A stretch of DNA of 64,000 bases. Origin: a virus. The stretch lies in IMG/VR virus record IMGVR_UViG_3300035117_000094, positions 1 through 64,000 of that record. One strand, given 5' to 3'. Below the pieces are notes generated by a model, which did no database searches, was not told where the DNA came from, and saw only the letters and a list, made by a program, of their open reading frames with translations. Position 1 is the first letter of the stretch. The number at the start of each line of letters is the position of its first letter. Below are positions 1-64,000 of the stretch, in pieces. The position numbers were made by a program, and so were the translations under genes.

Positions 1-186
1 GTCCTGCCATTCGAATGGTCAAAAAAACCGCCTTCTCATATGCGAGAACGTGCTTACCAATATCGTTAGCTAGAGTAATTACTGCGCTTGGTAGGCGCAT
101 TCTCTTTAATGGAAACGAGCTTATCGATTTAGCTTGGCTATGCTATCGCATACGGCTAGCGCCATTGGCTCGGCATGAGAGTGCGC

Positions 187-416
187 TTACCACGCAGCCA
201 CCCATGCCCTTACCACATAGGCAGCATGCCCCTACCACGTAGCCACCCATGCCCTTACCACATAGGCAGCATGCGCCTACCACGTAGCCACCCGTGCCCT
301 TACCACATAGGCAGCATGCGCCTACCACGTAGCCACCCGTGCCCTTACCACATAGGCAGCATGCGCCTACCACGTAGCCACCCGTGCCCTTACCACATAG
401 GCAGCATGCCCCTACC
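187..416. repeat. 45-bp tandem repeat, 5 copies, degenerate tail to ~500
   Basis: Unit (C/T)TACCACGTAGCCACCC(G/A)TGCCCTTACCACATAGGCAGCATGC(G/C)C at 187, 232, 277, 322, 367; each unit has two TACCAC-N-TAG half-units. Confidence 0.95.
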
Positions 417-600
417 GCACCATGGCTATGGCCTTACCTCGCAGGCAGGCCACCATTACCGCATAAGCAGCATGCCCTTACCTCGCAGGCAGGCCACCGT
501 TACCGCCACTTGCAACCCCCGTTCTGCCTAACCCTGGCTGGCATTCCCGCCATGGCAGAATGCCGTTACCGCACTCGCAGCTAAGTTACCGCCAGGTAGT

Positions 601-715
601 GAGAACGCCGTTCTCCGTTAACGCAATACACCGTTCCAAGCGCTCACAGCGCCATGGCGCTGCGCGACCCCCGTTTGCATGCCCGTACCCGTAACGCACT
701 GAGAACGTCATTCTC
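601..715. promoter_or_regulatory. Pair of operator-like palindromes
   Basis: GAGAACGCCGTTCTC (601-615) and GAGAACGTCATTCTC (701-715), 100 bp apart. Confidence 0.45.
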
Positions 716-796
716 GCAGGTCAAAGGCGTATTACGCACGTGTAAACCGAACAGTCCCGCAGCGCTCGAATACACGTCGCATGCACGCGTGTTCGC

Positions 797-901
797 TGTA
801 ACCGTGTAACCGTAGCGTAGTTCGAAATTCGCGAGTAATTACCGCCCTGGCCAGCGCTTATGTCGTGTAACCGTAAGGTGTCCGATTCCGCTGTAACCGT
901 A
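797..901 (+). repeat. Four TGTAACCGT direct repeats
   Basis: Copies at 797, 805, 866, 892. Confidence 0.7.
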
Positions 902-1337
902 GGCCGCGCCTCACCTCGCAGTCATGCACGCACGGTAGCTAGCCGTCACGCTACGTTGAATAGCGTCGCGCGGCGCTGTAAGCCTCTGTGAGCTGCTTTC
1001 ACGCTGGCATTCAGCCCGAAACCGAGCCTGCCCCGTTAACGCGCTTCACAGTGCCCCGTAGCGCGCTACAGCCTAGGTTCCGTCCCGTACGCGCATGCGC
1101 GCGTGTCGCGTGCCCGTTCCGCCTCAGCTCGCATCTCGGCTGGCTAGTGTTCGGTAGTTCGAACATCACGCAGTCACGACAACTCACGCAAAGTAGTTTT
1201 TTCGCTCGATACAGCCCTTGACCTGCGCTTTCATCAGTGTGACCGGCGTCACATTTTCCCCGCCAACCCGCATGCGCGTTCGAATCACCCGGCCTGGCCT
1301 GCGTGTATACCCTTCACACAAGCCGTTTGACGCCGTT

Positions 1338-1365
1338 TTGATTATTCACAGCGTTGCCGTAGTGT
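1338..1365 (+). promoter_or_regulatory. Putative sigma-A/HrdB-type early promoter
   Basis: TTGATT-N16-TAGTGT directly before the structured region starting ~1373. Confidence 0.5.
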
Positions 1366-1372
1366 TCCTCTT

Positions 1373-1856
1373 GTCCGGCCAGCACGGCGGACACGGAGCA
1401 AGCGGAAGCTCTCCACGAGCCGGCCTAGAGTCTGCGCGCTACGCACGATTGGTAGAAGGCGGAAATTCGGGCCTGTATGCAAGCAAGCGGGATAGTGCCC
1501 CGTAGCTTGGCTCAAACGGGCACCAAACGCACGCTGCGCGATGACGTTGCTTGAATGGCCATATAGGCCGGCAATGAGCGGTAACCAGCAACCTAACGGC
1601 TAAGTGCGACCCCCGTTAAACAAGCTTTCGCAATGCCATGCTGCCTAGCAACCAGCGTGGTACCGCGTGAAATAACGCGCTGCGCATGCCATGCGTTCCA
1701 GCCGGTGAATACACCCGGCTCTCTCCGGTTACCGGTTCCGAGTCACTGACTCCCGTTAACCCAATGGTGAGGCTACCTACAGCCTCAATTCCTGTATGGC
1801 CCTGAATGCGCAGCGCGTGAAAGTCGCGCTTCACTACAATACGTTAGGAGTCGCAA
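1373..1856 (+). ncRNA. Candidate large structured RNA / 5' leader
   Basis: Nested long-range helices 1419-1427/1564-1572 (9 bp), 1480-1486/1547-1553, 1675-1687/1806-1818 (13 bp perfect), 1688-1694/1794-1800, plus many local hairpins; no credible ORF. Confidence 0.6.
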
Positions 1857-1916
1857 ATGTGCCCTGATTGTGACCGTACGCTAGTCAATGGTCAGTGTCC
1901 CGCTTGCGATCAATAG
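1857..1916 (+). CDS. 19-aa zinc-ribbon micro-peptide MCPDCDRTLVNGQCPACDQ
   Basis: AGGAG SD 6 nt upstream of ATG; two CxxC motifs; TAG followed by a type-B-like element, as for other early genes. Confidence 0.55.
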   Translation: MCPDCDRTLVNGQCPACDQ

Positions 1917-1965
1917 CAGTACCGCGCGCCACGGTGCCCGCAAGGGATAACCACGTAAGTCGCGC
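1914..1965 (+). repeat. Minimal type-B-like element (B0)
   Basis: TAG...CACGGTGCCC-GCAA-GGGA..CCACGT shares the CACGGTGCCC/GGGA base with B2/B3. Confidence 0.4.
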
Positions 1966-2249
1966 ATTCCTTTGGTTAGCGTCGTTTCTGCCCCCGATTG
2001 CAGCGGATTGGCCACGTCATCGCATGTTGGCTGCAATTCGCCTAAGCGGATAACGAAACGCCGCTTTCCATGGGAATTCAGTTCCCTGATAGCGTGATTG
2101 CACGCGCTAAATGATCCGCAAACCGGGAAAACGGTACGTCATGGGTAACGCTCCTGTTGCGCTATGCCCGCACTGCCGGCTACAGGTAACCGGACAATTC
2201 CGCGTGCAATCACCTATCATCCGTAGTATCAGCGTAAGGAACAACCACG

Positions 2250-2537
2250 ATGGCACTCCTGCTAGAGGCTGGCCAGACAATCGGCGCTATGATCGCGTTG
2301 TGCGTGCTGCCACTTGCCTACTCCCGGACTCGCCGAGTCACGTTCGCAGTCATGGCTTTTGCCAAGCGCCGCGCGCCACGGTGGCTAGTGCCCGTACTGG
2401 TGGCTTGCGCTTTCATCCCAGGTCCCCTAGACGAGCTGCTAGTCCTAGCAGCTGTTGCCTATCCGGTTCTCAAGTCGCAGGCTAACCGCGCGGAATTCAA
2501 GTCGTGCGTTAGCGGCGCTTGGAAGGGAAGCAAGTGA
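2250..2537 (+). CDS. Hypothetical membrane protein
   Basis: AAGGA SD; hydrophobic segments; FIPGPLDE motif. Confidence 0.7.
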   Translation: MALLLEAGQTIGAMIALCVLPLAYSRTRRVTFAVMAFAKRRAPRWLVPVLVACAFIPGPLDELLVLAAVAYPVLKSQANRAEFKSCVSGAWKGSK

Positions 2538-2953
2538 ACACGGAATTCGTCGCTCGCGAGCGTGCCCGCATGGCACGAGAAGCGGCTGGCATCATGCCCG
2601 CATCGCTCACGGCCACGATGGAAGGGCGCGGCATGAACCGCACTCCCCCTCACGTGGCTACTCCTCAGGTCGCAGGCGTAATGGCGACTCGTCACGATGT
2701 AGACTTCACTCCGCACTCTGGTCAGCGCATGCGCCGACGCGCGTCACAGCGCCACAAGGGGCACAAGTTCACGCGGTTCGGTGCCATCGGCGCGATACCG
2801 CGCGGCGTTGCCGACACGGCTACCTCTGGCCGTGCCCGCCGCGCGAGCGATGCCGATAGCGGCGCTAGCACGTACGGTAGCCTGCCGGCGTTGCCCCCCG
2901 CTGGCATGACTGACCTGTCAATGCGGTATGAGCCAAACGGGCGGAACCTGTAA
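2534..2953 (+). CDS. Hypothetical basic protein
   Basis: GTGA overlap with upstream stop. Confidence 0.55.
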   Translation: MNTEFVARERARMAREAAGIMPASLTATMEGRGMNRTPPHVATPQVAGVMATRHDVDFTPHSGQRMRRRASQRHKGHKFTRFGAIGAIPRGVADTATSGRARRASDADSGASTYGSLPALPPAGMTDLSMRYEPNGRNL

Positions 2954-2955
2954 CC

Positions 2956-3375
2956 ATGAGTCACTACGCGTACTCTCCCGTAGGGTACTCATTCAACGCT
3001 GATGACTACTGCCTAGACTGCATTCCGCAGGTAGCCGCGATAGCCGGTAAGGGCAACGGTGGTAACGGCAGTAAGCGCGGGGAATGCAACTGCGCGGAGT
3101 GCCGACTTGACCGCATGGCAGCGGCGCGCGGCATCAATCGCATGGATGAGCGCACCTTTGACAGTGGCGACTTTCCCAAGCACATTCCGTACCACAATGA
3201 CATTCACTCGGAATGCGGCCCTGATCACTATCAGGATGAGGATCACCCGTCTGAGTGGTCATGCTACGCGCGCTGCGGGAAATGCCACAAGGTTATCGAT
3301 GGCACGAGCAACTCGTCCGGTCCTGACACGTGCCCGTCAATGCCGGAGCCTGCCGAGACTGAGGACGACGATTAG
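2956..3375 (+). CDS. Cys-rich hypothetical protein
   Basis: Several CxxC motifs; ends at element B1. Confidence 0.75.
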   Translation: MSHYAYSPVGYSFNADDYCLDCIPQVAAIAGKGNGGNGSKRGECNCAECRLDRMAAARGINRMDERTFDSGDFPKHIPYHNDIHSECGPDHYQDEDHPSEWSCYARCGKCHKVIDGTSNSSGPDTCPSMPEPAETEDDD

Positions 3376-3458
3376 CACGCCGGCACATGGTGAGGCTGGC
3401 CAGGCGCAAGGGCGGAGCCTGCCCTTTTTGACCTGGCCAGCAACGCCACGCGCTTACG
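3373..3458 (+). repeat. Type-B element B1 (diverged)
   Basis: TAG..CGCCGGCAC.TGGTG-[GCTGGCCAGG/CCTGGCCAGC hairpin]-ACGCCACGCGCTTACG. Confidence 0.75.
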
Positions 3459-3501
3459 CGCTGGCAGCAACCGACAGAACGCAAGGGAAGGGATAGCAGT
3501 C

Positions 3502-4005
3502 ATGCCCCGTAGCGTAACGGCAGTGGCCGATATGGCTGGCATGTGGTGGGACGCCGGCGTAGTGGAGTACGTCGGGCGGTTTGACGCGTCCGAATTCGCG
3601 CGTCGCATGCTGACCAGCACAGCGCACGCCGCACTGTGGGCCGACTCCTCGCATGATGAGGACACGGACGGGAACGGGAAGTTCACGGAGGAGATAGACG
3701 ACTACGCTAACGGCTATGCGCCGGATTACGAGGACGCGCTTCCCGACGACGCGCGAGTCCAGCTGGAAACGGATGTTGACGACTTCATTCGCTCGGCATG
3801 GGTGTACCTCACGCTTGACAACATCACTCCGGAGCAAGCGGGACACGATTTCGAGTTGTCCCGTAACGGCCACGGTGCCGGATTCTGGGACCGTGGCTAC
3901 TCGCACGGGGACGAGCTGCATTCACTCGCCGAACCGTATGGCACGTTCGGCTTGGACGTGTCCGGCCACGGTGAGGACATGACCGTTTACGGATTCCACG
4001 GCTAG
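3502..4005 (+). CDS. Acidic conserved phage protein (GHDF..SRNGHGAGFWDR motif)
   Basis: Recognisable phage motif; D/E-rich. Confidence 0.8.
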   Translation: MPRSVTAVADMAGMWWDAGVVEYVGRFDASEFARRMLTSTAHAALWADSSHDEDTDGNGKFTEEIDDYANGYAPDYEDALPDDARVQLETDVDDFIRSAWVYLTLDNITPEQAGHDFELSRNGHGAGFWDRGYSHGDELHSLAEPYGTFGLDVSGHGEDMTVYGFHG

Positions 4006-4006
4006 C

Positions 4007-4114
4007 ATGAATGACCAGCAACGCCGGCAACTGCACTTCTGGGTAGCCGTGCTATCCGTAGCTTGCTTCGTGCTGGGATTCACCCTAGCCCTAGCGATAA
4101 TGACAATGCCGTGA
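4007..4114 (+). CDS. Small membrane protein (35 aa)
   Basis: Starts 1 nt after upstream stop; single hydrophobic helix. Confidence 0.5.
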   Translation: MNDQQRRQLHFWVAVLSVACFVLGFTLALAIMTMP

Positions 4115-4156
4115 GCGCACCAATCTACGCATACCAGAGCTAAGGACAATAAGCGC

Positions 4157-4336
4157 ATGCGCAAGCTTCTACTCCCTGTCATCCTGGTCACGCTATTGTC
4201 GGCCGGCATCGCCGCAGGCATGGCCGCAGCGCCATTCCTCCACTTCAACGGGGGTGACTGGTCAGCGGGCACTAACACGGCGTACTGCGGCGTGTACTGG
4301 CCGCGCGCTGATTTCTACTGCCAGCGCGCTGGCTGA
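4157..4336 (+). CDS. Small secreted protein (59 aa)
   Basis: AAGGA SD; signal-peptide-like MRKLLLPVILVTLL; ends at element A1. Confidence 0.6.
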   Translation: MRKLLLPVILVTLLSAGIAAGMAAAPFLHFNGGDWSAGTNTAYCGVYWPRADFYCQRAG

Positions 4337-4399
4337 CACGACTGCCCCGTTAACGGCGTGATGCCGCCCGATCGGATCGGGCACGGGGCGCGCAGGCAT
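4334..4399 (+). repeat. Type-A element A1 (diverged)
   Basis: GCCCCGT-TAAC-GGCGTGATGCC-GCCCGAT CGG ATCGGGC-ACGGGGC-GCGC. Confidence 0.9.
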
Positions 4400-4421
4400 C
4401 ACCTATAAGAGAGGCTCGGCA

Positions 4422-4820
4422 ATGGCAGTCATGACGTACGGTACCGATACCGGTTACCCTGCCGTGATAGACGAGGACACCAAGGCGGTTACGTTCCGAT
4501 GCGTAGCGCATCAGGTTGACCCTAGCGCATGCGCGTTGTGCGCTGCCACGGAACGTGAGGGTTTCCTGGGCAAGCACACCACGCACTATCCCGCTTACGT
4601 CAACTCCCGTGGCACGCTGGTTACCACGTTCGGGGGATTCGAGCTTGGCGTCATCATCAGGTACCGTACGGGACGCCGGCGCTGCACTCCTACGGGCGGG
4701 TACTACCGGCTGGAGTACGTGACCGTCCGGGACGCCCATGGCGGTATCTGGCACGGTGCGCACAACAGCGACGGCGGTAACCTCGTGCTGCTGCGCAAGT
4801 CACGGAAGGCGGCGAGGTAA
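4422..4820 (+). CDS. Hypothetical protein
   Basis: GAGAGG SD after A1. Confidence 0.75.
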   Translation: MAVMTYGTDTGYPAVIDEDTKAVTFRCVAHQVDPSACALCAATEREGFLGKHTTHYPAYVNSRGTLVTTFGGFELGVIIRYRTGRRRCTPTGGYYRLEYVTVRDAHGGIWHGAHNSDGGNLVLLRKSRKAAR

Positions 4821-5299
4821 TGCCCGCGACACTGACAGAGCATCCCGGCATCGTTGACCAGGGGACGCCTCACGAATTCTACAGTCCGTTCATCAAGTGG
4901 GAAGCCGAAAGCACGTCGGGCAGGTACGGGGAAGTGCAGCGACGCGGGCGGGCAGCGCAGATCAGCGCCGCAAAGCGCGCTTGGGTCAAGGCTCACCCGG
5001 GGCATTTCCTGTTCCTCTGTGATCGCAGCTACTCTGAGACCTGGGGTTTCCTTCACCAGTCAGCATTCCGTTACCGCGTCATCAGGTGCGACGCGATTAC
5101 CGGCGACGTGAGCAGCATGAATTGCTCGGATGACCTGCGCGTTGTCTGGTATGGCAAGGAGACTCCGGCGCTGGCATGCGGCTATCACGCGGGTAACTAC
5201 CCGTGCGCGGTCTACCGTGGCCATCACATCCGCGCGGCATACGAGGCTGAGCAGTACGCGAAGCTTAACGGCAAAATCTGGAAATGGCCCTACAAGTAG
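4820..5299 (+). CDS. Hypothetical protein
   Basis: TAATG coupling. Confidence 0.7.
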   Translation: MPATLTEHPGIVDQGTPHEFYSPFIKWEAESTSGRYGEVQRRGRAAQISAAKRAWVKAHPGHFLFLCDRSYSETWGFLHQSAFRYRVIRCDAITGDVSSMNCSDDLRVVWYGKETPALACGYHAGNYPCAVYRGHHIRAAYEAEQYAKLNGKIWKWPYK

Positions 5300-5311
5300 A
5301 GAGGTAATCGC

Positions 5312-5569
5312 GTGACCGGATTCGTTGGCGGTTACAGGGACATGGCCGGCATCACGAGCCGCGCTAACAGCGCACTGTGCCGGATTGAGTACATCCACGG
5401 CATGGGGCACCTTCCCCCCGCCGTGAGGCTTGCCCTGATCGCCGAGGTGATCGCGCATGAGCCGATCCTCACTGACACGTGCCCCGCCGCGTATACGGTG
5501 CGCGAGCTAGCGTGGCCTGCGCAAGGCAGCGCGCCGCGCGTCCACTGGGACGGCAGGCTAGGGCGGTGA
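5312..5569 (+). CDS. Hypothetical protein
   Basis: GAGAGG SD. Confidence 0.6.
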   Translation: MTGFVGGYRDMAGITSRANSALCRIEYIHGMGHLPPAVRLALIAEVIAHEPILTDTCPAAYTVRELAWPAQGSAPRVHWDGRLGR

Positions 5570-5847
5570 AGATAACCACGAACAACGTCCCGCGATTCAC
5601 CGTGGACAGTTGGGATCTAACGCCGGCGGAACGCGAGGAGTTCGATTACCTGGACTGGCCGGCGCTTGATGAGGGAACCGATAGCGCGACGTTCTTCCGC
5701 TACAAGGGCACCGTTTACGGCCTTGACCAGTTCATGCGCACGGGTCAAGAGGGATGGGAGGGGTACCTCGCATTCTCCTGGTCATGTGGCCTGCTTATCC
5801 GCCTGCCAGACGAGGACACGGTGGTTGTGGGGTTCTTCTCCGGCTAG
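5566..5847 (+). CDS. Conserved phage protein (TNNVPR..EFDYL..FFRYKG)
   Basis: GTGA overlap; recognisable phage motif; ends at B2. Confidence 0.8.
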   Translation: MKITTNNVPRFTVDSWDLTPAEREEFDYLDWPALDEGTDSATFFRYKGTVYGLDQFMRTGQEGWEGYLAFSWSCGLLIRLPDEDTVVVGFFSG

Positions 5848-5927
5848 CGCCGGCGCACGGTGCCCTTCCGCCTGGTCCTGGCCGGCGCTGGCCAAGACCA
5901 GGCGGAACGGGACGCCGCGTGCTTACG
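5841..5927 (+). repeat. Type-B element B2
   Basis: 87 bp identical to 7333-7419; long bulged hairpin TTCCGCCTGGTC/GACCAGGCGGAA. Confidence 0.95.
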
Positions 5928-5962
5928 CACGGCAATCCGATACGAGACGAGAGGAAAAGCAC

Positions 5963-6271
5963 GTGCCCGTTAAGGTACCATCGGCCGACCAGAGGGTTAC
6001 CGCGCAAGCTGCGGCTGAGTACTTCTGGCTAGTGGCCACGCGCGATGACCGCACCGTGAGCACTTACGACACGGCTTACTACATCACGGCCAAGCGCGCG
6101 TTCATCGTCGCTGTAAGGCAGGCATACGGCATCGGGGCACGACGGGCGGAACGGGTTTACGAGGCGCTTTCCGCCTACGGGCCATACGACACGCTTTCGG
6201 GCACCACGGGACGCGGCGTTGAGTCCTACGTGCAATTCGTCGTTAAGTACCCGCGAGAGAAGGTTTACTGA
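5963..6271 (+). CDS. Hypothetical protein
   Basis: GAGAGG SD before GTG, after B2. Confidence 0.7.
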   Translation: MPVKVPSADQRVTAQAAAEYFWLVATRDDRTVSTYDTAYYITAKRAFIVAVRQAYGIGARRAERVYEALSAYGPYDTLSGTTGRGVESYVQFVVKYPREKVY

Positions 6272-6669
6272 TGAGCGACGAAATGCGAGTTAGGTTCCCC
6301 GCCGGCGCGCGGGTACTGTGGACGGGCAGCAGTCCCCGCCCGTTCTCACAGAACGTGAACGCGCCGGCGAAGGTGCAAGGATGGCAGCGCGATTCCCTCA
6401 CTCGCGGCCACCTGGTCTTCTACGTGTCGCTAGACGGCGGCCCGAGCCACGCCACGGCGGGCGATTCCCAGCTGCGCTACCCGTGCCCGCAATGCGGGGA
6501 GCCGCTGGAATGGCGCGGCCCGTTTGACGGGCGGGCGGCGTCCACGGGAGTCACGGGCGGGCATGAGGGGTTCGGCGAAACGCTGATGTGCGACGCCGGC
6601 CACTGGCACGCGTTCATTCAGCTTGGCGTGATACCTCCCGAGCGCATCCTTACCGTGATCGACCTCTAG
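6271..6669 (+). CDS. Hypothetical protein with zinc-ribbon (CPQC..CxxxH)
   Basis: TGATG coupling; ends at A2. Confidence 0.7.
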   Translation: MSDEMRVRFPAGARVLWTGSSPRPFSQNVNAPAKVQGWQRDSLTRGHLVFYVSLDGGPSHATAGDSQLRYPCPQCGEPLEWRGPFDGRAASTGVTGGHEGFGETLMCDAGHWHAFIQLGVIPPERILTVIDL

Positions 6670-6731
6670 CACGGAGCCTCGTCAACGGCGTGATGCCGCC
6701 CTGTCGAACGGGGCACGAGGCGCGCAAGGAC
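6667..6731 (+). repeat. Type-A element A2
   Basis: GGAGCCTCGTCAACGGCGTGATGCCGCCCTGTCGAACGGGGCACGAGGCGCGCAAGG. Confidence 0.95.
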
Positions 6732-6757
6732 ACCAACCACGATCGAAGGGTAATTCA

Positions 6758-7339
6758 ATGGCTTGGAACGTTTACGCGATGCGCACGGCTAACCAGGGCA
6801 AGGGCGGTCACTGGTTTGATGCGGGCGCAATGCGCTTCTTCAATGGCCGCATCAGCGGGGAGGTTCACAGCGCGGGCAAGAATGCCGGCCAGTACTTCGT
6901 GTCATCCGAGCGGTACGACGACGACACGCCGCGCCTCTACTCAGTGCGCCGGTTCGATCCTGAGACGGCCGACGTGATGGATGCCCCGGGGCATCACTTC
7001 CAGGAGTACGCGTCATTGTCCGGCGCGCACGGCGCGGCCAAGCGCGCGGCGGCCAAGGAGGCGGCGACGGGATGGTGCAAGCGAGACGCCGACGCGCATT
7101 CCGGCCACCTGAGAGGGAGTGACAAGGCGTGCCCGAACTGCGGGACAATCGCGCTGGCCAAGACGGACGAGTGGATGATCACGGGCATCGCGTCCGATGG
7201 TAACCGGGCGCGGTTCGTCATCCACGACTCGCGCGAGTTCGCCGACGTGGCCGCGCACGCTGCGGAATCGGCTGCCCGCGTGTGGGGGGAAGGCTGCCTG
7301 ATAACTAACCTCACCATGCAAGAGGCAACACGCGGCTAG
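6758..7339 (+). CDS. Conserved phage protein (GHWFD..MRFF..YFVSSE..R.YSVR)
   Basis: Recognisable phage motif; bounded by A2 and B3. Confidence 0.8.
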   Translation: MAWNVYAMRTANQGKGGHWFDAGAMRFFNGRISGEVHSAGKNAGQYFVSSERYDDDTPRLYSVRRFDPETADVMDAPGHHFQEYASLSGAHGAAKRAAAKEAATGWCKRDADAHSGHLRGSDKACPNCGTIALAKTDEWMITGIASDGNRARFVIHDSREFADVAAHAAESAARVWGEGCLITNLTMQEATRG

Positions 7340-7419
7340 CGCCGGCGCACGGTGCCCTTCCGCCTGGTCCTGGCCGGCGCTGGCCAAGACCAGGCGGAAC
7401 GGGACGCCGCGTGCTTACG
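7333..7419 (+). repeat. Type-B element B3
   Basis: Identical to 5841-5927. Confidence 0.95.
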
Positions 7420-7460
7420 TGAATAGCACGAAACCTGCCCACATCACGAGAGGTACGACG

Positions 7461-7634
7461 ATGGACCTTGACACGCGCGCCACTGCTCCCGGTTTCTACG
7501 TGGAATCGCTGGAGGGTAACGAGTGGCTGACATTCAAGGCCGGCACGCGGAAGCGCGCCAAGCGCGCGGCCAGCCGGCGACTCCGCCACACGACGCGGGC
7601 CAAGCTCCGCCGCGCGGATTACAGCGACTTCTAG
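7461..7634 (+). CDS. Small basic hypothetical protein
   Basis: GAGAGG SD; bounded by B3 and A3. Confidence 0.6.
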   Translation: MDLDTRATAPGFYVESLEGNEWLTFKAGTRKRAKRAASRRLRHTTRAKLRRADYSDF

Positions 7635-7698
7635 CACGAGGAGCCTCGTTAACGGCGTGATGCCGCCCTGTCGAACGGGGCACGAGGCGCGCAAGGCA
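7632..7698 (+). repeat. Type-A element A3
   Basis: Near-identical to A2. Confidence 0.95.
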
Positions 7699-7726
7699 CC
7701 CCACCACATGAGAGGCATAACCAGTC

Positions 7727-8242
7727 ATGGGACACAAGCCACTGCCCGCGCACCGAGACGACCTGTTTTACCGTCACACGGTGCTGCCCGCCGCGCGCCG
7801 CATCGCGGCCAGCATCATCGACGACGCGCGGGCCAGCACCACGCCCGTCGCGTGGGTCACGGGCAATTCCTACATGCCGCCGGCGCGGTCGTTCACCGAA
7901 TTCGAGATGGTCTGGCAGCACCGCCTTAACGAGAGCACGCCGGAACGCCCGTACGCCGGCGGCCAGATGTCAGAGGCGATGTGGGAGGAGATCGAGCGAA
8001 TCCTCACTGAGGCGGACGTGTACACGGCGTGCCCCGACTACGATAACTCCATCTACGCGGTTGACTCCCGCCGCTGGGAGTACATCGGAGAAGACAACCC
8101 CGCGTTTGACGAGTTCGACATGAACGGGGAGTACCTGCCCGTGGTGCGCGCCGGCGTGACGTGCCCCGAGTGCGGTAAGTCGCACAAGGCAGGATCGGCA
8201 ACGCTGGCCAAGTGCGCCACGGCGCGCGGGCTGCCGGCGTGA
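7727..8242 (+). CDS. Hypothetical protein, C-terminal CPEC..H..C
   Basis: GAGAGG SD after A3. Confidence 0.75.
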   Translation: MGHKPLPAHRDDLFYRHTVLPAARRIAASIIDDARASTTPVAWVTGNSYMPPARSFTEFEMVWQHRLNESTPERPYAGGQMSEAMWEEIERILTEADVYTACPDYDNSIYAVDSRRWEYIGEDNPAFDEFDMNGEYLPVVRAGVTCPECGKSHKAGSATLAKCATARGLPA

Positions 8243-8400
8243 CCGGGGAGCCTGCCCCGCTGACCGATACGCGGGAGGCGCTGGCCGCCATGTGCGAGGA
8301 CGAAACTTACGCGCCATGGCTAGCACGGCAGGAGGCGAACAGCCGGCCCGTGGGAATGGTGCGGTTCGCCGATGATCCTGCCAAGGATTACCAGGTATGA
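8239..8400 (+). CDS. Small hypothetical protein
   Basis: GTGA overlap; ends at A4. Confidence 0.55.
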   Translation: MTGEPAPLTDTREALAAMCEDETYAPWLARQEANSRPVGMVRFADDPAKDYQV

Positions 8401-8403
8401 GAA

Positions 8404-8462
8404 GGAGCCTCGTCAACGGCGTGATGCCGCCCTGCCGAACGGGGCACGAGGCGCGCAAGGAC
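8404..8462 (+). repeat. Type-A element A4
   Basis: One substitution vs A2. Confidence 0.95.
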
Positions 8463-8488
8463 ACAGTCACGCACGAAGGGAAAGCACG

Positions 8489-8974
8489 ATGCGCAAGCCG
8501 CTGAAGGACACGAACAAGACCTACGCCACGCTTAACGCACTGCTCGGCAGCCTGCCAGAATTCCGTCCCGCCCCTGTTCGCTCGGATGTTGCCGGCGTTA
8601 TCCTCGCCTGCTGGGAGGCGGGCCTGATCACCACGGACGAGCTTGCGTGGGAAGTGCTGCGCATAGTGGAGCACGACGTTGCCGATGGCTTCGTGCCGTG
8701 GGACGTGTCGTGCTTCGGGCAGCTCCACGATTTCGTGGACGCCAACATGTACACGGACGAGCTGATCGGGCTTGCGGAGCCGGACGACGAGGACGACGAA
8801 CGGCACATCGCCATTCACAACGCCGTGACCAGCCGCGTTAACGAGCTGCTTACGGGAAGCAAGGAGACGCCGGCGTACTACGCGGACGGCTTCCCGTGGC
8901 AGGAGATGCAGGAGCGCGGCAAGTCACGCGATACCGACATGGCCGTGTACCTGGTCAGCATGGGCAGGCGATAG
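8489..8974 (+). CDS. Acidic hypothetical protein (LHDFVDAN motif)
   Basis: GAAGGG SD after A4. Confidence 0.75.
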   Translation: MRKPLKDTNKTYATLNALLGSLPEFRPAPVRSDVAGVILACWEAGLITTDELAWEVLRIVEHDVADGFVPWDVSCFGQLHDFVDANMYTDELIGLAEPDDEDDERHIAIHNAVTSRVNELLTGSKETPAYYADGFPWQEMQERGKSRDTDMAVYLVSMGRR

Positions 8975-8977
8975 GAG

Positions 8978-9583
8978 ATGACGATCATGACAGCGCCGGT
9001 TACGTACACGTTCGACGTGGTAACCGTCACCACGATCCGCGTTACGGTCAGCGGCGGCGAGGAGGCAGCGCGGGCAGCCATCGCCGGCCTGGAATCCCTC
9101 GACATCGACGCCGTGATCACGGGCACGGAAGGCGGCGCGGAAGACGCGAGCTACAGCCCGACGTGCATAAGCCCGCGCGGGAAGGCAGCGCTCGTGCATG
9201 CTACGGGAGCACACGGCGAGGACATGCCCGTGGAAGAGGACGAGGGACTCGCCGAGCCGCTGTTCAGCACGGGCGAGGCACGGGAACTGATCACGGACGG
9301 CTGCGACGACCACGGCGGCGAGGAGGCAGCGCGAGACGCGCCGGATACGCCCCTCACCGTGTACGTTGTCACAGAGGGCGCTGATATCGAGTGCTGCGAG
9401 CACCACGGCGCGTTCAGCACGCCGGAGAAGGCAACAGGGTACGTGAACGCCAGCGCTAAAGGCGGCGCGCACTGGTACGCTAACCCGTTCCACGCGCGGT
9501 CTAGGCACGGCGGATCGGAATGGACGATCGTCCCGATGATCCTTGACGAGCTAACACCGAACACCCACCAGGAGGCATCGTGA
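8978..9583 (+). CDS. Acidic hypothetical protein
   Basis: Packed ORF; internal 21-bp direct repeat (9052, 9313). Confidence 0.65.
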   Translation: MTIMTAPVTYTFDVVTVTTIRVTVSGGEEAARAAIAGLESLDIDAVITGTEGGAEDASYSPTCISPRGKAALVHATGAHGEDMPVEEDEGLAEPLFSTGEARELITDGCDDHGGEEAARDAPDTPLTVYVVTEGADIECCEHHGAFSTPEKATGYVNASAKGGAHWYANPFHARSRHGGSEWTIVPMILDELTPNTHQEAS

Positions 9584-9957
9584 CCGAAGAGGCACAGTTC
9601 ACCGAAGAGGAGATCGCGGCGGCCATACCGCAACTGCCCGACTGGCAGCGCTACGATAACGCGGCGGTCCTGTACACGCGCGGACCGGTAAGCGCGGTCG
9701 TGCTGGCCGCGTTCGCCGAGCTGGCCAGCGCGATCAGCAACAGCACCGATGGCGGCGCGAGCGTTGCCACGGAGTACGGGCAGCTAGCCGCGCGTGTGGC
9801 CAAGCCGGCGGCGGACGTGCGAGAGTGGGCGCTACGGCACCTTCGCCAGCAGGCGGAGAAGGCAACGGCCGACAAGCACATTCTTGCGTGTGAGAACGCG
9901 GAGAGGGCAGCAGCCGTTGCCGATGCCGAGCGCTTGCTCAGGCCGGCCGCCACCTAG
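9580..9957 (+). CDS. Hypothetical protein
   Basis: AGGAGG SD, GTGA overlap; ends at A5. Confidence 0.7.
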   Translation: MTEEAQFTEEEIAAAIPQLPDWQRYDNAAVLYTRGPVSAVVLAAFAELASAISNSTDGGASVATEYGQLAARVAKPAADVREWALRHLRQQAEKATADKHILACENAERAAAVADAERLLRPAAT

Positions 9958-10022
9958 CACGAGGAGCCTCGTCAACGGCGTGATGCCGCCCCGTCGAACG
10001 GGGCACGAGGCGCGCAAGGACA
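9955..10022 (+). repeat. Type-A element A5
   Basis: T->C converts a G.U pair of P2 to G-C. Confidence 0.95.
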
Positions 10023-10045
10023 TAACCGCGAGCGAAGGGCACGAC

Positions 10046-10489
10046 ATGACCAATCCCGCAGACGACATCGCCAACGCGGACATCAGGCGAGCGCGCACGG
10101 CGCTGGCCGTCATGTCCGCGCCGGCCGGCCAGCTCGGCACGGACGCGCACGACACGCTGCTCCGTAACGCTGCGGAGATCCGCAGGTTCCTGGACCGGCT
10201 GGAAGGCCAGCGGCTAGCCGAGCGGCGACGGCAAGGAGACTTCACCCCCGAACTGGTCACGCTGGAGGCGCAAGCCGGCGAGCTGCGCGCCCTGTCCTCC
10301 GAGCTGGGTAACGTCGCATTCGAGGTGACCGCGCAGCGCTCGGGCATGTCGCGCAACGGCCACGACGCGAGCGACGCGATGCAAGTGCAGGAGTACGGGC
10401 GCACGGTCGAACTGCTCATCGGCAAGCTGACCGTGGTGCGCGATACGCTCAGCGCGCTCGGGTCAGCGTTCGGCGAGCCTGCCGCATGA
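10046..10489 (+). CDS. Hypothetical helical protein
   Basis: GAAGGG SD after A5. Confidence 0.7.
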   Translation: MTNPADDIANADIRRARTALAVMSAPAGQLGTDAHDTLLRNAAEIRRFLDRLEGQRLAERRRQGDFTPELVTLEAQAGELRALSSELGNVAFEVTAQRSGMSRNGHDASDAMQVQEYGRTVELLIGKLTVVRDTLSALGSAFGEPAA

Positions 10490-10764
10490 GGCTCGGCAAC
10501 GGGCGGCCGGCGGGACCGCGCATGCTGGCCGCCTGGAGGTACGTGCAAGAGCACCCAGGCTGCCCGATCCTGCCCGTTGCGGAGGCGGTCGGCCCGCACG
10601 GCTCACGGAAGTTCGGCTACCGCAGCGTTCACAGGGCGATCAGCGCCGGCCTGATCATGGCGGCGAGAGACTCGCGCGGGCGGTACAGCCTCACGGCCGA
10701 AGAGGTGACCGTGCACCCGAGCGTCACCCGCACCCCGTTCAGCAACTACGTTCAGAGACGATAG
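10486..10764 (+). CDS. Possible winged-helix protein
   Basis: ATGA overlap; wHTH-like pattern. Confidence 0.55.
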   Translation: MRLGNGRPAGPRMLAAWRYVQEHPGCPILPVAEAVGPHGSRKFGYRSVHRAISAGLIMAARDSRGRYSLTAEEVTVHPSVTRTPFSNYVQRR

Positions 10765-10776
10765 GGGAGGCACCCC

Positions 10777-10980
10777 GTGAAGGTCTCGCGAATCAAGCCG
10801 TACGGCGACGAGTACGACCGTCACGGGATAGTCATCGCTCGTCAGTACCTGTGCTGGATGGCCGATCAGACGGTACTTACCGTGCACGTGCCGGCCACCT
10901 ATCGCGGGCGCGAGAAGAGTCGCGCGGCACGAGCGCTGGCCGTGGCCAAGTGGAAAGAACAGCAGAGGAGAAACCCGTGA
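10777..10980 (+). CDS. Hypothetical protein
   Basis: GGGAGG SD. Confidence 0.6.
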   Translation: MKVSRIKPYGDEYDRHGIVIARQYLCWMADQTVLTVHVPATYRGREKSRAARALAVAKWKEQQRRNP

Positions 10981-11468
10981 AACTGCATACCGTCCTTTAC
11001 ACCCAGGACATCCGCAACGCGCTCCAGCGCGCTAAGGCCGCTGGCCGCGTGACCGCTGACGTGGAGCTTGTCCAGCTCAAGCCCGAGGGATCGCGTACGC
11101 ACCCGTACGGGTACCTCGTGCAGCTAGGCACCTTCGACCAGGACAGCCTGCCGGCGGGCACGACCGACCAGCACGGGCGGCGCATGAACGTCCGCAGGTA
11201 CAAGAACAGCGGCGACTCCGGCGCGGCGTCGGAGTACTACGGGCGCGACGGCGCGGTATGGGCGGCCACGTACCACGAGTGGGGATGGTTTATCGCGGAG
11301 CTGTTCGCCGCCGACCCGACCGCCTCGACCAGTGCCTCGTACGGGCGCTACAAGAGCGCTGAGGACTTCCGCGAGCAGACGAACGGCGCGTACGAGCTGC
11401 CCGTTCCCGCTGAGCCGCGCCACTGGCACCCCAACATGCACGGGGACTACACGGGCGGCATCCGCTAG
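10977..11468 (+). CDS. Conserved phage protein (AATYHEWGWF)
   Basis: GAGGAG SD, GTGA overlap; ends at A6. Confidence 0.75.
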   Translation: MKLHTVLYTQDIRNALQRAKAAGRVTADVELVQLKPEGSRTHPYGYLVQLGTFDQDSLPAGTTDQHGRRMNVRRYKNSGDSGAASEYYGRDGAVWAATYHEWGWFIAELFAADPTASTSASYGRYKSAEDFREQTNGAYELPVPAEPRHWHPNMHGDYTGGIR

Positions 11469-11533
11469 CACACGGAGCCTCGTCAACGGCGTGATGCCGC
11501 CCTGTCGAACGGGGCACGAGGCGCGCAAGGACA
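11466..11533 (+). repeat. Type-A element A6
   Basis: Core identical to A2. Confidence 0.95.
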
Positions 11534-11557
11534 CGACCACGAGCGAAGGACACGCGC

Positions 11558-11788
11558 ATGAAGTACGTCATCAGCGAGAAGACCGCTGACCTGATGAAAG
11601 ACCTGTTCGAGCAGCTAATCAACGAGGCCGATCACCTGGTTAGCCATCCGAGCGCAGAGGGCCAGTTCTTCGACACCACGTCGGGGGGCGCGTGCTCGCG
11701 CGAGGATATCGCGGGCATCCGCGACGACATGAGGGCCGCGCTCGGCGAACTGGACCGTCAGCGCGGTGCCGTGATCATCAACACCTAG
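11558..11788 (+). CDS. Hypothetical protein
   Basis: GAAGGA SD after A6. Confidence 0.7.
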   Translation: MKYVISEKTADLMKDLFEQLINEADHLVSHPSAEGQFFDTTSGGACSREDIAGIRDDMRAALGELDRQRGAVIINT

Positions 11789-11806
11789 GGAAAGGCACCT
11801 GCTACC

Positions 11807-12031
11807 GTGACAACCATGTACGAGCCTAAGGTCAACCAGCCGCGCCGTGTCACGCACGAGCTAGCCGGCGAGGAAACAGACATCGTGCCCGAGCTAACGG
11901 GCTTCTTCGAGCGGCCGGCATACGCCACGCTGGCCGACATCACGACGGCGCTCGTGGAGGAGACCGACCCTCACGAGCTGCACCGCCTTCAGGGCCTGCT
12001 GGACAGCGTGCGGGCAGGGGAGATCGGATGA
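11807..12031 (+). CDS. Hypothetical protein
   Basis: Packed ORF with SD. Confidence 0.6.
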   Translation: MTTMYEPKVNQPRRVTHELAGEETDIVPELTGFFERPAYATLADITTALVEETDPHELHRLQGLLDSVRAGEIG

Positions 12032-12423
12032 CCGGCAGCGGCGTAACGAGGCAGCCTGAAAACGAGCCTGAGGACGCCGAAGCCGGCAAGGAGCTGCTTG
12101 ACCTGATCGTGAAGATGGTGCCCCCCGTGCTGTGGGAGAAGGTGCCCGCTAACAAGGACACGTCCGTCCTGATCGCCCGTGAGGGCGCGTGGGAGGCACC
12201 CGAGCCGGCGGCGGCCATCCGTGCCGTCATGCGCGCGGGCAGCGACGCGAACTTCGCCGGCATGGGAGACGACGAGGTGAGGGCACTCCGCCTCGTGGCC
12301 TTCGACTTCCTCCGGGTAGCCGATGAGGAGCTGTTCTACCGCAGGACAGTCGCGCCCGCCATGCGGGCCATAGCCCAGGCGAGCACGCTCATCCTGCGTG
12401 ACGCCGGGGAAGGAGGCAGCTGA
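12028..12423 (+). CDS. Hypothetical protein
   Basis: ATGA overlap. Confidence 0.65.
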   Translation: MTGSGVTRQPENEPEDAEAGKELLDLIVKMVPPVLWEKVPANKDTSVLIAREGAWEAPEPAAAIRAVMRAGSDANFAGMGDDEVRALRLVAFDFLRVADEELFYRRTVAPAMRAIAQASTLILRDAGEGGS

Positions 12424-13310
12424 TGCAGAGGCTCCGGGTACTGCTGGCCTGCGAGTGCAGCGGGCGAGTGCGAGACGAGTTCGCCAAGCGCGGGTGGGAG
12501 GCCGTCTCGGCGGACATCCTGCCGAGCGAGACGCCCGTGGACCGCAGCATGGTCTCAACGCTGATCCACGGGCAGGGAAGCGCGGGGCAAGGACCGGAAG
12601 AGTTCCACTCACCTGTTGAGACAGGGACAGGCGGCTGGCAGCGCTGGGACGCGGGCGGCTCAACGGCGCACTACCGGGGCGACGTGCGAGACCTTTTCAG
12701 CTGGGATCACCCGGTGAACAGGTCTCGTATCCAGCCGGGCAAGCCCGTTAACGAGCAGCTTCCCCCGTGGGATCTCGTCATCGCGTTCCCGCCGTGCACC
12801 CGGCTGTCGTACGCGGGCAACCGCTGGCGGAAGGAGTGGCAGGCCAACGGCGAGGAGGACGCGGGCGCGGCGTTCTTCATGGACATGATCAGCGCGCCGT
12901 CGCCGCTAGTCGCGGTCGAGAACCCGCGCGGCGTGATGTTCCAGCGCTACCGCAAGCCTGATCAGGCGATCCAGCCCTGGTGGTTCGGTGATCCGTTCCG
13001 GAAGACCACGTGCCTGTGGCTGAAGGGGCTGCCCCCGCTGGTGCCGGAGCTTACTGAGCCGGAAGTTCTGGCGACCGTCAGCTCCGGCGACCTGGCCGGC
13101 TACCGGCTGCACCGTGCCGCGACGGGCGGGGGGTCGCACCGCACCGACGCGGGCGCGGAGCACCCTGCCCACGACTTCGGCGGCCGGAAGCACTACGAGG
13201 ACAGCGAGGGGCGCGTGAACCGGGCGAAGGTCCGGTCCCGCACGTTCCCCGGCGTCGCCCGTGCCATGGCCGCCCAGTGGGGCGCGTTCGCGGAGAAGTA
13301 CCACAGCTAG
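12423..13310 (+). CDS. Putative DNA cytosine methyltransferase (phage type)
   Basis: RVLLACECSG motif-I variant, FPPCT catalytic motif IV, ENP motif VI, RSRTFPG C-terminus. Confidence 0.8.
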   Translation: MQRLRVLLACECSGRVRDEFAKRGWEAVSADILPSETPVDRSMVSTLIHGQGSAGQGPEEFHSPVETGTGGWQRWDAGGSTAHYRGDVRDLFSWDHPVNRSRIQPGKPVNEQLPPWDLVIAFPPCTRLSYAGNRWRKEWQANGEEDAGAAFFMDMISAPSPLVAVENPRGVMFQRYRKPDQAIQPWWFGDPFRKTTCLWLKGLPPLVPELTEPEVLATVSSGDLAGYRLHRAATGGGSHRTDAGAEHPAHDFGGRKHYEDSEGRVNRAKVRSRTFPGVARAMAAQWGAFAEKYHS

Positions 13311-13372
13311 GCAACCCGCCCCCGTAACCGCGTGACGCCGGCGATCGGATCGCCACGGGGGCACGCACGCCA
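13308..13372 (+). repeat. Type-A element A7 (most diverged)
   Basis: GCCCCCGT-AAC-CGCGTGACGCC-GGCGAT CGG ATCGCC-ACGGGGGC-ACGC. Confidence 0.8.
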
Positions 13373-13400
13373 CACCCAGACCGCTAGGAAAGGCACTCTC

Positions 13401-13814
13401 ATGTCAAAGGGCATCTTCGACCTGTCCGCCGAGGACATCATGTACTCGCGTGACGTGGACGCGCGCATCGCCGGGCTTGAGCAGGAGATCACTGCGCTGC
13501 TAACCCCGGACCCGGGCGACGGCAGCCCCGAGATAGACGAGGCCGCCGAGCTGGACGCCGAGCTTACCGAGCTGAAGGAGTTCCGCGACACCGTGACTCG
13601 CAGCCCGGCCGGGGACGGCTGGGACAGGGATCGCGGCATGTCCTTCATCAACGTCCGCTACTGGGACCAGTACGCGAGTGAGCAGGCCGGCGAGATCTAC
13701 GGCGAGGCTACGAGCACTGAGTTCTGGGACGGCGGGAAGTGGTCGGCCCGCCTTCAGCGGGACTTCGCCGAGGTCAGGCTGAACGGCGACGTGTTCCTGT
13801 ACGACGGCAGGTAG
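13401..13814 (+). CDS. Acidic ArdA-like antirestriction protein (putative)
   Basis: D/E-rich; C-terminal WD..KW.ARL..DF..V.LNG..FLY resembles the ArdA C-terminal pattern. Confidence 0.55.
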   Translation: MSKGIFDLSAEDIMYSRDVDARIAGLEQEITALLTPDPGDGSPEIDEAAELDAELTELKEFRDTVTRSPAGDGWDRDRGMSFINVRYWDQYASEQAGEIYGEATSTEFWDGGKWSARLQRDFAEVRLNGDVFLYDGR

Positions 13815-13817
13815 CCG

Positions 13818-13843
13818 GGAATACTCGCGACCGTTCACCGGTT
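13818..13843 (+). promoter_or_regulatory. ECF-type promoter GGAAT-N18-GTT
   Basis: Exact match, intergenic. Confidence 0.85.
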
Positions 13844-13873
13844 ACACAATGCGAGCGATGAGAGGAGACACGC

Positions 13874-15037
13874 ATGCAGACTCGCGAGCTAACACCGCTA
13901 GACTACGCACGGGCCTTCGCCGGCCGGCTGGTCTACGCGACCCCCGAGCAGCTTGACGCGCTTACCCTGCTGGTCACGGTCAGCCACGTCATCAACTGCT
14001 TCACGACCGTGCCGCGCGGGCTGGCGGTCAGCGACGAGCCGGGGTCAGGCAAGTCCACGGTCCTTCACTTCGCGCGGATGCTGGGCTGGCGGGCCTGGTC
14101 GGGCACTAACGCCACGGAGCCGGCGATCAAGGCCAAGTTCATCGAGGGCGAGTGCACGCTCATCGTGGACGAGATATCCAAGCTGTTCGGCGAGTCCGGC
14201 ATGAACGGCAAGAACAGCAAGCTCTACCAGCTTCTCGTGTCCGGGTACGAGTCCGGGGCGACTACGGCGTTCAGCGCCGGGCGCGTCACGGAGGACGTTC
14301 CGATCTACGGGGTGGCCGTCGCCGCCGGGCTGCGCAAGGCAGCACCGGACGACCTGCGGTCCCGGTCGGTTATCTGGCAGATGAAGCCAGCGCCGCCGGC
14401 CGTGGCGGAGGCGCTTGAGGACGCGCTGGACCCGAGCACCCGGGCTTACGGCCTGGACCTGGGCAAGGCGCTGCACAAGTGGGCGCGGTCCAGCGCCGAG
14501 GAGATGCGCGAGTTCGCCAAGAACGGGCTTCGCGGGCTGCACCCCAAGCTGAACGGGCGGCGGCGGCAGGTGTGGGGTCCGCTGTTCGCGGTCGCGCACG
14601 TGGCTGGCAGCGACTGGCCGGCGCGGTGCCTGCGGGCGTTCCTCGACCTCGCGCTTGACTCCGGCGAGCGGCCGGTCCTCGTGCCCGAGGAGCAGGTTCT
14701 CCTGGACGCTGCGGACTTCACCGGGCAGCACGGCACCGAGGAAGGCTGGATTACGTCCCGCGACCTGCTGACGTGGCTGAAGGGCACCGAGCGCGAGCTG
14801 TACTGGCCGATGTCGGACCGGGCGCTGGGCAAGCTGATGACGGCGACGCTGGGAGCGACGCGAGCGGAGCGCTGCTCGTTCGTGTACCCGCAGCCGGAGG
14901 ACGAGGGCAAGGTACCCGTGCACAAGGGGTGGTTCATGGCGGAGCACCTGCTTCACGCCGCCGACCTCCGCGCCCAGCTTAACCTCGTGCTCCACGAGAA
15001 GCAGGAACCCGACGACATCGACATGATGTTCGAATAG
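13874..15037 (+). CDS. P-loop ATPase (DUF3631-like)
   Basis: Walker A EPGSGKST, Walker B LIVDE, RSRS arginine finger. Confidence 0.8.
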   Translation: MQTRELTPLDYARAFAGRLVYATPEQLDALTLLVTVSHVINCFTTVPRGLAVSDEPGSGKSTVLHFARMLGWRAWSGTNATEPAIKAKFIEGECTLIVDEISKLFGESGMNGKNSKLYQLLVSGYESGATTAFSAGRVTEDVPIYGVAVAAGLRKAAPDDLRSRSVIWQMKPAPPAVAEALEDALDPSTRAYGLDLGKALHKWARSSAEEMREFAKNGLRGLHPKLNGRRRQVWGPLFAVAHVAGSDWPARCLRAFLDLALDSGERPVLVPEEQVLLDAADFTGQHGTEEGWITSRDLLTWLKGTERELYWPMSDRALGKLMTATLGATRAERCSFVYPQPEDEGKVPVHKGWFMAEHLLHAADLRAQLNLVLHEKQEPDDIDMMFE

Positions 15038-15046
15038 GAGGCACGC

Positions 15047-15424
15047 ATGCAGTACGAGGACCGGGCGCGAATCCGCGCCGCAGTGCAGCGGCTAGTCAAC
15101 TACAACTGGAAGGACGAAGAGGCCGACTTCCGCGCGGTCCCGTCCGAGGACCACATCTTCACGGACCTGGTGTTCCTCCAGTCGTGGCTGTCCGAGGGGG
15201 ACGTGGACGCGGCGGCCGACGACGCGGCGCGCGAGCCTAAGCCCGGGCCTGCGCCGTGGCCGTGGATCGCCGCCCCGCGCACGGACGTCATCGGGGGCTG
15301 GGGCATCTGGCACCAGCACGAGCACCGCTGGTTCACGCCTGCGGGCTTCCCGGCCCCGATGCGCTGGGGTAACGAGCCTGCCGGGATGGCCCGTCACCTG
15401 AACGAGAAGGAGGCACGCGCGTGA
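15047..15424 (+). CDS. Hypothetical protein
   Basis: AGGAGG SD. Confidence 0.7.
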   Translation: MQYEDRARIRAAVQRLVNYNWKDEEADFRAVPSEDHIFTDLVFLQSWLSEGDVDAAADDAAREPKPGPAPWPWIAAPRTDVIGGWGIWHQHEHRWFTPAGFPAPMRWGNEPAGMARHLNEKEARA

Positions 15425-15885
15425 GCTACTACATCTTCCGGTTCCCGGAGAACACGCCGAAGCTGAGGTACAAGGAGCTGTCCGCGCTGCTGGACAAGGC
15501 GTGCGACCGGCCAGACTGCCACCTGTGCGAGGCGAAGATCGGCACGACCGTGACCGTCCGCCGCTGTTACGGTGATTACGCCGGGGCCGTCTCCCTCAAG
15601 TTGTACAGCCTGGAGCTTGCGCGCATCTGGCCCGACCGCGTGGAGTTCACCCCGGATGACGACCCGCATCAGGCAACCACGCAGTGGATCTCGCGCATCG
15701 TCCAGGACAACCGCATCGGCAGCACGGTATGGCGGGCACGCCGGCGCAAGGCCGATGGCCCCGGCCCGTGGACAGAGCGCGGGCGGGCCGGGCTGCTGTG
15801 CGTCAGCGGCGATCGCGGCAAGCCGGTATTCGGTCAGTCATTCCCGGTGGGCGAGCCGTGGACGCCACTGGTCCGGAGGGGGTAG
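15421..15885 (+). CDS. Hypothetical protein
   Basis: AGGAGG SD, GTGA overlap. Confidence 0.7.
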   Translation: MSYYIFRFPENTPKLRYKELSALLDKACDRPDCHLCEAKIGTTVTVRRCYGDYAGAVSLKLYSLELARIWPDRVEFTPDDDPHQATTQWISRIVQDNRIGSTVWRARRRKADGPGPWTERGRAGLLCVSGDRGKPVFGQSFPVGEPWTPLVRRG

Positions 15886-15887
15886 CC

Positions 15888-16370
15888 GTGCTGCACCCGT
15901 CCCCGGGAGTCACGTCGCCGCCAGCGCACGACCCGGCGGCGACGTGGATGATCCTGCTCGCGCTGGTCCTGCTCATCGCGGTGCCGCTGGCGGCGGGCCT
16001 CGTCGCCGGGGCACTGCGCGAGCGGCACAGGGACAGGGGACTGGAGATCGAGGCGATGATGGCTAGCCTGGACCCGGGGCGCTTCACGGGCACCGCCATT
16101 CAGCCGGCGAGCCGGAAGATGCGGATAGCGGTAACGCTGTTCGCCTCGCCGTGCGATGACTGCGACTCGGTGGTGAGCCAGCCGTGCCGCCTGGTCCCTG
16201 GCAGGCAGACGGCGGTGGTCGATGAAGATCACGGCTGGGCCTGCCACGTGTCGCGCATCGTGAAGGGCGTCGCCGAGAACAAGGCGCTTTACCTCGCGCT
16301 GATAGCCGAGTGGACGGGGCCGCTGCCCCCTGAGCTGGAAGGACTGCACGCGAATGAAACCCCTGAGTGA
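15888..16370 (+). CDS. Membrane-anchored zinc-finger protein
   Basis: TM helix then CDDC..C..H. Confidence 0.6.
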   Translation: MLHPSPGVTSPPAHDPAATWMILLALVLLIAVPLAAGLVAGALRERHRDRGLEIEAMMASLDPGRFTGTAIQPASRKMRIAVTLFASPCDDCDSVVSQPCRLVPGRQTAVVDEDHGWACHVSRIVKGVAENKALYLALIAEWTGPLPPELEGLHANETPE

Positions 16371-16755
16371 GTTTCCAGGCGACACGCCGCGCGAGAGGCT
16401 GGCAGCGTGGGCACAGGACCGGCTAGCGGAGACGCTGACACCGGAGGAGATCACCGGCTTCCAGGCGGAGGCGGAGCGCCGCGCGGACCAGCGGATCACG
16501 AGTCATGGAGGGCAGGCTATGAGCGAGAACCCGGACCTGGAGCGCATCACGCACTCCCTTGAGCACAAGACGCGCATCCGGGTAACGGGGCCAACCGGAG
16601 CCTCGTGGACGGGCATCGTAGTCGGCATCCTCCAGGAGTCGGCGCTACTGCTGGAGAAGGCAGACGGCAAGCGCGTGATGCTGCCGCTCCGGTTCGACGC
16701 CACGATCGCCGGCCAGTACGAGGACCAGGCAGCCAGCGAAGGAGAGCTACTGTGA
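16354..16755 (+). CDS. Hypothetical protein
   Basis: Packed ORF; internal SD/ATG at 16519 is an alternative start. Confidence 0.55.
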   Translation: MKPLSEFPGDTPRERLAAWAQDRLAETLTPEEITGFQAEAERRADQRITSHGGQAMSENPDLERITHSLEHKTRIRVTGPTGASWTGIVVGILQESALLLEKADGKRVMLPLRFDATIAGQYEDQAASEGELL

Positions 16756-17282
16756 CAGGCATGAACATCACCCTGGTAACTGCCGGAGAAGAGGACCCGG
16801 AGCCGCTGATCAGGGCAGCCGAGCTGTTCGTCATCCAGCACGCGCGGTGCCACCCCTCGACGCACCGCGCGTCTTCCATCACGACGCACGTCAGCTCATC
16901 AGGCGTCCCGTTCCTGGACGAGACGGAACCGGGCAAGGCGGTGCACGGCGCGGGCATCCGGCTCCGGGAGAACGGCAACGACGGCTGGGCAAGCGTCGAA
17001 GAAGACGCGAACGGCCTGGTCACGGTCGTCATCGGGGGAAGCCCCGGCGTGCACCAGCGGGCGCGGGTCGTGTACGCGGACCCTGTGCCAGAGGAGCCGC
17101 CGGCCGTCAAGCCTGCGGCGAACCCGGTATGGCGCGGGCGCCCGGTGGCCGGCTCCATGCGCTCCCGGTGGGAGATCTGGTCTCGCGACGGCCGGCAGTA
17201 CGCGACCCCGGACGGAACCCGGGAGTGGAGTGGCTTCGAGGTCACTAGCGTGCTCCTCGCGCTGAATGAGGCGCCCCTGTGA
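16752..17282 (+). CDS. Hypothetical protein
   Basis: GTGA overlap. Confidence 0.6.
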   Translation: MTGMNITLVTAGEEDPEPLIRAAELFVIQHARCHPSTHRASSITTHVSSSGVPFLDETEPGKAVHGAGIRLRENGNDGWASVEEDANGLVTVVIGGSPGVHQRARVVYADPVPEEPPAVKPAANPVWRGRPVAGSMRSRWEIWSRDGRQYATPDGTREWSGFEVTSVLLALNEAPL

Positions 17283-17382
17283 ACGGGAACCTCACCGTCG
17301 CTGACATCCTGTGGGGCGGCCTCGCCGTGCTCCTCGTCACCGGTATCATCATGTTCACAGACAAGGGAAAGGAGGCGGGCAC

Positions 17383-17607
17383 ATGGCGGTACATGTGGTC
17401 GCTGTCATCAAGGCTTGGCCGTTCAGCTCTGCGGAGGCTCCCGTGGACTGGACGTGCCCTCACCGGCACAAGGACCACGATACGGCGGCTGAGTGCGCGG
17501 GCCAGGAAATGAGGCGGGAATTCGTGCCGCCGTCCGACCGTTACCGCCGCGTGCCCCGCAAGTGGCGTACGATCTACAGCACGACCGAAGAGAGGGGCAC
17601 TGCCTGA
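17383..17607 (+). CDS. Hypothetical protein (WTCPHRH..A.EC)
   Basis: AAGGAGG SD. Confidence 0.65.
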   Translation: MAVHVVAVIKAWPFSSAEAPVDWTCPHRHKDHDTAAECAGQEMRREFVPPSDRYRRVPRKWRTIYSTTEERGTA

Positions 17608-17879
17608 TGAAGAAGGACAGCCCGCGCGTTACCCGGCAGCCGAGGCACGTCAGCTCGAAGCGGATCGCGCGGGAACTGGGCATCCGGCCAGCGGCGGTCA
17701 CCAACTGGATCGCCCGGGGCATCCTGCCCGCTCACCTCCTGCCTGACTGGGTGGACCACGGCGACAGCGTCACGCCCGTGTGGAGGGCGAGCGCGCTGCC
17801 CGCGTTCCGGTCCTGGTACGGCGACCGTCACTCGCCGCTACAGGCGGCCCTCGTCACGCCGGACGCTGAGGCCGCCTGA
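17607..17879 (+). CDS. Helix-turn-helix DNA-binding protein
   Basis: IARELGIRPAAVTNWIARG. Confidence 0.75.
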   Translation: MKKDSPRVTRQPRHVSSKRIARELGIRPAAVTNWIARGILPAHLLPDWVDHGDSVTPVWRASALPAFRSWYGDRHSPLQAALVTPDAEAA

Positions 17880-17881
17880 CC

Positions 17882-18103
17882 ATGGGCCGCCGTTACGTCT
17901 GTCACGGGGCCGGGGTGCCGCGCATATACCCCGGCTCCCTTGACGGCGTGGTGCACGCGCTGCGAGACGCCCAGCAGGCGTCGCGCCAGGAACCCGGCGA
18001 GCATCGCGTGGGAGTGCACGAGCCGGGCAAGGGGATCACCCCGGTCCGGGTTTTCGAGGACGGCCAGTGCACGTGGGCCGCAGGACAGGAGGCACCGGCA
18101 TGA
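17882..18103 (+). CDS. Hypothetical protein
   Basis: Packed ORF. Confidence 0.55.
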   Translation: MGRRYVCHGAGVPRIYPGSLDGVVHALRDAQQASRQEPGEHRVGVHEPGKGITPVRVFEDGQCTWAAGQEAPA

Positions 18104-18678
18104 GCAGTGAGACCGCACCATGGGGGGACCGCGCGCTTTACCTCGCCCCGTACCTGGACGACGAGGACAACTACGGAGACGCCACCAGCGCGAGCGAGAA
18201 GCGCTACCCGGTTCCTGACGCCGCCCTGGCAAACCTGGTCAGCTCGCACGTCGCGGGCAAGCCGGGCACCCACAAGCCCGTGCTGGACCTGGACTTCCCG
18301 TGCCTGACCTGGCCGTGCACTGAAGACGGGCGCACGCTCCTGTTCCTGGACAAGGAGCTGAGCGAGTACGGCTACGGGCGCCTGTACCTCGCGCTCCTGC
18401 ACGCGGGCGTCACCGAGGAAGCCCGTGACCCCGTCGCCGTTCCCCTCGTGTTCCGGCCCTTGCTGGACCTGGGCTTCCCGGTCACGCTGGTCCCGAGCAC
18501 CACCCCGGGGCACTTTCACGCTTACCTGGGCAAGGAGCTTAGCTGGACGGCGTACGCGGAGCTGCTGAGGCAGCTGTGCATAGCCGGCGTCGTCGAAACG
18601 GGCTTCTACGCCATGTCCCTGCGGCGCGGCGCCACCTTCGTCCGGAAGCCGGGAGTGCGCAAGGAGCACTTCACGTGA
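18100..18678 (+). CDS. Protein with internal duplication and AEP-like DxD / HxH motifs
   Basis: AGGAGG SD; KPVLDLDFP..DKEL..AGV repeated as RPLLDLGFP..STTPGHFH..GKEL..AGV. Confidence 0.7.
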   Translation: MSSETAPWGDRALYLAPYLDDEDNYGDATSASEKRYPVPDAALANLVSSHVAGKPGTHKPVLDLDFPCLTWPCTEDGRTLLFLDKELSEYGYGRLYLALLHAGVTEEARDPVAVPLVFRPLLDLGFPVTLVPSTTPGHFHAYLGKELSWTAYAELLRQLCIAGVVETGFYAMSLRRGATFVRKPGVRKEHFT

Positions 18679-18860
18679 GGCGCCCCCGGTACCGCAGGCT
18701 CGGCGAAGCCCCGGGCCACGTAACGCACCGTGAAGTGCGCGACCTGTGGTATCACCTCGCCCGGCTGCGCGAGGCCCGGGGAGACGCCGAAGGCGCCCGG
18801 CGAGCGCGGCGCAGCGCCCTTATCCTCGGTGACCCGCGCCCGTCAGGGGCGAAACGATGA
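18675..18860 (+). CDS. Small basic hypothetical protein
   Basis: AAGGAG SD, GTGA overlap. Confidence 0.5.
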   Translation: MRRPRYRRLGEAPGHVTHREVRDLWYHLARLREARGDAEGARRARRSALILGDPRPSGAKR

Positions 18861-19063
18861 CCGCGATCAAGGCCGTAGCGTGGCTGGCGATGCTCGCTAT
18901 CCTCGGGACGGGTGCATCGCTGGCCGTGATGAGCACGCTGGCCGTGGCAGGCTCCCTGCTCGCCCCGCATCCTCGCGCAGAGCAGTTGCGCGGCTGGCCG
19001 CCTTACAAGACCGCGTCGTGCACGTACCTGCCTCCCTGGTCTGACGTGCCGTACGCCTGCTAG
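18857..19063 (+). CDS. Small membrane protein
   Basis: ATGA overlap; hydrophobic N-terminus. Confidence 0.55.
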   Translation: MTAIKAVAWLAMLAILGTGASLAVMSTLAVAGSLLAPHPRAEQLRGWPPYKTASCTYLPPWSDVPYAC

Positions 19064-19100
19064 CCCGTACCCTCCCCCTTAACGCGGGGGCCGCGTCGCC

Positions 19101-19126
19101 GGAATAACGAGCGACCGGCCCCCGTT
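19101..19126 (+). promoter_or_regulatory. ECF-type promoter GGAAT-N18-GTT
   Basis: Exact match upstream of ku. Confidence 0.85.
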
Positions 19127-19181
19127 CCATTTACCAGTACCCGCTCGACCTCCGGAAACACCGTCTCGAAGGGACACTCAC

Positions 19182-20006
19182 ATGGCACGGAACATCTGGA
19201 ACGGATCGATCTCTGCTCGCATGCTCTCCATCCCCGTCACGCTGGCCAGCGCCGTCAGCGAGGGCGGCCTCGAACTGCACCAGTACGCCCCGGACGGCGG
19301 CCGGGTCAAGTACCGCCGCGTCTCCGAGGCGTCCGGGCAGGAGGTTCCCTACGGCGAGATCCGCATGGGCTACGCGGCGCCGGACGGCACCGTGGCGTAC
19401 CTCACCGACGACGACTTCGCGGAGGCGTACGGCGAGGTCAGCCGGAACGCGCAGATCCTGATGTTCACGGACCCGGCGCGCGTTCCGGACATGGCCCGGT
19501 GCCGGCCGTTCATCATCGCCCCCGCGAAGGAGAAGGGCCGCAAGGCCAAGGAGTGGGACCGGGGCAGCGAGCGCGCGTACGCCCTGCTGGCCGCCGCCCT
19601 GAAGTCCACGGGCAAGGTCGCGATCGTCGTGTTCGGGCTGCGGCAGCGCAAGCGCCTCGCCGTGATCTCCGAGCAGGACGGCTACCTGGTCCTGGAGCAG
19701 CTTGAGTGGCACGAGGACCTGGCGGCCCCCGACTTCGCCGCCCCGTCCGTCGCCCTGAGCAACGCCGAGCTGACGGCGGCCGGGGACCTGGTCGCGGACA
19801 TGAGCGCGGACTTCTGCCACTCCGACTACGCGGACGACTCGCGCGCCCGGGTCGAGGCCATGATCGAGGCCCGGCTCGCGCCCGCCCCGGCCGTAGCGGA
19901 GGCTGCCGCCGTCGCAGCGGACGAGGGCGTGACGGCGTTCGGGGACCTGCTGGCCTCGATCAACGCCTCGCTCGCGTCAGGCCGGACCGCGAAGGCCAGC
20001 GCGTGA
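19182..20006 (+). CDS. ku: Ku-like DNA end-binding protein
   Basis: MARNIWNGSIS..IPVTL..LHQ..GRVKYRRV and AYALLAAAL..TGKVAI are hallmark prokaryotic Ku segments. Confidence 0.92.
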   Translation: MARNIWNGSISARMLSIPVTLASAVSEGGLELHQYAPDGGRVKYRRVSEASGQEVPYGEIRMGYAAPDGTVAYLTDDDFAEAYGEVSRNAQILMFTDPARVPDMARCRPFIIAPAKEKGRKAKEWDRGSERAYALLAAALKSTGKVAIVVFGLRQRKRLAVISEQDGYLVLEQLEWHEDLAAPDFAAPSVALSNAELTAAGDLVADMSADFCHSDYADDSRARVEAMIEARLAPAPAVAEAAAVAADEGVTAFGDLLASINASLASGRTAKASA

Positions 20007-20443
20007 GCGCGCAAGTGACCATGCGCGTGACCGCCGGGGAGCACGAGCGGTTCGCGCCCGGCTCCTGGGACTCCCAGGTGGGCAAGACCGTGCCGTTCAA
20101 GGTCGGCGAGCGCAGCACGGAGGCTACGGTAATCGCGGTCAGGGTGGCCGATGACGGCAATTCCGTCGCTATTACCGTGGAGCTTCCGGACGCCGGGGTC
20201 TCCGCCACGGGCCGCGCACCGCGCCAGCCGAACGCGCAGTCGTTCAGCGCGAGCCTGGAGCGCGCGGTGCGCGGGGACAGCCTTAGAGCCGCGCTCTCCT
20301 CCGCCCCTGCCCTGACGCCGCACGCGGCACTCCGGAAGCTGGAGGCCCTGCTGGCGAGCACGGACGCGCCGAAGGCGAAGATAGACGAGGCCGAGTCGTA
20401 CTTCAGGGTGCTCTGGAAGCGCGTCATGCTCGGGCCATCATAA
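20003..20443 (+). CDS. Hypothetical protein
   Basis: GTGA overlap. Confidence 0.6.
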   Translation: MSAQVTMRVTAGEHERFAPGSWDSQVGKTVPFKVGERSTEATVIAVRVADDGNSVAITVELPDAGVSATGRAPRQPNAQSFSASLERAVRGDSLRAALSSAPALTPHAALRKLEALLASTDAPKAKIDEAESYFRVLWKRVMLGPS

Positions 20444-20557
20444 CCCGCGCGGGTTAAAGCGGCGGCCGGGGAACTTCCTGGCCGCCGCTGCTCGTTCATC
20501 ACCGGTAACGCCGGGTATGCTTCGTAAGATCAGACACCTACTGAGCGGAGCAGGCCA

Positions 20558-20896
20558 GTGAAGCACTTCACAGTCTCCTACCTTAACGGTACGAGCATCC
20601 TTCAGGACGAGTTCGACGCGGACCACTACTCGGTCTCGCAGTCAGGCACCGCGCACTTCTACCGGCAGCCTGAGATGGTGCCGAACGCGGCCCGTGGTGC
20701 CCAGCCAGCGCCGAAAGACGAGCTGATCGGCTCGGTGGCGGTCCCGGTGCTCATCCGGGAAGACGGGCAGTCCGGGAGCACGGAGCTTACGGGCGCCGGG
20801 ATGGATGACGCGGTAGCCGACCTCGTCGGCGAGCTGCTCGACCTCGAAGCAGTCGGCGATGACGAGAGGTTCCGCATCACGGTCACGCGGGTATAG
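20558..20896 (+). CDS. Hypothetical protein
   Basis: Intergenic ORF with SD. Confidence 0.65.
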   Translation: MKHFTVSYLNGTSILQDEFDADHYSVSQSGTAHFYRQPEMVPNAARGAQPAPKDELIGSVAVPVLIREDGQSGSTELTGAGMDDAVADLVGELLDLEAVGDDERFRITVTRV

Positions 20897-20904
20897 TGAC
20901 CGGT

Positions 20905-20978
20905 GGCGGGGTGGAGCAGCTAGGCAGCTCGGCGGACTCATAATCCGCAGGTCGCCGGTTCAAATCCGGCCCCCGCTA
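20905..20978 (+). tRNA. tRNA-Met(CAT), initiator-like body
   Basis: Full cloverleaf GGCGGGG/CCCCGCT, GAGC/GCTC, GCGGA-CTCATAA-TCCGC, GCCGG-TTCAAAT-CCGGC; no encoded CCA. Confidence 0.92.
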
Positions 20979-20981
20979 CAA

Positions 20982-21035
20982 GCTGAAGGCCCTTTTTGCC
21001 CCCGTCCGGACACGGGAGTGAACTGGGCCTTCAGC
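20982..21035 (+). terminator. Hairpin downstream of tRNA
   Basis: GCTGAAGGCCC...GGGCCTTCAGC 11-bp inverted repeat. Confidence 0.5.
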
Positions 21036-21122
21036 GTTCACGGCGCCCTTCATACCTGACGCGCACGTCATAGTCCATGACCATCCGGGGCCATTGCGGT
21101 CGCGAAGTTCCCGCCGCAGCCT

Positions 21123-21148
21123 GGAATAACCGTCCCTCACGGGGCGCT
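21123..21148 (+). promoter_or_regulatory. ECF-type promoter variant GGAAT-N18-GCT
   Basis: Same spacing as the GTT copies. Confidence 0.65.
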
Positions 21149-21223
21149 GTAAGGCCCGAAGTACCGCGATACCCCCTGCGGCTGGCGCTAAGGCCCGGCC
21201 CGAGAGCAGAAGAGGTACTGATC

Positions 21224-22342
21224 ATGACTCCAGCCGTTAAGCGCCTCAGCGCGCTAGTGCAGCAGCTCACAGCGAGAACTACGGCCCGCGCCCGCCTCGC
21301 GGCGCTCATCGCCTCCGTGGCCGCCGTCGCCGGCCTGACCCTGGCGCTCACCACCCCCTCATCGTCCTCCCTGCCCGAGAGCGCCTTCAGCGCGCAGGTC
21401 ACCCGCGTTCACGTCCCGGCGGCCCCCCTCACCAGCGGTGCCCTGAGCCTCCGCGCCGCTAAGGCCGCGCACGCGGCCGGGTACGCCTCCTCCGTCGCCC
21501 GCAAGGCCGCTCACGCCGCTCACGTGGCTCACGTAGCCCGCCTGCGCGCCCGGAGCGCCCTCAGCCCCGCAGCGGCCCTCTCAGCCCCGTCCGGCCCTAC
21601 TTCAGGGAGCGTGCCCTCGGGCGGCTCTGGCGGCCTCAGCGGAACCCTCAGCTGCACGGGCCTCGCCCGGCTCTGGCTCGCGGCAGGCGGCAGCGCCGCG
21701 CACGTCCTGGTGGCCGCCGAGGTGGCCATGGCCGAGTCTGGCGGTAACCAGTACGCGCACAGCCCGACGAACGACTTCGGCTACTGGCAGATCAACGGCT
21801 CCCACGGCGCGATGGCCAGCTACGACCCCATGACGAACGCCCGCGCCGCGATCTCGGTCTCCGGTGACGGCTCGAACTGGTCGCCGTGGACCACCTACAC
21901 CAGCGGGGCGTACGCCGGGAAGTGCCCGGCGGCCAGCGTCAGCGCGGCAAGCCGGATCGGCGTCCCTGCCCCGGTTGCCAGCGCGCCCGGTAGCTCGCTG
22001 GAAGTGCGGGCGATGCGGCTGGCCGAGTCCAAGATCGGCGACCCCTACGTCTACGGCGCTGAAGGCCCGGACAAGTTCGACTGCTCGGGCCTGGTGACCT
22101 GGGCCTACCACCAGCTCGGGGCTACCCGGGTCGGCCGCACGACAGGCGACCTGTGGAACGAGGGGCCGCACGTCTCGCGCGCCAGCCTCCAGCCGGGTGA
22201 CCTGCTGTTCTTCGACAGCATAGGCCACGTCGGCATCTACACCGGAAACGGCCAGATGGTGGTAGCCCCGCACACGGGCGACTACGTCAAGATCCAGGCC
22301 GTTTACTGGGCGGGCTACGACGGCGCCGTCCGGATCGCCTGA
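21224..22342 (+). CDS. Secreted lytic transglycosylase + NlpC/P60 peptidase
   Basis: N-terminal hydrophobic segment; AMAESGG..GYWQIN..WSPW (SLT-like); PYVYGA..FDCSGL..HVGIY (NlpC/P60). Confidence 0.9.
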   Translation: MTPAVKRLSALVQQLTARTTARARLAALIASVAAVAGLTLALTTPSSSSLPESAFSAQVTRVHVPAAPLTSGALSLRAAKAAHAAGYASSVARKAAHAAHVAHVARLRARSALSPAAALSAPSGPTSGSVPSGGSGGLSGTLSCTGLARLWLAAGGSAAHVLVAAEVAMAESGGNQYAHSPTNDFGYWQINGSHGAMASYDPMTNARAAISVSGDGSNWSPWTTYTSGAYAGKCPAASVSAASRIGVPAPVASAPGSSLEVRAMRLAESKIGDPYVYGAEGPDKFDCSGLVTWAYHQLGATRVGRTTGDLWNEGPHVSRASLQPGDLLFFDSIGHVGIYTGNGQMVVAPHTGDYVKIQAVYWAGYDGAVRIA

Positions 22343-22566
22343 TGGCCGGCCTCTGGAAGCGCCTGAAGGAGTCGGTCATCCAGCACCAGCCAGACCCTCC
22401 GCGCCGCACTGACACGAGCGGCAGGACCGTCACCCCGCAGGTGTGCGGCTCGTGCGATGGCCGGAAGAACCTGGTCGTCCGCATCAGCGGCCGGCAGGAA
22501 GTCGTGGTCTGCCCGGCGTGCAACGGCACGGGCGAAGTACCGGTCGAGGAGGGTGAGCATGGCTAG
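22342..22566 (+). CDS. DnaJ-type zinc-finger small protein
   Basis: CGSCDG..CPACNGTG. Confidence 0.7.
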   Translation: MAGLWKRLKESVIQHQPDPPRRTDTSGRTVTPQVCGSCDGRKNLVVRISGRQEVVVCPACNGTGEVPVEEGEHG

Positions 22567-22849
22567 GAAGAGGAGCGGGGACGCGACGCCCCCGCCTAAG
22601 CGGGACAGGCGCCAGGAGCAGAAGGACCGCCGCGCGGCAGCGGCAGCGGACCGGTCAGGGCGCCGGTCCGGCGATACGGGCTGGCGCGGGGACAAGCGGT
22701 CCCCGGAGGGCCGCCGGGCGGAGGACGACGCCAAGGCCCAGCGCGGCTACTCCAGGTCGGAGGACCCGGACCTGCAAAGCCCTCCCGGCGGCACGCAGCG
22801 CGAGGTCTGGGTGAAGGATCCCGAGCCGGAGCCAGAAGAAGAGAAATAG
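22559..22849 (+). CDS. Charged hypothetical protein
   Basis: GAGGAGG SD. Confidence 0.55.
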   Translation: MARKRSGDATPPPKRDRRQEQKDRRAAAAADRSGRRSGDTGWRGDKRSPEGRRAEDDAKAQRGYSRSEDPDLQSPPGGTQREVWVKDPEPEPEEEK

Positions 22850-22861
22850 CAGGGACGGCTG

Positions 22862-22896
22862 AGGCCCGGAACCGCGTCACTGGGTTCCGGGCCTTA
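22862..22896. terminator. GC-rich hairpin, probable terminator
   Basis: GAGGCCCGGAACC/GGTTCCGGGCCTT near the +/- block junction. Confidence 0.6.
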
Positions 22897-22932
22897 CTCG
22901 CGTGTAAAATCAAGGGGAGGAAAGGGGGCACG

Positions 22933-23010
22933 ATGCTGCCCGGATGGCTGCTGATCCTGATCGCGGTGCTCGTCATCCTGCTCATTATCTACCTGATCCG
23001 GCGTCTCTGA
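22933..23010 (+). CDS. 25-aa single-TM peptide
   Basis: TAAAAT -10, purine SD, MLPGWLLILIAVLVILLIIYLIRRL. Confidence 0.55.
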   Translation: MLPGWLLILIAVLVILLIIYLIRRL

Positions 23011-23033
23011 CCCGGGCAGCGCTGAGGGCCGCG

Positions 23034-23429
23034 TCACCAGATGTCGCGGCCCTCAGCGCTTTCGCGGGCAGCCTCCCCGCCGCTCAGGCTCAGCCCGGTC
23101 CGCTCCCCGATTATCCGCCGTGCGCGGTCTATGCTGCCCATCCCGCGAATCTCGTTGCAGTAAACGAGCTTGCCGCCGCTCCTGGCCGCCGCAGCCGAGC
23201 ACTCCGGGCAGGCAGCCGGATAACCGTGCACGGCGCGCAGGTTGGCCATGTCGAGCGCCCGGGCGGGATTCTCCGTGACCGGCACCAGGTGATCAGCGGA
23301 CTTAGCCCCGAAATGAAGGCAGATGTGGCACTTCCCCGCGTCCCGCCTGACAGCCTCCTGCACCATGCGCTTCCACGAGCCGCTGCCCTCAGCCCCGTGG
23401 CGCTTAGGGCGCCGCCTAGACGGACTCAT
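23034..23429 (-). CDS. HNH endonuclease
   Basis: CHIC..ADH..P..NL..H..CN, with an extra CPEC insertion. Confidence 0.8.
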   Translation of the reverse strand: MSPSRRRPKRHGAEGSGSWKRMVQEAVRRDAGKCHICLHFGAKSADHLVPVTENPARALDMANLRAVHGYPAACPECSAAAARSGGKLVYCNEIRGMGSIDRARRIIGERTGLSLSGGEAARESAEGRDIW

Positions 23430-23694
23430 CCACCCAGAAGCCCGCCGCCCGCGCCTTGCGCAGCTCCTCGGCGTACTTGGCCTCCACGGCTGCGGTGCTC
23501 AGCCCGAGGTTCCCGGCCGCGTTCGCCCGCAAGACCGCGCCGAGCATCTTGCCCGTGTAGGCGAGGATGTTGGCCTTGTGGCCGTTGTCCACGGACGTGT
23601 AGGTCGCTAGCCGCTCGCGAACGTAGTCGAGTGCCGCGCCGGCTAGCATGCGGGCGTCGGCCGCCTTGTCCTGGACGGGAACGTTCTCGGTCAT
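23416..23694 (-). CDS. Hypothetical protein
   Basis: GGAGGAG SD. Confidence 0.65.
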   Translation of the reverse strand: MTENVPVQDKAADARMLAGAALDYVRERLATYTSVDNGHKANILAYTGKMLGAVLRANAAGNLGLSTAAVEAKYAEELRKARAAGFWVDESV

Positions 23695-23873
23695 TTCAGG
23701 CTCCTCCGGGGTTTTCAGGGCTGAGGGGGGATTCCGGACTGGGGTCACGAAGGGCGTTTTCCGTGTCCCCGGGGGCGTTTTCCTGGCGCGACCGCAGGCC
23801 GAGGGCCTCCATGACCGGGAACGCGTACCAGGCCCAGAGGAACACGGCGAAGTTGCGCAGGTCGCGCAGGACC

Positions 23874-24161
23874 CTACGCACCCGCGTTCTCCGCTATCAC
23901 CCGGGCCAGCTTGGCGGTGTCCTCCGGGCTGGTAACCGCGCACCAGCACAGGTCTACCTCGTCGCCGAACTCGGCGAGCCAGTCAGCGAGGGTCCGCGTG
24001 CCCTCCAGTAGCTGCCGGGCCTCTACCAGGGCACCGCAGCGGCTGACGAACTTGCGGGCGTCGCCGGGGAGCGCCACGGCAAGGTCCGTTACCTCTTCCC
24101 GGCGCGCATGCCACCAGTGGTGGCCGTCCCGGTCGGCCTGGGTGTCGAGTACGTAGTTCAC
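23874..24161 (-). CDS. Hypothetical protein
   Basis: GTGA overlap. Confidence 0.6.
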   Translation of the reverse strand: MNYVLDTQADRDGHHWWHARREEVTDLAVALPGDARKFVSRCGALVEARQLLEGTRTLADWLAEFGDEVDLCWCAVTSPEDTAKLARVIAENAGA

Positions 24162-24361
24162 CCGCCGAACACCTTCACGTCCTGGTCGTTCTCGTCGCCA
24201 TTACCGTCCGGGCCTGTGTACACGACGCGCTCGCCGGGCACGAGGGACTGCCTAACCGCGTTACGGGCGGCGGGCAGGGTGTCGCGAGTGGTCGTCACAG
24301 TCTCGGTGCGGCGGCTCCCGTCGTCGTTGCGCCCGGTGATGAAAGCAGCGAACTTTCCCAT
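24158..24361 (-). CDS. Hypothetical protein
   Basis: AAGGAG SD. Confidence 0.65.
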   Translation of the reverse strand: MGKFAAFITGRNDDGSRRTETVTTTRDTLPAARNAVRQSLVPGERVVYTGPDGNGDENDQDVKVFGG

Positions 24362-24579
24362 GATTCTCTCCTTCTCGGTGACGTCAGGCTCAGGCAGTAA
24401 TCGATGTCCGTAACCTCGTGCAGGATAGCACGCTTCTCGGCTTCGGCAAGGAAAGCCGCCTGCTGGTCCATGACCCGTGACAGGTGCTCGCGCTCGTGCT
24501 CCAGCATGACGCGGTTCCAGCGCCGGAACTCGCCTAGCCGGCAGCGCTCATGCGACAGGTCGTCGTCCACGGCGCCAGC

Positions 24580-24885
24580 TTACCGCCTCTTCGGCTCCAG
24601 GACGCCCTCCAGGGCGAAGCCGTCGTCGATATGGCCGTTCTCCCTCAGGACGCGCAAGGCGAGGCTCAGGCCCCCTCGCAGCGCCGTGATGGCCTCCTCC
24701 TGTGACTTCACCGTGTCACGCAGGTACGCGACGATGCGCGGCATGTCGTCCCTGACCTCCAGGAGGCCGGCCGTCTCGCGCAGGTGCTTAGCCTCACGAG
24801 TCAGCCTCTCAGCTTCCCGCTCGGCTGTGTCAGCCCGGTCCCGGAGGCTGAAGGCGCCGGCCTTCTCGATTTCCTCGTCTGACAT
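24580..24885 (-). CDS. Hypothetical coiled-coil protein
   Basis: MSDEEIEK start downstream of the tRNA cluster. Confidence 0.6.
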   Translation of the reverse strand: MSDEEIEKAGAFSLRDRADTAEREAERLTREAKHLRETAGLLEVRDDMPRIVAYLRDTVKSQEEAITALRGGLSLALRVLRENGHIDDGFALEGVLEPKRR

Positions 24886-24901
24886 CGCTCTTATGTCCAC
24901 G

Positions 24902-24985
24902 AGCCGGCCCCGGGATTCGAACCCGGATCTCCCGTTCAAGGGGCTGTTCCTGCCCCGGGTGTCCTGCCAGTTAGACGAGGACGGC
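24902..24985 (-). ncRNA. tRNA-like RNA with an extra hairpin in the anticodon arm
   Basis: Acceptor GCCGTCC/GGCCGGC, D arm and T arm CCGGG-TTCGAAT-CCCGG present; anticodon arm 29 nt instead of 17. Confidence 0.7.
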
Positions 24986-24986
24986 G

Positions 24987-25059
24987 CTCCGTGCCCTGGA
25001 TTCGAACCAGGAACCAGCGCCTTAACAGGGCGCCGCTCTGCCGGTTGAGCTAACACGGA
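24987..25059 (-). tRNA. tRNA-Asn(GTT)
   Basis: Cloverleaf; GCGCC-CTGTTAA-GGCGC; G73. Confidence 0.95.
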
Positions 25060-25086
25060 CTGACAGGACGCCCGGCTGGCCTCCCG

Positions 25087-25160
25087 CTCCCGCCCGTGGA
25101 TTCGAACCACGAACCTCCGGCACCAGAGGCCGGCGCTCTGCCTAGTTGCGCTAGACGGGA
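25087..25160 (-). tRNA. tRNA-Gln(CTG)
   Basis: Cloverleaf; U1-A72; CCGGC-CTCTGGT-GCCGG. Confidence 0.92.
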
Positions 25161-25244
25161 CCGTGGCGAGTTGCGTACCGCCCCGGCGATTACGCCGACG
25201 TTCCCGCCCCACGGTTCAGGGGGCTGGGAAAGCTCGAAGGGATG

Positions 25245-25496
25245 TTACAGGCCGTGCGACGCCAGCGCGGCGACGGCGGCCTCGATCAGCTTGCCCGCCA
25301 GGGCCTTGGCCTCGGCTGCCAGCGCCGGGTTCTCGGCCTCGGCAGCCGCCTTGGCGTCCGACAGGGCAGTCTTAACGTCCGTCGCGAGGACGCCCTTCTC
25401 CGCGTCGAACGCGGCCTTGGCCTCCGCGATGGCCTCGTCCACGCGCTCCTTGATGGGGTGGAGCACCTTCTCGATCTCCGCGATGACACTCGCCAT
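25245..25496 (-). CDS. Ala-rich hypothetical protein
   Basis: GGAGG SD. Confidence 0.7.
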   Translation of the reverse strand: MASVIAEIEKVLHPIKERVDEAIAEAKAAFDAEKGVLATDVKTALSDAKAAAEAENPALAAEAKALAGKLIEAAVAALASHGL

Positions 25497-25542
25497 GAAT
25501 TCCTCCGGTCAGTAGGCTGGTTCCGTCGTCCAGGGCTTCAGC

Positions 25543-26592
25543 CTACCGCAGCACCAGGACGCGAGTGCCGGGCAGGATCTTGCGGTTGTAGGCAGTGGAC
25601 TGGATGAAGATCGTGCAGCCGGCCTGCTGGTTCGGGCGGACGTGCACCGTGTGGTCCGAGGGGAGGCCCAGGACAGCGCGGGCGGCCGGGCCGCTGTAGA
25701 CCTTGCCGCCTGTCTCGACGGCGATGGCCTTCCCGCCCTGGATGTCCTCAGCCTTGGTGAACTCGTAGTACGCCCGGCCGACCACGTACGGGGTCACGAG
25801 CGCGTCGATGCGCTCACGGTCGGCGCTGAGGGGGTGCTCCACGAAGTAGTAGCTGCCCTCGGTGAGCGGCGTGGCCGCGCCCTTGACCTCGGCGGCCGAG
25901 AACTCGCGGACCTTGAACAGGCCCCCTCGCTGGCTGCCCGCGCCCTTGTTCCAGCCGTGGACGCCCTCCTTGCGGCCCTGCATGAAGCTGGCGGCGCTGG
26001 TGCGCATGACCTCGCCCACCTGGCTCATGCCCGCCGACGACGAGGTGTCCCACACGGCGATGTTGCCCTCGGGAAAGCCGCACGCGCGAAGCTGGACAGT
26101 GGCGTAGCTGTTCGGGCCGAACGCGGTGGTCGTCCAGTTCTCGGGCAGGCCGCCGATCCGGGCGGCGAGCCGCTTCGGCGCCTCGTACCTGCCGCCGTGA
26201 TCGTGGCTGTCGTTCTCCAGGCCGTCCGACAGGAGCGTGAGGTTAAAGGCGTGCTCGCCGTAGAGGGTGGCCGTCTTCTCCAGGTCGGAGACGCCCAGCA
26301 TGGCGCAGTCGATGAGCGCGGTGTTCCCGCCCGGCTTGTACAGCCCCTGGATCGAGGGAAGGCGGAGCACGTCCTTGTCGTAGAACAGGCAGCGCTGCCG
26401 CCCGTAGCCGCTGAAGGTGTAGAGGGTGACCCGGGTCTCCTGGTCCTGCTCCTGCGAGAGCTGGGCGAGGAACCGCACGTAGTTGTCCCACGCCTGGACG
26501 ACGGCGTCCGCGTGCACGTTCATCGACCAGGACGCGTCGATGAGCGCGGCGAAGTGGTTGATGAGGTTCGGGGTGCTCGTGCCAGTGGTCAT
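25543..26592 (-). CDS. von Willebrand factor A domain protein
   Basis: MIDAS DASWSM, GNTALID, LLSDGLEN. Confidence 0.85.
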   Translation of the reverse strand: MTTGTSTPNLINHFAALIDASWSMNVHADAVVQAWDNYVRFLAQLSQEQDQETRVTLYTFSGYGRQRCLFYDKDVLRLPSIQGLYKPGGNTALIDCAMLGVSDLEKTATLYGEHAFNLTLLSDGLENDSHDHGGRYEAPKRLAARIGGLPENWTTTAFGPNSYATVQLRACGFPEGNIAVWDTSSSAGMSQVGEVMRTSAASFMQGRKEGVHGWNKGAGSQRGGLFKVREFSAAEVKGAATPLTEGSYYFVEHPLSADRERIDALVTPYVVGRAYYEFTKAEDIQGGKAIAVETGGKVYSGPAARAVLGLPSDHTVHVRPNQQAGCTIFIQSTAYNRKILPGTRVLVLR

Positions 26593-26649
26593 CGCTTTTC
26601 CCGTCCTGACTGGTCTGGGGATGTCTCCGGGCCTCAGCCTACCTGCTGC

Positions 26650-26979
26650 TCAGATCGCTCCCGGCTCGTCCGGGGCCTGCGCGTCATAACAGCTGGTGAT
26701 GCCGTCGATAAGCGCCGTGGCCCACGTCGTGTCCGTGCCCGCGATCGTGCTGACGACGCTACGGGACACCCCGTCGAAGCCGAGGGCGCTCAGGTCCAGG
26801 CCGGGCACGGCGTGATGCAGGAGGGCGTTGACGAGGGTGCCCGCGATGGCAGCGTGACTGCCCGCCCGCTTGGCCAGCAGCGCCATGTAGAGCACGCGGC
26901 GCGTCTCGTCGAGCGCTCGCTTCAGCTCGTCCGTCAGGGCCTCGCCCGGCCCGTCAGCGTCTTCAGGCATGATGTCCAT
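26650..26979 (-). CDS. Hypothetical protein (probably leaderless)
   Basis: TAGGCT -10 six nt before ATG. Confidence 0.6.
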   Translation of the reverse strand: MDIMPEDADGPGEALTDELKRALDETRRVLYMALLAKRAGSHAAIAGTLVNALLHHAVPGLDLSALGFDGVSRSVVSTIAGTDTTWATALIDGITSCYDAQAPDEPGAI

Positions 26980-26988
26980 GATGCCAGC

Positions 26989-27729
26989 CTACCCGAGCCT
27001 GTGGGGGTGCCAGGGCCAGCCGGCCGGCACGAGGTCGAGCACCTTCGGGTCGCCGAGTCCGACCCACGCCTCGGCGTCGTAGCGGTCACGGTGCCGGATG
27101 CCGGGCAGCCCGGCCAGGTAGCCCGCCGTGGCCCACCAGAAGTTGCCGGCGAACATGGGAACGCCGACTACCTTGCCGTCCGCCGGGAGCCAGTGCGCCC
27201 CGGCCGCGTCGTGGCCGTCGCCGAGCGCCGCCGTGCACTCGCGCCACCGGGTCACGCAGGCGCCCTGCATGCACTGCCGCCACAGGTCCTGGTGCGGGGT
27301 CTGCCGCCAGCCGCCCTTAGTGTGCGCGTACAGCACGGGCGTGTTCACGGGCAGCCCCTGGACGGCGGCGTGCAGCGCCCGCAGGGTAACGTGCTCGAAC
27401 CCGTACTCAGCCGACGCGGCCTGGGTCCACGCCGGCCACGCGCCCTCCAGCCAGTTCCGGGCGGACTGACGGGCGCCCAGCGAGCCTACCAGCCCCACGC
27501 GGACCTCACCCGTGAACCCGGCCTGGCCCAGCGCGGTGAAGTGCTCGGAGGCGACGCGCGGCCAGCCGCCCCCGGCGGCGTACAGGTGGTAGAAGTGGAC
27601 GGGCACCGGGCTGGCCGCCGGGGGCGCGAGGGCGGAGCCGGGGAACCCGTGGCCGGGCGCCCCGTAACCCGGCACCTGGGGGTCTCTCCAGTGAGCGATG
27701 CCCGCCTGCTGCGGGCGTTCCTCGGTCAT
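26989..27729 (-). CDS. Glycosyltransferase-like protein, paralog 1
   Basis: FEH.TL, YAHTKG, WR.CM, GNFWWA, AE.W motifs shared with 32151-32876. Confidence 0.6.
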   Translation of the reverse strand: MTEERPQQAGIAHWRDPQVPGYGAPGHGFPGSALAPPAASPVPVHFYHLYAAGGGWPRVASEHFTALGQAGFTGEVRVGLVGSLGARQSARNWLEGAWPAWTQAASAEYGFEHVTLRALHAAVQGLPVNTPVLYAHTKGGWRQTPHQDLWRQCMQGACVTRWRECTAALGDGHDAAGAHWLPADGKVVGVPMFAGNFWWATAGYLAGLPGIRHRDRYDAEAWVGLGDPKVLDLVPAGWPWHPHRLG

Positions 27730-27755
27730 CGTCGTCACGGGGCGCGCTGCCCGGG

Positions 27756-28847
27756 CTAGCTGACGCTGATGACGCGGGTTACGGTCGTGTAACCGGTGGC
27801 GCTGGTCTCCACGGTGTACGCGCCCGCCCGGGGGACGGCGATGACGACGTGCGGCGCGGACCCGTGGCTCTCGCCCGCGATGTTCCCGGCCGTGTCCTTC
27901 ACGATCGTCGAGTAGGCGCCCGAGTAGCCGGGAATTCCCCGGGCCACGTTCATCGTGCGCGTGACCTCCGTGTGCGGGGTGACGGACAGGCCGGCCACGG
28001 GAAGCGGCGCCGGGGTGGTGCCCGGGGACTTCAGCAGCGCCGCCCACGTGCCCGGCCCTACGATGCCGTCCACGGCGAGGTGCGCCGCGCCCTGGAACTT
28101 GGTCAAGGCTGCGAGGGTGGCGGCGCCGAAGCTGCCGTCCACGGCGAGCATGGCGTACCCGTACGCGGAGTGCCACGCGTTCAGCCGCTCCTGGAGGACG
28201 TGCACGGGGCCTCCGGCCACGCCGCCGTCCGTCATGCCGGACCGCAGGACGGTCAGCGTGAGGGGGACGGGCGCGAACGCGTAGCCCTGCCAGAGGGTGG
28301 TGTCGTAGCGGGCGTTGCTCGCGTACTGGGTAGCGTCGGCGGGGCGCAGCCTGCTCAGGCCGCAGGTCTTCGCGGCGCACAGGTGCTTGCCGGCGTAGTG
28401 CGCGGTCCACATGACGTACGCGCTGTCCGGTACGCCGGCCGCGCGCAGGTGGCTGGTGACCGTGTCGGCCCAGCTTCCCTCGACGTAGAGGATCGGCCGG
28501 CGGGCGGCGCCGTGGTCCGGGTTGTGCACGAACGCCACGGCGGCGCGGCCCCCGGCGTCAGCGTCCGGGTAGTTGCCCGCCTCGATGTCGATGCACATCG
28601 CCCTGTTGAGGCCATCGGGGGTGATGGACACGACCCGGCCGGAGGCCAGCAGCGCGGGGAACCGGTCCCCGACCGCCTTGATGTTGGCGTACCGGCCGTT
28701 AAAGTACCCGGCCTCCACGTCGCCCTGCGGCAGGAACGCCACGGTCACGGCGTCGTAGCCGGTCAGGGATCCTGCGGGGACGGTGGTGAGGCCGAGGGGG
28801 GCGAGGACCCGGGTCCTGAGGGTCCGCGCCTTCTGCGTGATGGTCAT
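27756..28847 (-). CDS. Endolysin (glycoside-hydrolase-like + peptidoglycan-binding + beta-rich domain)
   Basis: IDIEAG, PILY, WTAHY, ATQY catalytic-type motifs; VDGSFG..T..A..FQ..L.VDGIVGP.TW PG-binding signature. Confidence 0.85.
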   Translation of the reverse strand: MTITQKARTLRTRVLAPLGLTTVPAGSLTGYDAVTVAFLPQGDVEAGYFNGRYANIKAVGDRFPALLASGRVVSITPDGLNRAMCIDIEAGNYPDADAGGRAAVAFVHNPDHGAARRPILYVEGSWADTVTSHLRAAGVPDSAYVMWTAHYAGKHLCAAKTCGLSRLRPADATQYASNARYDTTLWQGYAFAPVPLTLTVLRSGMTDGGVAGGPVHVLQERLNAWHSAYGYAMLAVDGSFGAATLAALTKFQGAAHLAVDGIVGPGTWAALLKSPGTTPAPLPVAGLSVTPHTEVTRTMNVARGIPGYSGAYSTIVKDTAGNIAGESHGSAPHVVIAVPRAGAYTVETSATGYTTVTRVISVS

Positions 28848-28955
28848 GATGCTCCCGGGGTTCTCGTGATCGAGGGGGGATTCCGCGACTGCGTCAGGGG
28901 GGTCCGATCCCTCGTCAGCAGCCGGGGCTTCCGTTGCCCCAGCATACCCCGGACG

Positions 28956-29972
28956 TCACATGAAGTCAGAAGTGCCCACGAGGCCGTGGGAAAGCTCGTC
29001 GAACGTGGGACTGGCATTGCTGGTGTAACCGGGGAGCCAGAAGTAGCCGGAGTACTGGGAGTGACCCCACTGCGCGCCGGGGGGAACGAGCCACCGGTTG
29101 CCCTTCCACGTCAGCCCGGACGAGAGCAGCAGCGTCTGGTCGTACAGCGGGCCGAATGCCGCCTGCCACTGCGTGGTGTAGGTGTTATTCGTGAACGTTA
29201 GGTTAGTGAGCTGGCCAGCCTCGTTGTGCAGCGCGACCGTGAACCCGAACCCGCCGATCAGGTTGCCGCTGATCAGGCAGTTCGTCAGGAAGTTGGCGGC
29301 GGACCCCCAGACTATGGCGTTCGTGTCGCCGAGGGCGTTGATGGCGTTGCGCGTCAGCTGGAGGTAGGCCATCTGGCCGCCGCCCGGGGCGCCGATGCCG
29401 TCGTTGTGGTCCAGGCCGCTGGTGTTCAGCCTCAGGTTATGGAAGTTGTTGTAGTCCACGAGGTAAGGATTCGCCTGCGTGCTGCCGTTGGCCAGCCGGG
29501 CGCCGCCGTTGCCGAAGCCCCACATGTCGCAGTTTTTCAGCAGCAGGCCGCCCTCGCACCAGGTATTCAGCGTGCCCGGCTGAGCCTGGGTGCCGTCCGC
29601 GCAGAAGCCGTACTGGTACCCGGCGTCCTGGGGGACCGGGCTGTCCTTCAGCGCCGGCGGCCACGACGCGAACGGCCCCGGCTGCGTGGTGCAGTTAACG
29701 AACTTCAGGTTCCTGCCGTACAGCAGGACGGCGAACGCGTTCGGCCCGGTGCTCGGCCAGCAGCAGCCGATGCACGTCACGTTCTGCACGGGCACTGACT
29801 CGGTTCCGATGTTGCCGTTGCCGAGGTTGACGTAGCCGACGTAGGTGGTGTTGGACTGCACGGTGATGGCGCTGCCATCGGTCAGCGTCCCGTTATACCC
29901 CGGCGCGTTCTCGTAGCCCGTGACCGCGCCCGTGGGCCACTGCGGGAGGGGCGGCGCCTTGGTGAGGAACAT
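28956..29972 (-). CDS. Beta-helix / pectin-lyase-like virion-associated protein
   Basis: Asn-rich repeating N-x-I/N-x-F pattern, HNDGI. Confidence 0.6.
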   Translation of the reverse strand: MFLTKAPPLPQWPTGAVTGYENAPGYNGTLTDGSAITVQSNTTYVGYVNLGNGNIGTESVPVQNVTCIGCCWPSTGPNAFAVLLYGRNLKFVNCTTQPGPFASWPPALKDSPVPQDAGYQYGFCADGTQAQPGTLNTWCEGGLLLKNCDMWGFGNGGARLANGSTQANPYLVDYNNFHNLRLNTSGLDHNDGIGAPGGGQMAYLQLTRNAINALGDTNAIVWGSAANFLTNCLISGNLIGGFGFTVALHNEAGQLTNLTFTNNTYTTQWQAAFGPLYDQTLLLSSGLTWKGNRWLVPPGAQWGHSQYSGYFWLPGYTSNASPTFDELSHGLVGTSDFM

Positions 29973-29981
29973 CCCGGCCTC

Positions 29982-30548
29982 CTAGACGATTCCGGATGCG
30001 AGCAGCAGGCCGCCGGCCGACAGCGTTACCTCAGGGTCAACCCAGTAATTCGAGGCGTTAAAGCTGCCGTCCGGGTACGTGGCGGTAGGCGCGGCGTGGA
30101 AGGAGTCCTGCCCGGGGCTGGCCCCCGCGTTATCCGGCGCGGACAGCGCGCCGTTGGTGATCCCGGCTGCGCCCGCCCCGGAGTCCCAGTAGTGAGCAGT
30201 GATGCCGTACCAGTTAGCGGTGCCCGACCCGGCGTCCTTCGCGACGCACGCCTTGTACGCAGTGCCGGGGCTGAGTGACGGCGGGGAGGCGAACGCCCCC
30301 CGTACCCACCCTGACCCCGGGGCGCCGCTCCAGGACGGGAACTCCTGGTGCACCAGCGCGGTCCCGGAGACGGTGAAGAGGGCGATGATGGTGGGAAGCT
30401 CCGTGGCCCCGGCCGGGCTGTCCCACCACACGGCAGCCAGGCGGTACCCAGCGGCGTTAACCTGGACCTGCACGCCGAGGGTGAGCCACGTGGCGTCCGT
30501 CACGATGGCGCCGCCCCCGGACTGGCCGAACAGCGTGAGCGCGGTCAT
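29982..30548 (-). CDS. DUF4082-like carbohydrate-binding protein
   Basis: TLGV, GW..F..P..L..G..Y, YP..SF..NYWVD. Confidence 0.7.
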   Translation of the reverse strand: MTALTLFGQSGGGAIVTDATWLTLGVQVQVNAAGYRLAAVWWDSPAGATELPTIIALFTVSGTALVHQEFPSWSGAPGSGWVRGAFASPPSLSPGTAYKACVAKDAGSGTANWYGITAHYWDSGAGAAGITNGALSAPDNAGASPGQDSFHAAPTATYPDGSFNASNYWVDPEVTLSAGGLLLASGIV

Positions 30549-31528
30549 CAGAACCCCAGGCCCGAGCCGAGGTAGCGCCACTTAGAGGCGGCAGCGTAGT
30601 ACCTGAAGCCGACGATGTCGGCCGCGTTAGCCGCCGTGCTGAGCGTTGGCGCCCCGGCCGCCCCGAAGGCGTACGCGGCGTTCCAGGTGACGGCGCAAGG
30701 GCCACCGGACGCGGGCTGAGTGAGCGCAATCGTGATCGACTGCCCGTCAACGGGACTCGACGGCGCCCCCATGGCGCGGGTACCGCCCACGCCGCTGGTG
30801 AGCAGGAGCCGGAAGTCATTGCCGGCCGCCGCGTTAACCGCCACGGTAGCCGCGTCGGTGAGGGCCACTACCGCCGGGGACAGCGGGCCTTGCATGGCCC
30901 CGCCCGTGATCAGCACGTACCGGGCGTCCAGGCCGGACAGGGGCTGGTCGTCGGCCGTCACGTACCAGGCCGTGAGCGTCGTGTTGTAGCAGAGGACGAC
31001 GCCCTGGTCCTTGATCCGCAGCGTGAGCGGGCCGGCCTCGCCGGAGTTGAACGTCGCCCCGTTGCCCGCGATCGTGACCACGTTAGACCCGGCCACGGCG
31101 ACCATCTTCACGCCGCACAGGGTGTTGTTGGCGGGGGCGGGGGGCAGCGTGATGGTGACGGAGGACCCGGACGCGTCCACCGGCACGTACTCGCCGTTAG
31201 CGGGCGAGTAGGCGGACGACTTGACCGCGATGGGCAGCAGCGCCGTGAAGGCCGCCGCCGCGAACGCCGTGGTGGCGAGCTGCGTCGTGCTGGTGCCGGG
31301 CGTCGCAGTCGGGGCGGTCGGAACGCCCGTGAAGGCAGGGGAGTTCAGGGGGGCGCCGCCCCCGCCGCCCGGGTTCCAGTAGGCGAGGGAGGCCCACGCC
31401 GTGGCGCCGTCCCCCATCTTGCCCTTGCCCGTGTCGGTCTCCACGCCGATCTCGCCCTGGTGGAGCACGGGGTTGACGCTGGTCCAGTTAGCAGCGGTGT
31501 CCCGCCTGATCTGAATGGTAACGCTCAT
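30548..31528 (-). CDS. Fibre-like protein with Mtd/hyaluronidase-type N-terminal domain
   Basis: IQIRRDTAANW..NPVL..GEIG.ETDT.K.K.GDG; SPAFTGVPTAPT..ATTAF fibre motif. Confidence 0.8.
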   Translation of the reverse strand: MSVTIQIRRDTAANWTSVNPVLHQGEIGVETDTGKGKMGDGATAWASLAYWNPGGGGGAPLNSPAFTGVPTAPTATPGTSTTQLATTAFAAAAFTALLPIAVKSSAYSPANGEYVPVDASGSSVTITLPPAPANNTLCGVKMVAVAGSNVVTIAGNGATFNSGEAGPLTLRIKDQGVVLCYNTTLTAWYVTADDQPLSGLDARYVLITGGAMQGPLSPAVVALTDAATVAVNAAAGNDFRLLLTSGVGGTRAMGAPSSPVDGQSITIALTQPASGGPCAVTWNAAYAFGAAGAPTLSTAANAADIVGFRYYAAASKWRYLGSGLGF

Positions 31529-32103
31529 CAGGCGCCGCCTCCGTCGATGTTGCCTGCCGGGAACTGCCCGGTGGACGCTGAGCCGCCGTCGAGGTCAGCA
31601 GCCGGGAACTGCCCGCCCGCTGCCGTGCCGCCGTCCTGGCCGAACAGGCTGCCGCCGGACTGCGGCTGCCAGGAGCTTGCCTCCCCGGCGCCCGTCGCCA
31701 CCGGGACGTACCCGGGCACGGCAGTACCGGAGGGGAGCGGGAGGTACTGCTGGCCGGGCTGGGCTGCGGGCACCTCCGCGAGGGCGCTGAGGTACTGCAC
31801 CGCGCCGTCAGCGAAGCGCAGGTAGAAGCTGAACCCGCGCGGGCTGCCGGGAACGCCGGGGAACGAGACAGCGTACGTCCACGCGTTCGGCTGCGGGCCT
31901 ACGGAGTCGGTGGACACGAGCCGGGCCTGCGGCGGCGACGGCCTGCCCCCGAAGGCGGCCACCACGGGCGCGGTCATGATCAGCAGCTGGTCAGCGGGGT
32001 CGGGCAGGCTGCCGGACGGCGTGATCACGGCCTGACCCTGGGCCAGGGGGATCCCTCGCGCGTCGGCAGAATCCAGCACCAGCGTCACGTACTGCGCGGT
32101 CAC
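31528..32103 (-). CDS. Virion structural / adaptor-like protein
   Basis: GGAGG SD before GTG; C-terminal DGG repeats. Confidence 0.6.
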   Translation of the reverse strand: MTAQYVTLVLDSADARGIPLAQGQAVITPSGSLPDPADQLLIMTAPVVAAFGGRPSPPQARLVSTDSVGPQPNAWTYAVSFPGVPGSPRGFSFYLRFADGAVQYLSALAEVPAAQPGQQYLPLPSGTAVPGYVPVATGAGEASSWQPQSGGSLFGQDGGTAAGGQFPAADLDGGSASTGQFPAGNIDGGGA

Positions 32104-32150
32104 GGCATCCTCCCTGCTACCTAAACGGTACCAAGGGAAGCGCGGGTCAG

Positions 32151-32876
32151 CTAGACGTGCGGGTGCCAGGGCCATGCCCGGCTGCTGATGGCCCTCATGC
32201 GGGCGCCGTTGTCCCCTAGCCACGTCTCGGCCGTGTGCCGGTCGGACCAGTCAACAAGCTTGCAGTCCCGCAGGAACGACGCGTTCGCCCACCAGAAGTT
32301 ACCGCCGAAGAACGGGGAGCGCACGAGGCCCGGGAAGTCCTGCGGCGTGAGCAGGTGCTCGCCGATCGCGTCGCAGTCCTCCAGGACGGCCAGCTTGGAC
32401 CGCCAGTCGAGCAGCACGGCCCGGGTCATGCAGCGGCGCCACTCGTTCATGTGGATCCGCTCGCCCTCCTGCTCCCCCTGGTGGGTGATGCCCTTAGTGT
32501 GCGCGTAGAGGACCGCGTGGCCCGGGTGCCGGCCGGCCACCTCGCGGGCAAGGTCCAGGGCGGCGTGCTCGAAGCCCTCGTCGAGGTCCCGGCCGACCTT
32601 CACCATCCCGCCCAGCCGCTCCCGGAAGGCGTCAGCCACGGCCTGCCGGCTATCCCGCTGGCCTGACAGGGACAGGTACACGGTGCCGAAGAACCCCGTG
32701 CCCTCCAGCATCGCGCAGTGCTCGGCCACGATGTCCTGCCATGGCCCGTCGCACCAGGCGTGGTAGACGTGCACGACGTCCCGGAATGCCCAGGCGCCTG
32801 AATAGCCGGCGGCCCGTCGCGGGGTGAAGACGCGGGGCGGGCACGGGTACGTCCTCGCCAGCTCCTGCATGATCAT
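32151..32876 (-). CDS. Glycosyltransferase-like protein, paralog 2
   Basis: FEH, YAHTKG, WRRCM, GNFWWA, AETW. Confidence 0.6.
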   Translation of the reverse strand: MIMQELARTYPCPPRVFTPRRAAGYSGAWAFRDVVHVYHAWCDGPWQDIVAEHCAMLEGTGFFGTVYLSLSGQRDSRQAVADAFRERLGGMVKVGRDLDEGFEHAALDLAREVAGRHPGHAVLYAHTKGITHQGEQEGERIHMNEWRRCMTRAVLLDWRSKLAVLEDCDAIGEHLLTPQDFPGLVRSPFFGGNFWWANASFLRDCKLVDWSDRHTAETWLGDNGARMRAISSRAWPWHPHV

Positions 32877-33379
32877 GAGTCCCCCAGGTGCTTCACGGCG
32901 GCCAGGTGCGCGGCGAGGCTGGCGGTCATCTCGCCCAGGGTTCGCCCGCTCAGCTCGTACAGGCACGGCGAAGACCCGGCCCCCGGCAGCGTGAAGGGCC
33001 ACGCGTTCTCCACGGGAACCCGGCCAGCGCAGAACAGGGCAGGCGGCTTACCGCTGCGCGTGCAGACCGGGGCGCCTCCCGCGCGCAGGGCCTCAGCCGG
33101 GGCCGGGGGCCTGACGGGCACCGGGGGCGCTACGGCGGCGGCCATCGCTGCGGCCAGGATGACCCGCCACGAGGTGAGGTCCACGTCATGGCCCAGGGCG
33201 GTCTTCTCGGCCCCGGCCTCCTCGCCCCGGGCATGACGCCGCAGGGCGTAGTCGATCACCACCGTGAACGCAGGGGTGCCGTAGCCGAGGGCCGTGGCCT
33301 TGTCCAGCCCGGCCGTCACGTCCAGCTTGTCCGCGTTGACGCCGGGTACCAGCGGCATGCCGTTCATGTCTCGCGTCAT
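32873..33379 (-). CDS. Hypothetical protein
   Basis: Coupled ORF. Confidence 0.6.
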   Translation of the reverse strand: MTRDMNGMPLVPGVNADKLDVTAGLDKATALGYGTPAFTVVIDYALRRHARGEEAGAEKTALGHDVDLTSWRVILAAAMAAAVAPPVPVRPPAPAEALRAGGAPVCTRSGKPPALFCAGRVPVENAWPFTLPGAGSSPCLYELSGRTLGEMTASLAAHLAAVKHLGDS

Positions 33380-33380
33380 G

Positions 33381-33713
33381 TCAGTCCTCGTTCCCGTAGT
33401 AGTCCTCGGGCCAGTGCCCGGCGATCAGGCGGTAGGCGAGGTGGCCGGCGAACTGCCGGTACTGCCCGATGACCTCCCGCCACCTGTACGCGGCAGGCAC
33501 GGGAGCCTTCAGCCGGCCGGAGAGCAGGGCGTCAAGGTCGAGCGGCGGGCAGTCGGCCAGCAGCTCGCGAGGCACCGCGATCATCATCGTGTGCTTCGTG
33601 GCGCTGAGCTGCTGCCGCGCGCCGGCCTCCAGCTCGTCCGCGAAGTCAGCAGGAACGCGCCCGCTCTCGCGCATGGCGTCGAAGAACTTCGTCACGTGCT
33701 CGTCCTGGCTCAT
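33381..33713 (-). CDS. Hypothetical protein
   Basis: Coupled ORF. Confidence 0.6.
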   Translation of the reverse strand: MSQDEHVTKFFDAMRESGRVPADFADELEAGARQQLSATKHTMMIAVPRELLADCPPLDLDALLSGRLKAPVPAAYRWREVIGQYRQFAGHLAYRLIAGHWPEDYYGNED

Positions 33714-33955
33714 CCGATGTAGCGCTCCTCGTGGCCGCAGCCGGCCCGCTTGCAGTAAACGACCGTGGCTCCCCCGTCGTACCGGATGCCCGTGTCATGC
33801 CCGCCCGCGCACGGGTCCGGGGGCGGCCCGGCGGGCTTGACGGGCTTGGCCGGCCCGGCGGGCTTGGCGTCAGCGCGGGGCTGGCCCTTGCGGTGCCTGC
33901 CGGGAGCCGGGGCAGCGGGCGGCGGCGGCGTTGCCTTACGACGGAACACGGGCAT
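33710..33955 (-). CDS. Pro-rich small protein with Cys/His cluster
   Basis: GGAG SD. Confidence 0.55.
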   Translation of the reverse strand: MPVFRRKATPPPPAAPAPGRHRKGQPRADAKPAGPAKPVKPAGPPPDPCAGGHDTGIRYDGGATVVYCKRAGCGHEERYIG

Positions 33956-34280
33956 GTCGGTCTCCGTTCACGCAGTCATGACGGCGGGTTCCCCTCGGAA
34001 GCTTAGCCCACAGCAGGACCGGGCGGGCACGCGCGGGGCCGAGCGGCTGCCGGGTGACGCACCACAGGCCGTCACGGGCTGCCACGTGCTGGTGGACGCC
34101 CAGGACGGCCATGCCCTCAACGTAGGCCCTGGCAGCGGCGGCCTTGCCCGCCCGGCGCCCGGCTATGGCCGTCAGGTGCGGGTCGAACCCCCGGAACCCC
34201 GGGTCGAGCACGGCCTCGGCTATCCGCCGCTGCCACGGCGTCATGTCCCGGGTCAGGGACTCCGGCAGGGCCTGCGTCAT
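33936..34280 (-). CDS. Hypothetical protein with terminase-like PWQ / GRRAGK remnant
   Basis: ATGA overlap; motif by eye. Confidence 0.45.
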   Translation of the reverse strand: MTQALPESLTRDMTPWQRRIAEAVLDPGFRGFDPHLTAIAGRRAGKAAAARAYVEGMAVLGVHQHVAARDGLWCVTRQPLGPARARPVLLWAKLPRGTRRHDCVNGDRHARVPS

Positions 34281-34444
34281 GATGTCACTGCCGCGACGGC
34301 GAACAGGGCGCAGAGCACGAGCGCGATAACGCCGAGGACGCGCATGGCGAAGCCCGCCGTCCAGCCGGGCATCACGCGCGCCAGCCATAGCACGGTAAGG
34401 CCGAGAACGCCCGCGATTACCGCCAGCGTGATGGCTTGCGTCAC
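34277..34444 (-). CDS. Two-TM small membrane protein
   Basis: GTGA overlap; hydrophobic. Confidence 0.55.
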   Translation of the reverse strand: MTQAITLAVIAGVLGLTVLWLARVMPGWTAGFAMRVLGVIALVLCALFAVAAVTS

Positions 34445-34689
34445 GTCAGCCACCGGGCCTCCTCCACGCGCGTCACCCGGAACCTGCGGTCAGCCTCGGC
34501 TTCCAGGGCGCGCTTGGCCCACTCGCCCCTTACCGCTACCACGTCCGTCCCGAGCGTGGCGAACGTGTGGTGCTCGCCCGTCTTGTCCGTGCACGAGTCG
34601 CTGAAGGCGCACTGCCCGGTCTTCTTCGCCTGCGGGTCGTGCGACGAGTCCTTGCACAGCAGTCGCACGGTGACCAGGAAAATCGTCAT
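34441..34689 (-). CDS. Hypothetical protein
   Basis: AAGGAGG SD. Confidence 0.65.
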   Translation of the reverse strand: MTIFLVTVRLLCKDSSHDPQAKKTGQCAFSDSCTDKTGEHHTFATLGTDVVAVRGEWAKRALEAEADRRFRVTRVEEARWLT

Positions 34690-34709
34690 AACTGCCTCCT
34701 TCGCTGCCG

Positions 34710-34913
34710 CTAGAAGTGGTTGCTCTGGTAGTTGTCATTCCCGATCTGGACGCCCCGGGACTGGCGCGTCCGGGCGAGGGCGACTGCCTCCCGCACCGTG
34801 ATCGTGGTCACCAGCCCGCCCGGCTCCTCGATGACCAGCACGCCGATGGCCGTGACCGTGACCTCCTCGCCGTCGCGCGTTACGATGCTGACGCTGCCCG
34901 TGCTACCGCTCAT
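34710..34913 (-). CDS. Hypothetical protein
   Basis: AGGAGG SD. Confidence 0.6.
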   Translation of the reverse strand: MSGSTGSVSIVTRDGEEVTVTAIGVLVIEEPGGLVTTITVREAVALARTRQSRGVQIGNDNYQSNHF

Positions 34914-34980
34914 CGGTGCCTCCTGCTCGCTTTTCCGGCCTGCTGGCCAGGTTAACCACGGGGGGCCGCCCGTTGTTCCC

Positions 34981-37161
34981 TCATGAGCTGTCCTGCCATG
35001 ACCGGAACACAGGGTCCGTGTCCACGCCGATCTCAACCCTGAACCCGGGGGACGACAGCACGGACGTGGTCATGCACTTGCGCAGGTACGCGGTGGCCGC
35101 CTCGCCCTGGCCGCGCGGGACGAACCCGATGAGCTGATCGTGGACGGGCAGGACCGGGACGCGGCCCCACGGGCCGTCCATCCACTCCAGCATCCCGTCC
35201 ACCAGCAGCTCGCGGGCCGTCCCCTGGATCGCGCCGTTGCCCGCCGCGTGAGCGCCCCTCGTCACGTAGATGTTCCGGCCCGAGTAGGCCCTGTACACCA
35301 GCCGGCGGCGGCCCTCGACCGGGGAGCTGTAGTTGGTGCCGGTGACGTAGTCGCGCCACGCCAGGGAACCCTCGTCGTAGCAGTCGCGGAGCCACTTGTC
35401 CCAGCCGACGTAGACAGGGGCGATGTCGTCGAACGCCCCCCAGACGCGGCGCATGTCAGACACGTCGCAGTAAACCTGCCCGGCCGCCGTCTCCGGGCCG
35501 CCGCCGAACAGCCGGCAGAAGACGCCCCTCTTGCACCAGTAACGGTGCTCCTTGACGGCCTCCTTGCCGAAGGCGAAGTGAGCGGCCATCCAGTGCAGGC
35601 CCTTGTGATCCTTGCCGCAGTCGCACGGGTCGTGCCCGCACGCCCAGCACCGGGTGCTCACCTCGGCCTCCAGGAGGGCCTTGTCGCCGGCCAGGGCAGC
35701 GGCCACCCGGATCTCGCAGCCCTGGAAGTCGCCGCCGATGCCCTCGGTTTCCTCGTCGGCGCGCACGCACGCCCGGACGCCGCCCTGCCGGGAGAACTGC
35801 TGGCCGTTGGGGCGGCGGCAGGAGGTGCGCCCGGTGACCGCCTCGATCGTGTAGACCGTTGGCCGCATGCGCCCGTCGCCGTTAGCGCACAGGGCCTTCA
35901 GCGGCCGGAGCAGCAGCCCGAGGGTCGTGACGCAGTGACGGTACTCCAGCACGGCCCGGGCGATGGCGCCGATGATGTCCTTGCGCCTGGTCAGCGGCTC
36001 CAGGGCCTTCTTGGCAGCCGAGGGATCGCCGGTCACGGCGGACGGCGGCAGCTCCACGGACGGGTCCAGCGCCGTCAGGCACGCGGCCACGCCGGGGGCG
36101 GACGGGTTGACGATCACGCCGCCCGTCAGGGTCTCCGCCTGGAACTGCGCGACCGCCCGCTTCGCCTCGAACTCGGCGATCTTCACGTCGATGTGCGCCT
36201 CGTCCAGCGCGAAGCCGTCCAGCGCCACCCGGGCGCAGCCCATCTGGAACCTGGTCTCCCGGGCGAGTACCTCCTCGCTGACCGGGACCTGCGGCTCCAG
36301 CACCCGGACGACGGCGCCCAGGTCCAGCACGTCGGAGCCGGCGTACCGGATCATGGTCACGGCATCCTTGCGGACCATGTTCCAGCCGTTGCGCTCCGGG
36401 GGCGTGGCGCTGTTCGCCTGGACGAGGCAGCCCATCGCGGCGAACAGCGCGTTCTTGGCCTTCTCGGCGCGGCTGCTGACCGCGTGCTCGCCGAGCAGGT
36501 CCCGCGCCAGGTCCTTCAGCCCGTCAGCCTCGGACCCGGACAGCTTAGGGTCGATCAGCTTGGCGTACAGGACGCCGTCGCGCATCTTGCCCCAGAACTC
36601 CTCCCACCCGATGAGGCCGGCCAGGACGCTGTTCACGGCCTCGACGACGGCGGAGTAAGCGTGCAGCCGGGTCGCGCTGCGCAGCGCCCACGCGGCGATG
36701 CCGAGCTGGACGGGGTCGGCGGCGTCGAGGACCACGGCCAGGTGCTCGCCGCCGAGCTGGATGGTGCGCAGCTCGTACAGCTCGTGGCCCAGGTCGTAGC
36801 CGGAGTTCTCCACGTCCGCCGACAGGGCGCCCAGGCACGGGGTGATGACGGCGGCGAAGTCCTCCAGCGGGAGGTGCGAGACCGTGCCGTCGCGGAGCAC
36901 GATCGCGGGCAGCTCGACGTGGCCGCCCTCCGCCTCCGCGATCCTCGCCAGCCGGGCTTCCTCCCTCTCCCTCGCCTTGCGGAGGCCGCGCTCCAGCTTC
37001 GCCCTCTCGCGCTCTATCGCGCGGGCGGCTGCGCGCGCTGCCTTCTCCGCTTCCGTGAGCCTGCCGGAGCGGCGCGGCGGGGCCTGCTCCAGCGCCATCG
37101 GCGCGCTGCCGTCGAGGTTCGCGATGGCGTCCTCCCTGGCTATGAGGGCTTCGGTGTCCAT
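34981..37161 (-). CDS. Family A DNA polymerase with 3'-5' exonuclease
   Basis: ADVE, YAGSD, TGRTS..PNGQQ, motif A DFQGCEIR, motif B R..K..F..FG, motif C VHDQ; start placed at the ATG after the promoter (ORF is open to 37242). Confidence 0.92.
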   Translation of the reverse strand: MDTEALIAREDAIANLDGSAPMALEQAPPRRSGRLTEAEKAARAAARAIERERAKLERGLRKAREREEARLARIAEAEGGHVELPAIVLRDGTVSHLPLEDFAAVITPCLGALSADVENSGYDLGHELYELRTIQLGGEHLAVVLDAADPVQLGIAAWALRSATRLHAYSAVVEAVNSVLAGLIGWEEFWGKMRDGVLYAKLIDPKLSGSEADGLKDLARDLLGEHAVSSRAEKAKNALFAAMGCLVQANSATPPERNGWNMVRKDAVTMIRYAGSDVLDLGAVVRVLEPQVPVSEEVLARETRFQMGCARVALDGFALDEAHIDVKIAEFEAKRAVAQFQAETLTGGVIVNPSAPGVAACLTALDPSVELPPSAVTGDPSAAKKALEPLTRRKDIIGAIARAVLEYRHCVTTLGLLLRPLKALCANGDGRMRPTVYTIEAVTGRTSCRRPNGQQFSRQGGVRACVRADEETEGIGGDFQGCEIRVAAALAGDKALLEAEVSTRCWACGHDPCDCGKDHKGLHWMAAHFAFGKEAVKEHRYWCKRGVFCRLFGGGPETAAGQVYCDVSDMRRVWGAFDDIAPVYVGWDKWLRDCYDEGSLAWRDYVTGTNYSSPVEGRRRLVYRAYSGRNIYVTRGAHAAGNGAIQGTARELLVDGMLEWMDGPWGRVPVLPVHDQLIGFVPRGQGEAATAYLRKCMTTSVLSSPGFRVEIGVDTDPVFRSWQDSS

Positions 37162-37173
37162 AGTGCCCAGGCT

Positions 37174-37199
37174 AACGCCAGCCGGGAGGCCCGTGTTCC
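37174..37199 (-). promoter_or_regulatory. ECF-type promoter GGAAC-N18-GTT (polymerase)
   Basis: Exact spacing; overlaps a TAGCCT -10 seven nt before ATG. Confidence 0.7.
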
Positions 37200-37214
37200 C
37201 GCCCTGTCCCGGTG

Positions 37215-37373
37215 TAAGTAAGTGTGAGTGTGAGACGGGCACCCTTAGCTCCCTAAGAGCGCTACCCCCAACACACAGGACCCCCCCTAGTGCTACCCCC
37301 TCAGCCTCGTAAGGCCGATACCCCTCTTATACTTACACTTACTTAATAAATAAATAAATAAATATATATATAA
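37215..37373. other. Putative replication origin
   Basis: 20-bp inverted repeat (37215-37234/37326-37345), G(C/A)TACCCC repeats, 31-nt pure A/T tract, between divergent polymerase and primase-helicase genes. Confidence 0.7.
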
Positions 37374-37435
37374 GGAGGTCAGGAACTATACGACAATGCT
37401 CGACCATGTCATTTAGGTCAAACCGGACTCAAGTG

Positions 37436-37461
37436 AGCGGCTTACATGATGCCTGTATTCC
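37436..37461 (-). promoter_or_regulatory. ECF-type promoter variant GGAAT-N18-GCT
   Basis: Points into the A/T tract. Confidence 0.5.
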
Positions 37462-37527
37462 CGACTGGTTTACTAGGGAATTTTCCAGGTAGGTCCCGCG
37501 TAGGCTGGCGACCCGCTTACTTGCCCT

Positions 37528-37553
37528 GGAATGCAACCCGGGGCACTCGCGTT
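37528..37553 (+). promoter_or_regulatory. ECF-type promoter GGAAT-N18-GTT
   Basis: Upstream of primase. Confidence 0.85.
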
Positions 37554-37606
37554 ACCCCTCCCGCCCGCTTACCATGAGGCTTGTGCCCAGCCCAGGAGGA
37601 ACGCCC

Positions 37607-40165
37607 GTGACCAGTGCCGAGGATTACCCCGGCCAGCTAGCGCAGATGCAGCCCCTGTACCCCCGGCTCGCCGCTGACCTGACGGCGGCCGGCTGGCAGG
37701 TGGTCTGGGCCACGCAGAACAGGCAGGGCGACTGGACGCCCCTGAGCGGTACCACGGGCGGGAAGTCCGAGTTCCCCGCTCACCGGGACATGCCGCCCGG
37801 CCCGGTGCGCATCGCCTTCCGGCCGCCGCCCGGCGTGAAGGCCCTCGACGTGGACCACTACGGCGAGAAGCTGGGCTGGCACACGATCGAGCGGGCCGAG
37901 GAAGCGCTCGGCGTGCTGCCCGCCACGTGGAAGGTCAGCGCCCGGGGGGCGCAGGACCCCAGCGGCCGGTACCTGTTCCGCTACGACGGGCCGGACTTCA
38001 GGGACTCGGCGCTCGCCGCCTTCGCCGACCCGGACACCGGGGCCACGTGCGTCGAGGTGGTGCGCACCAGTCACCGGTTCTCGTGGGCGCCCGGCGACGT
38101 GAACCCCAAGACGATGACCGTCGTCCAGTGCTACGGCCCGGACGGGAAGCCGTGCCCGCTGCCCTCCGTCGCTGACCTCCCCCTGCTGCCGCCCGAGTGG
38201 CACGCCTACCTCGCCGACCCGCCGAGGGTCGCCGTCCCCCAGCTCCTGCCCGTCGCCACTGAGGTCCCCCGGTGGTGGGAGGCCATCCCGGACCACGTCA
38301 TCGGGACGCGGGAGAAGCTGGCCTCGCTGGCGTTCGAGATGACGCTCGCCGGGTGCCAGCCGGAGGAGGTCCAGGGGGAGCTGCGCCGGGTATCGGTCGC
38401 CCTGGACCTGTCCCGCCCGTGGGGCGCCGCTGACCTGGCCGGGCTTACCGACGCCAACACGCAGGGCAAGGTCGCCCGGATCCGGGGGGCGTGGGCGGAG
38501 GAGCGCGCCGTCATCGCGTCCGTGCTGCCGGGCGGGGAGGAGCGGCTGGAGCAGGCCGTCGCGGACGCGAGGCGCGAGCACGAGCGCGCCGTGGAGCTGG
38601 CCGCGTCCCCCAACCGGGCGCTCGCGCTGACCCAGGGGCTTCTCCCGGCCGCGCCGGGCGCGGGGGACATCCCGGAGGGCGCCTACGCCACGGGGGCATT
38701 CCGCGTCGAGGACGTGCTCAAGACGGTCATCGCCGGCGATCACGAGTTCGAGGCGGACGGCAGCGATGACCAGACGCTCGCCGAGGCCATCCTGGACCGC
38801 ATGCAGGGCGCCCGGTACTGCGCGGACTCCGGCCAGTGGGTGGTCTGGGGAGCGGAGAAGTGGGCGGAGATGCCCGGGGACCTGCTGGCGTGGGTGATCG
38901 CGCACCTCGCCCGGAACATGCCGTACGGCAACCCCAAGCCGGACGAGGACGACCCCGAGGGGCCACGGCTGAAGCGCCAGTCCCGCAACCGGTCGTACCT
39001 GCGGTCGGCGGCCGGGGCGGGGGCGGTGGCCCGCAAGGCCCAGGCGCTGCTGATGATGCCCGGCCAGCACCCCATCGCGATCAACCGCACGGACATCGAC
39101 GCCCGGCCCCTCGTCATCTGGGGCGGCGGCCGGTGCTGGGACATCAGGGCCTCCGTGCACGGGCTGGCCGAGGACCGGGACGCCATCGGGGAGCCGCACC
39201 TGATGACCGCCGCGTGCGCCCCGGCCGAGGCGGACGTCCCGGGCTTCCGCGCGCTGTGCGCCGCCATCCTGCCGGACGTGGCCAGCCGGGAGTTCTGGCT
39301 GGACATGATGGCCCGGGGGATGCTCGGGTACCAGACCAAGCGCACGATCCCGCTGGCTGTCGGGGGCACGGGCGCGGGGAAGACGCTGCTCCTGGAGCGC
39401 CTGCCGTTCGGCACTTACCTCGTCCCGGTGTCCGGCCAGGACCTGCTCGGCGGCGGCGACAAGGAGGAGGCCCGCAGGCTGCACGTCCTCGTCGGCCGCC
39501 GCCTCCCCTACATCGACGAGGGCATCGGCGGCGGGAAGTACACGATGAGCCGGCTGAAGAAGATAACCTCGGGGGGCACGCGGCTCCCGGCGCGCGGCAT
39601 CTTCGGCAAGGAGTACGAGTTCGAGCCGGTGCACACGCTGCTGATCCTGGTCAACCCCGAGGAGGAGCCGCCGTACACCGACGACGCCGTGGCCTCCCGG
39701 ATCTGCCGCGTCCACTTTAACGGCGACAAGGAGGCGGTCAAGGAGGTCGCGCGCTTCTACGAGCCGGGCAGCCCGATGTGGGAGGCCGAGACTCCCGGCG
39801 TGCTGGCGTTCTTCATCCGGCGCGCCGCGCAGATCCTTCACGAGAAGTCGGACCGGGGCACCAGCTTCGCCAAGCCCGAGTCGGTGCGGGCCGAGCAGGA
39901 CGGCGTCGCCGGCGAGCAGGACATCGTGCTGGACTGGCTGACCAAGTGCACGGAGCCTGCTGCCGCCGAGGCCGCGTACACCGACGCGGGCACCCTCTAC
40001 GATCACTTCCTCGCCTGGTCGGCCCGGCGCCGGGAGTCAATCCCGGGCAAGATATCGTTCGGCCTGAAGCTGACGAGGCACGGCGTCCCGGTCATCAGGC
40101 CGGGCGGGCGCAACCTGCGCGGCATTACCGTCAGGCAGGCGTGGGCGGGCATAGTCACGCAGTAG
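37607..40165 (+). CDS. Prim-pol primase fused to D5-like SF3 helicase
   Basis: LDVD primase motif; Walker A GGTGAGKT, YIDE, LKKITSGG; AGGAGG SD before GTG. Confidence 0.9.
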   Translation: MTSAEDYPGQLAQMQPLYPRLAADLTAAGWQVVWATQNRQGDWTPLSGTTGGKSEFPAHRDMPPGPVRIAFRPPPGVKALDVDHYGEKLGWHTIERAEEALGVLPATWKVSARGAQDPSGRYLFRYDGPDFRDSALAAFADPDTGATCVEVVRTSHRFSWAPGDVNPKTMTVVQCYGPDGKPCPLPSVADLPLLPPEWHAYLADPPRVAVPQLLPVATEVPRWWEAIPDHVIGTREKLASLAFEMTLAGCQPEEVQGELRRVSVALDLSRPWGAADLAGLTDANTQGKVARIRGAWAEERAVIASVLPGGEERLEQAVADARREHERAVELAASPNRALALTQGLLPAAPGAGDIPEGAYATGAFRVEDVLKTVIAGDHEFEADGSDDQTLAEAILDRMQGARYCADSGQWVVWGAEKWAEMPGDLLAWVIAHLARNMPYGNPKPDEDDPEGPRLKRQSRNRSYLRSAAGAGAVARKAQALLMMPGQHPIAINRTDIDARPLVIWGGGRCWDIRASVHGLAEDRDAIGEPHLMTAACAPAEADVPGFRALCAAILPDVASREFWLDMMARGMLGYQTKRTIPLAVGGTGAGKTLLLERLPFGTYLVPVSGQDLLGGGDKEEARRLHVLVGRRLPYIDEGIGGGKYTMSRLKKITSGGTRLPARGIFGKEYEFEPVHTLLILVNPEEEPPYTDDAVASRICRVHFNGDKEAVKEVARFYEPGSPMWEAETPGVLAFFIRRAAQILHEKSDRGTSFAKPESVRAEQDGVAGEQDIVLDWLTKCTEPAAAEAAYTDAGTLYDHFLAWSARRRESIPGKISFGLKLTRHGVPVIRPGGRNLRGITVRQAWAGIVTQ

Positions 40166-40168
40166 CCG

Positions 40169-40194
40169 GGAATACTGGCGGCCACCCGGGCGCT
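40169..40194 (+). promoter_or_regulatory. ECF-type promoter variant GGAAT-N18-GCT
   Basis: Intergenic. Confidence 0.7.
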
Positions 40195-40256
40195 GTACGA
40201 GGCGCACGGCACGACGAGGTAACGGTAACTGCACGATGAGACACTCAGGAGGAGCC

Positions 40257-40967
40257 ATGCCTAAAGACCGCACTGCCCCCGTGACCCAGCCGGACGGCGA
40301 CGAGGAGCACCCCGCGTTCGGCGTCATCGGGGTCCACCGGGTCCATTCCACGCCGGGCGAGGTGCTGTTCCAGTCTGACCTGCGCCACCAGGAGTACATC
40401 GTGCTGCGGGTCAGCGAGGCCAGCCGCAAGCGGGACCTGAAGCGCGACTGGGTGCACCCCGGGCGCCGGGTCTGCGAGGTCAGCATGTCGCTGGCGCAGT
40501 TCGCCGCGTTCGTGTCCAGCGGCGGCACCGAGGGCGTCCCGTGCACCATCGAGTTCGCGGGGAGCGGCTCGCGCGAGCCGGGCCAGCGGCCGGGCCTGCT
40601 CCCCGCCTCCCGGCTATCGGTCACTAACGCCGAGGTGCGCGATGCGGCGCACAAGGCGTACGAGGGCATCCAGGAGGCGCTGGCGGAGTACGAGCAGGCG
40701 CTCGCGGACCCCCAGTGCCGGGCCGCCGCCCGCCGCTCGGCGCTGGCCACGCTCCGGAACCGGGTGGGCAACGCGGCGGGCAACGTGGAGTTCGCGGCCC
40801 AGGCCCTGGACGAGCATGCCGAGAACGTGGTGGCAACGTCCCGCGCCGACATCGAGGCCATGGCCGCGCAGGCGGCGCAGCGCCTCGGCCTCCCGTCAGC
40901 TGCCCCGCTGGCCATCAGCGGCGCCCCCCGGGCCATCGCGAGCGGGGACGAGTCCGGTGGACGGTAA
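40257..40967 (+). CDS. Conserved phage protein (HPAFG..LFQS..EVSMS.AQFA..GVPCT)
   Basis: AGGAGG SD; recognisable phage family. Confidence 0.8.
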   Translation: MPKDRTAPVTQPDGDEEHPAFGVIGVHRVHSTPGEVLFQSDLRHQEYIVLRVSEASRKRDLKRDWVHPGRRVCEVSMSLAQFAAFVSSGGTEGVPCTIEFAGSGSREPGQRPGLLPASRLSVTNAEVRDAAHKAYEGIQEALAEYEQALADPQCRAAARRSALATLRNRVGNAAGNVEFAAQALDEHAENVVATSRADIEAMAAQAAQRLGLPSAAPLAISGAPRAIASGDESGGR

Positions 40968-41181
40968 GTGCGCGTGCCGGGAGTACCTGTACGTGATCAG
41001 CGGCGAGGCAGGGCAGCGTATCCTGTTCAGGGACCTGGGCAGCGCAGCCGCTGACGGCGTGCTCATCCGCCCGAAGAAGGACGGCGGCTACCTCGCGGTG
41101 CTGACCTCGGCCCAGGTGATCGCGCTGCTGAAACGGCAGGACGAGTCAGCGGCGCATCACCGGGAGCGGCTGTCCATCTAG
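40957..41181 (+). CDS. Hypothetical protein
   Basis: Packed ORF. Confidence 0.55.
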   Translation: MDGKCACREYLYVISGEAGQRILFRDLGSAAADGVLIRPKKDGGYLAVLTSAQVIALLKRQDESAAHHRERLSI

Positions 41182-41184
41182 CCG

Positions 41185-41210
41185 GGAATACCAGCGACCG
41201 TTAGCGCGTT
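41185..41210 (+). promoter_or_regulatory. ECF-type promoter GGAAT-N18-GTT
   Basis: Exact, intergenic. Confidence 0.85.
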
Positions 41211-41242
41211 ACCGGCCGCGTACCGACGAGACAGGAGACCTC

Positions 41243-41995
41243 ATGACCTCACAGCACCCTCCGGCCCGCGCCGTGCAGCGCGTCATCGACCGCGACCTCC
41301 TCAGCGAGTGGGGCGTCCCTTTCGCCCTGCCCGCAGCGTCCCTGCCCGGCCCCGGTGTCCCTGACCCGGAACCTGGCAAGGCCGTGGCCCTGCACCGCTG
41401 GACCGCGAGCGTCCCGCCGGACCCTGCGGCGCCGTCACTGCACGGGCTGGTGTTCCGGGCGCCGGACGACGGGCACGCGTGGCGCGTCAGCTACGTGAAG
41501 TCGCGTCCCCTGCGCCCGGCCGTGGACCCGTGGCAGGACGCCGTCTTCGTGACCGCCACCATGGTCGAGCCGGTCTTCGGCGTGGTGGAGTGGAAGGCCG
41601 TGCCCGTGCCGCCGCTGCCCGGCGAGGGCAGCCCGGACCCCGCCCCTTCGCAGGCCAAGCCTGAGCCTGTCCCGCCGGCGGCCCGCTGGACGGACTGGCG
41701 CGGGCAGGAGTACGGCGTAGGCGATACGATCCTGTATCCCTGCGGGCAGGGCAGCTCCAGCGCGTATACCCGCGAGGGCGTCATCCTCGGCATGTTCCAC
41801 GTCGCGAGGGACGAGCACTACAGGTGGAAGCCGGTCACCGAGGAGGAGGCGGCCGGACTGGACCGGTGGAGCAAGCAGGCCCGGCTCATCGTGCAGGTGA
41901 CCGGGGACCAGACGGGACTGCGCGACGAGCAGCGCGGCAAGGCCGTCACCCTGCTGAAGCGCGAGCACGTGGTGCTGATCGCGAGGGCGTCATGA
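41243..41995 (+). CDS. Hypothetical two-domain protein
   Basis: AGGAG SD. Confidence 0.7.
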   Translation: MTSQHPPARAVQRVIDRDLLSEWGVPFALPAASLPGPGVPDPEPGKAVALHRWTASVPPDPAAPSLHGLVFRAPDDGHAWRVSYVKSRPLRPAVDPWQDAVFVTATMVEPVFGVVEWKAVPVPPLPGEGSPDPAPSQAKPEPVPPAARWTDWRGQEYGVGDTILYPCGQGSSSAYTREGVILGMFHVARDEHYRWKPVTEEEAAGLDRWSKQARLIVQVTGDQTGLRDEQRGKAVTLLKREHVVLIARAS

Positions 41996-42192
41996 GCACA
42001 GGGTGCAGTCACCCGGGCCGGCTGTGCCCGGCCAACGACCCCAACCACTGCCACTGCCCGTGCGAGGGCTGCACGGTAGCCGTGGTAGGGGCGCAGGTTA
42101 AGCGCTCGAAGAAGGCCGCCAGGGGGCGCAAGGGGCAGGCCCCCGTGTTCGCCGAGGACGAGGTCATCAAGGTCCGCTGGTGGCAGCGATGA
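41992..42192 (+). CDS. Cys/His-rich small protein
   Basis: ATGA overlap. Confidence 0.55.
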   Translation: MSTGCSHPGRLCPANDPNHCHCPCEGCTVAVVGAQVKRSKKAARGRKGQAPVFAEDEVIKVRWWQR

Positions 42193-42695
42193 CGGGACAG
42201 CAGCCTGAGAAGGGCAAGGACCCGGCCCTGAGCCTGGCCGCAGTGGCGGCGCGGGCGTTCGCGTACGCCCTGAACGACCTGCCGGGCGAGGTGTACGCGG
42301 AGATCCGCCGGCTGCGGCGCGAGGACCTGGCCCGGGTGGCGAAGGCCGCGTCGCTGCTGAGGCAGGCGGCGCAGGCCGAGCTGGACGCCCGGCCCGAGGT
42401 GACTCCGCTCCTGGTCCAGGTGGCGGACGGCTCCCCGGACGGGAACGTCTACGTCATCGCGCCTACCCTGCGCAGGTTCGGTGACTGGTGCCGCCGTCAC
42501 GGGATCCGGCCGCAGTCCCCCCGGGTGACCTTCGTCCGGGGGCTTGACGGCCTCACGGCGCTGGAGGGCACCGGGGGCGCGTGGTACGCGTTCCTCGGCA
42601 TCCCGGCCGGGCTGGGCTATGACGAGCACCAGGCGTTCTCACGGCGGCTGAGGGCGCTCCAGGAGAACCCCTGGTTCCGCAACGCGGAAGGATAG
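42189..42695 (+). CDS. Hypothetical protein
   Basis: ATGA overlap. Confidence 0.6.
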   Translation: MTGQQPEKGKDPALSLAAVAARAFAYALNDLPGEVYAEIRRLRREDLARVAKAASLLRQAAQAELDARPEVTPLLVQVADGSPDGNVYVIAPTLRRFGDWCRRHGIRPQSPRVTFVRGLDGLTALEGTGGAWYAFLGIPAGLGYDEHQAFSRRLRALQENPWFRNAEG

Positions 42696-42704
42696 GAGGC
42701 AGGC

Positions 42705-43562
42705 GTGGCTACGGGCAGGCACGGCATACCGGAGTTCAGGGACCTGGCGGAGGCGAACACGATCCTGCGGGTGCAGGTAGGCTCGGGCGTCCACGGCATA
42801 GCGATCGAGGGCACCGATGACCGCGACGAGATGGGCGTGTGCGTCGAGCCGCAGGACTACGTCTTCGGGCTGCTGCCCCTGGGCGTCCCCGAGCGGTTCG
42901 AGCAGTACGAGCACCACACCGCGTGGGAGCGGGAGGGCGGCCTGAAGAACCGGTCCGGCCCCGGCGACCTGGACGTCACCGTCTACTCGCTGCGCAAGTT
43001 CCTCCGGCTGGCGCTCAACGGCAACCCGGCGATCATCGGCACGTTCTTCACCCCGCCCCGGGAAATCATCTCATGCAACGGCCTCGGGCTGCGGCTCCTG
43101 GAGCTGGCCCCGCTGATCGTCAGCAAGGAGGCCGGACCGAAGTACCTCGGCTACCTGAAGGCCCAGCGCCGGTCGATGGAGTCCGGCAACGGCAAGGGCC
43201 GCGACGTGACCCGCAAGGAGCTGGTCGGGCGGTACGGCTTCGACACCAAGTTCGCCGGGCACATGATCAGGCTGGGCCTCCAGGGCGCTGAGCTGCTGGA
43301 GACGGGCCGGATCACGCTGCCGATGAGGGCGCACGAGCGGGGCATCGTCCGGTCCGTGCGCACGGGGGCCTTCACGATGCAGGCTTGCCTGGACTTCGCC
43401 GGGGACCTGGAGGCGCGCGTCCGGCGCGCGATGGAGGCCAGCGCCCTGCCTGAGCACCCTGACCGGGAGGCCGTGAACAGGTGGCTCGTGCAGGCGTACC
43501 TGGAGCACTGGGGACTGGCCCCGGACAGCGACCCCGGGGCCATGATGAGGTCGTGGGAATAG
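42705..43562 (+). CDS. Pol-beta superfamily nucleotidyltransferase (RlaP/YcgL-like)
   Basis: GSGVHG..DDRDEMG (GS..DxD), third Asp in DLDVT, NGNP, FDTKFA.H..RL. Confidence 0.85.
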   Translation: MATGRHGIPEFRDLAEANTILRVQVGSGVHGIAIEGTDDRDEMGVCVEPQDYVFGLLPLGVPERFEQYEHHTAWEREGGLKNRSGPGDLDVTVYSLRKFLRLALNGNPAIIGTFFTPPREIISCNGLGLRLLELAPLIVSKEAGPKYLGYLKAQRRSMESGNGKGRDVTRKELVGRYGFDTKFAGHMIRLGLQGAELLETGRITLPMRAHERGIVRSVRTGAFTMQACLDFAGDLEARVRRAMEASALPEHPDREAVNRWLVQAYLEHWGLAPDSDPGAMMRSWE

Positions 43563-43601
43563 CGTCCGGGGTACTTGCGGGAGGGGGGTAGAGTGGGCGT
43601 C

Positions 43602-44060
43602 ATGACAGAGACCCCGCTCACTCCCCTCCCGCTTACCGCCGAGCAGATCGACGTTATCCAGTCGCTGTTCCCGCAGGCGTTCCTCATCGCGCCGATGCCC
43701 GCCGTCAAGGCCCCGGCGCGCGTGGTGGTCAAGCCCGCGCCGGACTCCCGGCTGGAGGGGCTGCTCACCCTGTTCAAGTCGCGCCAGGAGGCGTCGGCGG
43801 CGGCCGAGACGGCGTTCAAGGACCTGAAGAGGGCCATCCTCGCCGAGCTGGAGGCGCTGTACCCGGAGGCCGCCCGGCCCACCGAGGCGTACGAGGTTCC
43901 CGCCACCGCGCTGTACCCGCAGCTCACCTTTCAGTACAAGGAGGTCCCGTACCTCCCGGCGCCGAGGATCCGCGAGTTCCTGCCCGCCGTCTACGACGCG
44001 TTCCACGGCGTGAAGCGGTACTGGGAGCTGCGCGAGACGGGCAAGGGCGGCAAGCGGTGA
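43602..44060 (+). CDS. Hypothetical protein (probably leaderless)
   Basis: TAGAGT seven nt before ATG. Confidence 0.65.
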   Translation: MTETPLTPLPLTAEQIDVIQSLFPQAFLIAPMPAVKAPARVVVKPAPDSRLEGLLTLFKSRQEASAAAETAFKDLKRAILAELEALYPEAARPTEAYEVPATALYPQLTFQYKEVPYLPAPRIREFLPAVYDAFHGVKRYWELRETGKGGKR

Positions 44061-44509
44061 GCACGGGCTACGCGGATTACGCCAGCGCGCTCCCGTGGCG
44101 CGAGGCGGTGACGCGCGCCCTGGAATCCCGCAGGGCAGGCGTGCTCATGGAGGTCAGCGGGGACTTCCTTCGCGATAGCATCGCCGTGGAGACGTCGCTG
44201 GACCACTTCGCCGACACGCTGCTCGTCAGGCTGTCGGCGCTCGTCCTGGCCGACCAGGTCGTGAGCGAGCGCGACGAGGTGACCGTGGAAGTCCCGGCTG
44301 ACTGGTGGCAGCACCTGAAGCGCGACCACGCGGCTCGCTGGTGGATGCGCTGGCTGGTGGCGAGGCACCCGGTGCGGACAGTGACGCTGCGGAACCTGGT
44401 GTCGTTCGACCAGTACCGGATGTACCCCGGGGCCGACGTCGTCCTCCCGAAGCTGCCGTACGGCACGCACCGGGTCCGTGAAGTGCTCGCGCAGGGAGGC
44501 TGGACGTGA
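44057..44509 (+). CDS. Hypothetical protein
   Basis: GTGA overlap. Confidence 0.65.
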   Translation: MSTGYADYASALPWREAVTRALESRRAGVLMEVSGDFLRDSIAVETSLDHFADTLLVRLSALVLADQVVSERDEVTVEVPADWWQHLKRDHAARWWMRWLVARHPVRTVTLRNLVSFDQYRMYPGADVVLPKLPYGTHRVREVLAQGGWT

Positions 44510-44826
44510 GTATCTTCCGCAGGCACCCGCGACCGCCGGCTAAGTTCCAGGAGGACGGCCGGGCCGAGCTGGAGCGCCTCGTGCTCGAATGCCTGAAGGT
44601 GAGCCTCGTGCAGCAGGTAACCTGGGCGCGCAGGGCCACCGCGCGGAATTCCCGGGATAACTGCTACGAGTGGTTCATGCACCCGGAGTGGGACCTGTGG
44701 TGCCGCAGGCTGGCCGACGACATGCGCATCCCCGGGGACGTCCCCGCCATGTCGCCCGCCGCGTACGCGCTGTTCGGCTACCCGGTGCACGCGGGTCCTT
44801 CCTACAGCGCACCGGAGCTGAGGTAG
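44506..44826 (+). CDS. Hypothetical protein
   Basis: GTGA overlap. Confidence 0.6.
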   Translation: MSIFRRHPRPPAKFQEDGRAELERLVLECLKVSLVQQVTWARRATARNSRDNCYEWFMHPEWDLWCRRLADDMRIPGDVPAMSPAAYALFGYPVHAGPSYSAPELR

Positions 44827-44828
44827 CC

Positions 44829-45083
44829 GTGACGACCCGGAGGAGCGACTGCATCTTTCGCGTCACGCGTTCGAACGGCCGGGTAACTCTCGGCTACAAG
44901 CGTAACCTCACCGCGCAACTCGGCGGCCAGAAGCGCCGTCACTACACGGGCGACATCGTCAAGATCGAGGCCACGAACGCCGACGCTACGATCGGGTGGA
45001 CGGACGTTACCTCCGAGTTCCCGGGAATTTCCCGGCAGCGCAGTCAGTTCCAGGTCATGGAAGACCCGCTAGGAGAGGAGTAG
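44829..45083 (+). CDS. Hypothetical protein
   Basis: Packed ORF. Confidence 0.55.
   Translation: MTTRRSDCIFRVTRSNGRVTLGYKRNLTAQLGGQKRRHYTGDIVKIEATNADATIGWTDVTSEFPGISRQRSQFQVMEDPLGEE
45024..45049 (+). promoter_or_regulatory. ECF-type promoter GGAAT-N18-GTT (intragenic)
   Basis: Exact match near a gene end. Confidence 0.6.
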
Positions 45084-45413
45084 CCCGTGAACATACCCGG
45101 CATGATCATGCAGCTCATGGCCACGCAGTTCGGCGCGGGGTTCATCACGGGCGTGTTCCTGGTGCTGCTCCTCATCTTCGTCCGGAAGGTGCTGTAGCGC
45201 CGTGGGACAGAGGATCGCCAAGGGGCCGCCCCCTGCCAGCGTGCCGCCGCTGACGGCCATGCCCCCGGCCGGAACCCGCTTCCGGCGCGGCGGCTACAGC
45301 TCCGGGGACCGTACCGTGTCACAGCTTCCCCCGCCGCCCCCGTCAGTGTGCGAGGAGCCGGACGACCGTGACTTCCTGGTCGCGCCTGACCTGCCGCCTG
45401 ACCTGGACGTGCC

Positions 45414-45638
45414 GTGACCGCGCCGGCGCCTAGCGACGGGGACAAGTACCTGTGGTGGCAGCGGGGCGCCGAGGACAACGAGAGGATTCACGCCGAGAAG
45501 ATGACCGCCGAGGCACGTGAGCTGTGCATGCTCCTGGAAGACCTCGCGAAGCTCCGCAGCCCTGCTACAGCCCTTGACCTGCTCACCTCAGCGGCCCGTA
45601 TCTACTGCCCGCACGTACTGAAGAGGAAGTACCGCTGA
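45414..45638 (+). CDS. Hypothetical protein
   Basis: Coupled on both sides. Confidence 0.55.
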   Translation: MTAPAPSDGDKYLWWQRGAEDNERIHAEKMTAEARELCMLLEDLAKLRSPATALDLLTSAARIYCPHVLKRKYR

Positions 45639-46489
45639 TGCCCGGCCCCGTGTTCGGCAGCTTCCGGGACGTCATGATGAGCGTGCCTAAGTCGGTGCAC
45701 GGCAACACCCCGTGGGCGGAGGCGTACGGCCGGGAGCAGCGGCGGCTCGTCTCCGACTACGCCGCCCGGGCGCCCCGTTCCCTCCAGAAGCACCTCGGCC
45801 CGTCCGAGCTTGGGGAAGAGTGCGATCGTCAGGTGGTGTTCAAGATGGCGGGCACCCTGGCGAAGACCAACAACGTCTCTGATCCGTGGGCGTCCGTCAT
45901 GGGCACCGCCGGCCACGCCTGGGTCGAGGGGATGTACCACTGGGACAACGCCCGGCGCGTCAGCCTCGGCGGCGTGCCCCGGTGGATCCCCGAGCAGCGC
46001 GTCACCCCCGACCCGGGAGCCAGCCCGCACCCCGGCACCGCCGACCTGTACGACATCCCCTGGCAGTCCCTGGTGGACCACAAGTTCCTCGGCGACAGTT
46101 CGCGGGCCAAGCTGGTCTCCAGGGGGCCGAAGCGCGTCTACAAGGTCCAGCTCCTGCTTTACCGGCGCGGCTACCAGGTGATGGGCCTGCGGGTGGACAG
46201 GATCGTGCTGCTCGCGTGGCCGCGCACCAAGTCCAGCCTCGACGAGCTGTACGTGTGGGAGCACGTGCCCACGGCTGAGGACGAGGAGCTAGTTGACGAC
46301 GTGCTGGAGCGGACGGGCGCCCGGCAGGCAGTCGCGGGGATGGTGAGGGCCGGGACGGTGAGCATCATGGACGTGCCCGCCACCCCGGACGACGATTCCT
46401 GCCACTGGTGCCCGCTGTACCGCCCGCAGGCAGCTTACGACAGCTCCTACGGATGCCCGGGAACCCTGACGAGGAAGGCTGCCGCGTGA
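45638..46489 (+). CDS. Cas4-like PD-(D/E)XK exonuclease
   Basis: GPSELG..CDR, GTAGH, GTADL..VDHK, QL.LY, C-terminal CHWCP..C. Confidence 0.85.
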   Translation: MPGPVFGSFRDVMMSVPKSVHGNTPWAEAYGREQRRLVSDYAARAPRSLQKHLGPSELGEECDRQVVFKMAGTLAKTNNVSDPWASVMGTAGHAWVEGMYHWDNARRVSLGGVPRWIPEQRVTPDPGASPHPGTADLYDIPWQSLVDHKFLGDSSRAKLVSRGPKRVYKVQLLLYRRGYQVMGLRVDRIVLLAWPRTKSSLDELYVWEHVPTAEDEELVDDVLERTGARQAVAGMVRAGTVSIMDVPATPDDDSCHWCPLYRPQAAYDSSYGCPGTLTRKAAA

Positions 46490-46842
46490 ACGGGAAGATT
46501 ACGCACGTCGCTGACGACGGCACGGTGACCGACGTGACCAGCGCCGTGCAGGCGCTCTACGACCTCGCCGTAAGCTCGATGGACTACACGTCGGGCTTCT
46601 GGTCCTACGAGGACGCGGCCCCCGTCGCGGAGCTGGCGAAGCGCTGCGAGTTCCGGGGCTACGAGGGCATCGAGAAGTACGCCCGCGACGAGCTGCACAA
46701 GACGGAGGCCAGCGCATGGCAGCGCGACAACCTCAGCGGCGGCGGGAGCTTCGGTTACGAGTGGCGCGTACCGCACGAGCACGCGTTCTCCGTAGCCGGC
46801 CGGTGCATGTGGCCGGGCTGTTACCAGGAGAAGCCCGCGTGA
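46486..46842 (+). CDS. Hypothetical protein
   Basis: GTGA overlap. Confidence 0.65.
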   Translation: MNGKITHVADDGTVTDVTSAVQALYDLAVSSMDYTSGFWSYEDAAPVAELAKRCEFRGYEGIEKYARDELHKTEASAWQRDNLSGGGSFGYEWRVPHEHAFSVAGRCMWPGCYQEKPA

Positions 46843-47031
46843 GCGGGTTCAGCGAGGCTGTCACGGACCTGAACCGCCGCATGCTGGCCACGTTCGGCAT
46901 CCCGCCGTTCAGCCTCGGGCCGGAGCCGCTGCGATGCCCTGCTGACGGCTGGACCCGGGACAGGTGCCTCGCGGCCTGGGGACGTGACCCGGCGCACGAG
47001 GAGGCTATACGAGAATCCCTCAGCCTGAGCC

Positions 47032-47057
47032 GGAATAACCCCGGGAGCGGGTACGCT
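47032..47057 (+). promoter_or_regulatory. ECF-type promoter variant GGAAT-N18-GCT
   Basis: Upstream of the SSB leader. Confidence 0.7.
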
Positions 47058-47226
47058 GTACATGTCGCGGGATGGCCCTGAGGGACCGGAGCGCGAGCTG
47101 CACGACAAGTGAACCCGGCACAAAGGGCATCCAGGCATTAGAGGGGTAGTGACCCCGCGCCATCAGCCGAGACAGCCGAGACCAGTAGTTCCAGTCAGTC
47201 ACGACAACGCCACGAGAGGCACCCAC

Positions 47227-48375
47227 GTGAATTACCCGCAACAGGGCTACCCCCAGCAGGGATATCCGCAGCAGGGCCAGCCCCAGGGCTACCCGCAGCA
47301 GGCACCTCCTCAGGGCTACCCGCCGCAGGCGCAGCCGCAGTTCCCCCCTCAGGGCCAGCCCCAGGGCTACCCGCAGCAGGCACCTCCCCAGGGTTACCCG
47401 CAGCAGGGCTACCCGCAGCAGGGATTCCCGCAGCAGGGCTACCCGCAGGGCTTCCAGGGCCAGCCGGCTCCCGTCGCTCCCCCGGCCGCGCAGGGCACCG
47501 TCGCCGACGCCTACACCCAGGGCGTCAAGGGCGGGCGCTACGGGCCGGCCGTGAAGTTCGAGCAGCAGGGCAACGAGGCTTACGTCATCATCGCCCGTGA
47601 CGTCCTCGACACCGACGTGGTCCAGGAGACGGACCCGAAGACCCGGATGCCGAAGTTCCAGCGGGACAACGTCACCCCGCGCTGGCAGATGACCCTGCCG
47701 GTGAACCTGAACCCGTCCCCGGCGTTCCCGGAGGGCAAGGGCACGATCTACGCCAAGGGCGGCCTGCTCCAGGCGATCGTCCGGGCGCTGGTCGCCGCCG
47801 GCTATGACGTGCGGAAGGACGAGCGGCTGCACGCCGGGGACATGCTCCACGTCCGCCGCGTCGCCGACCGGCCGACCAACTTCGGCAACGCCGCGCACGA
47901 GTTCGAGGCGACGGTCACCCGGGGCAGCGCCCCCGCCGTCGTTCCCGGCACCGAGGTCACCACAGGCCCCGGGTACCCGGTCGTCCACGAGCCTGTGCCC
48001 GCACCGCCGCAGGGACCGCCGCCCGGCTACGCCCCGCAGCAGTTCCCGCAGGCCGTGGCCGACGCTCAGGCGCAGGCCGCCGCGACCGTGCAGGCGATGC
48101 AGGCGGCAGGCTACCAGGGGCCGGCGTACCAGCCCCCGCAGCAGGCTCAGGCAGCCGGCCTGAATTTCACTCAGCTCCAGGGGACTCCCGCGATTTACCA
48201 GCCCCCGGCACCGGCTCAGCAGGCGCCCGTCCAGCAGGCTCCTGCGGCGCCGGGTGCCCCGGTTCCCGCGACGCCGCTTCAGGCGGTCATCGTCGCCCGG
48301 CTGACGGGGCAGCCCGTCACGGAGCAGATGCTGTCCCTGCTCACCCCCGAGGAGCGGTCCAAGGCAGGGTTCTAG
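47227..48375 (+). CDS. Putative phage ssDNA-binding protein with Q/G/Y/P low-complexity arms
   Basis: Central PAVKF..PRWQ..IYAKG..AI..A..G..L.V domain typical of actinophage SSBs; sits between exonuclease and helicase. Confidence 0.65.
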
Positions 48376-48406
48376 CAACCCGCAGGAGAATCCGGCGCCC
48401 CTGCCG

Positions 48407-48432
48407 GGAATTCCCGGACCATCGTCTGGGTT
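48407..48432 (+). promoter_or_regulatory. ECF-type promoter GGAAT-N18-GTT inside a 15-bp inverted repeat
   Basis: GCGCCCCTGCCGGGA/TCCCGGCAGGGGCGC flank it. Confidence 0.75.
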
Positions 48433-48482
48433 ACTCCCGGCAGGGGCGCTTCCGCTCTCATCGCAGACGAAAGGACAGCCGC

Positions 48483-48695
48483 ATGCACCTCAACTACGCA
48501 CAGCTCGCCTGGCGAATCCTCTACGGCCTCGGTACCGTGCTCATGCTGGCCGCTGTAGTCGTATCCGGCTACCGGCGCGCTCAGAAGGTCGCCGACCGCG
48601 TCACGCCGCCCGCCACGGACGCCGTGATGAACGGGGTCATCGTGTTCAACCTGCTCATCTTCGCCCTCCTCGTCCAGGGGTACCTCCGTGCCTAA
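48483..48695 (+). CDS. Two-TM membrane protein
   Basis: AAGGA SD; hydrophobic. Confidence 0.65.
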   Translation: MHLNYAQLAWRILYGLGTVLMLAAVVVSGYRRAQKVADRVTPPATDAVMNGVIVFNLLIFALLVQGYLRA

Positions 48696-48948
48696 GGTGG
48701 TAGTCCTCCACAAGAGCGACGGGGCCGCGCGGGCAGCCGGCTCGCCAGAGGACGCCACTGAGGTCTTCGAGGGCGTAGCCAGGGTATGGCGCGAGGAAGG
48801 CTGGCTCGTCATCGTCAAGGAGGGCGGCGGCGGTGAGTTCGGCATCAACCGCGATGAGGTCGCCTCGTACTGGCTGGCTGCCGATGACGTGTTCGACGCG
48901 GCGGCAGCGGCGGAGCTGGCCAAGGAGCAGGCGAGGGAGGGCGCGTGA
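48688..48948 (+). CDS. Hypothetical protein
   Basis: Packed ORF. Confidence 0.6.
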   Translation: MPKVVVLHKSDGAARAAGSPEDATEVFEGVARVWREEGWLVIVKEGGGGEFGINRDEVASYWLAADDVFDAAAAAELAKEQAREGA

Positions 48949-50783
48949 TCGTTCCCGTGCTAGGGGAGCTGACGGAGGGCGGCCTGCTGAAGGTCGCCCT
49001 CGGCGGCGGCAACGACTGGGACGCGGAGTTCATGGGCACCCGCCTGCGCAGCCTCACCCCGGCATTCGAGGCGGTGAAGGGCGAGCCGCTGGCCATGACC
49101 ACCGGCCTGTCCTGGGCTGCCGTCAACCAGCTTGCCCGCGCCTTCCCCGGCGCCCGCTCAGAGGCGGACAGCCGGCCGCTAGCCTGGACTCCCGGCCCGC
49201 TGCTGTGCTCGTGGATCATGGGCGAGGCCGTGCGCCGGTCCTGCGAGGGCGACTTCACCGGCCAGCCGCCGGCCCGCGAGCCGATGACCCACCAGGTGGC
49301 CGGCGCCATCGCCATCGGGATGAACGGCCGGTTCCTGCTCGCCGACGAACCCGGGACGGGCAAGACCCAGACCGCCGCGATGGGGCTGGCGGAGCTGGAC
49401 GCCCGGGGCCGCTTCCCCTTCCCGGCGCTCGTCGTCGCGCCCGCCTCCGTCGTTGACTCGTGGCTGGAAGACCTCGCCCTGACCTACCCGGGCTGGAAGG
49501 TGATGCCCTACATGGGGGCGAGCCGGCAGCGGCTGCTCCGGTCCGACGCGCAGGTGCTCGTGACGAGCTGGGAGACCATGCGCAACGACACGGGCGACTC
49601 CCGGACCCCCGGCCCGCTGATGAGGCACGGGTTCAGCTCCCTGGTCGGCGACGAGGCCCACAAGACCTGCAACTACGAGTCCCGCCAGAGCGTCCGGTTC
49701 CGCCGGCTGGCCAGCCACACCCCTGTCGTGATCGAGGCGACCGGCACGCCGACGAACAACAACGCCGGGAACTTCTGGCCGCTGATCAACTCGATGCACC
49801 CCTCGGCGTTCCCCAGCCGTGACCGGTACAAGGAGCACTACTGCCTCGGCCGTCGCGCTGACTACGGCGATACCGAGGTGACGGGCCTGCGGCCGGAGAT
49901 GGAGCCGGAGTTCCGGGCGGTCATGCAGGGCGCGATGCGCCGCGTGGCCAAGGCCGACGTGCTGGCCGAGCTGCCCCCCAAGACGTACCAGACCCGCTGG
50001 ATGGACATCCCGGCGAAGTACCGCCCGGCCTACGACGAAATGGAGGCGGACATGCTGGCGCACCTCCCGGACACGGAGACGCCGCTGACCGCCATGAACA
50101 CCCTCGCCAAGATGATGCGCCTGTCCCAGCTCGCTCACGCCGCCTGCGACGTCGAGGCGTACACGGAGCTGGACGACAACCCTAAGAGCCTCACGTACGG
50201 CCAGGAAGTAGAGAAGCTGAAGGTGACGATGAGGGAGCCGTCCTGGAAGGTGGACGCCCTCATGGAGATCCTGGACGAGCTGCACGAGGGCGACGCCCCG
50301 CTGACCGCGAAGGGCGACGTGGACCGCAGGCGCCTCGTGCACGGCAGCCGGCCCGTCGTCGCGTTCGCGCCGCTGAAGCAGCTCGTGATGCTCGCCGGGG
50401 CGCGAGCCGAGGCACAGGGGTACAAGGTGGGGTACATTGTCGGGGGGATGACCGCCGCAGCCCGGACCGCCACCCGGCATGCCTTCCAGGCGCACGAGCT
50501 GGACCTGCTGTGCGTCACCACGGCGGCCGGGGGCGTCGGCCTTACGCTGACCGCCGCCGACACCGCAGTGTTCCTCATGAGGCCGTGGGGGCTGGTCGAG
50601 GCGACGCAGAGCGAGGACCGGCTGCACAGGCGAGGGCAGACCGGGAACGTGCTGATCATAGACCTCGTCACGCGCAAGTCGATCGAGTCGCGCATCAGGA
50701 CGGCGCTGAAGGGCAAGGCGCAGAACCTGGCGGAACTCGTCCAGGACCCGAGAATCGCACGGGAACTTTTCGGAGGGGCATGA
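48945..50783 (+). CDS. SNF2-family helicase
   Basis: LADEPGTGKT, DEAH, ATGTP, GGVGLTLT, QSEDRLHRRGQ. Confidence 0.93.
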   Translation: MIVPVLGELTEGGLLKVALGGGNDWDAEFMGTRLRSLTPAFEAVKGEPLAMTTGLSWAAVNQLARAFPGARSEADSRPLAWTPGPLLCSWIMGEAVRRSCEGDFTGQPPAREPMTHQVAGAIAIGMNGRFLLADEPGTGKTQTAAMGLAELDARGRFPFPALVVAPASVVDSWLEDLALTYPGWKVMPYMGASRQRLLRSDAQVLVTSWETMRNDTGDSRTPGPLMRHGFSSLVGDEAHKTCNYESRQSVRFRRLASHTPVVIEATGTPTNNNAGNFWPLINSMHPSAFPSRDRYKEHYCLGRRADYGDTEVTGLRPEMEPEFRAVMQGAMRRVAKADVLAELPPKTYQTRWMDIPAKYRPAYDEMEADMLAHLPDTETPLTAMNTLAKMMRLSQLAHAACDVEAYTELDDNPKSLTYGQEVEKLKVTMREPSWKVDALMEILDELHEGDAPLTAKGDVDRRRLVHGSRPVVAFAPLKQLVMLAGARAEAQGYKVGYIVGGMTAAARTATRHAFQAHELDLLCVTTAAGGVGLTLTAADTAVFLMRPWGLVEATQSEDRLHRRGQTGNVLIIDLVTRKSIESRIRTALKGKAQNLAELVQDPRIARELFGGA

Positions 50784-51079
50784 TGGCGGAGATCTACCCG
50801 TGCGGGGGCATCGGAAAGCACATAGGAAACTGCGATTGCCTTAACGCGGACGAGTCCCTGCCCCGCCGGCGCCGGAGGAAGCGCGAGCAGAAGCCCGCCG
50901 ACCGGGGCAAGCCCCCCGCGACCAGCAGCGAGGAGCTGGAGTGGGTCAAGGTGGACTGCCCCAAGTGCCGTGGCGCCAAGAGCGGGCCGTGGGGTCGCGG
51001 GGGCAAGGTCATCACGTGCCCGGAGTGCAAGGGATCCGGCAGCCGCATGACCCAGAAGCCGAAGCCGAAGGAGAAGTGA
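50780..51079 (+). CDS. DnaJ-type zinc-finger protein
   Basis: CPKCRG..CPECKGSG. Confidence 0.65.
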   Translation: MMAEIYPCGGIGKHIGNCDCLNADESLPRRRRRKREQKPADRGKPPATSSEELEWVKVDCPKCRGAKSGPWGRGGKVITCPECKGSGSRMTQKPKPKEK

Positions 51080-51294
51080 TGAGGGTCCGGATGTGGGGCA
51101 GGCCCTCCGTGGAGGAGCAACTGGCGCCGTTCATGGGCAAGGCCGTGACGGTGACGATCCGGATTACGGGCCGGCTAGAGCGCGTCTACGGGGACGAGAT
51201 CCTGGTGGCCGGGCATCGCGGCATGACCCGGTACGTGAAGAAGTCCGATATCGATGAGATCGAGGAGGTTACCCGTGACTTACGTCCGCGATGA
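51079..51294 (+). CDS. Hypothetical protein
   Basis: TGATG coupling. Confidence 0.55.
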   Translation: MRVRMWGRPSVEEQLAPFMGKAVTVTIRITGRLERVYGDEILVAGHRGMTRYVKKSDIDEIEEVTRDLRPR

Positions 51295-51467
51295 CGAGGC
51301 AGCGGCCGAGCTGCGCAGGCGGCTGTCACTCTACGCGCGGCACCAGGGGAGGATGGGGTACCTGTCGCTGCTAGGCCACCTGGGCATGGCCCCGGGGGAG
51401 TTCGACCGCTGGGTGCAGGACGGTATGCTGTCCGAGAGGTGGATCGCCAATCTCAGGAGGATGCCTG

Positions 51468-52067
51468 ATGTCCCTGCCCACGCTGAGGAGCCTGGAGAAG
51501 TACGCAGCGCGCCCGTTCCAGGTCGGCTACCCGGCTGACGACCACGTCACGCTGTACGCGCCCGAGGACAACCTGCACGGCGCGCTGGTGAGCCTCGTAG
51601 GCTCTGCCGAGCACTCCCTCGTCATCGCCATGTACGGCTTCGACGATGATGAGCTGGCGACGGCGATCATGAGCAAGCTGGGAGCGGAGCACGTCTTCGT
51701 GTCCCTGTCGCTCGACTCCACGCAGGCCGCCGGCAAGCACGAGTCCGCACTGCTGGAGCACGCGCGGTTCCCGTCGAACTCCATCGCCTCCGGCCAGTCC
51801 GAGAAGCACGCCATCATGCACCTGAAGACCGTGATCATCGACGGCCTGGACGTGGTCAGCGGGTCCACCAACTGGTCGGACAGCGGCGAGCGGAAGCAGG
51901 ACAACGAGCTGTCCGTCACCCGGCACCCCCTCATCGCCGCCCGCGCCCGGGCCAAGCTCGACATCGTCCACCAGTCCATGCTCCTCCAGATGGCGGCCAG
52001 GGCCAGGGAGCGCCGGAATAACGGGCGGCCAGTCACGGTTACCCCGGAGGAGAACGGCACCCCCTAG
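51468..52067 (+). CDS. Phospholipase D / Nuc-like nuclease
   Basis: Single HKD motif MHLKTVIID..GSTNWS. Confidence 0.88.
   Translation: MSLPTLRSLEKYAARPFQVGYPADDHVTLYAPEDNLHGALVSLVGSAEHSLVIAMYGFDDDELATAIMSKLGAEHVFVSLSLDSTQAAGKHESALLEHARFPSNSIASGQSEKHAIMHLKTVIIDGLDVVSGSTNWSDSGERKQDNELSVTRHPLIAARARAKLDIVHQSMLLQMAARARERRNNGRPVTVTPEENGTP
52015..52040 (+). promoter_or_regulatory. ECF-type promoter GGAAT-N18-GTT
   Basis: Upstream of RNA ligase. Confidence 0.85.
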
Positions 52068-52081
52068 GCACGGAGGCCCTG

Positions 52082-52771
52082 ATGACGGATTTCGGCCCGG
52101 AGTACCCGAAGGTACAGACTGCCTTCCTGCGCGACATGACCGTGAAGGGAAGCCCGGTCCTGCCCGGCCAGTGGACGCTCCCGGAGTTTGCTTACCTCGC
52201 AGACAAGCCGTGGCGGTGGACCGAGAAGGTGGACGGCACCAACACGCGGCTGCACTTCGACGGCGGCCAGGTGACCCTCGGCGGCCGGACGGGCAACGCC
52301 CAGGTTCCCGCGCACCTCATTGACGCCGTCCGGCGCCTCGGCCTGCTCGACGTGGCACGCTGGCAGGAGAAGTTCCCCCTCGTGCCCTTCGACGGCGGCG
52401 TGACCGTCTACGGCGAGGGCTACGGCCCTAAGATCCAGAAGGGCGGTGGCCTGTACCGGGACGACGTGAGCTTCATAGTCTTCGACGTCCGCGTAGGCGA
52501 CTGGTGGCTCCAGCCGGACGCCGTCGAGGACGTGGCCTCGTTCCTCGGCCTGGAGACGGTCCCGTACTGGGGCGACGGTACCCCGCGAGACGTGTGGAAC
52601 GCCATCATGGACGGGGCGCTCATATCTCACTGGCAGGACCGGGGCGTGCGGATCGAGGGACTGGTGGGCACGCCTGCCGTGCCGCTGTACGACCGCCGTG
52701 GCCACCGCCTGGTCATGAAGCTGAAGGTCCGGGACGCGGAGGACTTCCGCAGGGCGCGCGGTGATGCCTGA
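52082..52771 (+). CDS. ATP-dependent RNA ligase (Rnl2-like)
   Basis: Motif I EKVDGTN, III YGE, IIIa FIVFDV, IV EGLV, V KLK. Confidence 0.88.
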   Translation: MTDFGPEYPKVQTAFLRDMTVKGSPVLPGQWTLPEFAYLADKPWRWTEKVDGTNTRLHFDGGQVTLGGRTGNAQVPAHLIDAVRRLGLLDVARWQEKFPLVPFDGGVTVYGEGYGPKIQKGGGLYRDDVSFIVFDVRVGDWWLQPDAVEDVASFLGLETVPYWGDGTPRDVWNAIMDGALISHWQDRGVRIEGLVGTPAVPLYDRRGHRLVMKLKVRDAEDFRRARGDA

Positions 52772-53130
52772 TGGGCGCCTTCGGCCAGCCTGAGGCACCG
52801 CCCGCTCTCGTGCCCGTGCTGATGCTGGACGGCCCGAAGAAGGGCAAGATACACGTCCTCCCCCAGGACGTCGCGATGCTGCACGATGGCGAGGTGTACA
52901 CGATCCCGCGACCCTGGGACGCATCGCTTCCCGACCTGGCGTACACCCGCGTCCGGCAGGTCACCTACTGGTTTTCCGAGGTGGTCGTGCTGGGGCGGCG
53001 GTTCCGGGTAGGGGCGCTGGGAGACGCGCACGGCGCCCCTTCCACGGGCCGGGTTAACGACGCCGCGTGGCTGGTGCTGACCTCGGAGCTGGCCCGGCAG
53101 GCCGAAGACCTCACCGTGAAGATGCGCTAG
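52771..53130 (+). CDS. Hypothetical protein
   Basis: TGATG coupling. Confidence 0.65.
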   Translation: MGAFGQPEAPPALVPVLMLDGPKKGKIHVLPQDVAMLHDGEVYTIPRPWDASLPDLAYTRVRQVTYWFSEVVVLGRRFRVGALGDAHGAPSTGRVNDAAWLVLTSELARQAEDLTVKMR

Positions 53131-53132
53131 CC

Positions 53133-53158
53133 GGAATAACTGGCGGCCAGGGGGCGCT
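53133..53158 (+). promoter_or_regulatory. ECF-type promoter variant GGAAT-N18-GCT
   Basis: Intergenic. Confidence 0.7.
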
Positions 53159-53194
53159 GTGCCCGGGGACGTGATGACGGCGAAGGGAGACGCT

Positions 53195-53482
53195 ATGGCG
53201 AAGCGTGACGGGCAAGGCAGGAAGCGCTACCGGCAGCGGACCAAGCGGCCGGCAGTGCCTGTGGTCAGCACCTCCGTGCTGTTCACCTGTGCTTGCGGGA
53301 AGCAGGCGTACGCTAGCCGGAGGAGCGCTAAGCAGGTATCCCGGGTAGCGTTCCCCGGCCAGGCCATGCGCGCGTACAGGTGCGAGGAGGGCGAAGGCGA
53401 TGCGGCAGTTTATCACCTGACCTCGCTCAGCACGTCTCGCGTGACTGAGAGCCGGTCGTATTTCCAGGGAGGCACGTCATGA
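53195..53482 (+). CDS. Small phage protein (C.CGK.AY..A..RAYRC..YHLTS)
   Basis: Recognisable zinc-binding phage motif. Confidence 0.7.
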   Translation: MAKRDGQGRKRYRQRTKRPAVPVVSTSVLFTCACGKQAYASRRSAKQVSRVAFPGQAMRAYRCEEGEGDAAVYHLTSLSTSRVTESRSYFQGGTS

Positions 53483-53778
53483 TCGGACAGCAGGAAGGCG
53501 ATGACCCGGGCACGCGCATGGAGCAGGCGATAACCGGGCTGACGGCCTGCGCCGCGCTGTACGGGTCCTTGTCCACGGCGATGACGGTGCTCTCCACGGC
53601 TGCGGCGCAGGCGTCTGCGGTGTTCAGCGACCTGGCAGAGGCCCTGCGCGAGGAGCACGAGGGTGAGGAGCACGAGGGCGAGGCGATTTCCGCCGAGGAG
53701 ATTGCCGAGGAAGAGGAAGCGGCGAACAGGGCGCTCACAATGGCGGACGCCTGGGCGGAGGGCTACGATGGCCCTTAA
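53479..53778 (+). CDS. Acidic hypothetical protein
   Basis: GGAGG SD, ATGA overlap. Confidence 0.6.
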   Translation: MIGQQEGDDPGTRMEQAITGLTACAALYGSLSTAMTVLSTAAAQASAVFSDLAEALREEHEGEEHEGEAISAEEIAEEEEAANRALTMADAWAEGYDGP

Positions 53779-54202
53779 TCCTGACGGGCACGAGATCGAG
53801 GTTATCACCGGCCGCAGGAGCGGAACCGGCGCTTCCCGCCAGGGCGAGGCTAACCCGAACGCCGCCCTGAAGGACAGCGAGGCCCGGGAGGTGCGGATCC
53901 TGCGGTCCAACGGCTGGTCGCACCAGGACATCGCCGTGCTGTACGGCATCTCGGTGGGCCGGTCCTCGGAGATCTGCCGGGGCCGGGCGTACGCGGGCGC
54001 CGGAGGCCCGGTGGAGTCCGGCCGCGAGTACCATATCGCCGCCGCGCGCTACACGGGCGATGCCGCCGTCCTGGAGCGGTCAGTGCTGGACCTGCACGGC
54101 CGGGGCCTGTCACAGCGGGCCATCGCAAGTCGCGTGCAGCGCAGCAAGACGCTCGTCGGCGACATCATCCGCGCCAGCCGGAGGGAGGCAGCCGGTGCCT
54201 GA
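53768..54202 (+). CDS. Double-HTH DNA-binding protein
   Basis: GEANPNAAL..SHQDIA..YGIS and GLSQRAIA..SKT.V. Confidence 0.75.
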   Translation: MALNPDGHEIEVITGRRSGTGASRQGEANPNAALKDSEAREVRILRSNGWSHQDIAVLYGISVGRSSEICRGRAYAGAGGPVESGREYHIAAARYTGDAAVLERSVLDLHGRGLSQRAIASRVQRSKTLVGDIIRASRREAAGA

Positions 54203-54416
54203 GGGCGGGGACTACTCCTTTGAGGGGCTGTACCGTGCGCTGGTGGACAAGGAGAAGTCCGGGTTCGGGCAGTGCCGGGAGAAGGCGAAGGAGTACGTTA
54301 AGGCCCGCGTGGCGGCGCTTGAGGCCGAGCGCAAGGGCGTAGGCTGGCTGGACACGTACGGGCGGGGCAGGATGGCCGCGTACGATGACATGCTGAGGTT
54401 CCTGGGCGGCGAGTGA
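54195..54416 (+). CDS. Hypothetical protein
   Basis: GGAGG SD. Confidence 0.6.
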   Translation: MPEGGDYSFEGLYRALVDKEKSGFGQCREKAKEYVKARVAALEAERKGVGWLDTYGRGRMAAYDDMLRFLGGE

Positions 54417-54444
54417 CAGCCCGGCTCCCTGGTACGCTTACGCT

Positions 54445-54774
54445 ATGCCCAAGACGCACCACGCTACGCGCAAGTTCAGGCTGGAGTGCGGCTGCCTCCG
54501 GGACTACCCGGGCATGGCGGCGGGCAAGCGCCATAGCGTGCTGTGCACGTCCTGCGGCAAGGCGTCGGCAACCTTGTTCGCCTACCCGGACAAGTGCTGC
54601 GGGGCCGAGGCCATGGTCGCCCAGGGCAGCCGCAGCACCCGCGTGAGCTGCACGAATGAAGCCGGGAATAGCGAATGCGGAGCCGGGGTTCACTACGACG
54701 AGTACGCCAGCGCCCGGTTTACCGTGACAGTGTCCCTGAAGAGGGGCAACTGGGGTAACACGGGCCGGGCATAG
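54445..54774 (+). CDS. Cys-rich hypothetical protein
   Basis: LECGC, CTSC. Confidence 0.6.
   Translation: MPKTHHATRKFRLECGCLRDYPGMAAGKRHSVLCTSCGKASATLFAYPDKCCGAEAMVAQGSRSTRVSCTNEAGNSECGAGVHYDEYASARFTVTVSLKRGNWGNTGRA
54665..54690 (+). promoter_or_regulatory. ECF-type promoter GGAAT-N18-GTT (intragenic)
   Basis: Exact match with GCCGG prefix. Confidence 0.6.
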
Positions 54775-54795
54775 CCAAGTGAGAAGGAGACCCGA

Positions 54796-55230
54796 ATGGC
54801 AATCGTAATCCTCATCGGCGTACTGGCAGCGATCCTTGCCGGGGCGTTCCTCGGGCTGATCGAGTGCTACAAGTCGATGATCGTCGTCCCCGTGCTGATC
54901 GTAGCCGGCGCCGTGTTCCTCGGGCAGATGGAGTACGGCACGGTGCGCCACGTGACGTTCACCGTCCGCTCGCTTGACGACCAGGGCGGATCCCAGCACA
55001 AGTACCTGCTGTTCACCACGGACGGGCACGTGTACGAGGACACGGACACGTGGCTTCACGGCAAGACCGACAGCTCGGACGTGTGGGGCGCCTTCCTGAA
55101 CGCGGGCACCGGGGCGACGTGGGACTGCCCGGTCTACGGCTACCGGCTCCACTGGCCGACTAGCTACCAGGACGTCCTCGACGGCTGCAAGCTCCTTCAC
55201 GCCGGGCACGCAGCCACCCCCGCAGGCTAA
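54796..55230 (+). CDS. Membrane-anchored secreted phage protein (DUF1523-like)
   Basis: TM helices; KYLLFT..VYEDTD..GK.DSSD..VYGYR. Confidence 0.7.
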   Translation: MAIVILIGVLAAILAGAFLGLIECYKSMIVVPVLIVAGAVFLGQMEYGTVRHVTFTVRSLDDQGGSQHKYLLFTTDGHVYEDTDTWLHGKTDSSDVWGAFLNAGTGATWDCPVYGYRLHWPTSYQDVLDGCKLLHAGHAATPAG

Positions 55231-55443
55231 GTGACGAGGAGGACCGGGATGCGGGTTGAGGTAGACGCCGACGAGTACAGCGGCGACATCGGCATCACGT
55301 TCGAGGATGAGAGCGCGTTCCTGCGCGAGTACTGCACGATCGAGGTACCCGATGACGTGGCCGCCCAGTGGAAGGACGCCCGGGACAAGTACCGGGTCAT
55401 GCTCAGGCAGGTGAACGAGTATGCCGGGAGGACGCTCATCTGA
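55231..55443 (+). CDS. Hypothetical protein
   Basis: Packed ORF. Confidence 0.55.
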   Translation: MTRRTGMRVEVDADEYSGDIGITFEDESAFLREYCTIEVPDDVAAQWKDARDKYRVMLRQVNEYAGRTLI

Positions 55444-56044
55444 GGACGAGCCTGTGCCTCACGGTGACGAGTCCGGAATCCGGGTGCCACTGGACTTCGG
55501 GGACTACCGCAGGTGGCTGTACAAGACGGCGGCCGACCTGCTGCCGGGCGGCTACTACGACACGGGCATTGACGACCTGGCGCAGGAGGGCCGGGTGGCC
55601 ATGTGGCGTGCCCTGGAAACTCATGACCCGGCCAGGGGGGCGCTCGCCCCGTGGGTAACCCGGGCTGCCCGTACCCGGATGCGCGACCTGGCATGGGGCC
55701 ACGGGCAGCCTACCGGGCACGAGCCTGTCCGGGGCTTCACGGAGGCCGAGGTAGCCGTTTACATAGACGGGCAGGAATCGCCTGACGACCTGGCCCCGGC
55801 CGAGGCTGCCGTGGAGATGGCCGAGCCAGCGCTCATGGAGGTGCTGCGGGAGCTGCCCGAGGAGCAGAGGGAGTATATCTGGCTGCGCTTCTGGTGCGGG
55901 ATAGAGGTCTCCTCGCGCGTCCCGGGCATCCGCAGCGTGGCGGCCCAGTACCCTATCCTGAGGAAGCGCTGGGTATGGGTGAAGGCACGCGAGACGCTGG
56001 CTGCCGACCCTCGCGTACGGCAGCTGGCAGAGGTAACCGGATGA
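55421..56044 (+). CDS. RNA polymerase sigma factor (ECF-sized)
   Basis: Region 2 DDLAQEG.VAMWRA...DPARG....W.....R.RMRD; region-4-like LPEEQRE.I.LRF. Confidence 0.8.
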   Translation: MPGGRSSEDEPVPHGDESGIRVPLDFGDYRRWLYKTAADLLPGGYYDTGIDDLAQEGRVAMWRALETHDPARGALAPWVTRAARTRMRDLAWGHGQPTGHEPVRGFTEAEVAVYIDGQESPDDLAPAEAAVEMAEPALMEVLRELPEEQREYIWLRFWCGIEVSSRVPGIRSVAAQYPILRKRWVWVKARETLAADPRVRQLAEVTG

Positions 56045-56057
56045 GAGGGCATGCGCG

Positions 56058-56552
56058 ATGATCGTATCCGTCATAGGGATCGACCCGGGCGCGACGACGG
56101 GGCTGGCGTTCCTCGACTACTGCCTCCAGCCGGGCGGGGCGTACCTGCTCGGCAAGCCCGTGCTGCTCCAGGCTGAGGGCGACTCCGCCGTGCACGTCCT
56201 GGAGGCGATGCTCCGCACCTGGTACGGCCCTGACGAGCGGGTCACCGGCCGGTTCGCCGGCGTTGAGCGGTTCGTCACCGGCAGGTCAGCGGGCACCCGG
56301 GGGCCGGCGGCCGAGGTGACCCGGCAGCTCGTCATGGCGCTCGCCGAGTGCTGCCAGGTCGGGGGCTACCGCGTGCAACTGCGCAACGCCGCCGTCGCCA
56401 AGGACTGGGCCACGGACAAGAGGCTCATCAGGGCCGGGATCGCCACGGCGGACTCCGGGATCCACGGCAAGCTCAGGGACGGCTTCGATGCCGCCCGCCA
56501 CGGCCTGTACGCCGCCGTGTGGGACGCTAAGATGAAGGACCCGCTGGCATGA
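56058..56552 (+). CDS. RuvC-like Holliday junction resolvase
   Basis: VIGIDPGATTGLA, VERF, DAARH. Confidence 0.8.
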   Translation: MIVSVIGIDPGATTGLAFLDYCLQPGGAYLLGKPVLLQAEGDSAVHVLEAMLRTWYGPDERVTGRFAGVERFVTGRSAGTRGPAAEVTRQLVMALAECCQVGGYRVQLRNAAVAKDWATDKRLIRAGIATADSGIHGKLRDGFDAARHGLYAAVWDAKMKDPLA

Positions 56553-57043
56553 ACACCGATCGCAAGGGCCTGCTGGGCGTGCTGACCGGAGACTGGGACT
56601 GGCCGGAGGGGGCAGCCGAGGCCGCTGTCCTGGTAGCGGACACCGCCGGCCGGCTGACTATCGCCGTTGGCCCGGAGACGGACCTGGTCATCTCCGCGCT
56701 GGAGCCGTGCGAGGCGTGCGGCAAGGGCGGCGGGTACGACGTGCTCGAAGCGGACCGGAAGGCCGGGGCCGGTGGCTTACACGGCCCTCGTCAGGACAGG
56801 ACGTTACCACCAGGGGCACTACGCCTATGATTTCGAGACGCCAGGGGAGCGCAAGGAGTTCGTTAAGTCGCACCCGCAGGTGTGGTGGTACTTCTTTCCC
56901 GAGGAGGACGAGTTCGAGTCGGGCTGGCACAAGGGCGGCGCGTGGAAGGCCCTTGTGCCAGGGCCAGAAGCCCCTGAACCGCCCGTAGCGGCCCCGGAAG
57001 TCCCGCCCCTGGTCCAGGAGCGGCCAGAGCCGGAGGACCGCTG

Positions 57044-57328
57044 GTGAGCGGTTACGGCCTCACGTGGAGCGAGCTTAACGACTTCGCCGCCGGCCTGCCG
57101 AAGCTGCGGCGGACCGAGCTGCACTGCCACCCCCTCGTCCTGGCTGCCCTGAAGGAGATCTCGGACAGGGAGCCGTCGTTCAGCGCCCTTCCCCCGGGCG
57201 GCGGCCTTGCCGGCATCCCGGTTTACGAGCACGCGCTCTGGGCGGCGGGGTACTGGGAGCTGCGCGAGGACGGTACAGTGACTGACAGCGGCACGATCGT
57301 GCCGTTGCCCGCCAGGGAGGCCACGTGA
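57044..57328 (+). CDS. Hypothetical protein
   Basis: GGAGG SD, GTGA overlap. Confidence 0.6.
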   Translation: MSGYGLTWSELNDFAAGLPKLRRTELHCHPLVLAALKEISDREPSFSALPPGGGLAGIPVYEHALWAAGYWELREDGTVTDSGTIVPLPAREAT

Positions 57329-57546
57329 AACTGAGGCAGCTAGCCGCGCTGTACGCCAAGACGCGGGTCATCTCGTGGCTGACCACCACGAACCAGGCGG
57401 TGTGCATCTTCACCACGGACGGCTGCCGTATAAACCTCGCCGAGTTCTGCAACGGCCAGTACCGCGAGTCGCCGCCGCTCATTCCCGATTTCATGCCGCC
57501 CGAGTGGCAGCAGGGGCAGCAGAAGCCCCCGGGGGAAAGCCCGTAA
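57325..57546 (+). CDS. Hypothetical protein
   Basis: GGAGG SD, GTGA overlap. Confidence 0.55.
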   Translation: MKLRQLAALYAKTRVISWLTTTNQAVCIFTTDGCRINLAEFCNGQYRESPPLIPDFMPPEWQQGQQKPPGESP

Positions 57547-57939
57547 CGAGGACAACGCAGTACAAGGAGGGCACATGAGGCCATGGAAGGACCCGGGGTC
57601 AGCGGGCACCCGGGACGTCACGGGCGATGACATGCCGGGGAGGGGCAGGCTGCGCGTCATGGCCGGCGTCTCCCTGAACGAGGCTGCCAAGGCCCGGGGC
57701 GGGCTGATCGCGGGCGGCAGGCCCGGTGAGGCAGCACGGGTGGAGGCCAGCGCCATCGAGGGCGCCTCCGCGCTGGAGCTGTACGACGCCAGCCAGAAAC
57801 CGCCGGTCTTATGCCGGGCGGATCACACGGCCCGCACTGCGGCCTGAGCAGCGACGGCAAGTACATGATCTGCTGTGACTGCCCTTCCTGCCACGGTCCT
57901 GTGGAGCCGGCGCCCCTGAAGCCCCCGAGGAAGTAAGCC

Positions 57940-57965
57940 GGAATAACCCGGGACCACAGGAGGTT
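57940..57965 (+). promoter_or_regulatory. ECF-type promoter GGAAT-N18-GTT
   Basis: Exact; ATG 9 nt downstream. Confidence 0.85.
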
Positions 57966-57974
57966 CACCAGGGC

Positions 57975-58214
57975 ATGCCGAACAACATGAGCCAGCGACA
58001 GAAAAAAGGACGACCGCCTCGCGGCAAGCCGGTGAGCGAGGATGGCCGCATGGCGAACTACGAGCGTCAGGCTTACGCGCTCAGCGGCGGCAGGAGCGGG
58101 CACCGGGCTACCCGTGACGGGTTCACCGGGCCGCAGCGGCGCCGCCTCACCCACAAGGACAACCACGCCAGTGCTTCGTTCGGGGCAGGGGCAGGACAGG
58201 AGGCCGCAGCATGA
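57975..58214 (+). CDS. Small basic protein
   Basis: Follows promoter; ATGA overlap with next gene. Confidence 0.6.
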   Translation: MPNNMSQRQKKGRPPRGKPVSEDGRMANYERQAYALSGGRSGHRATRDGFTGPQRRRLTHKDNHASASFGAGAGQEAAA

Positions 58215-58936
58215 GCGGAGACTACGACGATTACGAGCGGGCGAGTTACCCGATCTCGGCTTTCCTCCCGACGCGCCGGTCCGTGGCCTGTGACGTCATG
58301 GCGGACAGCGATGCCGTGGTCGCTACGGTGTCTTACTCGTACAGGGGCGGTCGCAGCGAGTTTCCGCTAGCGTATACGATGACCGGCTCCTCCAAGCGCG
58401 AGCGCGGCGACGCCTGTGACGCGGAGGTGGGCGAGCTGCTCGCCGTGTCCCGCGCCCTGGCCAAGCTGGCGGCCCGCCTGGAGAAGCGGGCACAGGGCCG
58501 GATGCGGCAGCTAGCCGCCATTAAGCGGCATAAGGCCGAGATCAGGGCGCGTAAGGCGGCCAGCTCGCCTCCCGTGGACACGGCCTCTGCGACGGCGCTG
58601 TTCACCAGCTTTAGCGGGTTCAGCCTGCGGATGCCCGTCATCAGCTTCGGCTTCGTCCCGGTTAAGCCGGAAGAAGAGGCGACCATGGCGGCCGGGCAGG
58701 CTGCGCACGACGCGGCGCTAGCGGGCGGCGATACCGCGTTCGGGGAGAGCGTGACCGCGAAAGGCGGCGGTAAGCCGGCAGGAGGCGAGTACGCGGCGGA
58801 GACGGTGTTCCCGGTTCGCGCCCGGTTCACGGATCGCTATTCCGGGCGGGCGCGCCTGCTGGTGCTGAGCGCGCAGGGGTACGTGACGATGTACGACGAG
58901 GAGTCGGGCAGCAAGATACGCTCTTACTATGCCTGA
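58211..58936 (+). CDS. DUF1876 / dsRBD-fold-like protein
   Basis: GSSKR..GD..D.EVGELLA.SRAL. Confidence 0.65.
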   Translation: MSGDYDDYERASYPISAFLPTRRSVACDVMADSDAVVATVSYSYRGGRSEFPLAYTMTGSSKRERGDACDAEVGELLAVSRALAKLAARLEKRAQGRMRQLAAIKRHKAEIRARKAASSPPVDTASATALFTSFSGFSLRMPVISFGFVPVKPEEEATMAAGQAAHDAALAGGDTAFGESVTAKGGGKPAGGEYAAETVFPVRARFTDRYSGRARLLVLSAQGYVTMYDEESGSKIRSYYA

Positions 58937-59195
58937 CAAGCATCGTCGCGACGGGATAGCGATCGACCCTGAGAAGGTCCGCTACTTCCTCAGCCTGCGG
59001 GCGCTCAGCCGTAACTCGCTGAGCGCCCGCTCTGGCATCCCGTACCGGGTGCTCACCTTCTACCTGTCCGGGGAGCGACGGCCGAGGGTGGCTAATTTCC
59101 GGAGGCTGTACACCGCCCTCGGCTGTGGTCCCGAGGACTTGCTGAAGGCCCGGCACGGCAGGAAGCACCTCATCGATCATGACGTGACGGAGTAG
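58929..59195 (+). CDS. XRE-family HTH protein
   Basis: LSRNSLS.RSGI....L..Y.SG.R.P....RL..ALG. Confidence 0.8.
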   Translation: MPDKHRRDGIAIDPEKVRYFLSLRALSRNSLSARSGIPYRVLTFYLSGERRPRVANFRRLYTALGCGPEDLLKARHGRKHLIDHDVTE

Positions 59196-59260
59196 CTGTG
59201 CCGCGTTACCGCCCGGTAGGCTAGGTAGCGGAGTGGATCCCTACTAGACCTGGGCGTTCG

Positions 59261-59860
59261 GTGGATGCTAGCGCGTGGCTTACCGTTATCACGGCTGTCG
59301 CCTCAGTGGCGGCCAACTTCGTCGCCTACGTGGCGTGGCGGGATGGCCGCAAGAAGGACGATGGCACGGCGCTGAAGGAGCAGGTCCAGGGGCAGATCGC
59401 TACCGCCCTGGAACCTGCCGCCTTGCTTATCAGCGGGCTTAGCCAGAAGTTCGAGGCCCATCTCGGGCACGAGCCGGTTATCCTGGACGCAGCGCTAGCG
59501 CGGTCCCTACAGCCCGTGCGCGAGGACATAGCCGTGCTCAAGAGCCAGGTCGAGGTGTTCTGGAAGCAGGTGGGCTTCAACATGGCGACGACCCTTCACC
59601 AGCCCGACCCGGCGCGCAAGCACGTTGACACGCTGCTTGAGGCGTTCATGGCCATGCTCGACGACGGGCCGCCGATGGGACCGGGGGAGGTAGAGGAGCT
59701 ACGGCGCCTGCTCGTGGTCATACGTGACTGGGAGCCGGGGCAGCGGATAGACTTTCCAGTGCGGCAGGGGGAACAGGCCGCAGCCGGCCTCCTGCTCAGC
59801 GTGATGAGTCACGTGATCCCGCCCCGCGAGCTGGTAAACGGAGGTAAGCAGCATGCCTGA
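59261..59860 (+). CDS. Membrane protein (N-terminal TM)
   Basis: TM helix then helical domain. Confidence 0.65.
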   Translation: MDASAWLTVITAVASVAANFVAYVAWRDGRKKDDGTALKEQVQGQIATALEPAALLISGLSQKFEAHLGHEPVILDAALARSLQPVREDIAVLKSQVEVFWKQVGFNMATTLHQPDPARKHVDTLLEAFMAMLDDGPPMGPGEVEELRRLLVVIRDWEPGQRIDFPVRQGEQAAAGLLLSVMSHVIPPRELVNGGKQHA

Positions 59861-60404
59861 AGACGAGAGCAAGCTAACGGAAGTGCCCGGGTTCCCGGCG
59901 GATCCGGTGATTGCCCTTGCCGTGCGCAAGGCCACCGAGCGCCTGGAGAACGTCATCGGCGGCATGAAGGAGGAGCTGCGGCTGGCCCAGCGGGCGGCGC
60001 GCTGGCGCACGCTCTGGGTATGCCTGCTCGGCCTCGCCTGCACGGGCGTGGCCTTCGTCGCGGTACTCGCGCTTACCACGGCCAGCCAGGAGCGCGCCAC
60101 GGCCGGCCAGGCACGCGCCGCAGCACGGCAGGCGCAGGCAATTACCCAGCAGGTAGTCCAGGGGTCGCTGCGATCGTGCCTGGACGGCAACGCTAATCGC
60201 GCGGGCACCGTGCTGGCCATCGACCGGCTGGTCACGCTGCTCGTCAACGGCAGCAAGGACCCGGCCACGCTGAAGGCTGAGCGCACTTACGAGGCGTACG
60301 TCCTTGCCGTCAACGCGCCCCAGAACTGCTACGCGGTCTACCACGTGAAGCCCCCGGTACCCGGCGTCCCGGCTGGCGCTGCGGGTGCCAGTGCCCTACC
60401 CTGA
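59853..60404 (+). CDS. Membrane protein
   Basis: GGAGG SD; TM helix plus Cys pair. Confidence 0.7.
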   Translation: MPEDESKLTEVPGFPADPVIALAVRKATERLENVIGGMKEELRLAQRAARWRTLWVCLLGLACTGVAFVAVLALTTASQERATAGQARAAARQAQAITQQVVQGSLRSCLDGNANRAGTVLAIDRLVTLLVNGSKDPATLKAERTYEAYVLAVNAPQNCYAVYHVKPPVPGVPAGAAGASALP

Positions 60405-60419
60405 GCACAGGAGGTAGTC

Positions 60420-60572
60420 ATGAAGGACGTTAGCGGGCTGAACGGCATGCTCGGGGACGGCGAGGGGCAGTGGCCGCGCATCGGCGAGGTCGCCCCTGAC
60501 CCGGTCCCGGAGTGGCCGCTGGTGGACACGGCAGACAGGGGTCCGCAGGATCCCCGGTGGGAGAAGCTGTAG
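60420..60572 (+). CDS. Small hypothetical protein (50 aa)
   Basis: AGGAGG SD. Confidence 0.55.
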   Translation: MKDVSGLNGMLGDGEGQWPRIGEVAPDPVPEWPLVDTADRGPQDPRWEKL

Positions 60573-60578
60573 CAGGCA

Positions 60579-60651
60579 CGGCCGGTAGCTCAACGGCAGA
60601 GCGCCCCGGGAGGAACCGGGGAAGACCTAGGTTCGAGTCCTGGCCGGCCAC
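60579..60651 (+). ncRNA. tRNA-like RNA with aberrant anticodon loop
   Basis: Canonical D and T arms; C1:A72; anticodon arm CCCCGG-GAGGAA-CCGGGG lacks U33 and a 7-nt loop. Confidence 0.75.
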
Positions 60652-60726
60652 TGGTAGAATGGGCTTCATGTCAAAGCTGCACGCGCGCCCGTCACTCCAG
60701 TACCGGTACGAGCACTACGACCCCCG

Positions 60727-60751
60727 GGAATAACCGCAGCGTACCTGCGCT
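60727..60751 (+). promoter_or_regulatory. ECF-type promoter variant GGAAT-N17-GCT
   Basis: Directly before the 60757 RNA. Confidence 0.55.
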
Positions 60752-60756
60752 GCACG

Positions 60757-60830
60757 CGAAGACCGGGCCGGGCGGAACTGGCTGCACCGGGTCAAGGGGA
60801 GTTCGAGCCTCCCTCCCGGGCCGGTCTTCG
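60757..60830 (+). ncRNA. Reduced tRNA-like RNA (long stem + T arm)
   Basis: CGAAGACCGG/CCGGTCTTCG stem, GGGAG-TTCGAGC-CTCCC T arm; 5' end shared with the 60896 RNA. Confidence 0.55.
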
Positions 60831-60860
60831 TGCCAGCAGGTACCGGGGCAGCGAGGCCGG

Positions 60861-60886
60861 GGAATAAGCGCAACGTGCCTTGCGTT
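60861..60886 (+). promoter_or_regulatory. ECF-type promoter GGAAT-N18-GTT
   Basis: Exact; directly before a tRNA-like RNA. Confidence 0.85.
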
Positions 60887-60895
60887 ACACGTGAA

Positions 60896-61000
60896 GACCG
60901 GGCCGGTAGCTCAGCGGATCAGAGCAGCAGTGGCCACTGTGGCGATTCGTCGTCATGACAAGAGAGCAGGACGCGGGTTCGAGTCCCGCCCGGCCCGGTC
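60896..61000 (+). ncRNA. tRNA-like RNA, anticodon arm replaced by a ~41-nt two-hairpin insert
   Basis: Acceptor GGGCCGG/CCGGCCC extended to 11 bp; GCTC/GAGC D arm; GCGGG-TTCGAGT-CCCGC; insert includes TGGCGA-TTCG-TCGTCA. Confidence 0.8.
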
Positions 61001-62773
61001 CTAAGCGAACTTCCCTGGATACAGCATGCTTATGATGGACGCCAAGTCTGTTCTCGCGCTCTGGTAGGGCGTGATGGTGGCCGTCTGGGAGTTGTCGCTG
61101 AACTCGTACTCCCCTATTACGAACGAGATGGGGGCGAAGCCGACCTCGCCGCCGAAGGCGTAGTTGATGCCCAGCACGTCAGTGGTATGGCCGCCCCAGT
61201 TGCAGCCGAGGTCCACGGGCACGCCGCCGTCGCTGACGAGCTGCCCCGGCTGGACGGTGAACGGCGCCGAGAAGTTAGCCCTGATGTACTTGTTCAGGAT
61301 GTTCTTCGCCACTGCCTGCGCGCCGCCCCGGGAGTAGACGCCGCCGTTGCTTATGTCGATGAAGTACTCCATGCGCCCGTGAAGCGCCACGGACCCCGGC
61401 ACGTCGGCGAAGGTGGTCCTGTAGGTAGCGGCCACGGCCTTCTTCGTGGCGGTGGCCACCACGTCAGGGGTTGCCTGGTAGTAGACGACTATCGTGTTGT
61501 AGTCGCCTACGATCGAGCGCTGGACCGGGTTAGTGTTGATGATGTGGAGCTGGGGCGGCACGCGCGGCTCCACTGCCAGCCGGTCCACGCGCTTCCACTT
61601 GTGCCCGACGAGTACCCGGGTCTCCAGCTTCTGCACCGGCCCGGCCTGGAGCGGGTTGCCGGAGAAGTCCTGCGGGAGCGCGACGATCTTCAGCTCCCAC
61701 GGGCCGGGCGGGAACGAGCTTGCCGAAGCCGGGGGGACCAGCTCCCAGGTCAGGGAGCCGCCCGTGCACAGCAGGTTAAGGAAGTCCGTGACGGTCAGCG
61801 ATCCCGGGTTCTGCACGGGGCCGAGGTAGATGCCGGGCGGGCTGCCGATGCCCCTGTTCACCCAGCGCAGGCCCCGGGCGATGGCGAGGTCCACGGGCGC
61901 GTCGGCGGTCCAGCCCGACGACCCCTTAGTCGGCCCTGCCCCCGGCTGCCACCAGGCCGCGAAGTTAGTGCCGTACGTGCCGACGCCGTTGGCGGTGAGC
62001 GTCCAGCCCGTCGAGGCGGGCACAGGCTCGGTGAGGATGCCCTCCCAGATGCACGAGCCGCCCTTGTGCACGGTAACGACCCGGCCGGGGTTCATGGCGT
62101 CCGTGCGGAAGTTCGGCTCAACCTGGAGCGTGGCGGTGAGCTGGTCCGGGCCGCCTGGCAGCGAGTACGTGTAGTTGAGGTCGGCGACGTGCCCTATGCG
62201 CCCCAGCCAGCGCGGGCTGTACGGCTGCGGGACGGTGATGATACCGGACTGCCCCGCCGATATCAGCTCGCCGTGCGCCGGCGGCGGCGCGAAGTACACC
62301 TCCCAGGACGCGGGGGACTCCTGCTGCACGGCGATCACGGTGCAGAGCTGCGGGTCCTGGAGGAGGTACGGCGCCGGCTGGCCGGCCGTCTCGCGCGTGA
62401 TCGTGAACGGGTAGACCGAGAACAGGTCGGGAGCCTCGTTCAGCCCCTGGTAAGCGGGGGCGCCCGGCTCTACGTTATCCCCGGCGAAGACGGGCGGGTT
62501 CGGGAACGCGGAGTACGTGCTCGCGGGGTTGACCTTCCAGAGCTGGAACTTCTCCCCGGCCGACACGGGCGGCGTGTGCTGCCCCTCGACGGACGCCCAC
62601 TGGCTGGTGCTGACCGTGTACCAGCCGTAGCGCGTGCCGTCCGGCCCCGTGCCCGCCCCGGCGCTTGCCGGGAGGTCGGTAGTGGAGCCTGCCTCCACGA
62701 CGGGGAAGGCGCGCTGGGGCAGCGGCGGCGCCCACGTGACTACCTGGCCCGCGTTCCCCTTCTCGAATGCCAT
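61001..62773 (-). CDS. Minor tail protein
   Basis: AGGAG SD; IWEGIL tail-hub-like motif; adjacent to a fibre-type gene. Confidence 0.65.
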   Translation of the reverse strand: MAFEKGNAGQVVTWAPPLPQRAFPVVEAGSTTDLPASAGAGTGPDGTRYGWYTVSTSQWASVEGQHTPPVSAGEKFQLWKVNPASTYSAFPNPPVFAGDNVEPGAPAYQGLNEAPDLFSVYPFTITRETAGQPAPYLLQDPQLCTVIAVQQESPASWEVYFAPPPAHGELISAGQSGIITVPQPYSPRWLGRIGHVADLNYTYSLPGGPDQLTATLQVEPNFRTDAMNPGRVVTVHKGGSCIWEGILTEPVPASTGWTLTANGVGTYGTNFAAWWQPGAGPTKGSSGWTADAPVDLAIARGLRWVNRGIGSPPGIYLGPVQNPGSLTVTDFLNLLCTGGSLTWELVPPASASSFPPGPWELKIVALPQDFSGNPLQAGPVQKLETRVLVGHKWKRVDRLAVEPRVPPQLHIINTNPVQRSIVGDYNTIVVYYQATPDVVATATKKAVAATYRTTFADVPGSVALHGRMEYFIDISNGGVYSRGGAQAVAKNILNKYIRANFSAPFTVQPGQLVSDGGVPVDLGCNWGGHTTDVLGINYAFGGEVGFAPISFVIGEYEFSDNSQTATITPYQSARTDLASIISMLYPGKFA

Positions 62774-62781
62774 GACGACTC

Positions 62782-64000
62782 CTAGGTGAGGTTCAGCGGG
62801 ATGTCAGCGTCAAACACCACGGCTCCCGTGCCAGTGGTCGCGTTGATGATGCTGATGTTGCCCGAGGTGTCGATCCGGCCGAACGCCGCCTGAGTGTAGC
62901 CCGTGCTCGTGTGGAAGGTCACGCCGAAGTCCACGCCGGTTGCCGACGTAGGCCAGTAGTTGCTGTCCGGCAGCGTGTAGAAGGTGGTGCCCGTCATGGC
63001 GCCCGAGCTGATGATGCCCCTGACGATCAGGTGGTTGCCCTCGGCGTTCATCCGGTACTGGAACGCGGGAGACTGCTGCGTCCAGCCGTTGAGGAGGCTG
63101 ACGGGCTTGTGCCAGGTTTCCGGCTTGGCCGGGGTGGCGCCCGGCTGGAACGGCGTGATGGTGCCCGTGAAGCCCTGCGCGAACTTGTTCCCGCCCGGGT
63201 CCGTCACCGCGAACGCCTCGACGGCGGCCACGGCGACGCCGGCCGGGTTCACGTAGGTGACGTACAGGCCGCCGGGGGCACCGGGGGCAGCGTAGTCCGG
63301 CGGCGGGCTGCCCGCCGCGAGCGCGGAGTACGTGAGCGTCAGGAACGGGGCGACGGAGCTGCCGTCTGGCGCGGCGGACCCCGGCCCGTAGACCTCGCAG
63401 TTGAACGCCTGGGCCGTGGGCTGGCCGTACGCCTCGAAGGTAGGGGACGCCCCCGGCCCGAGGATGATGGCCCCGGCGCGGTCCGGGTAGTTCAGCCCGA
63501 TGAGGGAGTCGTAGAAGCCCGTCTGGGTAAGGTCCATGGTCGCCGAGGCCGCCCCGGCCGGGATCACGAGCTGCCCGAGGCTCTGCTGGATGGTGCTGCC
63601 CGTGTAGCTGCCGGGCAGGACCGTGTCGAAGGAGTAGCTGACTTCGAGGATCACGGGGGCGGGATTCAGCGGGTTGGCGTTGAACACCGTCAGCGATACC
63701 TGCGTCACGTAATTGCTGACGTCGAAGAAGGTGAGGCTAGGGTCCGGGGTGAAGCCCAGCAGCGTGTACAGCGACGGGTCCAGCACGAGCATGCTGTTCT
63801 TCGCGCCGGTAGCGTAGTCGTTCGGCCCGGCGCCCGTGAACAGCAGCGAGTTAGTGCCCTGCTGGCCCGGGTTGTAGAGCGCCCCGGAGGCCGTGCCCCC
63901 GTTCGCGTCGGTGCCGTTGTAAGACGCCGCGCTGGTGAACCCGAACGTGGCCGCGCCGCCCGCCCCGGGGCTGGGAGTGCTGCCGCAGCCGCCGCCTCCG
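62782..64000 (-). CDS. Minor tail / fibre protein (5' truncated by window)
   Basis: Gly-rich GAPG; C-terminal W..VSLLNGW..QYR..V.G..TLP..P; frame appears open to the window end. Confidence 0.7.
   Translation of the reverse strand, partial: GGGGCGSTPSPGAGGAATFGFTSAASYNGTDANGGTASGALYNPGQQGTNSLLFTGAGPNDYATGAKNSMLVLDPSLYTLLGFTPDPSLTFFDVSNYVTQVSLTVFNANPLNPAPVILEVSYSFDTVLPGSYTGSTIQQSLGQLVIPAGAASATMDLTQTGFYDSLIGLNYPDRAGAIILGPGASPTFEAYGQPTAQAFNCEVYGPGSAAPDGSSVAPFLTLTYSALAAGSPPPDYAAPGAPGGLYVTYVNPAGVAVAAVEAFAVTDPGGNKFAQGFTGTITPFQPGATPAKPETWHKPVSLLNGWTQQSPAFQYRMNAEGNHLIVRGIISSGAMTGTTFYTLPDSNYWPTSATGVDFGVTFHTSTGYTQAAFGRIDTSGNISIINATTGTGAVVFDADIPLNLT

Follow-up and report, generated by a model that had tools for sequence, protein, structure and literature searches.

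Introduction

In the cluster A phages L5, D29 and StarStuff, a non-coding region of ~500 bp at the end of the genome separates the early promoter from the first gene, and the leader RNA derived from it is described as the most abundant, stable, processed transcript and as toxic to the host (Dedrick et al. 2017, PMC5712189). Long non-coding leaders of phage early operons have been met repeatedly, and L5 and D29 are the cases studied best. At the left end of phage T7, a terminal repeat is followed by short repeats, the host-type promoters A1-A3, a leader with the RNase III site R0.3, and gene 0.3. The putL and putR sites of HK022 and the nut sites of lambda are folded RNAs that form immediately behind early promoters and act on their own polymerase. 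GOLLD and ROOL, both represented in Rfam, are large, ornate multi-helix non-coding RNAs borne by phages and prophages.

How does the stretch at positions 1373-1856 of the genome analyzed here compare with these systems? Its closest counterpart is the cluster A leader, since both are ~500 nt without an ORF that lie right behind an early promoter (here a candidate) at the very tip of a linear genome, and both precede small early genes and diverge rapidly in sequence, here in a probable actinophage. The two differ in that the present stretch sits at the opposite genome end and has no sequence similarity to its counterpart, and no very stable four-way-junction domain like the one predicted here is described in the pertinent parts of the cluster A report (PMC5712189). 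Abundance, stability, processing and toxicity are properties that were demonstrated for the cluster A leader. T7 has the same order of parts at its left end, with a structured leader of several hundred nt and a large hairpin just ahead of the first early gene. However, phage and host are unrelated in that comparison, and the apical sequence of the hairpin found here (named X) is invariant, a property not required of RNase III sites. The locus adds an uncultured, probably actinobacterial phage to the cases of long early leaders, and the first DNA to enter the cell would apparently be gene-free for 2.2 kb.

Results

Source genome and left terminus

The DNA that was analyzed (the window) covers 64 kb from the start of a linear IMG/VR record of 103,588 bp with a completeness estimate of 88%. 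The genome encodes a primase-polymerase/helicase, a DNA polymerase, a helicase, tail and lysis proteins and tRNAs, only four of the latter being detected in the window by Rfam at gathering scores. All genes up to ~24 kb share one strand (+), which is also that of the leader, and G+C content is 58-62% over the first 6 kb and ~70% in the rest of the genome. No close relative was found by megablast or blastn among 50,697 phage records. The sequence belongs to an uncultured soil phage. Because the top cultured-phage matches of its primase, from Gordonia, Mycobacterium and Rhodococcus phages, reach only ~24% identity, it has no close cultured relative, and its host is probably actinobacterial. Primase relatives in IMG/VR are 40-43% identical at best, closer ones being known at 53-69%, and the early proteins encoded at 2956-3375 and 3502-4005 retrieved no relatives from IMG/VR.

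The left end of the record (positions 1-30) starts with GTCC followed by an A-run and then CCG. Contig L053 (positions 1-30) starts with the same GTCC at a point homologous to the window start, with its A-run ~20 nt in. One end of the 181-kb record G001 (locus L011, positions 1-30 on the reverse strand) starts with TCCC, one base off the window's point, and has the same A-run; in both contigs CCG comes after the run. The sequence of L012 continues through the homologous point. Two independent contigs thus share the window's start to within one base, which indicates that a physical end of the genome, or the boundary of a terminal repeat, lies at position 1 and is common to distantly related phages.

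The first 2.2 kb are gene-poor and contain, in order, repeats, a promoter-like site, the leader and the first genes. A short way in from the genome end there are tandem repeats of 45 bp (5.2 copies, 182-416) and 22 bp (3.2 copies, 434-504) and, at 89-103, a partial copy in inverted orientation, and the repeats at 89-504 are candidate packaging or origin iterons. The arrays vary between phages, in that the equivalent place in L053, L012 and L018 is occupied by repeats unrelated to these. Approximately 1 kb of non-coding DNA lies between the repeat arrays and the leader. It includes a perfect palindrome, TGTGA-N6-TCACA, read from the sequence at 1238-1253, which we take to be the consensus of CRP/GlxR-type operators and which may serve as an operator for a host regulator or a phage repressor. 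The N6 palindrome recurs upstream of the leader in L012, and L018 has a version with an N4 spacer there. A 17-mer that contains TTGACC occurs in identical copies at 1210-1226 and 45566-45582, the second being ~55 nt upstream of the start of a 283-aa ORF (45638), and could represent a shared -35 element.

Promoter candidate and coding potential

An initial annotation had proposed that 1373-1856 forms a new large structured RNA of ~480 nt directly behind a promoter. The promoter motif is present as annotated: a sigma-A-like candidate on the + strand (1338-1365) consists of TTGATT (1338-1343), a 16-nt spacer and TAGTGT (1360-1365). It is the sole match to TTGAYN-N16-18-TANNNT on the + strand of the first 28 kb, and the estimated chance expectation for such a match at local composition is ~0.07 per 2 kb. 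However, a stricter promoter scan did not return this motif, and the promoter is a candidate defined by consensus match only. Transcription may also start upstream of the TTGATT site, given that the 17-mer at 1210-1226 recurs before the gene at 45566.

Coding of protein by the stretch was rejected. The GC content of its six candidate ORFs is flat over codon positions 1, 2 and 3, as compared with a GC3 of 0.66-0.83 in the neighbouring early genes, and the ORFs had no Pfam match and no tblastn match in 69 related loci, so that the annotated absence of a credible ORF stands. A known RNA family was likewise rejected on the basis of covariance models and ARAGORN. Rfam 15, which covers riboswitches, ribozymes, tmRNA, RNase P, 6S, introns, GOLLD, ROOL, OLE, HEARO and others, gave no match in positions 1-2600 even at E<=10, and ARAGORN reported 0 tRNA or tmRNA genes in 1-3000. 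The initial annotation had not recognized the stretch as a tmRNA, RNase P, 6S/Ms1 or group I/II intron either. No intrinsic terminators were predicted in 100-3000.

The end of the stretch overlaps a Shine-Dalgarno sequence (AGGAG) that precedes a 19-codon ORF with a CxxC...CxxC pattern (1843-1916, + strand, ORF start at 1857). Coding of this mini-ORF is doubtful (GC3 0.45), and a conserved leader peptide was rejected, as the 69 related loci contain no counterpart. Right after its stop codon lies a hairpin with a GCAA-capped tip (B0; 1924-1965, + strand), which drew no terminator call. The first sizeable early gene (2250-2537, + strand) is marked by a rise in GC3 and encodes a membrane-like protein of 95 aa that has 37-40% identity by tblastn with ORFs located downstream of hairpin X in L049 and L029.

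Predicted structure of 1373-1856

Every helix in the initial annotation was found in the sequence at its annotated position. The transcript is predicted to open with two small hairpins (1373-1414, + strand) that appear in both the minimum free energy (MFE) and the centroid structure; they comprise the GTCCG/CGGAC helix (1373-1377/1388-1392) and a GGAA-capped hairpin (1395-1414). Domain 1 on the + strand is closed by the 9-bp helix GCCGGCCTA/TAGGCCGGC (1419-1427/1564-1572), and its annotated inner helices are CAAGCAA/TTGCTTG (1480-1486/1547-1553) and GTGCCC/GGGCAC (1495-1500/1518-1523). The core of domain 2 (1675-1818, + strand) consists of a perfect 13-bp helix (1675-1687/1806-1818) followed by an 8-bp helix and a four-way junction with three hairpins. 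The annotated GCCATGC/GTATGGC pairing and the three inner hairpins were thus confirmed inside the 13-bp helix, and two pairs of the 8-bp helix, 1693/1795 and 1695/1793, are G-U. An enlarged domain 2 (1592-1848, + strand) is obtained when the outer helices 1592-1598/1842-1848 and 1602-1610/1823-1831 are drawn around the core and an additional hairpin at 1629-1668. In this single MFE prediction, the 7 bp of the outermost helix pair 1592-1598 with the Shine-Dalgarno region of the mini-ORF at 1842-1848, and the ribosome-binding site may consequently be occluded.

Folding energies were compared with those of dinucleotide shuffles and expressed as MFE z-scores. The full 484 nt fold on the + strand with -195.5 kcal/mol (z -4.03; none of 100 shuffles was as good) and have a z-score of -1.05 on the - strand. 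A sliding scan with 150-nt windows confined the signal to 1651-1850. For domain 2 (1670-1822) the z-score is -8.28 on the + strand and -5.15 on the - strand, the MFE structure is close to the centroid, and none of 200 shuffles folds as well. Framed to 150 nt, the core has a z-score of -7.35, which exceeds that of every other framed element with which it was compared in the 103.6-kb genome (-5.0 to -6.5). The enlarged domain, folded as 1585-1862, has z-scores of -5.76 (+) and -3.22 (-). Domain 1 (1415-1575), in contrast, is near chance with z-scores of -1.93 (+) and -2.15 (-). Its closing and inner helices exist in the sequence, but the MFE structure contains local pairings instead of the two inner helices, and for this reason the interior of the domain is ambiguous. 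The annotation withstood the refuting checks that were run on it: no Rfam family matched, and the z-score of the 3' half lies far beyond shuffled controls, which that of the 5' domain does not. The very stable 3' domain is thus real. A single architecture of ~480 nt is not established, and the claim of one structured RNA of that size is not supported as a unit because its 5' domain is indistinguishable from chance.

Can these energies assign the structure to a strand? The region 1585-1862 folds about equally well on either strand (-109.7 kcal/mol on + vs -111.9 on -), and since the gap in z-scores between strands arises largely from base composition, thermodynamics as modeled neither fixes the strand nor excludes a role at the DNA level. 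Strand assignment by comparing the energies of the two strands was accordingly rejected as confounded by composition. The genome contains 27 perfect inverted repeats of at least 12 bp within 300 nt, as opposed to ~10 in block shuffles (~2.7-fold enrichment). With such repeats common throughout the genome, a lone 13-bp helix would not be remarkable; two perfect 13-bp helices within 540 nt, each built around nested hairpins, are.

Search for relatives of the stretch

The stretch is not repeated elsewhere in the genome. In the set of 69 loci anchored on hairpin X that was used for leader comparison, Smith-Waterman and blastn searches against the 1.3-2.3 kb upstream yielded nothing above shuffled controls. 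An nhmmer profile of the alignable leaders (L012, L018, L029, L031, L049, L053, L058, L075 and L077) did not match the window, a covariance model of domain 2 made from its single sequence (R1) matched only itself, and neither megablast nor blastn against the phage collection linked the stretch to the cluster A leader. In the absence of a homolog, no helix in 1373-1856 has covariation. The proposal of a new RNA family is thus not supported by any collection that was searched.

Phages with the same terminus and hairpin X have unrelated sequence at the position of 1373-1856, which points to a lineage-specific, fast-evolving leader and argues for that reading over a conserved large ncRNA of the GOLLD or ROOL type. 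GOLLD and ROOL have conserved cores and covariation over many genomes, whereas the present stretch has neither a homolog nor a covariance-model match, and homologs with compensatory changes, the mark of a conserved large phage ncRNA, were not found in these searches. Because the relatives are distant (34% identity for the L018 primase, for example), the missing similarity is weak evidence against function. The annotation had offered either a large ncRNA or an antitermination or regulatory leader as its interpretation, and the setting fits an early leader, since the stretch lies 1.4-1.9 kb from the genome end, behind a promoter-like site and on the strand of the early genes.

Leaders of the related phages contain a few structured windows (z -3 to -4.7). 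Four of them share a small hairpin (L012 3168-3219, - strand; L018 3797-3848; L058 1020-1071; L075 818-869, - strand) with a conserved 5' segment, CUAGCAAUC, and a conserved loop, CCCAAUAAG. The four stems differ in sequence, all are paired, and they have G-U pairs on the + strand. This covarying hairpin indicates that leaders of this phage group include RNA structure formed from the + strand. A homologous hairpin at 1585-1630 of the window was considered and is not claimed, because the resemblance is by eye only and the corresponding model (R2) missed the window. In L012, a tRNA adjoins a short tmRNA-like match (6006-6295) that scores 47.2 bits, at the threshold.

A conserved hairpin downstream of the stretch

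Approximately 280 nt downstream of 1373-1856 lies hairpin X (2087-2219, + strand), in which a perfect 13-bp closing helix (2094-2106/2201-2213) plus 5 bp surrounds an invariant apical core at 2144-2168. Its z-score in the window is -5.96 (2094-2213). The 45 nt at 2133-2177 are 91% identical in G001, the primase of which is only ~42% identical in its N-terminal part, and a 1-nt indel between the two copies shows that these 45 nt are not coding. The core pattern is GGTAACGCT, 1-3 nt, and GTTGCGCTATGCC, 24 nt in all, and was found in 69 loci on contigs of uncultured phages (14, from IMG/VR) and of metagenomes (55). A search of 185,579 prokaryote species genomes turned up no exact copy, cultured phages gave only two weak, chance-level matches (E ~4), and Rfam matched neither X in window positions 1-2600 nor the leaders in ten related loci.

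The core sits, in nearly all loci, at the tip of a long hairpin, the flanks of which differ in sequence yet pair. Around the core there is a mean of ~34 pairs; the median z-score of flank complementarity is 2.8, and 20 of 45 loci exceed 3. The counts of G-U vs A-C in its outer stems, 44 vs 59, do not assign X to a strand. X occurs once per genome in five near-complete genomes and comprises at least two sub-families, which are told apart by the conserved flanks adjacent to the core. In 64 of 70 loci X is followed by a Shine-Dalgarno sequence and start codon in the same orientation, mostly 45-220 nt past the core, and the genes that follow fall into more than 30 unrelated groups. This fixed orientation fits transcription of X together with the gene after it, and such co-transcription would be consistent with an upstream leader in the same transcript. 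The family signature, a core pattern on a long variable hairpin on the strand of the next gene, is present at 2094-2213 and not at 1373-1856. From these comparisons, X is the conserved part of the leader, the one on which selection across phages is strong. It represents a new conserved motif, and 1373-1856 is a new orphan leader of a known kind.

Several other explanations of X were rejected: a gene-specific riboswitch, given the more than 30 unrelated downstream groups, and a mimic of a host RNA or an attP core, given the lack of an exact copy in the prokaryote genomes. Apparent starts of L013 and L014 2.1 kb upstream of X were also set aside, as both loci are cut pieces of longer contigs. 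In L079, a contig of low G+C content, the X hairpin (1068-1160) has a U-run directly 3' of it and so resembles the tip of an intrinsic terminator.

Discussion

The reading that we favor, with a probability of roughly one half, is that 1373-1856 is the first part of an untranslated leader of ~880 nt (1373-2249) that belongs to the leftmost early operon of a linear phage genome. The rationale for this statement is as follows. The stability of domain 2 and of the enlarged fold at 1592-1848 is far beyond that of shuffled sequences; four adjacent nested inverted repeats form a junction that is typical of single-strand folding; the stretch has no coding signal; and it lies near an end common to three contigs, behind a promoter-like match and on the early-gene strand. 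The fixed orientation of X, the covarying hairpin in related leaders and the precedent of L5, D29 and StarStuff point the same way. The arrangement is that of an early-operon leader, with several hundred ORF-free nt from the early promoter candidate to the first gene near the genome end.

We hypothesize that the host RNA polymerase would start ~7 nt past the TAGTGT box and that the small 5' hairpins would shield the RNA from RNases that depend on the 5' end. The loosely structured domain 1 would be made next, followed by the compact and very stable four-way-junction domain at 1592-1848, the outer helix of which could pair with the ribosome-binding site of the 19-codon mini-ORF. A further hairpin and then X would follow, X ending up ~80 nt ahead of the first real gene. 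Such a leader most likely would act in cis, such that the early message is stabilized or insulated or the leader is processed out, and stable non-coding fragments may remain, as with the Pleft leader of L5 and D29.

A bolder form of this reading, which we hold to be unlikely, treats the whole leader of ~0.9 kb as a new modular early-leader RNA. A lineage-specific junction domain would be joined to X, X would bind a conserved host machine at the start of infection, and domain 2 would be a functional RNA and not a passive leader. If this were true, the machine bound by X could be RNA polymerase, the ribosome, an RNase or a defence sensor, and domain 2 could be a stabilizer, a decoy or a switch over the ribosome-binding site of the mini-ORF. 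The core of X is identical in phages with few or no common genes. X offers an experimental handle, through pull-downs from host extract and reporter fusions, and a search anchor for leaders of this kind, while the value of 1373-1856 by itself is for now modest.

An alternative hypothesis is that the RNA is a free-standing large ncRNA, either the ~480 nt or the 260-nt 3' domain, that accumulates early and acts in trans on a host factor, for instance as a decoy; its target could be a nuclease, a defence sensor or the transcription machinery. The leader RNA of L5 and D29 offers a precedent, being abundant, cut to species of 100-500 nt and toxic to the host (PMC5712189), and a very stable, well-defined domain (MFE close to the centroid) that matches no known family would suit such a role. 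However, there is no terminator or obvious 3' end ahead of the genes. The 5' half is not significantly structured, and phages that share the terminus and X do not conserve the stretch, unlike GOLLD, ROOL and other large RNAs with their conserved cores. We therefore regard a trans-acting ncRNA as improbable.

Could the repeats instead work as DNA? They might form a cruciform, or hairpins in single-stranded DNA, and serve as an origin of replication, a signal for packaging or ejection or a site of single-strand initiation; in our estimation this is just as improbable. The stretch adjoins iteron-like tandem repeats and the physical genome end, the two strands hardly differ in folding, its closing repeat is perfect, and an element of similar build lies at 37215-37345 between the divergent polymerase and primase genes. 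On the other hand, a nested junction of four repeats, with G-U pairs in two helices of the + strand, fits RNA better than it fits sites in double-stranded DNA; the stretch lies downstream of a promoter-like site and lines up with the early genes and with X, whose orientation is fixed; and no replication or packaging gene is adjacent.

Slightly less probable again is a leader for processive antitermination that modifies the host RNA polymerase in cis, with domain 2 or X as the active RNA. The put and nut sites provide a plausible working model for either element by analogy, the stretch being located directly behind an early promoter candidate at the head of a long block of genes on one strand, and X being single-copy and conserved across differing gene sets, as expected for an RNA that binds a conserved host machine. 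The put RNAs are two stem-loops of ~35 nt, in contrast to the 144-nt junction found here, and neither sequence nor model searches matched put, nut or any Rfam family. Moreover, domain 2 is not conserved, and 100-3000 contains no predicted intrinsic terminators that would need to be overridden. Finally, chance pairing without function in GC-rich non-coding DNA is very improbable and would apply to domain 1 only, which is at chance level in a setting where a block-shuffled genome has ~10 perfect 12-bp inverted repeats within 300 nt; for 1592-1848 the folding results (domain 2 z -7 to -8, 0 of 200 shuffles as good) make a chance origin unlikely, as do two 13-bp helices with nested hairpins within 540 nt, one of which, that of X, is demonstrably conserved.

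Other parts of the genome also contain strongly structured elements. The element at 37215-37345 has an A+T-rich closing stem of ~21 bp around a C-rich interior of ~90 nt with small hairpins (z -6.3); it occupies the gap between the divergent genes for DNA polymerase (- strand) and primase (+ strand), where it may serve as a replication origin or a control element. Further very stable long hairpins (z -5 to -6.5) are located at 43551-43700, 48395-48449 and 7330-7420, and the last of these, at 7.3 kb, corresponds to the repeat that the initial annotation had designated type B.

Follow-up and report, generated by a model that had tools for sequence, protein, structure and literature searches.

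Other phages, including those of actinophage clusters M and K and of the T4 and T7 types, have repeated structured joints between their early genes, and the array described here is a variant of these. In cluster M, CR3/CR4 repeats with upstream stem-loops are described (Pope et al. 2014, as summarised in PMC7953290). A gap in the right arm of the cluster M phage Bongo (JN699628) contains a stop codon; an SD-like CACGGAG(GAG); a very stable 14–16 bp hairpin whose sequence varies; a conserved, A/C-rich RBS repeat; and an ATG (PMC7953290). In cluster K, the one-orientation SAS/ESAS repeats are confined to non-structural genes and lie just upstream of starts; the upstream stop is sometimes within the repeat, and ESAS adds a 17-bp inverted repeat (PMC3203893). 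The PeSL of T4 are short conserved stem-loop modules between small non-essential early genes, providing homology for indels and swaps (PMC2839356, PMC4122927). They were the model behind the cassette idea of the initial annotation of the DNA studied here. The T7 early polycistron of ~7 kb is cut at five RNase III sites (PMC4858673).

The 64-kb window analysed in this study is the left part of a 103.6-kb virus record (103,588 bp), which is 88% complete. The terminase was ~30% identical to known actinophages, and relatives at 54–64% identity were detected. The source virus is a new high-GC phage, a distant actinophage. Searches of IMG/VR, JGI metagenomes, GTDB genomes, and GenBank phages found no relative carrying the elements.

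The window and Bongo have the same anatomy: a stem-loop, a conserved RBS-region repeat, and small non-structural genes in one orientation. In both, many such genes, of unknown function, are located at a genome end with gaps of 80–100 nt. The flank motifs in the window, TAGCACGAGGAG.. and ..CACGAGCGAAGGG, resemble those of Bongo, with the short motifs CACGGAG.. and ..GAAGGG visible in both; this comparison was with the Bongo sequence itself. The structures are different. Cluster M has a simple hairpin of variable sequence, while the window has a three-way junction with a conserved core, and a second class (B) alternates with the first (A), unlike in cluster M. The covariance model of the A elements had no match in Bongo, and the two kinds of phage are only distantly related.

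Layout of the early region and its joints

A putative early transcription unit of ~29 small genes in 11 groups was placed at 1857..13814 (+ strand) by ORF and GC3 calls and a gap table. Every gene in 1857–13814 is on the + strand, and genes within each group are tightly packed or overlapping. The ~12-kb block is split into these groups by ten repeated folded intergenic elements. All gaps of at least 85 nt in 1857–13874 contained a repeat element, and the remaining gaps were at most 59 nt. The initial annotation had claimed eleven element positions, comprising 10–11 structured repeats, each bounding 1–4 unrelated small genes. All eleven elements were found where described. Ten of them (A1–A7 and B1–B3) are structured, but the eleventh, B0, is an unstructured relic (z +0.7). 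The cassettes consist of 1–4 genes without paralogy among them. These genes are almost all ORFans, and the early proteins showed no informative domains.

The joints have a constant order: stop codon; 3–8 nt; structure; a 32–42 nt A-rich, T-poor spacer with an SD; and start codon. The first helix pair follows the stop codon by 6–8 nt in A and ~3–4 nt in B, and the start codon lies 32–38 nt and 36–42 nt, respectively, beyond the end of the structure. Two earlier descriptions, that the elements begin at or near a stop codon (usually TAG) and that all except B0 are followed by a spacer and SD, were confirmed. A stop codon adjoins every element, and TAG was used at 9 of the 11 joints versus 6 of 18 element-free gene ends (Fisher p = 0.02). 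The spacers are A-rich and T-poor with a purine-rich SD at the end. The gene after B3, for example, probably starts at ATG 7458, behind a GAGAGG SD. A test of RBS opening showed no difference between native and core-shuffled sequences. The results supported that the joints are in-register units of stop codon, structure, SD, and start codon bounding unrelated genes. The cluster K 13-bp SAS GGGATAGGAGCCC, located 3–7 bp before starts, gave 27 matches versus 29.5 expected with at most three mismatches, and none was at a joint.

Structures of the A and B elements

A1–A7 form one family with a 46-nt core folding as a three-way junction. All copies are on the + strand, and none was found elsewhere in the record by the covariance-model scan. 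The five central joints are A2 (6667..6757, core 6676–6721), with 101 bits; A3 (7632..7726, core 7643–7688), with 94 bits; A4 (8398..8488, core 8407–8452), which has a TGA stop and one mismatch in the loop-closing pair, with 97 bits; A5 (9955..10045, core 9966–10011), with 99 bits; and A6 (11466..11557, core 11477–11522), with 104 bits. A1 (4334..4421, core 4344–4389) consists of a TGA stop, junction, spacer, and SD, scored 85 bits, and is a diverged subtype shared with A7. A7 (13308..13400, core 13318–13365) is the most diverged (66 bits) and keeps the three helices via compensatory changes. The next best score in the 103,588-bp record was 17 bits for B0. A centre-to-edge gradient of identity had been proposed. 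The cores of A2–A6 do differ by no more than 1–2 nt, and A1 and A7 are diverged, but the gradient is only two end outliers, which resemble each other.

The pairing of the A junction was examined in the alignment, where 97.5% of cells were paired and six pairs had double compensatory changes, the covariation being among effectively three sequence types. None of 500 shuffles matched the native pairing, register-shifted controls decreased to 36–54% paired, and RNAalifold independently recovered the same fold. Owing to U-G wobbles, the + strand folded better than the − strand in four of the seven copies. In 100-nt context, the predicted folds of the A elements were no more stable than those of GC-rich shuffles (z +0.35 to −1.3). 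It is the covariation that upheld the earlier view of the A elements as structured joints. Since the stem sequences of A1/A7 and A2–A6 differ within one genome, the selected feature appears to be base pairing and not a DNA palindrome read by protein. The arms of ESAS, by comparison, are non-covarying according to the authors (PMC3203893).

The single-stranded A bases are invariant, including in A1 and A7: the junction AAC, GCGUGA in hairpin 1, CG in the second loop, and CGCA in the tail. Such constancy while the stems covary would fit RNA operators for a specific phage or host protein, such as a translational repressor or nuclease shutting off all early groups at once on the change to middle genes, or a factor in antitermination. 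The two structural classes could then mean two regulatory groups. GGAG is present at the 5′ edge of A2–A6, and T4 RegB cuts GGAG in early mRNAs. However, no candidate binding protein was identified, the early proteins lack informative domains, and recent common origin could explain the sequence conservation equally well. A role as RNA operators is considered quite unlikely.

The Rfam covariance search gave no match to the A elements at E up to 5, with no ribozyme, tRNA-like, or riboswitch family, and ARAGORN found no tRNA at the elements. These results bear on two further ideas: that the elements are miniature mobile elements of a selfish kind, or that they are decoy RNAs (tRNA-like or CRISPR-repeat-like) that come off the transcript and titrate a host factor. 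The elements have a high copy number, are nearly identical, and are restricted to one lineage; the 7-bp closing stem, together with a coaxial hairpin, bears a loose likeness to the acceptor/T arm of tRNA; and the genome has odd tRNA-like genes. Against this, no known family was recognised by either program, no transposase or terminal inverted repeats with adjacent target duplications were found, and stem covariation counts against mimicry of one fixed sequence. A selfish or decoy nature is highly improbable.

The B elements are long hairpins on the + strand. B1 (3373..3468) has ~34 pairs (z −4.5), with a base common to B2 and B3 and a different apical part. B2 (5841..5927) has ~33 pairs starting from the TAG stop (z −5.5, −59.4 kcal/mol), and B3 (7333..7419) is an identical copy (87/87; z −7.1). 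The hairpins of B1–B3, ~31–34 bp in length, all folded far better than shuffles, and the long stem is kept in B1 and B2 despite the differing apical sequence. Two basal motifs are common to the three elements and have exactly three occurrences in the genome. Rfam gave only weak minus-strand mraW matches on B2/B3 (24–28 bits, versus a gathering score of 50). B0 (1914..1990, +) has a 10-nt CACGGTGCCC in common with B and a GCAAGG..AACCACG piece in common with the A spacer. It had no stable fold compared with shuffled sequence (z +0.69), and no SD or start follows it. Having only fragments in common and no better fold than shuffled sequence, B0 is regarded as a degenerate relic and not a family member.

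Transcription and proposed processing of the early genes

A candidate early promoter of the host sigma-A type, TTGATT-N16-TAGTGT, was read upstream of the array at 1337..1365 (+), and the promoter scan predicted a second promoter-like site at 2191–2220. The sigma-70 promoter scan gave 2 sites in 15 kb versus 2.8 expected, none of them in any element. The early unit contains no internal sigma-70-like site beyond chance and no GGAAT-N18-GTT site. The latter promoter (SigH/SigR-type) occurs 12 times in the window versus 0.39 expected. The first, at 13818..13843 (+), has none to its left and marks the array end, where middle genes begin, as the initial annotation had stated. The U-tract terminator scan found none at any element. 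Since neither kind of site was detected at an element and the next promoter class follows right after the array, a single long transcription unit is likely.

The same scans argue against the elements acting in transcription, either as attenuating terminators grading expression or as PeSL-like promoter-terminators, possibly with an ECF-type AAC-N16/17-GTC promoter in A. Stable GC-rich structures directly after stop codons, the tip of B1, where what looks like a small hairpin precedes a T-run, and a sigma factor encoded by the phage fit such a role, as does the AAC, 16 nt, GTC pattern of A2–A6, which is loosely ECF-like. However, A1 and A7 carry ATC instead of GTC, and transcription starting within the element would be incompatible with the covariation-supported junction. 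A, B2, and B3 have no U-tract, and mycobacterial RNA polymerase requires a U-tract for intrinsic termination. This explanation is very unlikely. T4 PeSL have a strong sigma-70 promoter and a working terminator. The scans detected neither here; stable stem-loops are present, but among the structured elements only B1 has a T-run, after its tip.

The reading given a modest preference, as somewhat more likely than not, is that the A and B elements act in cis as RNA structures, punctuating one long early transcript through processing, stability, and independent translation starts, with recombination as a by-product. Every large intergenic gap is occupied by a copy, the copies are all on the coding strand, and their distances to stop and start codons are fixed. 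In a distant relative (L024), two covarying double-hairpin joints were located between small early genes. The long transcript would be made by the host RNA polymerase from the left-end promoter or promoters. Host endonucleases would first cut this polycistron at the joints. RNase III could cut the long B duplexes, and RNase E could cut the spacers. The mycobacterial RNase E acts on single-stranded C-rich intergenic RNA just 5′ of C, its preferred position, and its cuts are enriched in intergenic regions and 5′ UTRs (PMC10641625, PMC6448022). The structure at the new 3′ end would then shield the upstream segment from 3′ exonucleases, while the downstream segment would retain an open leader for independent translation initiation. 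Recombination between copies may remove, duplicate, or exchange gene groups while leaving expression intact.

We infer co-transcription, cleavage, and stabilisation of the early groups from the sequence, and it is plausible that, as first proposed, the individual mRNA units are processed or stabilised through the joints. Duplexes of the RNase III type, intercistronic and of at least ~20 bp, were found in B1–B3 (33–34 predicted pairs) but not in A, whose stacked helices (7 + 7 bp) are short for this enzyme. The record contains no RNase III gene. Other points also count against RNA punctuation: the A elements in 100-nt context fold no better than shuffles, the test of RBS opening showed no effect of the core, the near-perfect identity of A2–A6 and B2/B3 exceeds what structure alone needs, and the invariant junction AAC, loop GUGA, and loop CG of A fit specific protein recognition as well as simple stabilisation. 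T7 is similar in that the host polymerase makes a long early polycistron from the left end of the genome, and structured sites between cistrons divide it into mono- and dicistronic mRNAs. Irregular hairpins form the T7 sites, whereas those in the window are near-identical repeats; cleavage is proven in T7, whereas the duplexes here are predicted and the A junction departs from the usual RNase III substrates. Two structural classes, a covariation-backed junction, fixed stop and start distances, and a sharp promoter-class boundary make the array an unusually clean case. For high-GC hosts, the joint module could be used as a natural insulator part between cistrons.

Possible recombination between copies

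Homologies of 55–87 bp had been proposed to serve gene exchange, and direct repeats of 56–87 bp in a single orientation were found. Homologous recombination and gene conversion are expected between near-identical direct repeats of this length. As the joints are in-register units with TAG inside the repeat, any A-A or B-B crossover would keep a working joint. The perfect match between B2 and B3 and the close similarity among A2–A6 point to recent duplication or gene conversion. B2 and B3 flank a 1.4-kb three-gene segment, which fits an integrated circle carrying one B, or recent conversion.

These features would suit recombination as the primary selected role, in which portable homology blocks gain, lose, and shuffle early genes, possibly via circles, in an integrase-free capture array, as the initial annotation had it. 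The cassette genes are mutually unrelated and nearly all ORFans, the terminal copies are degenerate, and DUF7447, a domain in one cassette, is scattered among Streptomyces and Bacillus phages. Precedents are the indels and mini-circles mediated by PeSL (PMC2839356, PMC4122927) and the CR3 copies brought along by gene insertions in cluster M phages (PMC7953290). However, the compensatory changes indicate that pairing is under selection, and homology for recombination would not require pairing. A methyltransferase-like homologue in the 115-kb relative G001 is in a compact operon without a joint, and GC3 climbs smoothly along the array and is not patchy. Recombination is unlikely to be the primary role. 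PeSL recombination is backed by comparative and physical evidence (PMC2839356, PMC4122927), while the present array is known from sequence alone.

The array had also been called integron-like, and this was not supported. Searches of the 103.6-kb record (88% complete) with PF00589 and PF00239 gave no match to a tyrosine or serine recombinase, while the controls were detected. Inspection of the aligned copies showed that the attC ends RYYYAAC/GTTRRRY are absent: the 5′ side reads CGTCAAC within the element, and a GTT core is missing from the 3′ side. With neither an IntI nor an attC core pair found in the record, membership among integrons was not supported. Integron arrays have promoterless one-orientation units behind a common promoter; the genes here likewise have one orientation, with no promoter-like site at the joints, and may share a promoter upstream. 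Both kinds of array have folded sites that keep structure more than sequence. Unlike in integrons, the joints here carry an SD and stop codon, and the structure is read on the coding strand.

A tentative possibility is that the joints are dual: as RNA, they would cut and stabilise the early transcript, and as DNA, they would form an integrase-free cassette array. Groups of host-takeover or anti-defence genes between A or B copies could then leave as circles, be lost or duplicated, or be acquired from a co-infecting relative by homologous recombination, each time landing in an expression-ready slot, and the identical B2/B3 would mark the most recent capture as its scar. A role of the joints in gene exchange, if real, would help to account for the fast turnover of phage early regions, where anti-defence genes gather.

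Early block and its transcription context

The virus record is linear, 103,588 bp long and approximately 88% complete, and the window covers its left 64,000 bases. GC content is 58% at the left end and climbs to about 70%. The genes are arranged in blocks on the + strand (1.8–22.5 kb), the − strand (23–37 kb), the + strand (37.5–60 kb) and again the − strand (61–103 kb, virion genes). The virus is actinophage-like and deeply diverged, judging by its proteins, because its terminase shared about 30–33% identity with those of Rhodococcus, Arthrobacter and Mycobacterium phages, and its primase-like protein about 24% with Gordonia phage counterparts. Megablast of the array found no nucleotide-level relative among GenBank phages. 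Besides a sigma factor, the phage encodes a Ku-like end-binding protein (19182–20006), a nucleotidyltransferase (42705–43562) and an RNA ligase (52082–52771), all three in the middle region. An RNase III gene was not found in the record, nor was a T7-type RNA polymerase; the latter is a weak negative, as the control genomes of that search gave no signal either. Several tRNA or tRNA-like genes were present, and the ARAGORN call at 60579–60651 has a 4-base anticodon.

The pattern GGAAT-N18-GTT, which we take to be of the SigH/SigR type, occurred 12 times in the window (0.39 expected) between 13818 and 60886, with 11 sites on the + strand ahead of genes. The first site, at 13818, lies 4 nt past the last early gene and none is found further left, which bears out the claim of the initial annotation that the array stops at these promoters. 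No sigma-70-like promoter or U-tract terminator coincided with an element, and their counts in 15 kb were at or below chance. Candidate promoter-like sites were located upstream at about 1337–1365 (read from the sequence) and at 2191–2220 (scan). The array and its early genes (1857–13814) thus take up a single promoter-free block from the left-end promoters to the first middle promoter, an arrangement typical of a long early polycistron. Downstream of one GGAAT-N18-GTT site, at 55421–56044, lies the gene for a phage sigma-70 region-2 protein.

Positions 182–504 of the left non-coding end (1–1856) are occupied by two arrays: first 5.2 copies of a 45-bp tandem repeat with 96% matches, then a looser array with a 22-bp unit. 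They may be repeats of a terminal or packaging-related kind, or sites of protein binding. Composition drifts along 1–16000: starting from the left end, GC has gone from 58% to 70% and gene GC3 from about 0.75 to about 0.90 by the point where the early region ends, gradually and not stepwise per cassette.

Structure of the A and B elements

The seven A elements (A1–A7) lie at 4.3–13.4 kb, all on the + strand, and could be aligned across about 90 nt. The covariance model built from them scored each copy at 66–104 bits; the next best match in the whole record was B0, at 17 bits. The 46-nt core is a three-way junction. Its closing stem has 7 bp and leads into four unpaired bases, the last three being AAC; next come a hairpin of 3–4 bp that carries the loop GUGAU and another of 7 bp, with a loop of 3 nt, which is stacked directly on the closing stem. 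In this fold 97.5% of cells were paired and six pairs showed double compensatory changes, which was matched by none of 500 shuffles. Shifting the partners by 1–3 columns lowered pairing to 36–54%, and RNAalifold recovered the identical fold unprompted. One stem version is common to A1 and A7 and another to A2–A6, so the covariation, though clean, comes from about three sequence types that are independent of each other. Folding in a 100-nt context, with z-scores from +0.35 to −1.3, gave the A elements no advantage over shuffled GC-rich sequence. The A junction matched no Rfam family at a permissive threshold. Hammerhead or other ribozyme and tRNA-like identities were rejected, since the junction has none of their conserved cores and neither Rfam nor ARAGORN recognised it as one of them.

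The B elements are long hairpins. B2 and B3 are identical at 87 of 87 positions; their fold has about 33 pairs and −59 kcal/mol, with z-scores of −5.5 for B2 and −7.1 for B3. B1 retains the basal 14- and 16-nt motifs of B2 and B3, for which the genome has exactly three occurrences; its apical stem is of equal length and unlike theirs in sequence (z −4.5). On the minus strand, 5841–5930 and 7330–7425 gave weak Rfam matches to the actinobacterial mraW RNA motif (24–28 bits, against a gathering score of 50), probably a mere likeness among long GC-rich hairpins.

All eleven positions agreed with those of the initial annotation, which had counted 10–11 structured repeats. Ten of these are sound; B0 (1914–1990) is a relic, so the array consists of ten elements and one remnant. 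The likeness of B0 to the B elements is limited to CACGGTGCCC, and it also has a piece of spacer resembling that of A. B0 showed no fold (z +0.7), and neither an SD nor a start codon follows it. A 19-codon ORF at 1857–1916, preceded by a good SD, codes for a mini-protein of the form CxxC...CxxC; its stop codon is the TAG of B0, after which 333 nt are non-coding.

Joint anatomy and the proposed RNA-level role

The start codon lay 32–38 nt beyond the structure in A elements and 36–42 nt beyond it in B elements. The stop codon was TAG at nine of eleven joints, versus 6 of 18 element-free gene ends (p = 0.02). TAGCAC(G) is common to A and B copies, and the stop codon is therefore part of the repeat. 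The spacers contain 28–39% A and 0–14% T and end in GAAGG or GAGAGG; A2–A6 carry an additional GGAG or AGGAG between stop and stem. A MITE reading, in which two SD-like flanks would be a target-site duplication, was rejected, as about 20 nt separate the downstream flank from the structure. Between 1857 and 13874, every gap of at least 85 nt contained an element, the remaining gaps were at most 59 nt, and many genes overlapped by 1–4 nt.

The elements bound eleven groups of 1–4 genes without paralogy, in line with the 1–4 unrelated small genes per element of the initial annotation; the repeats are therefore not remnants of tandem gene duplication. Nearly all array gene products lacked a Pfam or named PHROG match. 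The exceptions were a methyltransferase-like protein, encoded at the right end, and a DUF7447 protein; the DUF7447 domain has a scattered occurrence in phages of Streptomyces and Bacillus. Candidate gene pairs at 5312–5847 and 10777–11468 overlap in different frames by 91 and 130 nt, which could be due to mis-called starts, spurious ORFs or frameshift sites. The proteins at 7727–8242 and 12028–12423, otherwise unrelated, share a 27-residue stretch with 52% identity (E = 0.002–0.003 within a small set).

Compensatory changes among copies within one genome indicate that selection acts on base pairing. Both A stem versions could not be within reach of a single DNA-binding protein. Further features point to mRNA as the site of action: the elements are biased to one strand, their stop and start distances are fixed, and U-G wobbles make the minus-strand fold weaker in four A copies. 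Taken with the selection on pairing, these features led us to read the joints as RNA punctuation. The interpretation in the initial annotation is thus supported in part, as far as structured expression joints are concerned.

The stable structures would mark the ends of transcript segments, and an open leader rich in A and C, bearing an SD of its own, would come after each. By analogy with host biology, RNase III may act on the B duplexes, the spacers may be cut by RNase E, and the structure may serve as a 3′ shield. RNase III cleaves the early transcript of T7 at five sites (PMC4858673). In mycobacteria, RNase E cuts single-stranded C-rich RNA just 5′ of C, with enrichment in intergenic regions and 5′ UTRs (PMC10641625, PMC6448022). 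A cis role of the joints at the RNA level in general is somewhat favoured; confidence in the exact nucleases is clearly less. The predicted accessibility of the ribosome-binding site was 0.50 for both native and core-shuffled sequences, and a simple insulator effect was unsupported. The invariant unpaired bases of the junction could be bound by a specific protein.

Recombination and comparison with known systems

The initial annotation also proposed integron-like gene capture. Integron membership fails, since no recombinase (integrase) was found in the 103.6 kb of this record and the elements lack attC core sites. The joints do have what recombination would need. They are direct repeats of 56–87 bp in a single orientation, kept in register so that any crossover retains stop, SD and start. 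The genes they flank are mutually unrelated, the perfectly identical B2 and B3 enclose a 1.4-kb three-gene segment, and the terminal copies are degenerate. The near-identity of A2–A6 and the identity of B2 and B3 exceed folding needs, which suggests conversion or recent spread. However, in a 115-kb distant relative the one shared gene lies in a compact operon without joints. Exact scans of IMG/VR, JGI metagenomes and 185,579 species genomes with the A core gave only single chance matches (all ≤21 bits by the model), several of them inside coding sequence. Searches for kin through the DUF3631, primase-like and methyltransferase-like proteins returned distant records only (37–48% identity), none with A or B; by protein search, Logan/JGI contigs of 11–46 kb hold relatives whose DUF3631 protein is at 54–64% identity. 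Recombination as the selected role is considered improbable, and recombination between copies is likely a by-product. A dual use of the joints, for RNA punctuation and cassette exchange together, is doubtful.

The nearest anatomical match to the joints was the right arm of cluster M mycobacteriophages. Six gaps of 80–100 nt between small leftward genes of Bongo (JN699628) were folded. Five of them showed a stop codon, CACGGAG(GAG), a perfect 14–16 bp stem (z −3.7 to −5.7), ACACACGGAGAAGGGA, about 8 nt and ATG. These intergenic repeats are described as CR3/CR4 with stem-loops upstream, and gene insertions accompanied by a CR3 copy have been noted (PMC7953290). Cluster K phages carry SAS/ESAS repeats in a similar position without covariation (PMC3203893), whereas the SAS motif was not enriched in this phage. 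The PeSLs of T4 are a model of repeat-mediated shuffling, yet they are promoter-terminator units (PMC2839356, PMC4122927). New here are the three-way junction motif, which has no Rfam family, the alternation of two classes and the high regularity of the module.

A distantly related IMG/VR contig (L024, 73.7 kb) has two successive intergenic joints at its positions 7037–7380, each with a GC-rich hairpin and then a 20-bp hairpin. Its GGAGG SD lies within the 3′ arm of the 20-bp hairpin, 5–6 nt before ATG, and the two joint copies differ through compensatory changes.

Follow-up and report, generated by a model that had tools for sequence, protein, structure and literature searches.

A candidate intercistronic RNA module with a branched, repeated fold in the early region of an uncultured actinobacteriophage

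In bacteriophage T7, structured RNase III sites (R0.3, R0.5, R1, R1.1, and R1.3) separate the cistrons of a single long early transcript; their cleavage is proven, defines the mRNA ends, and leaves protective hairpins, and their helices of approximately 20 bp or more carry an internal loop. The nut site of lambda (boxA and boxB) and the put site of HK022 are cis-acting RNA hairpins in early transcripts, present in 1–2 copies per genome just after promoters and before terminators, with a single-stranded boxA; the lambda type acts together with an N-like protein. PeSLs of T4-type phages combine a stable stem-loop with a Shine-Dalgarno sequence, recur between small early genes that are unrelated, and have been proposed as points of homologous exchange (PMC2839356, PMC4122927). 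Cluster K ESAS/SAS and cluster M CR3/CR4 with upstream stem-loops are actinophage-specific repeats containing inverted repeats, which occur in one orientation just upstream of the starts of non-structural genes and whose function was long unclear (PMC3203893, PMC11373665, PMC7953290). Intergenic repeats of phages have often proved to be promoters, as for cluster K ESAS (PMC11373665) and the HF2 repeats (PMC8707807). The early-gene terminators of phiC31 are U-less according to Ingham 1995, as cited in PMC2602773.

We analyzed a window of 64,000 nucleotides (positions 1 to 64,000 of the 103,588-bp IMG/VR record IMGVR_UViG_3300035117_000094), whose source is an uncultured, apparently lytic actinobacteriophage, and followed up an earlier note on a repeated element, type A. 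Its fold matches no catalogued RNA family and resembles a local variant of the structured repeats known from gene junctions in other phages. The earlier note had proposed an undescribed cis RNA element. A cis RNA element is the best fit (compensated stems, strand-specific wobbles, no Rfam match, and no U-tract) and is novel to Rfam, yet comparable junction repeats, namely PeSLs, cluster K ESAS, and the cluster M CR3/CR4 stem-loops, are already known. Type A is a single-genome family, and we infer its function from sequence.

Copies and fold of type A

The type A core (AACSGCGTGAYGCC) occurs seven times, always on the + strand, versus 0.24 occurrences expected by chance. The matches are at 4352, 6684, 7651, 8415, 9974, 11485, and 13326, at the places given by the earlier note, and none lies elsewhere in the record. 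The fold is 45–46 nt long. A covariance model trained on these seven copies retrieved only the same seven from the whole 103,588-bp record (61–88 bits); the best match outside type A reached 13.8 bits. The copies and related features are as follows.

4344–4394, + strand: copy A1 (81.2 bits), between stop TGA at 4334–4336 and the next ATG at 4422; P1 of 7 bp, linker TAAC, mini-hairpin GGCGTGATGCC, P2 GCCCGAT-CGG-ATCGGGC, tail GCGCA
6676–6726, + strand: copy A2 (86.9 bits), core and tail, between stop TAG at 6667–6669 and the next ATG at 6758
7643–7693, + strand: copy A3 (87.3 bits), core and tail, between stop TAG at 7632–7634 and the next ATG at 7727
8407–8457, + strand: copy A4 (84.7 bits), core and tail, between stop TGA at 8398–8400 and the next ATG at 8489; C.A at the loop-closing pair of P2
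9966–10016, + strand: copy A5 (88.4 bits), core and tail, between stop TAG at 9955–9957 and the next ATG at 10046; P2 GCCCCGT, Watson-Crick throughout
11477–11527, + strand: copy A6 (86.9 bits), core and tail, between stop TAG at 11466–11468 and the next ATG at 11558
13318–13367, + strand: copy A7 (61.2 bits), between stop TAG at 13308–13310 and the next ATG at 13401; P1 of 8 bp, linker AAC, CGCGTGACGCC, P2 of 6 bp (GGCGAT-CGG-ATCGCC), tail ACGCA
6667–6760, + strand: example (A2) of a whole junction module from stop to start, 90-nt family
5841–5927 and 7333–7419: 87-nt long hairpins, more RNase III-like in look than type A

All seven copies share one architecture: stem P1 closes the fold, a conserved linker carries a mini-hairpin (AAC-SGCGUGAYGCC), and hairpin P2 has a CGR loop (CGA or CGG). 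P1 is GCCTCGT/ACGAGGC in A2–A6, GCCCCGT/ACGGGGC in A1, and GCCCCCGT/ACGGGGGC in A7. The 5′ arm of P2 is GCCCTGT, GCCCCGT, GCCCGAT, or GGCGAT, each with its complement. These stems, the loop, and the single C.A mismatch in A4 agree with the earlier description across the seven copies. The stems change in a compensated way, and these changes include one inserted and one deleted pair. In pair counts over the seven copies, 97% of the pair cells are paired and both sides have changed at six pairs, two of which, both in P1, are a register effect of the extra C-G pair in A7. None of 500 shuffles reached this level of pairing, and slid partners pair in only 35–56%. The earlier claim that the stems change yet stay paired holds. 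RNAalifold independently recovered the same three helices.

G.U wobbles occur on the mRNA-sense (+) strand at U31.G39 (four copies) and G19.U23 (six copies). Both become C.A on the − strand, where the mirror fold is lost in three of the seven copies, in agreement with the earlier view that the mRNA-sense strand is the folded one. A1 has flanks unrelated to those of A2–A6, an identical linker, and compensated stem changes; A7 is the most diverged copy. The linker is retained at 15/15 positions in A1 and 12/15 in A7 despite their diverged flanks and stems. No nucleotides separate P2 from the 3′ strand of P1, and GCGU of the linker may form a 4-bp pseudoknot with the RCGC tail.

Since A2–A6 are near-identical across ~90 nt, the copies represent only ~3 independent lineages (A1, A2–6, and A7). 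No type A homologue was found in IMG/VR, GTDB genomes, or the phage relatives examined, and the covariation is therefore intragenomic. The folding energies are not better than those of shuffles (z about −0.2 to −1.4). In 300-nt contexts, A2, A3, and A5 are predicted to adopt the fold with high probability; P1 is weaker in A1 (0.61) and A7 (0.30), and the probability of the fold is near zero for A4 and A6, which are predicted to misfold.

Junction module and early region

Type A is the structured core of a ~90-nt intercistronic junction module that runs from stop to start. At all seven sites, the fold begins 6–8 nt past a stop codon and ends 32–38 nt before the next start codon. The order is stop codon, 6–8 nt, the 46-nt fold, an A/C-rich, T-poor leader of 32–38 nt with a Shine-Dalgarno sequence, and start codon. 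This layout is common to the seven sites, and A2–A6 are near-identical along the entire module. The leaders contain 28–36% A, versus 16% genome-wide, and 0–12% T. The modules begin and end sharply with the stop and start codons of genes that are unrelated to each other; the internal copies are homogenized and the edge copies diverged.

Every gene between 2.2 and 13.8 kb lies on the + strand, overlapping or abutting its neighbors within gene groups, and each gap of at least 60 nt between 4.3 and 13.4 kb is filled by type A or an 87-nt long hairpin. The array runs from 4.3 kb up to the first ECF-type middle promoter (GGGAAT-N18-GTT, at 13,817). Upstream of all copies, a hairpin followed by T5 at 3408–3429, the sole canonical terminator of the region, ends the immediate-early operon (2250–3375) and indicates that U-tracts are in use by this host type. 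No promoter was recognizable between this terminator and the next gene. The only sigma factor found is encoded at 55.4 kb. The large ORFs scanned in the record, which is 88% complete, include no phage RNA polymerase; their products are tail proteins of lectin-like or glycine-rich type, a primase, a DNA polymerase A, and an SNF2 helicase. The immediate-early protein encoded at 2534–2953 has a pI of 11.6, 14% Arg, and an N-terminal ARERARMAREAA stretch, and no relatives or family were detected for it. In a relative phage, the early gaps contain GC hairpins without U-tracts directly after stop codons, each unique in sequence, and the early gene order differs in relatives.

Other hairpin types sit in gaps equivalent to those of type A. 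The earlier note had overlooked these, the ~90-nt module, and the known junction repeats of phages.

Comparison with Rfam, a check proposed earlier, yielded no type A match: Rfam 15 at the gathering threshold gave four tRNAs only in the window, and at E≤10 over bases 1–14000 no copy was matched. The families covered included hammerhead, twister, twister-sister, pistol, hatchet, HDV, xrRNA, and mini-ykkC. No known ribozyme model matched, in agreement with the earlier observation that type A does not fit the hammerhead, HDV, twister, or pistol cores. ARAGORN found no tRNA or tmRNA gene in 1–15000, and the Rfam tRNA model likewise gave no match there.

Several known signals were compared and rejected. 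Type A is not a canonical intrinsic terminator: as previously noted, its tails (GCGCGCAAGG, GCGCAGGC, and ACGCACGC) have no U-tract, and a terminator scan flagged none of the copies. In regards to SigA promoters, the units contain no TTGACA-like −35 and TANNNT −10 spaced 16–19 bp apart on the + strand; the reverse complement contains TTGACG with no −10 at a valid spacing. For a T7-type RNase III site, about two turns (~20 bp) of nearly uninterrupted double-stranded RNA are needed, whereas P1 (7–8 bp) and P2 (6–7 bp) are split by the junction. For an integron attC site, AAC is unpaired and has no GTT partner, so the R″/R′ layout is absent, and neither PF00589 nor PF00239 was matched in the record. 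An N4-type hairpin promoter for a phage RNA polymerase was rejected on the large ORFs scanned, none of which encodes such an enzyme.

Possible roles of the module

We tentatively prefer an RNA module that lies between the gene groups of a long early transcript and would set mRNA ends and stability and insulate the next ribosome site. What is observed here is a repeat with fold-preserving variation, on one strand, in a fixed geometry, and with no promoter or terminator consensus. We infer co-transcription only because promoters and terminators are not recognizable; processing and stabilization of the early message are likewise presumed. As an RNA, the module would work in cis throughout the rightward early transcription unit. 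A compact three-way junction would form co-transcriptionally 6–8 nt past the stop codon that ends each gene group, built from P1, the conserved AAC linker with either the GCGUGAYGC mini-hairpin or the 4-bp pseudoknot with the RCGC tail, and P2. On the upstream segment, the fold would block 3′-to-5′ exonucleases. Endonuclease cuts in the single-stranded, C-containing flanks would leave a downstream segment whose structured 5′ end would resist entry of RNase E or RNase J, and the fold would spare the A/C-rich leader and the ribosome site from long-range pairing. Mycobacterial RNase E cleaves unpaired RNA on the 5′ side of C, preferring 5′ UTRs and regions between co-transcribed genes, and mycobacterial RNase J acts on highly structured RNAs (PMC10641625). 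The barrier to an RNase J-type exonuclease suggested earlier would be compatible with the position and the possible pseudoknot.

The invariant unpaired nucleotides would most likely provide the surface that a host or phage protein recognizes. Moreover, the module probably doubles as a homologous-recombination junction for exchanging gene groups, because it is identical between unrelated genes; the homogenized internal copies, the diverged edges, and the reordered early genes of relatives fit this role. Against the module reading, a generic barrier leaves the invariance of the linker sequence unexplained, the folding energies are no better than those of shuffled GC-rich sequence, A4 and A6 are predicted to misfold in long context, the only ~3 independent lineages come from a single genome, a classical RNase III site would need longer helices than P1 and P2 (7 + 7 bp), and intergenic repeats of other phages have often proved to be promoters.

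A class-specific (delayed-early) promoter, perhaps with a hairpin as in PeSLs and used by host polymerase with an alternative sigma or an immediate-early phage factor, is possible but doubtful. It would be recognized through AAC-N17/18-CGR or SGCGTGAYGCC, with a start site near the RCGCA tail. Type A holds the slot before gene groups that GGGAAT-N18-GTT holds from 13,817 on, at a similar distance from the start codon (32–38 nt after P1 versus ~30 nt after the −10), and the array extends as far as the first of these promoters. ECF promoters have a −35 with AAC and a −10 with CGT/GTC at a set distance across a variable spacer, a layout resembled by AAC followed 17–18 nt on by CG. Precedents include the re-reading of cluster K ESAS as a promoter plus inverted repeat, the PeSL stem-loop that can sit between −35 and −10, and the HF2 repeats. 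However, AAC-N17/18-CGR, although present in all seven copies, differs from GGGAAT-N18-GTT, the ECF-type motif of the phage itself. Conservation is highest in what would be the spacer, whereas the putative flanks change in a compensated manner; neither this pattern nor the G.U asymmetry is expected of a promoter. The context of the P2 loop (GTC, ATC, or GCC) provides no conserved −10, neither strand has a SigA −10 (TANNNT) or −35, and neither a second sigma factor nor, among the large ORFs scanned, a phage RNA polymerase was found. We regard as unlikely a regulated attenuator that pauses or stops transcription without a U-tract and needs an antiterminator, or a nut-like site that recruits a factor. 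Because the T5 hairpin at 3408–3429 ends an operon and no promoter is recognizable ahead of the next gene, control of read-through past this terminator is plausible. The very basic, arginine-rich 2534–2953 protein would be one candidate factor; its ARERARMAREAA stretch recalls the arginine-rich motif of lambda N, although the protein has no detectable relatives or family. Early terminators without U-tails are reported for phiC31 (Ingham 1995, via PMC2602773). The nut/put-like antiterminator proposed earlier is nevertheless a poor fit: processive antitermination requires one site per transcript, whereas there are seven copies, the first of which already lies downstream of the region's only canonical terminator, as do the others, and the boxA-like bases are paired and thus locked inside P1. 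With its branched 7 + 7 bp fold and no U-tract, type A would also be a poor intrinsic terminator, and mycobacterial RNA polymerase reportedly requires U-tracts.

Other readings are less probable still. It is quite unlikely that type A is a bacteriophage counterpart of the exoribonuclease-resistant RNAs of eukaryotic viruses; its three-way junction, locked by the 4-bp pseudoknot (linker GCGU with tail RCGC), would then physically stall RNase J, the 5′-to-3′ exonuclease of the host, or a dedicated phage or host endoribonuclease would recognize the fold, so that one early transcript would yield seven stable messages capped by the fold. An element acting only in DNA (an attC-like recombination site, a miniature mobile element, a single-strand initiation signal, or an operator, with hairpins in ssDNA) is very unlikely. 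The sharp edges of the units where unrelated genes stop and start, the homogenized internal copies, and the variable gene order in relatives would suit it, + strand DNA would also tolerate G.T wobbles, and the conserved AAC is reminiscent of attC R boxes. Yet the record contains no tyrosine or serine recombinase (PF00589, PF00239), AAC lacks the GTT partner of the R″/R′ layout, target-site duplications are absent, the public data searched yielded no further copies, and the fixed register to stop codon and ribosome site points to gene expression. Least probable, with a low prior, is a new class of self-cleaving ribozyme that would cut the early transcript at each junction, as the earlier note had considered. 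The small three-way junction, the invariant unpaired nucleotides, the possible pseudoknot, and a placement where cleavage would be useful favor it, but no Rfam ribozyme model matched at E≤10, P2 runs directly into the 3′ strand of P1 with no junction nucleotides, only a small core is conserved, and nothing specific suggests catalysis.

Comparison with described systems

If the module reading is true at the RNA level, it would show how a high-GC phage can organize an early transcript of ~11 kb without internal promoters or classical terminators, and the 46-nt fold would be a compact insulator or stabilizer part for actinobacterial gene expression.

In regards to lambda nut, the 5′ arm of P2 (GCCCUG) equals the start of the boxB stem and GCCUCGUUAAC is loosely boxA-like, whereas type A differs from nut and put in its seven copies and its paired boxA-like bases. 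Type A resembles the U-less phiC31 terminators, as these are described in the citing paper, in being GC-rich, directly after stop codons in an actinophage early region, and without a U-tail. It differs from intrinsic terminators in its branching, its sequence-invariant interior, the ribosome site at a fixed distance, and the absence of a promoter; as a terminator without a following promoter, it would leave the downstream genes untranscribed. Like ESAS/SAS and CR3/CR4, type A is an actinophage repeat with inverted repeats in a single orientation before start codons. However, ESAS have SigA-like −35/−10 hexamers and SAS overlaps the ribosome site, and the inverted-repeat sequences of these elements are conserved, whereas those of type A covary and share no sequence similarity with them. 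Type A is, like the T7 RNase III sites, a repeated structured element between early cistrons, but it consists of two 7-bp helices around a junction. PeSLs combine a consensus sigma-70 promoter with a simple G/C terminating hairpin, whereas type A has no recognizable promoter, a branched fold, and an invariant linker, and belongs to a high-GC actinophage. Type A nevertheless has the PeSL layout, in which a unit with a stem-loop and a Shine-Dalgarno sequence is repeated from stop to ATG between unrelated small early genes.

Fold and covariation of the type A repeat

The earlier note described type A as seven copies (A1–A7) of an RNA motif, and all seven were found exactly where it placed them (45–46 nt each, between 4344 and 13367), all on the + strand. 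By chance, 0.24 occurrences of the core AACSGCGTGAYGCC would be expected, and seven are present. A repeat finder returned a 51-nt family with six copies and a 90-nt family with five (A2–A6), A7 being more diverged. All copies share one fold on the + strand, in which P1, a stem of 7–8 bp, closes a junction that contains a 3–4-nt linker, a mini-hairpin (GGCG-UGA-UGCC) and P2, a hairpin of 6–7 bp with a CGR loop; on its 3′ side, P2 directly abuts the 3′ strand of P1. The identical three helices were obtained from RNAalifold, unprompted. A covariance model built from the seven copies, as the earlier note had proposed, found these seven across the genome and no others.

Counting of the pairs showed that 97% of the cells are paired and that six pairs are changed on both sides. 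None of 500 shuffles was as good, and slid partners were 35–56% paired. The compensatory stem changes that had been read from the sequence are therefore borne out, and the C.A mismatch noticed in A4 is the sole uncompensated event. The G.U wobbles likewise lie on the + strand, at two positions, and the mirror fold on the − strand is lost in three copies. The individual events were as follows.

Pair changes in the stems of type A, scored by eye
P1, A1 and A7: U-A to C-G, compensated
P1, A7: C-G pair inserted
P2, A1 and A7: pair swaps, two adjacent
P2, A7: one pair flipped and one pair deleted
P2, A5: U.G to C-G
A4: U-A to C.A, uncompensated

The compensated stems and the strand-specific wobbles say that a single-stranded fold of the + strand is probably under selection. 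Since A2–A6 are near-identical, the copies represent only about three independent lineages. The folding energies of type A were no better than those of shuffled GC-rich sequence, and equilibrium folding in a 300-nt context did not recover the fold in A4 and A6. The alternative pairing of GCGU with the 3′ tail, suggested beforehand, also held: a 4-bp pseudoknot with RCGC is possible in all seven copies, and one U.G to U-A change keeps its pairing. GCGU can form the local hairpin or the pseudoknot, and the present data fit both alike. In A1 only, the leader includes GGCATCAC, a perfect 8-nt complement of GTGATGCC within the mini-hairpin (4358–4365 and 4395–4402); the two could form an alternative pairing that is absent from the other copies.

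The stop-to-start module and the early arm

In 7 of 7 copies, the preceding stop codon ends 6–8 nt 5′ of P1, and 32–38 nt separate P1 from the next start codon, which follows GAAGGG, AAGGA or GAGAGG. This spacing is kept despite the differing flanks of A1, A4 and A7, which indicates that a stop-to-start module of approximately 90 nt has the motif as its core. The leaders are rich in A/C and poor in T. Enrichment of TAG at the junctions was considered and is not meaningful because TAG accounts for 44% of the stop codons of the phage. The motif CGCAAGG is common in the coding DNA of the phage.

Every gene from 2.2 to approximately 23 kb is on the + strand, and the member genes of the early-arm groups overlap or abut. 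Between 4.3 and 13.4 kb, all gaps of at least 60 nt contain type A or a long hairpin of 87 nt, which is present in two identical copies. The main features of the layout are listed below.

Features accompanying the type A array
2191–2220: SigA-like promoter, upstream of the array
2250–3375: three-gene immediate-early operon, ending in a hairpin with T5
2534–2953: immediate-early ORF (139 aa, pI 11.6, 14% Arg)
3408–3429: canonical hairpin plus T5, the only intrinsic-terminator-like site in the early arm
5841–5927 and 7333–7419: two 87-nt hairpins, 100% identical, near-perfect, approximately 27 bp, −59 kcal/mol
13817, 17516, 41184, 45023, 48406, 54664, 60860 and 88341 (+ strand only): GGGAAT-N18-GTT, SigR/SigH-like (ECF-type)
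55421–56044: phage sigma-70 region-2 protein, the single sigma factor

After the third gene of the operon, 3396–3440 is nested: an outer stem, CTGGCCAGG/CCTGGCCAG, surrounds the inner hairpin AAGGGCGG-AGC-CTGCCCTT, which is followed by five T (3425–3429). No promoter was recognisable ahead of the next gene (3502), 3′ of this terminator-like site. The protein encoded by 2534–2953 gave no Pfam, PHROG-type or protein-atlas relatives; its N-terminal ARERARMAREAA is reminiscent of the arginine-rich motif by which lambda N binds RNA, and the protein may act in RNA binding or antitermination.

The 87-nt hairpins lie directly 3′ of TAG stops, in intercistronic gaps like those of type A. On their predicted helices, they look more like RNase III substrates than type A does. 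On the − strand, they also gave a weak match to mraW RNA that stays below the threshold (28 and 24 bits; gathering score, 50). Of the eight GGGAAT-N18-GTT sites in the genome, 88341 is the one beyond the window, and the first (13817) lies four bases past the end of the last type A cassette (stop 13812–13814).

The phage and its relatives

The IMG/VR record is linear, 103,588 bp long and of an estimated 88% completeness, and the window is its first 64 kb. From 58% at the left end, the GC content climbs to approximately 70% further on. The terminase and DNA polymerase matched only actinobacteriophages, at ≤33% identity, and the record yielded no hit to either kind of integrase; on these genes, the virus is an uncultured, distant actinophage and probably lytic. 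The record also encodes Ku, a DUF3631 protein and an NlpC/P60-SLT lysin. The left end (1–2250) is a 2.2-kb, lower-GC, non-coding region whose sole ORF has 19 codons (1857–1916). It carries six to seven 45-nt tandem repeats (137–490), is rich in the words GTTACCG, GTAACCG and CCGTTAAC, and could be an origin, a region for packaging or a cluster of sites bound by proteins. Inside a 408-aa ORF (47149–48375), an extended series of imperfect repeats (47232–47486; spacings of 12–36 nt, mostly 15) encodes a low-complexity stretch rich in Gln, Gly, Tyr and Pro.

Searches of IMG/VR gave only single chance matches in a 14-mer scan, 2 chance matches with the structured pattern (both in coding DNA) and 12 chance matches with a 17-mer (all ≤20 bits by the covariance model). 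The structured pattern gave at least 120 single chance matches in GTDB genomes, and none among the matches listed had the stems. Single-protein scans of neighbouring proteins returned no relatives. An alignment of DUF3631 homologues led to 22 loci from metagenomes and 3 from viruses (30–60% identity); neither type A nor a multi-copy equivalent was present in these loci. Closer homologues, P0002–P0006 (61–64% identity), lie on Logan or JGI contigs outside this set. These results indicate that type A is, on present data, a single-genome family, with covariation that is intragenomic only.

A few early genes are shared with the relatives, where their order is different. A homologous GGAAC-N18-GTT promoter is kept ahead of the DUF3631 gene in relatives (in one, at 581–609 of locus L131). 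In a distant IMG/VR relative (L153, 6575–6995), the early gaps contain one or two very stable GC hairpins apiece, each unique in sequence, directly 3′ of stop codons and without U-tracts. Hairpin punctuation thus seems to be general in this phage group, with repeat families specific to this genome.

Proposed role and comparison with known systems

We tentatively favour a composite, RNA-level reading, in which type A is both RNA punctuation of the early transcript and a recombination junction. The early arm would be expressed as one long transcript, or a small number of them, punctuated by type A; this is assumed because the mRNA has the sense of the + strand and neither a promoter nor a terminator consensus lies between the gene groups. 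The fold would sit as near to the terminating ribosome as possible without being unwound and would block 3′ exonucleases, shielding the upstream message. Cuts in the unpaired, C-containing flanks would make type A the structured 5′ end of the downstream message, where it would insulate the unstructured leader and the ribosome site. Such processing agrees with mycobacterial data: RNase E cleaves 5′ of C, preferring 5′ UTRs and gaps between co-transcribed genes, and RNase J handles highly structured RNAs (PMC10641625). The invariance of the linker and mini-hairpin would imply that they have a specific partner, a protein or else the RCGC tail; the genome held no convincing trans-acting RNA complementary to the linker. 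The modules are identical between unrelated genes, with internal copies homogenised and edge copies diverged, which suggests that the module may double as a recombination junction, a role also proposed for the promoter-early stem-loops (PeSLs) of T4-type phages (PMC2839356, PMC4122927).

The readings of type A are partly compatible and not all mutually exclusive. The main rival, a factor-dependent promoter, is doubtful: type A occupies the slot of a promoter, and comparable repeats of actinophages, the cluster K ESAS, have since been interpreted as promoters (PMC11373665), but the compensation, the wobbles and the conserved 'spacer' would be unexplained. SigA −35/−10 elements were absent from type A on either strand, and no phage RNA polymerase was found among the large ORFs. 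An attenuator or nut-like site is unlikely; the terminator 3′ of the immediate-early operon and its very basic, arginine-rich protein speak for it, whereas it accords poorly with seven copies that all lie 3′ of that terminator. The absence of a U-tract, noted before, was confirmed, so type A is not a canonical terminator. An element acting at the DNA level only is very unlikely, given that attC features are absent from type A and recombinases from the record. A new ribozyme is most improbable: type A was without an Rfam match at the gathering threshold and even at E ≤ 10, in keeping with the earlier view that it does not fit the hammerhead, HDV, twister or pistol cores. The Rfam result excludes xrRNAs, riboswitches and the small ribozymes known so far, as families. 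ARAGORN found nothing at type A.

Three further candidates were rejected. Stop-codon read-through or a frameshift fusion was discarded because the reading frames of the flanking genes are related differently from copy to copy, with only A7 open in frame. A small upstream ORF (leader peptide) starting from the conserved GTGATG loses its ATG in A7, and the peptides are unconserved. A sigma-54 site (GG-N10-GC in GGCACGAGGCGCGC) has its spacing broken in A7; moreover, actinobacteria are not known to have sigma-54.

Among known systems, the PeSLs are closest in layout, but their defining promoter is absent from type A. T7 RNase III sites are closest in proposed role, but type A falls short of their helix length. 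Within actinophages, the stem-loops of the mycobacteriophage repeats ESAS/SAS (cluster K) and CR3/CR4 (cluster M) resemble type A; they have no sequence in common with it and are conserved where type A covaries. Type A is a real structured junction repeat that has no Rfam entry. Repeats of this kind are already known from other phages; type A stands out by its branched core and is, on present data, confined to one genome.
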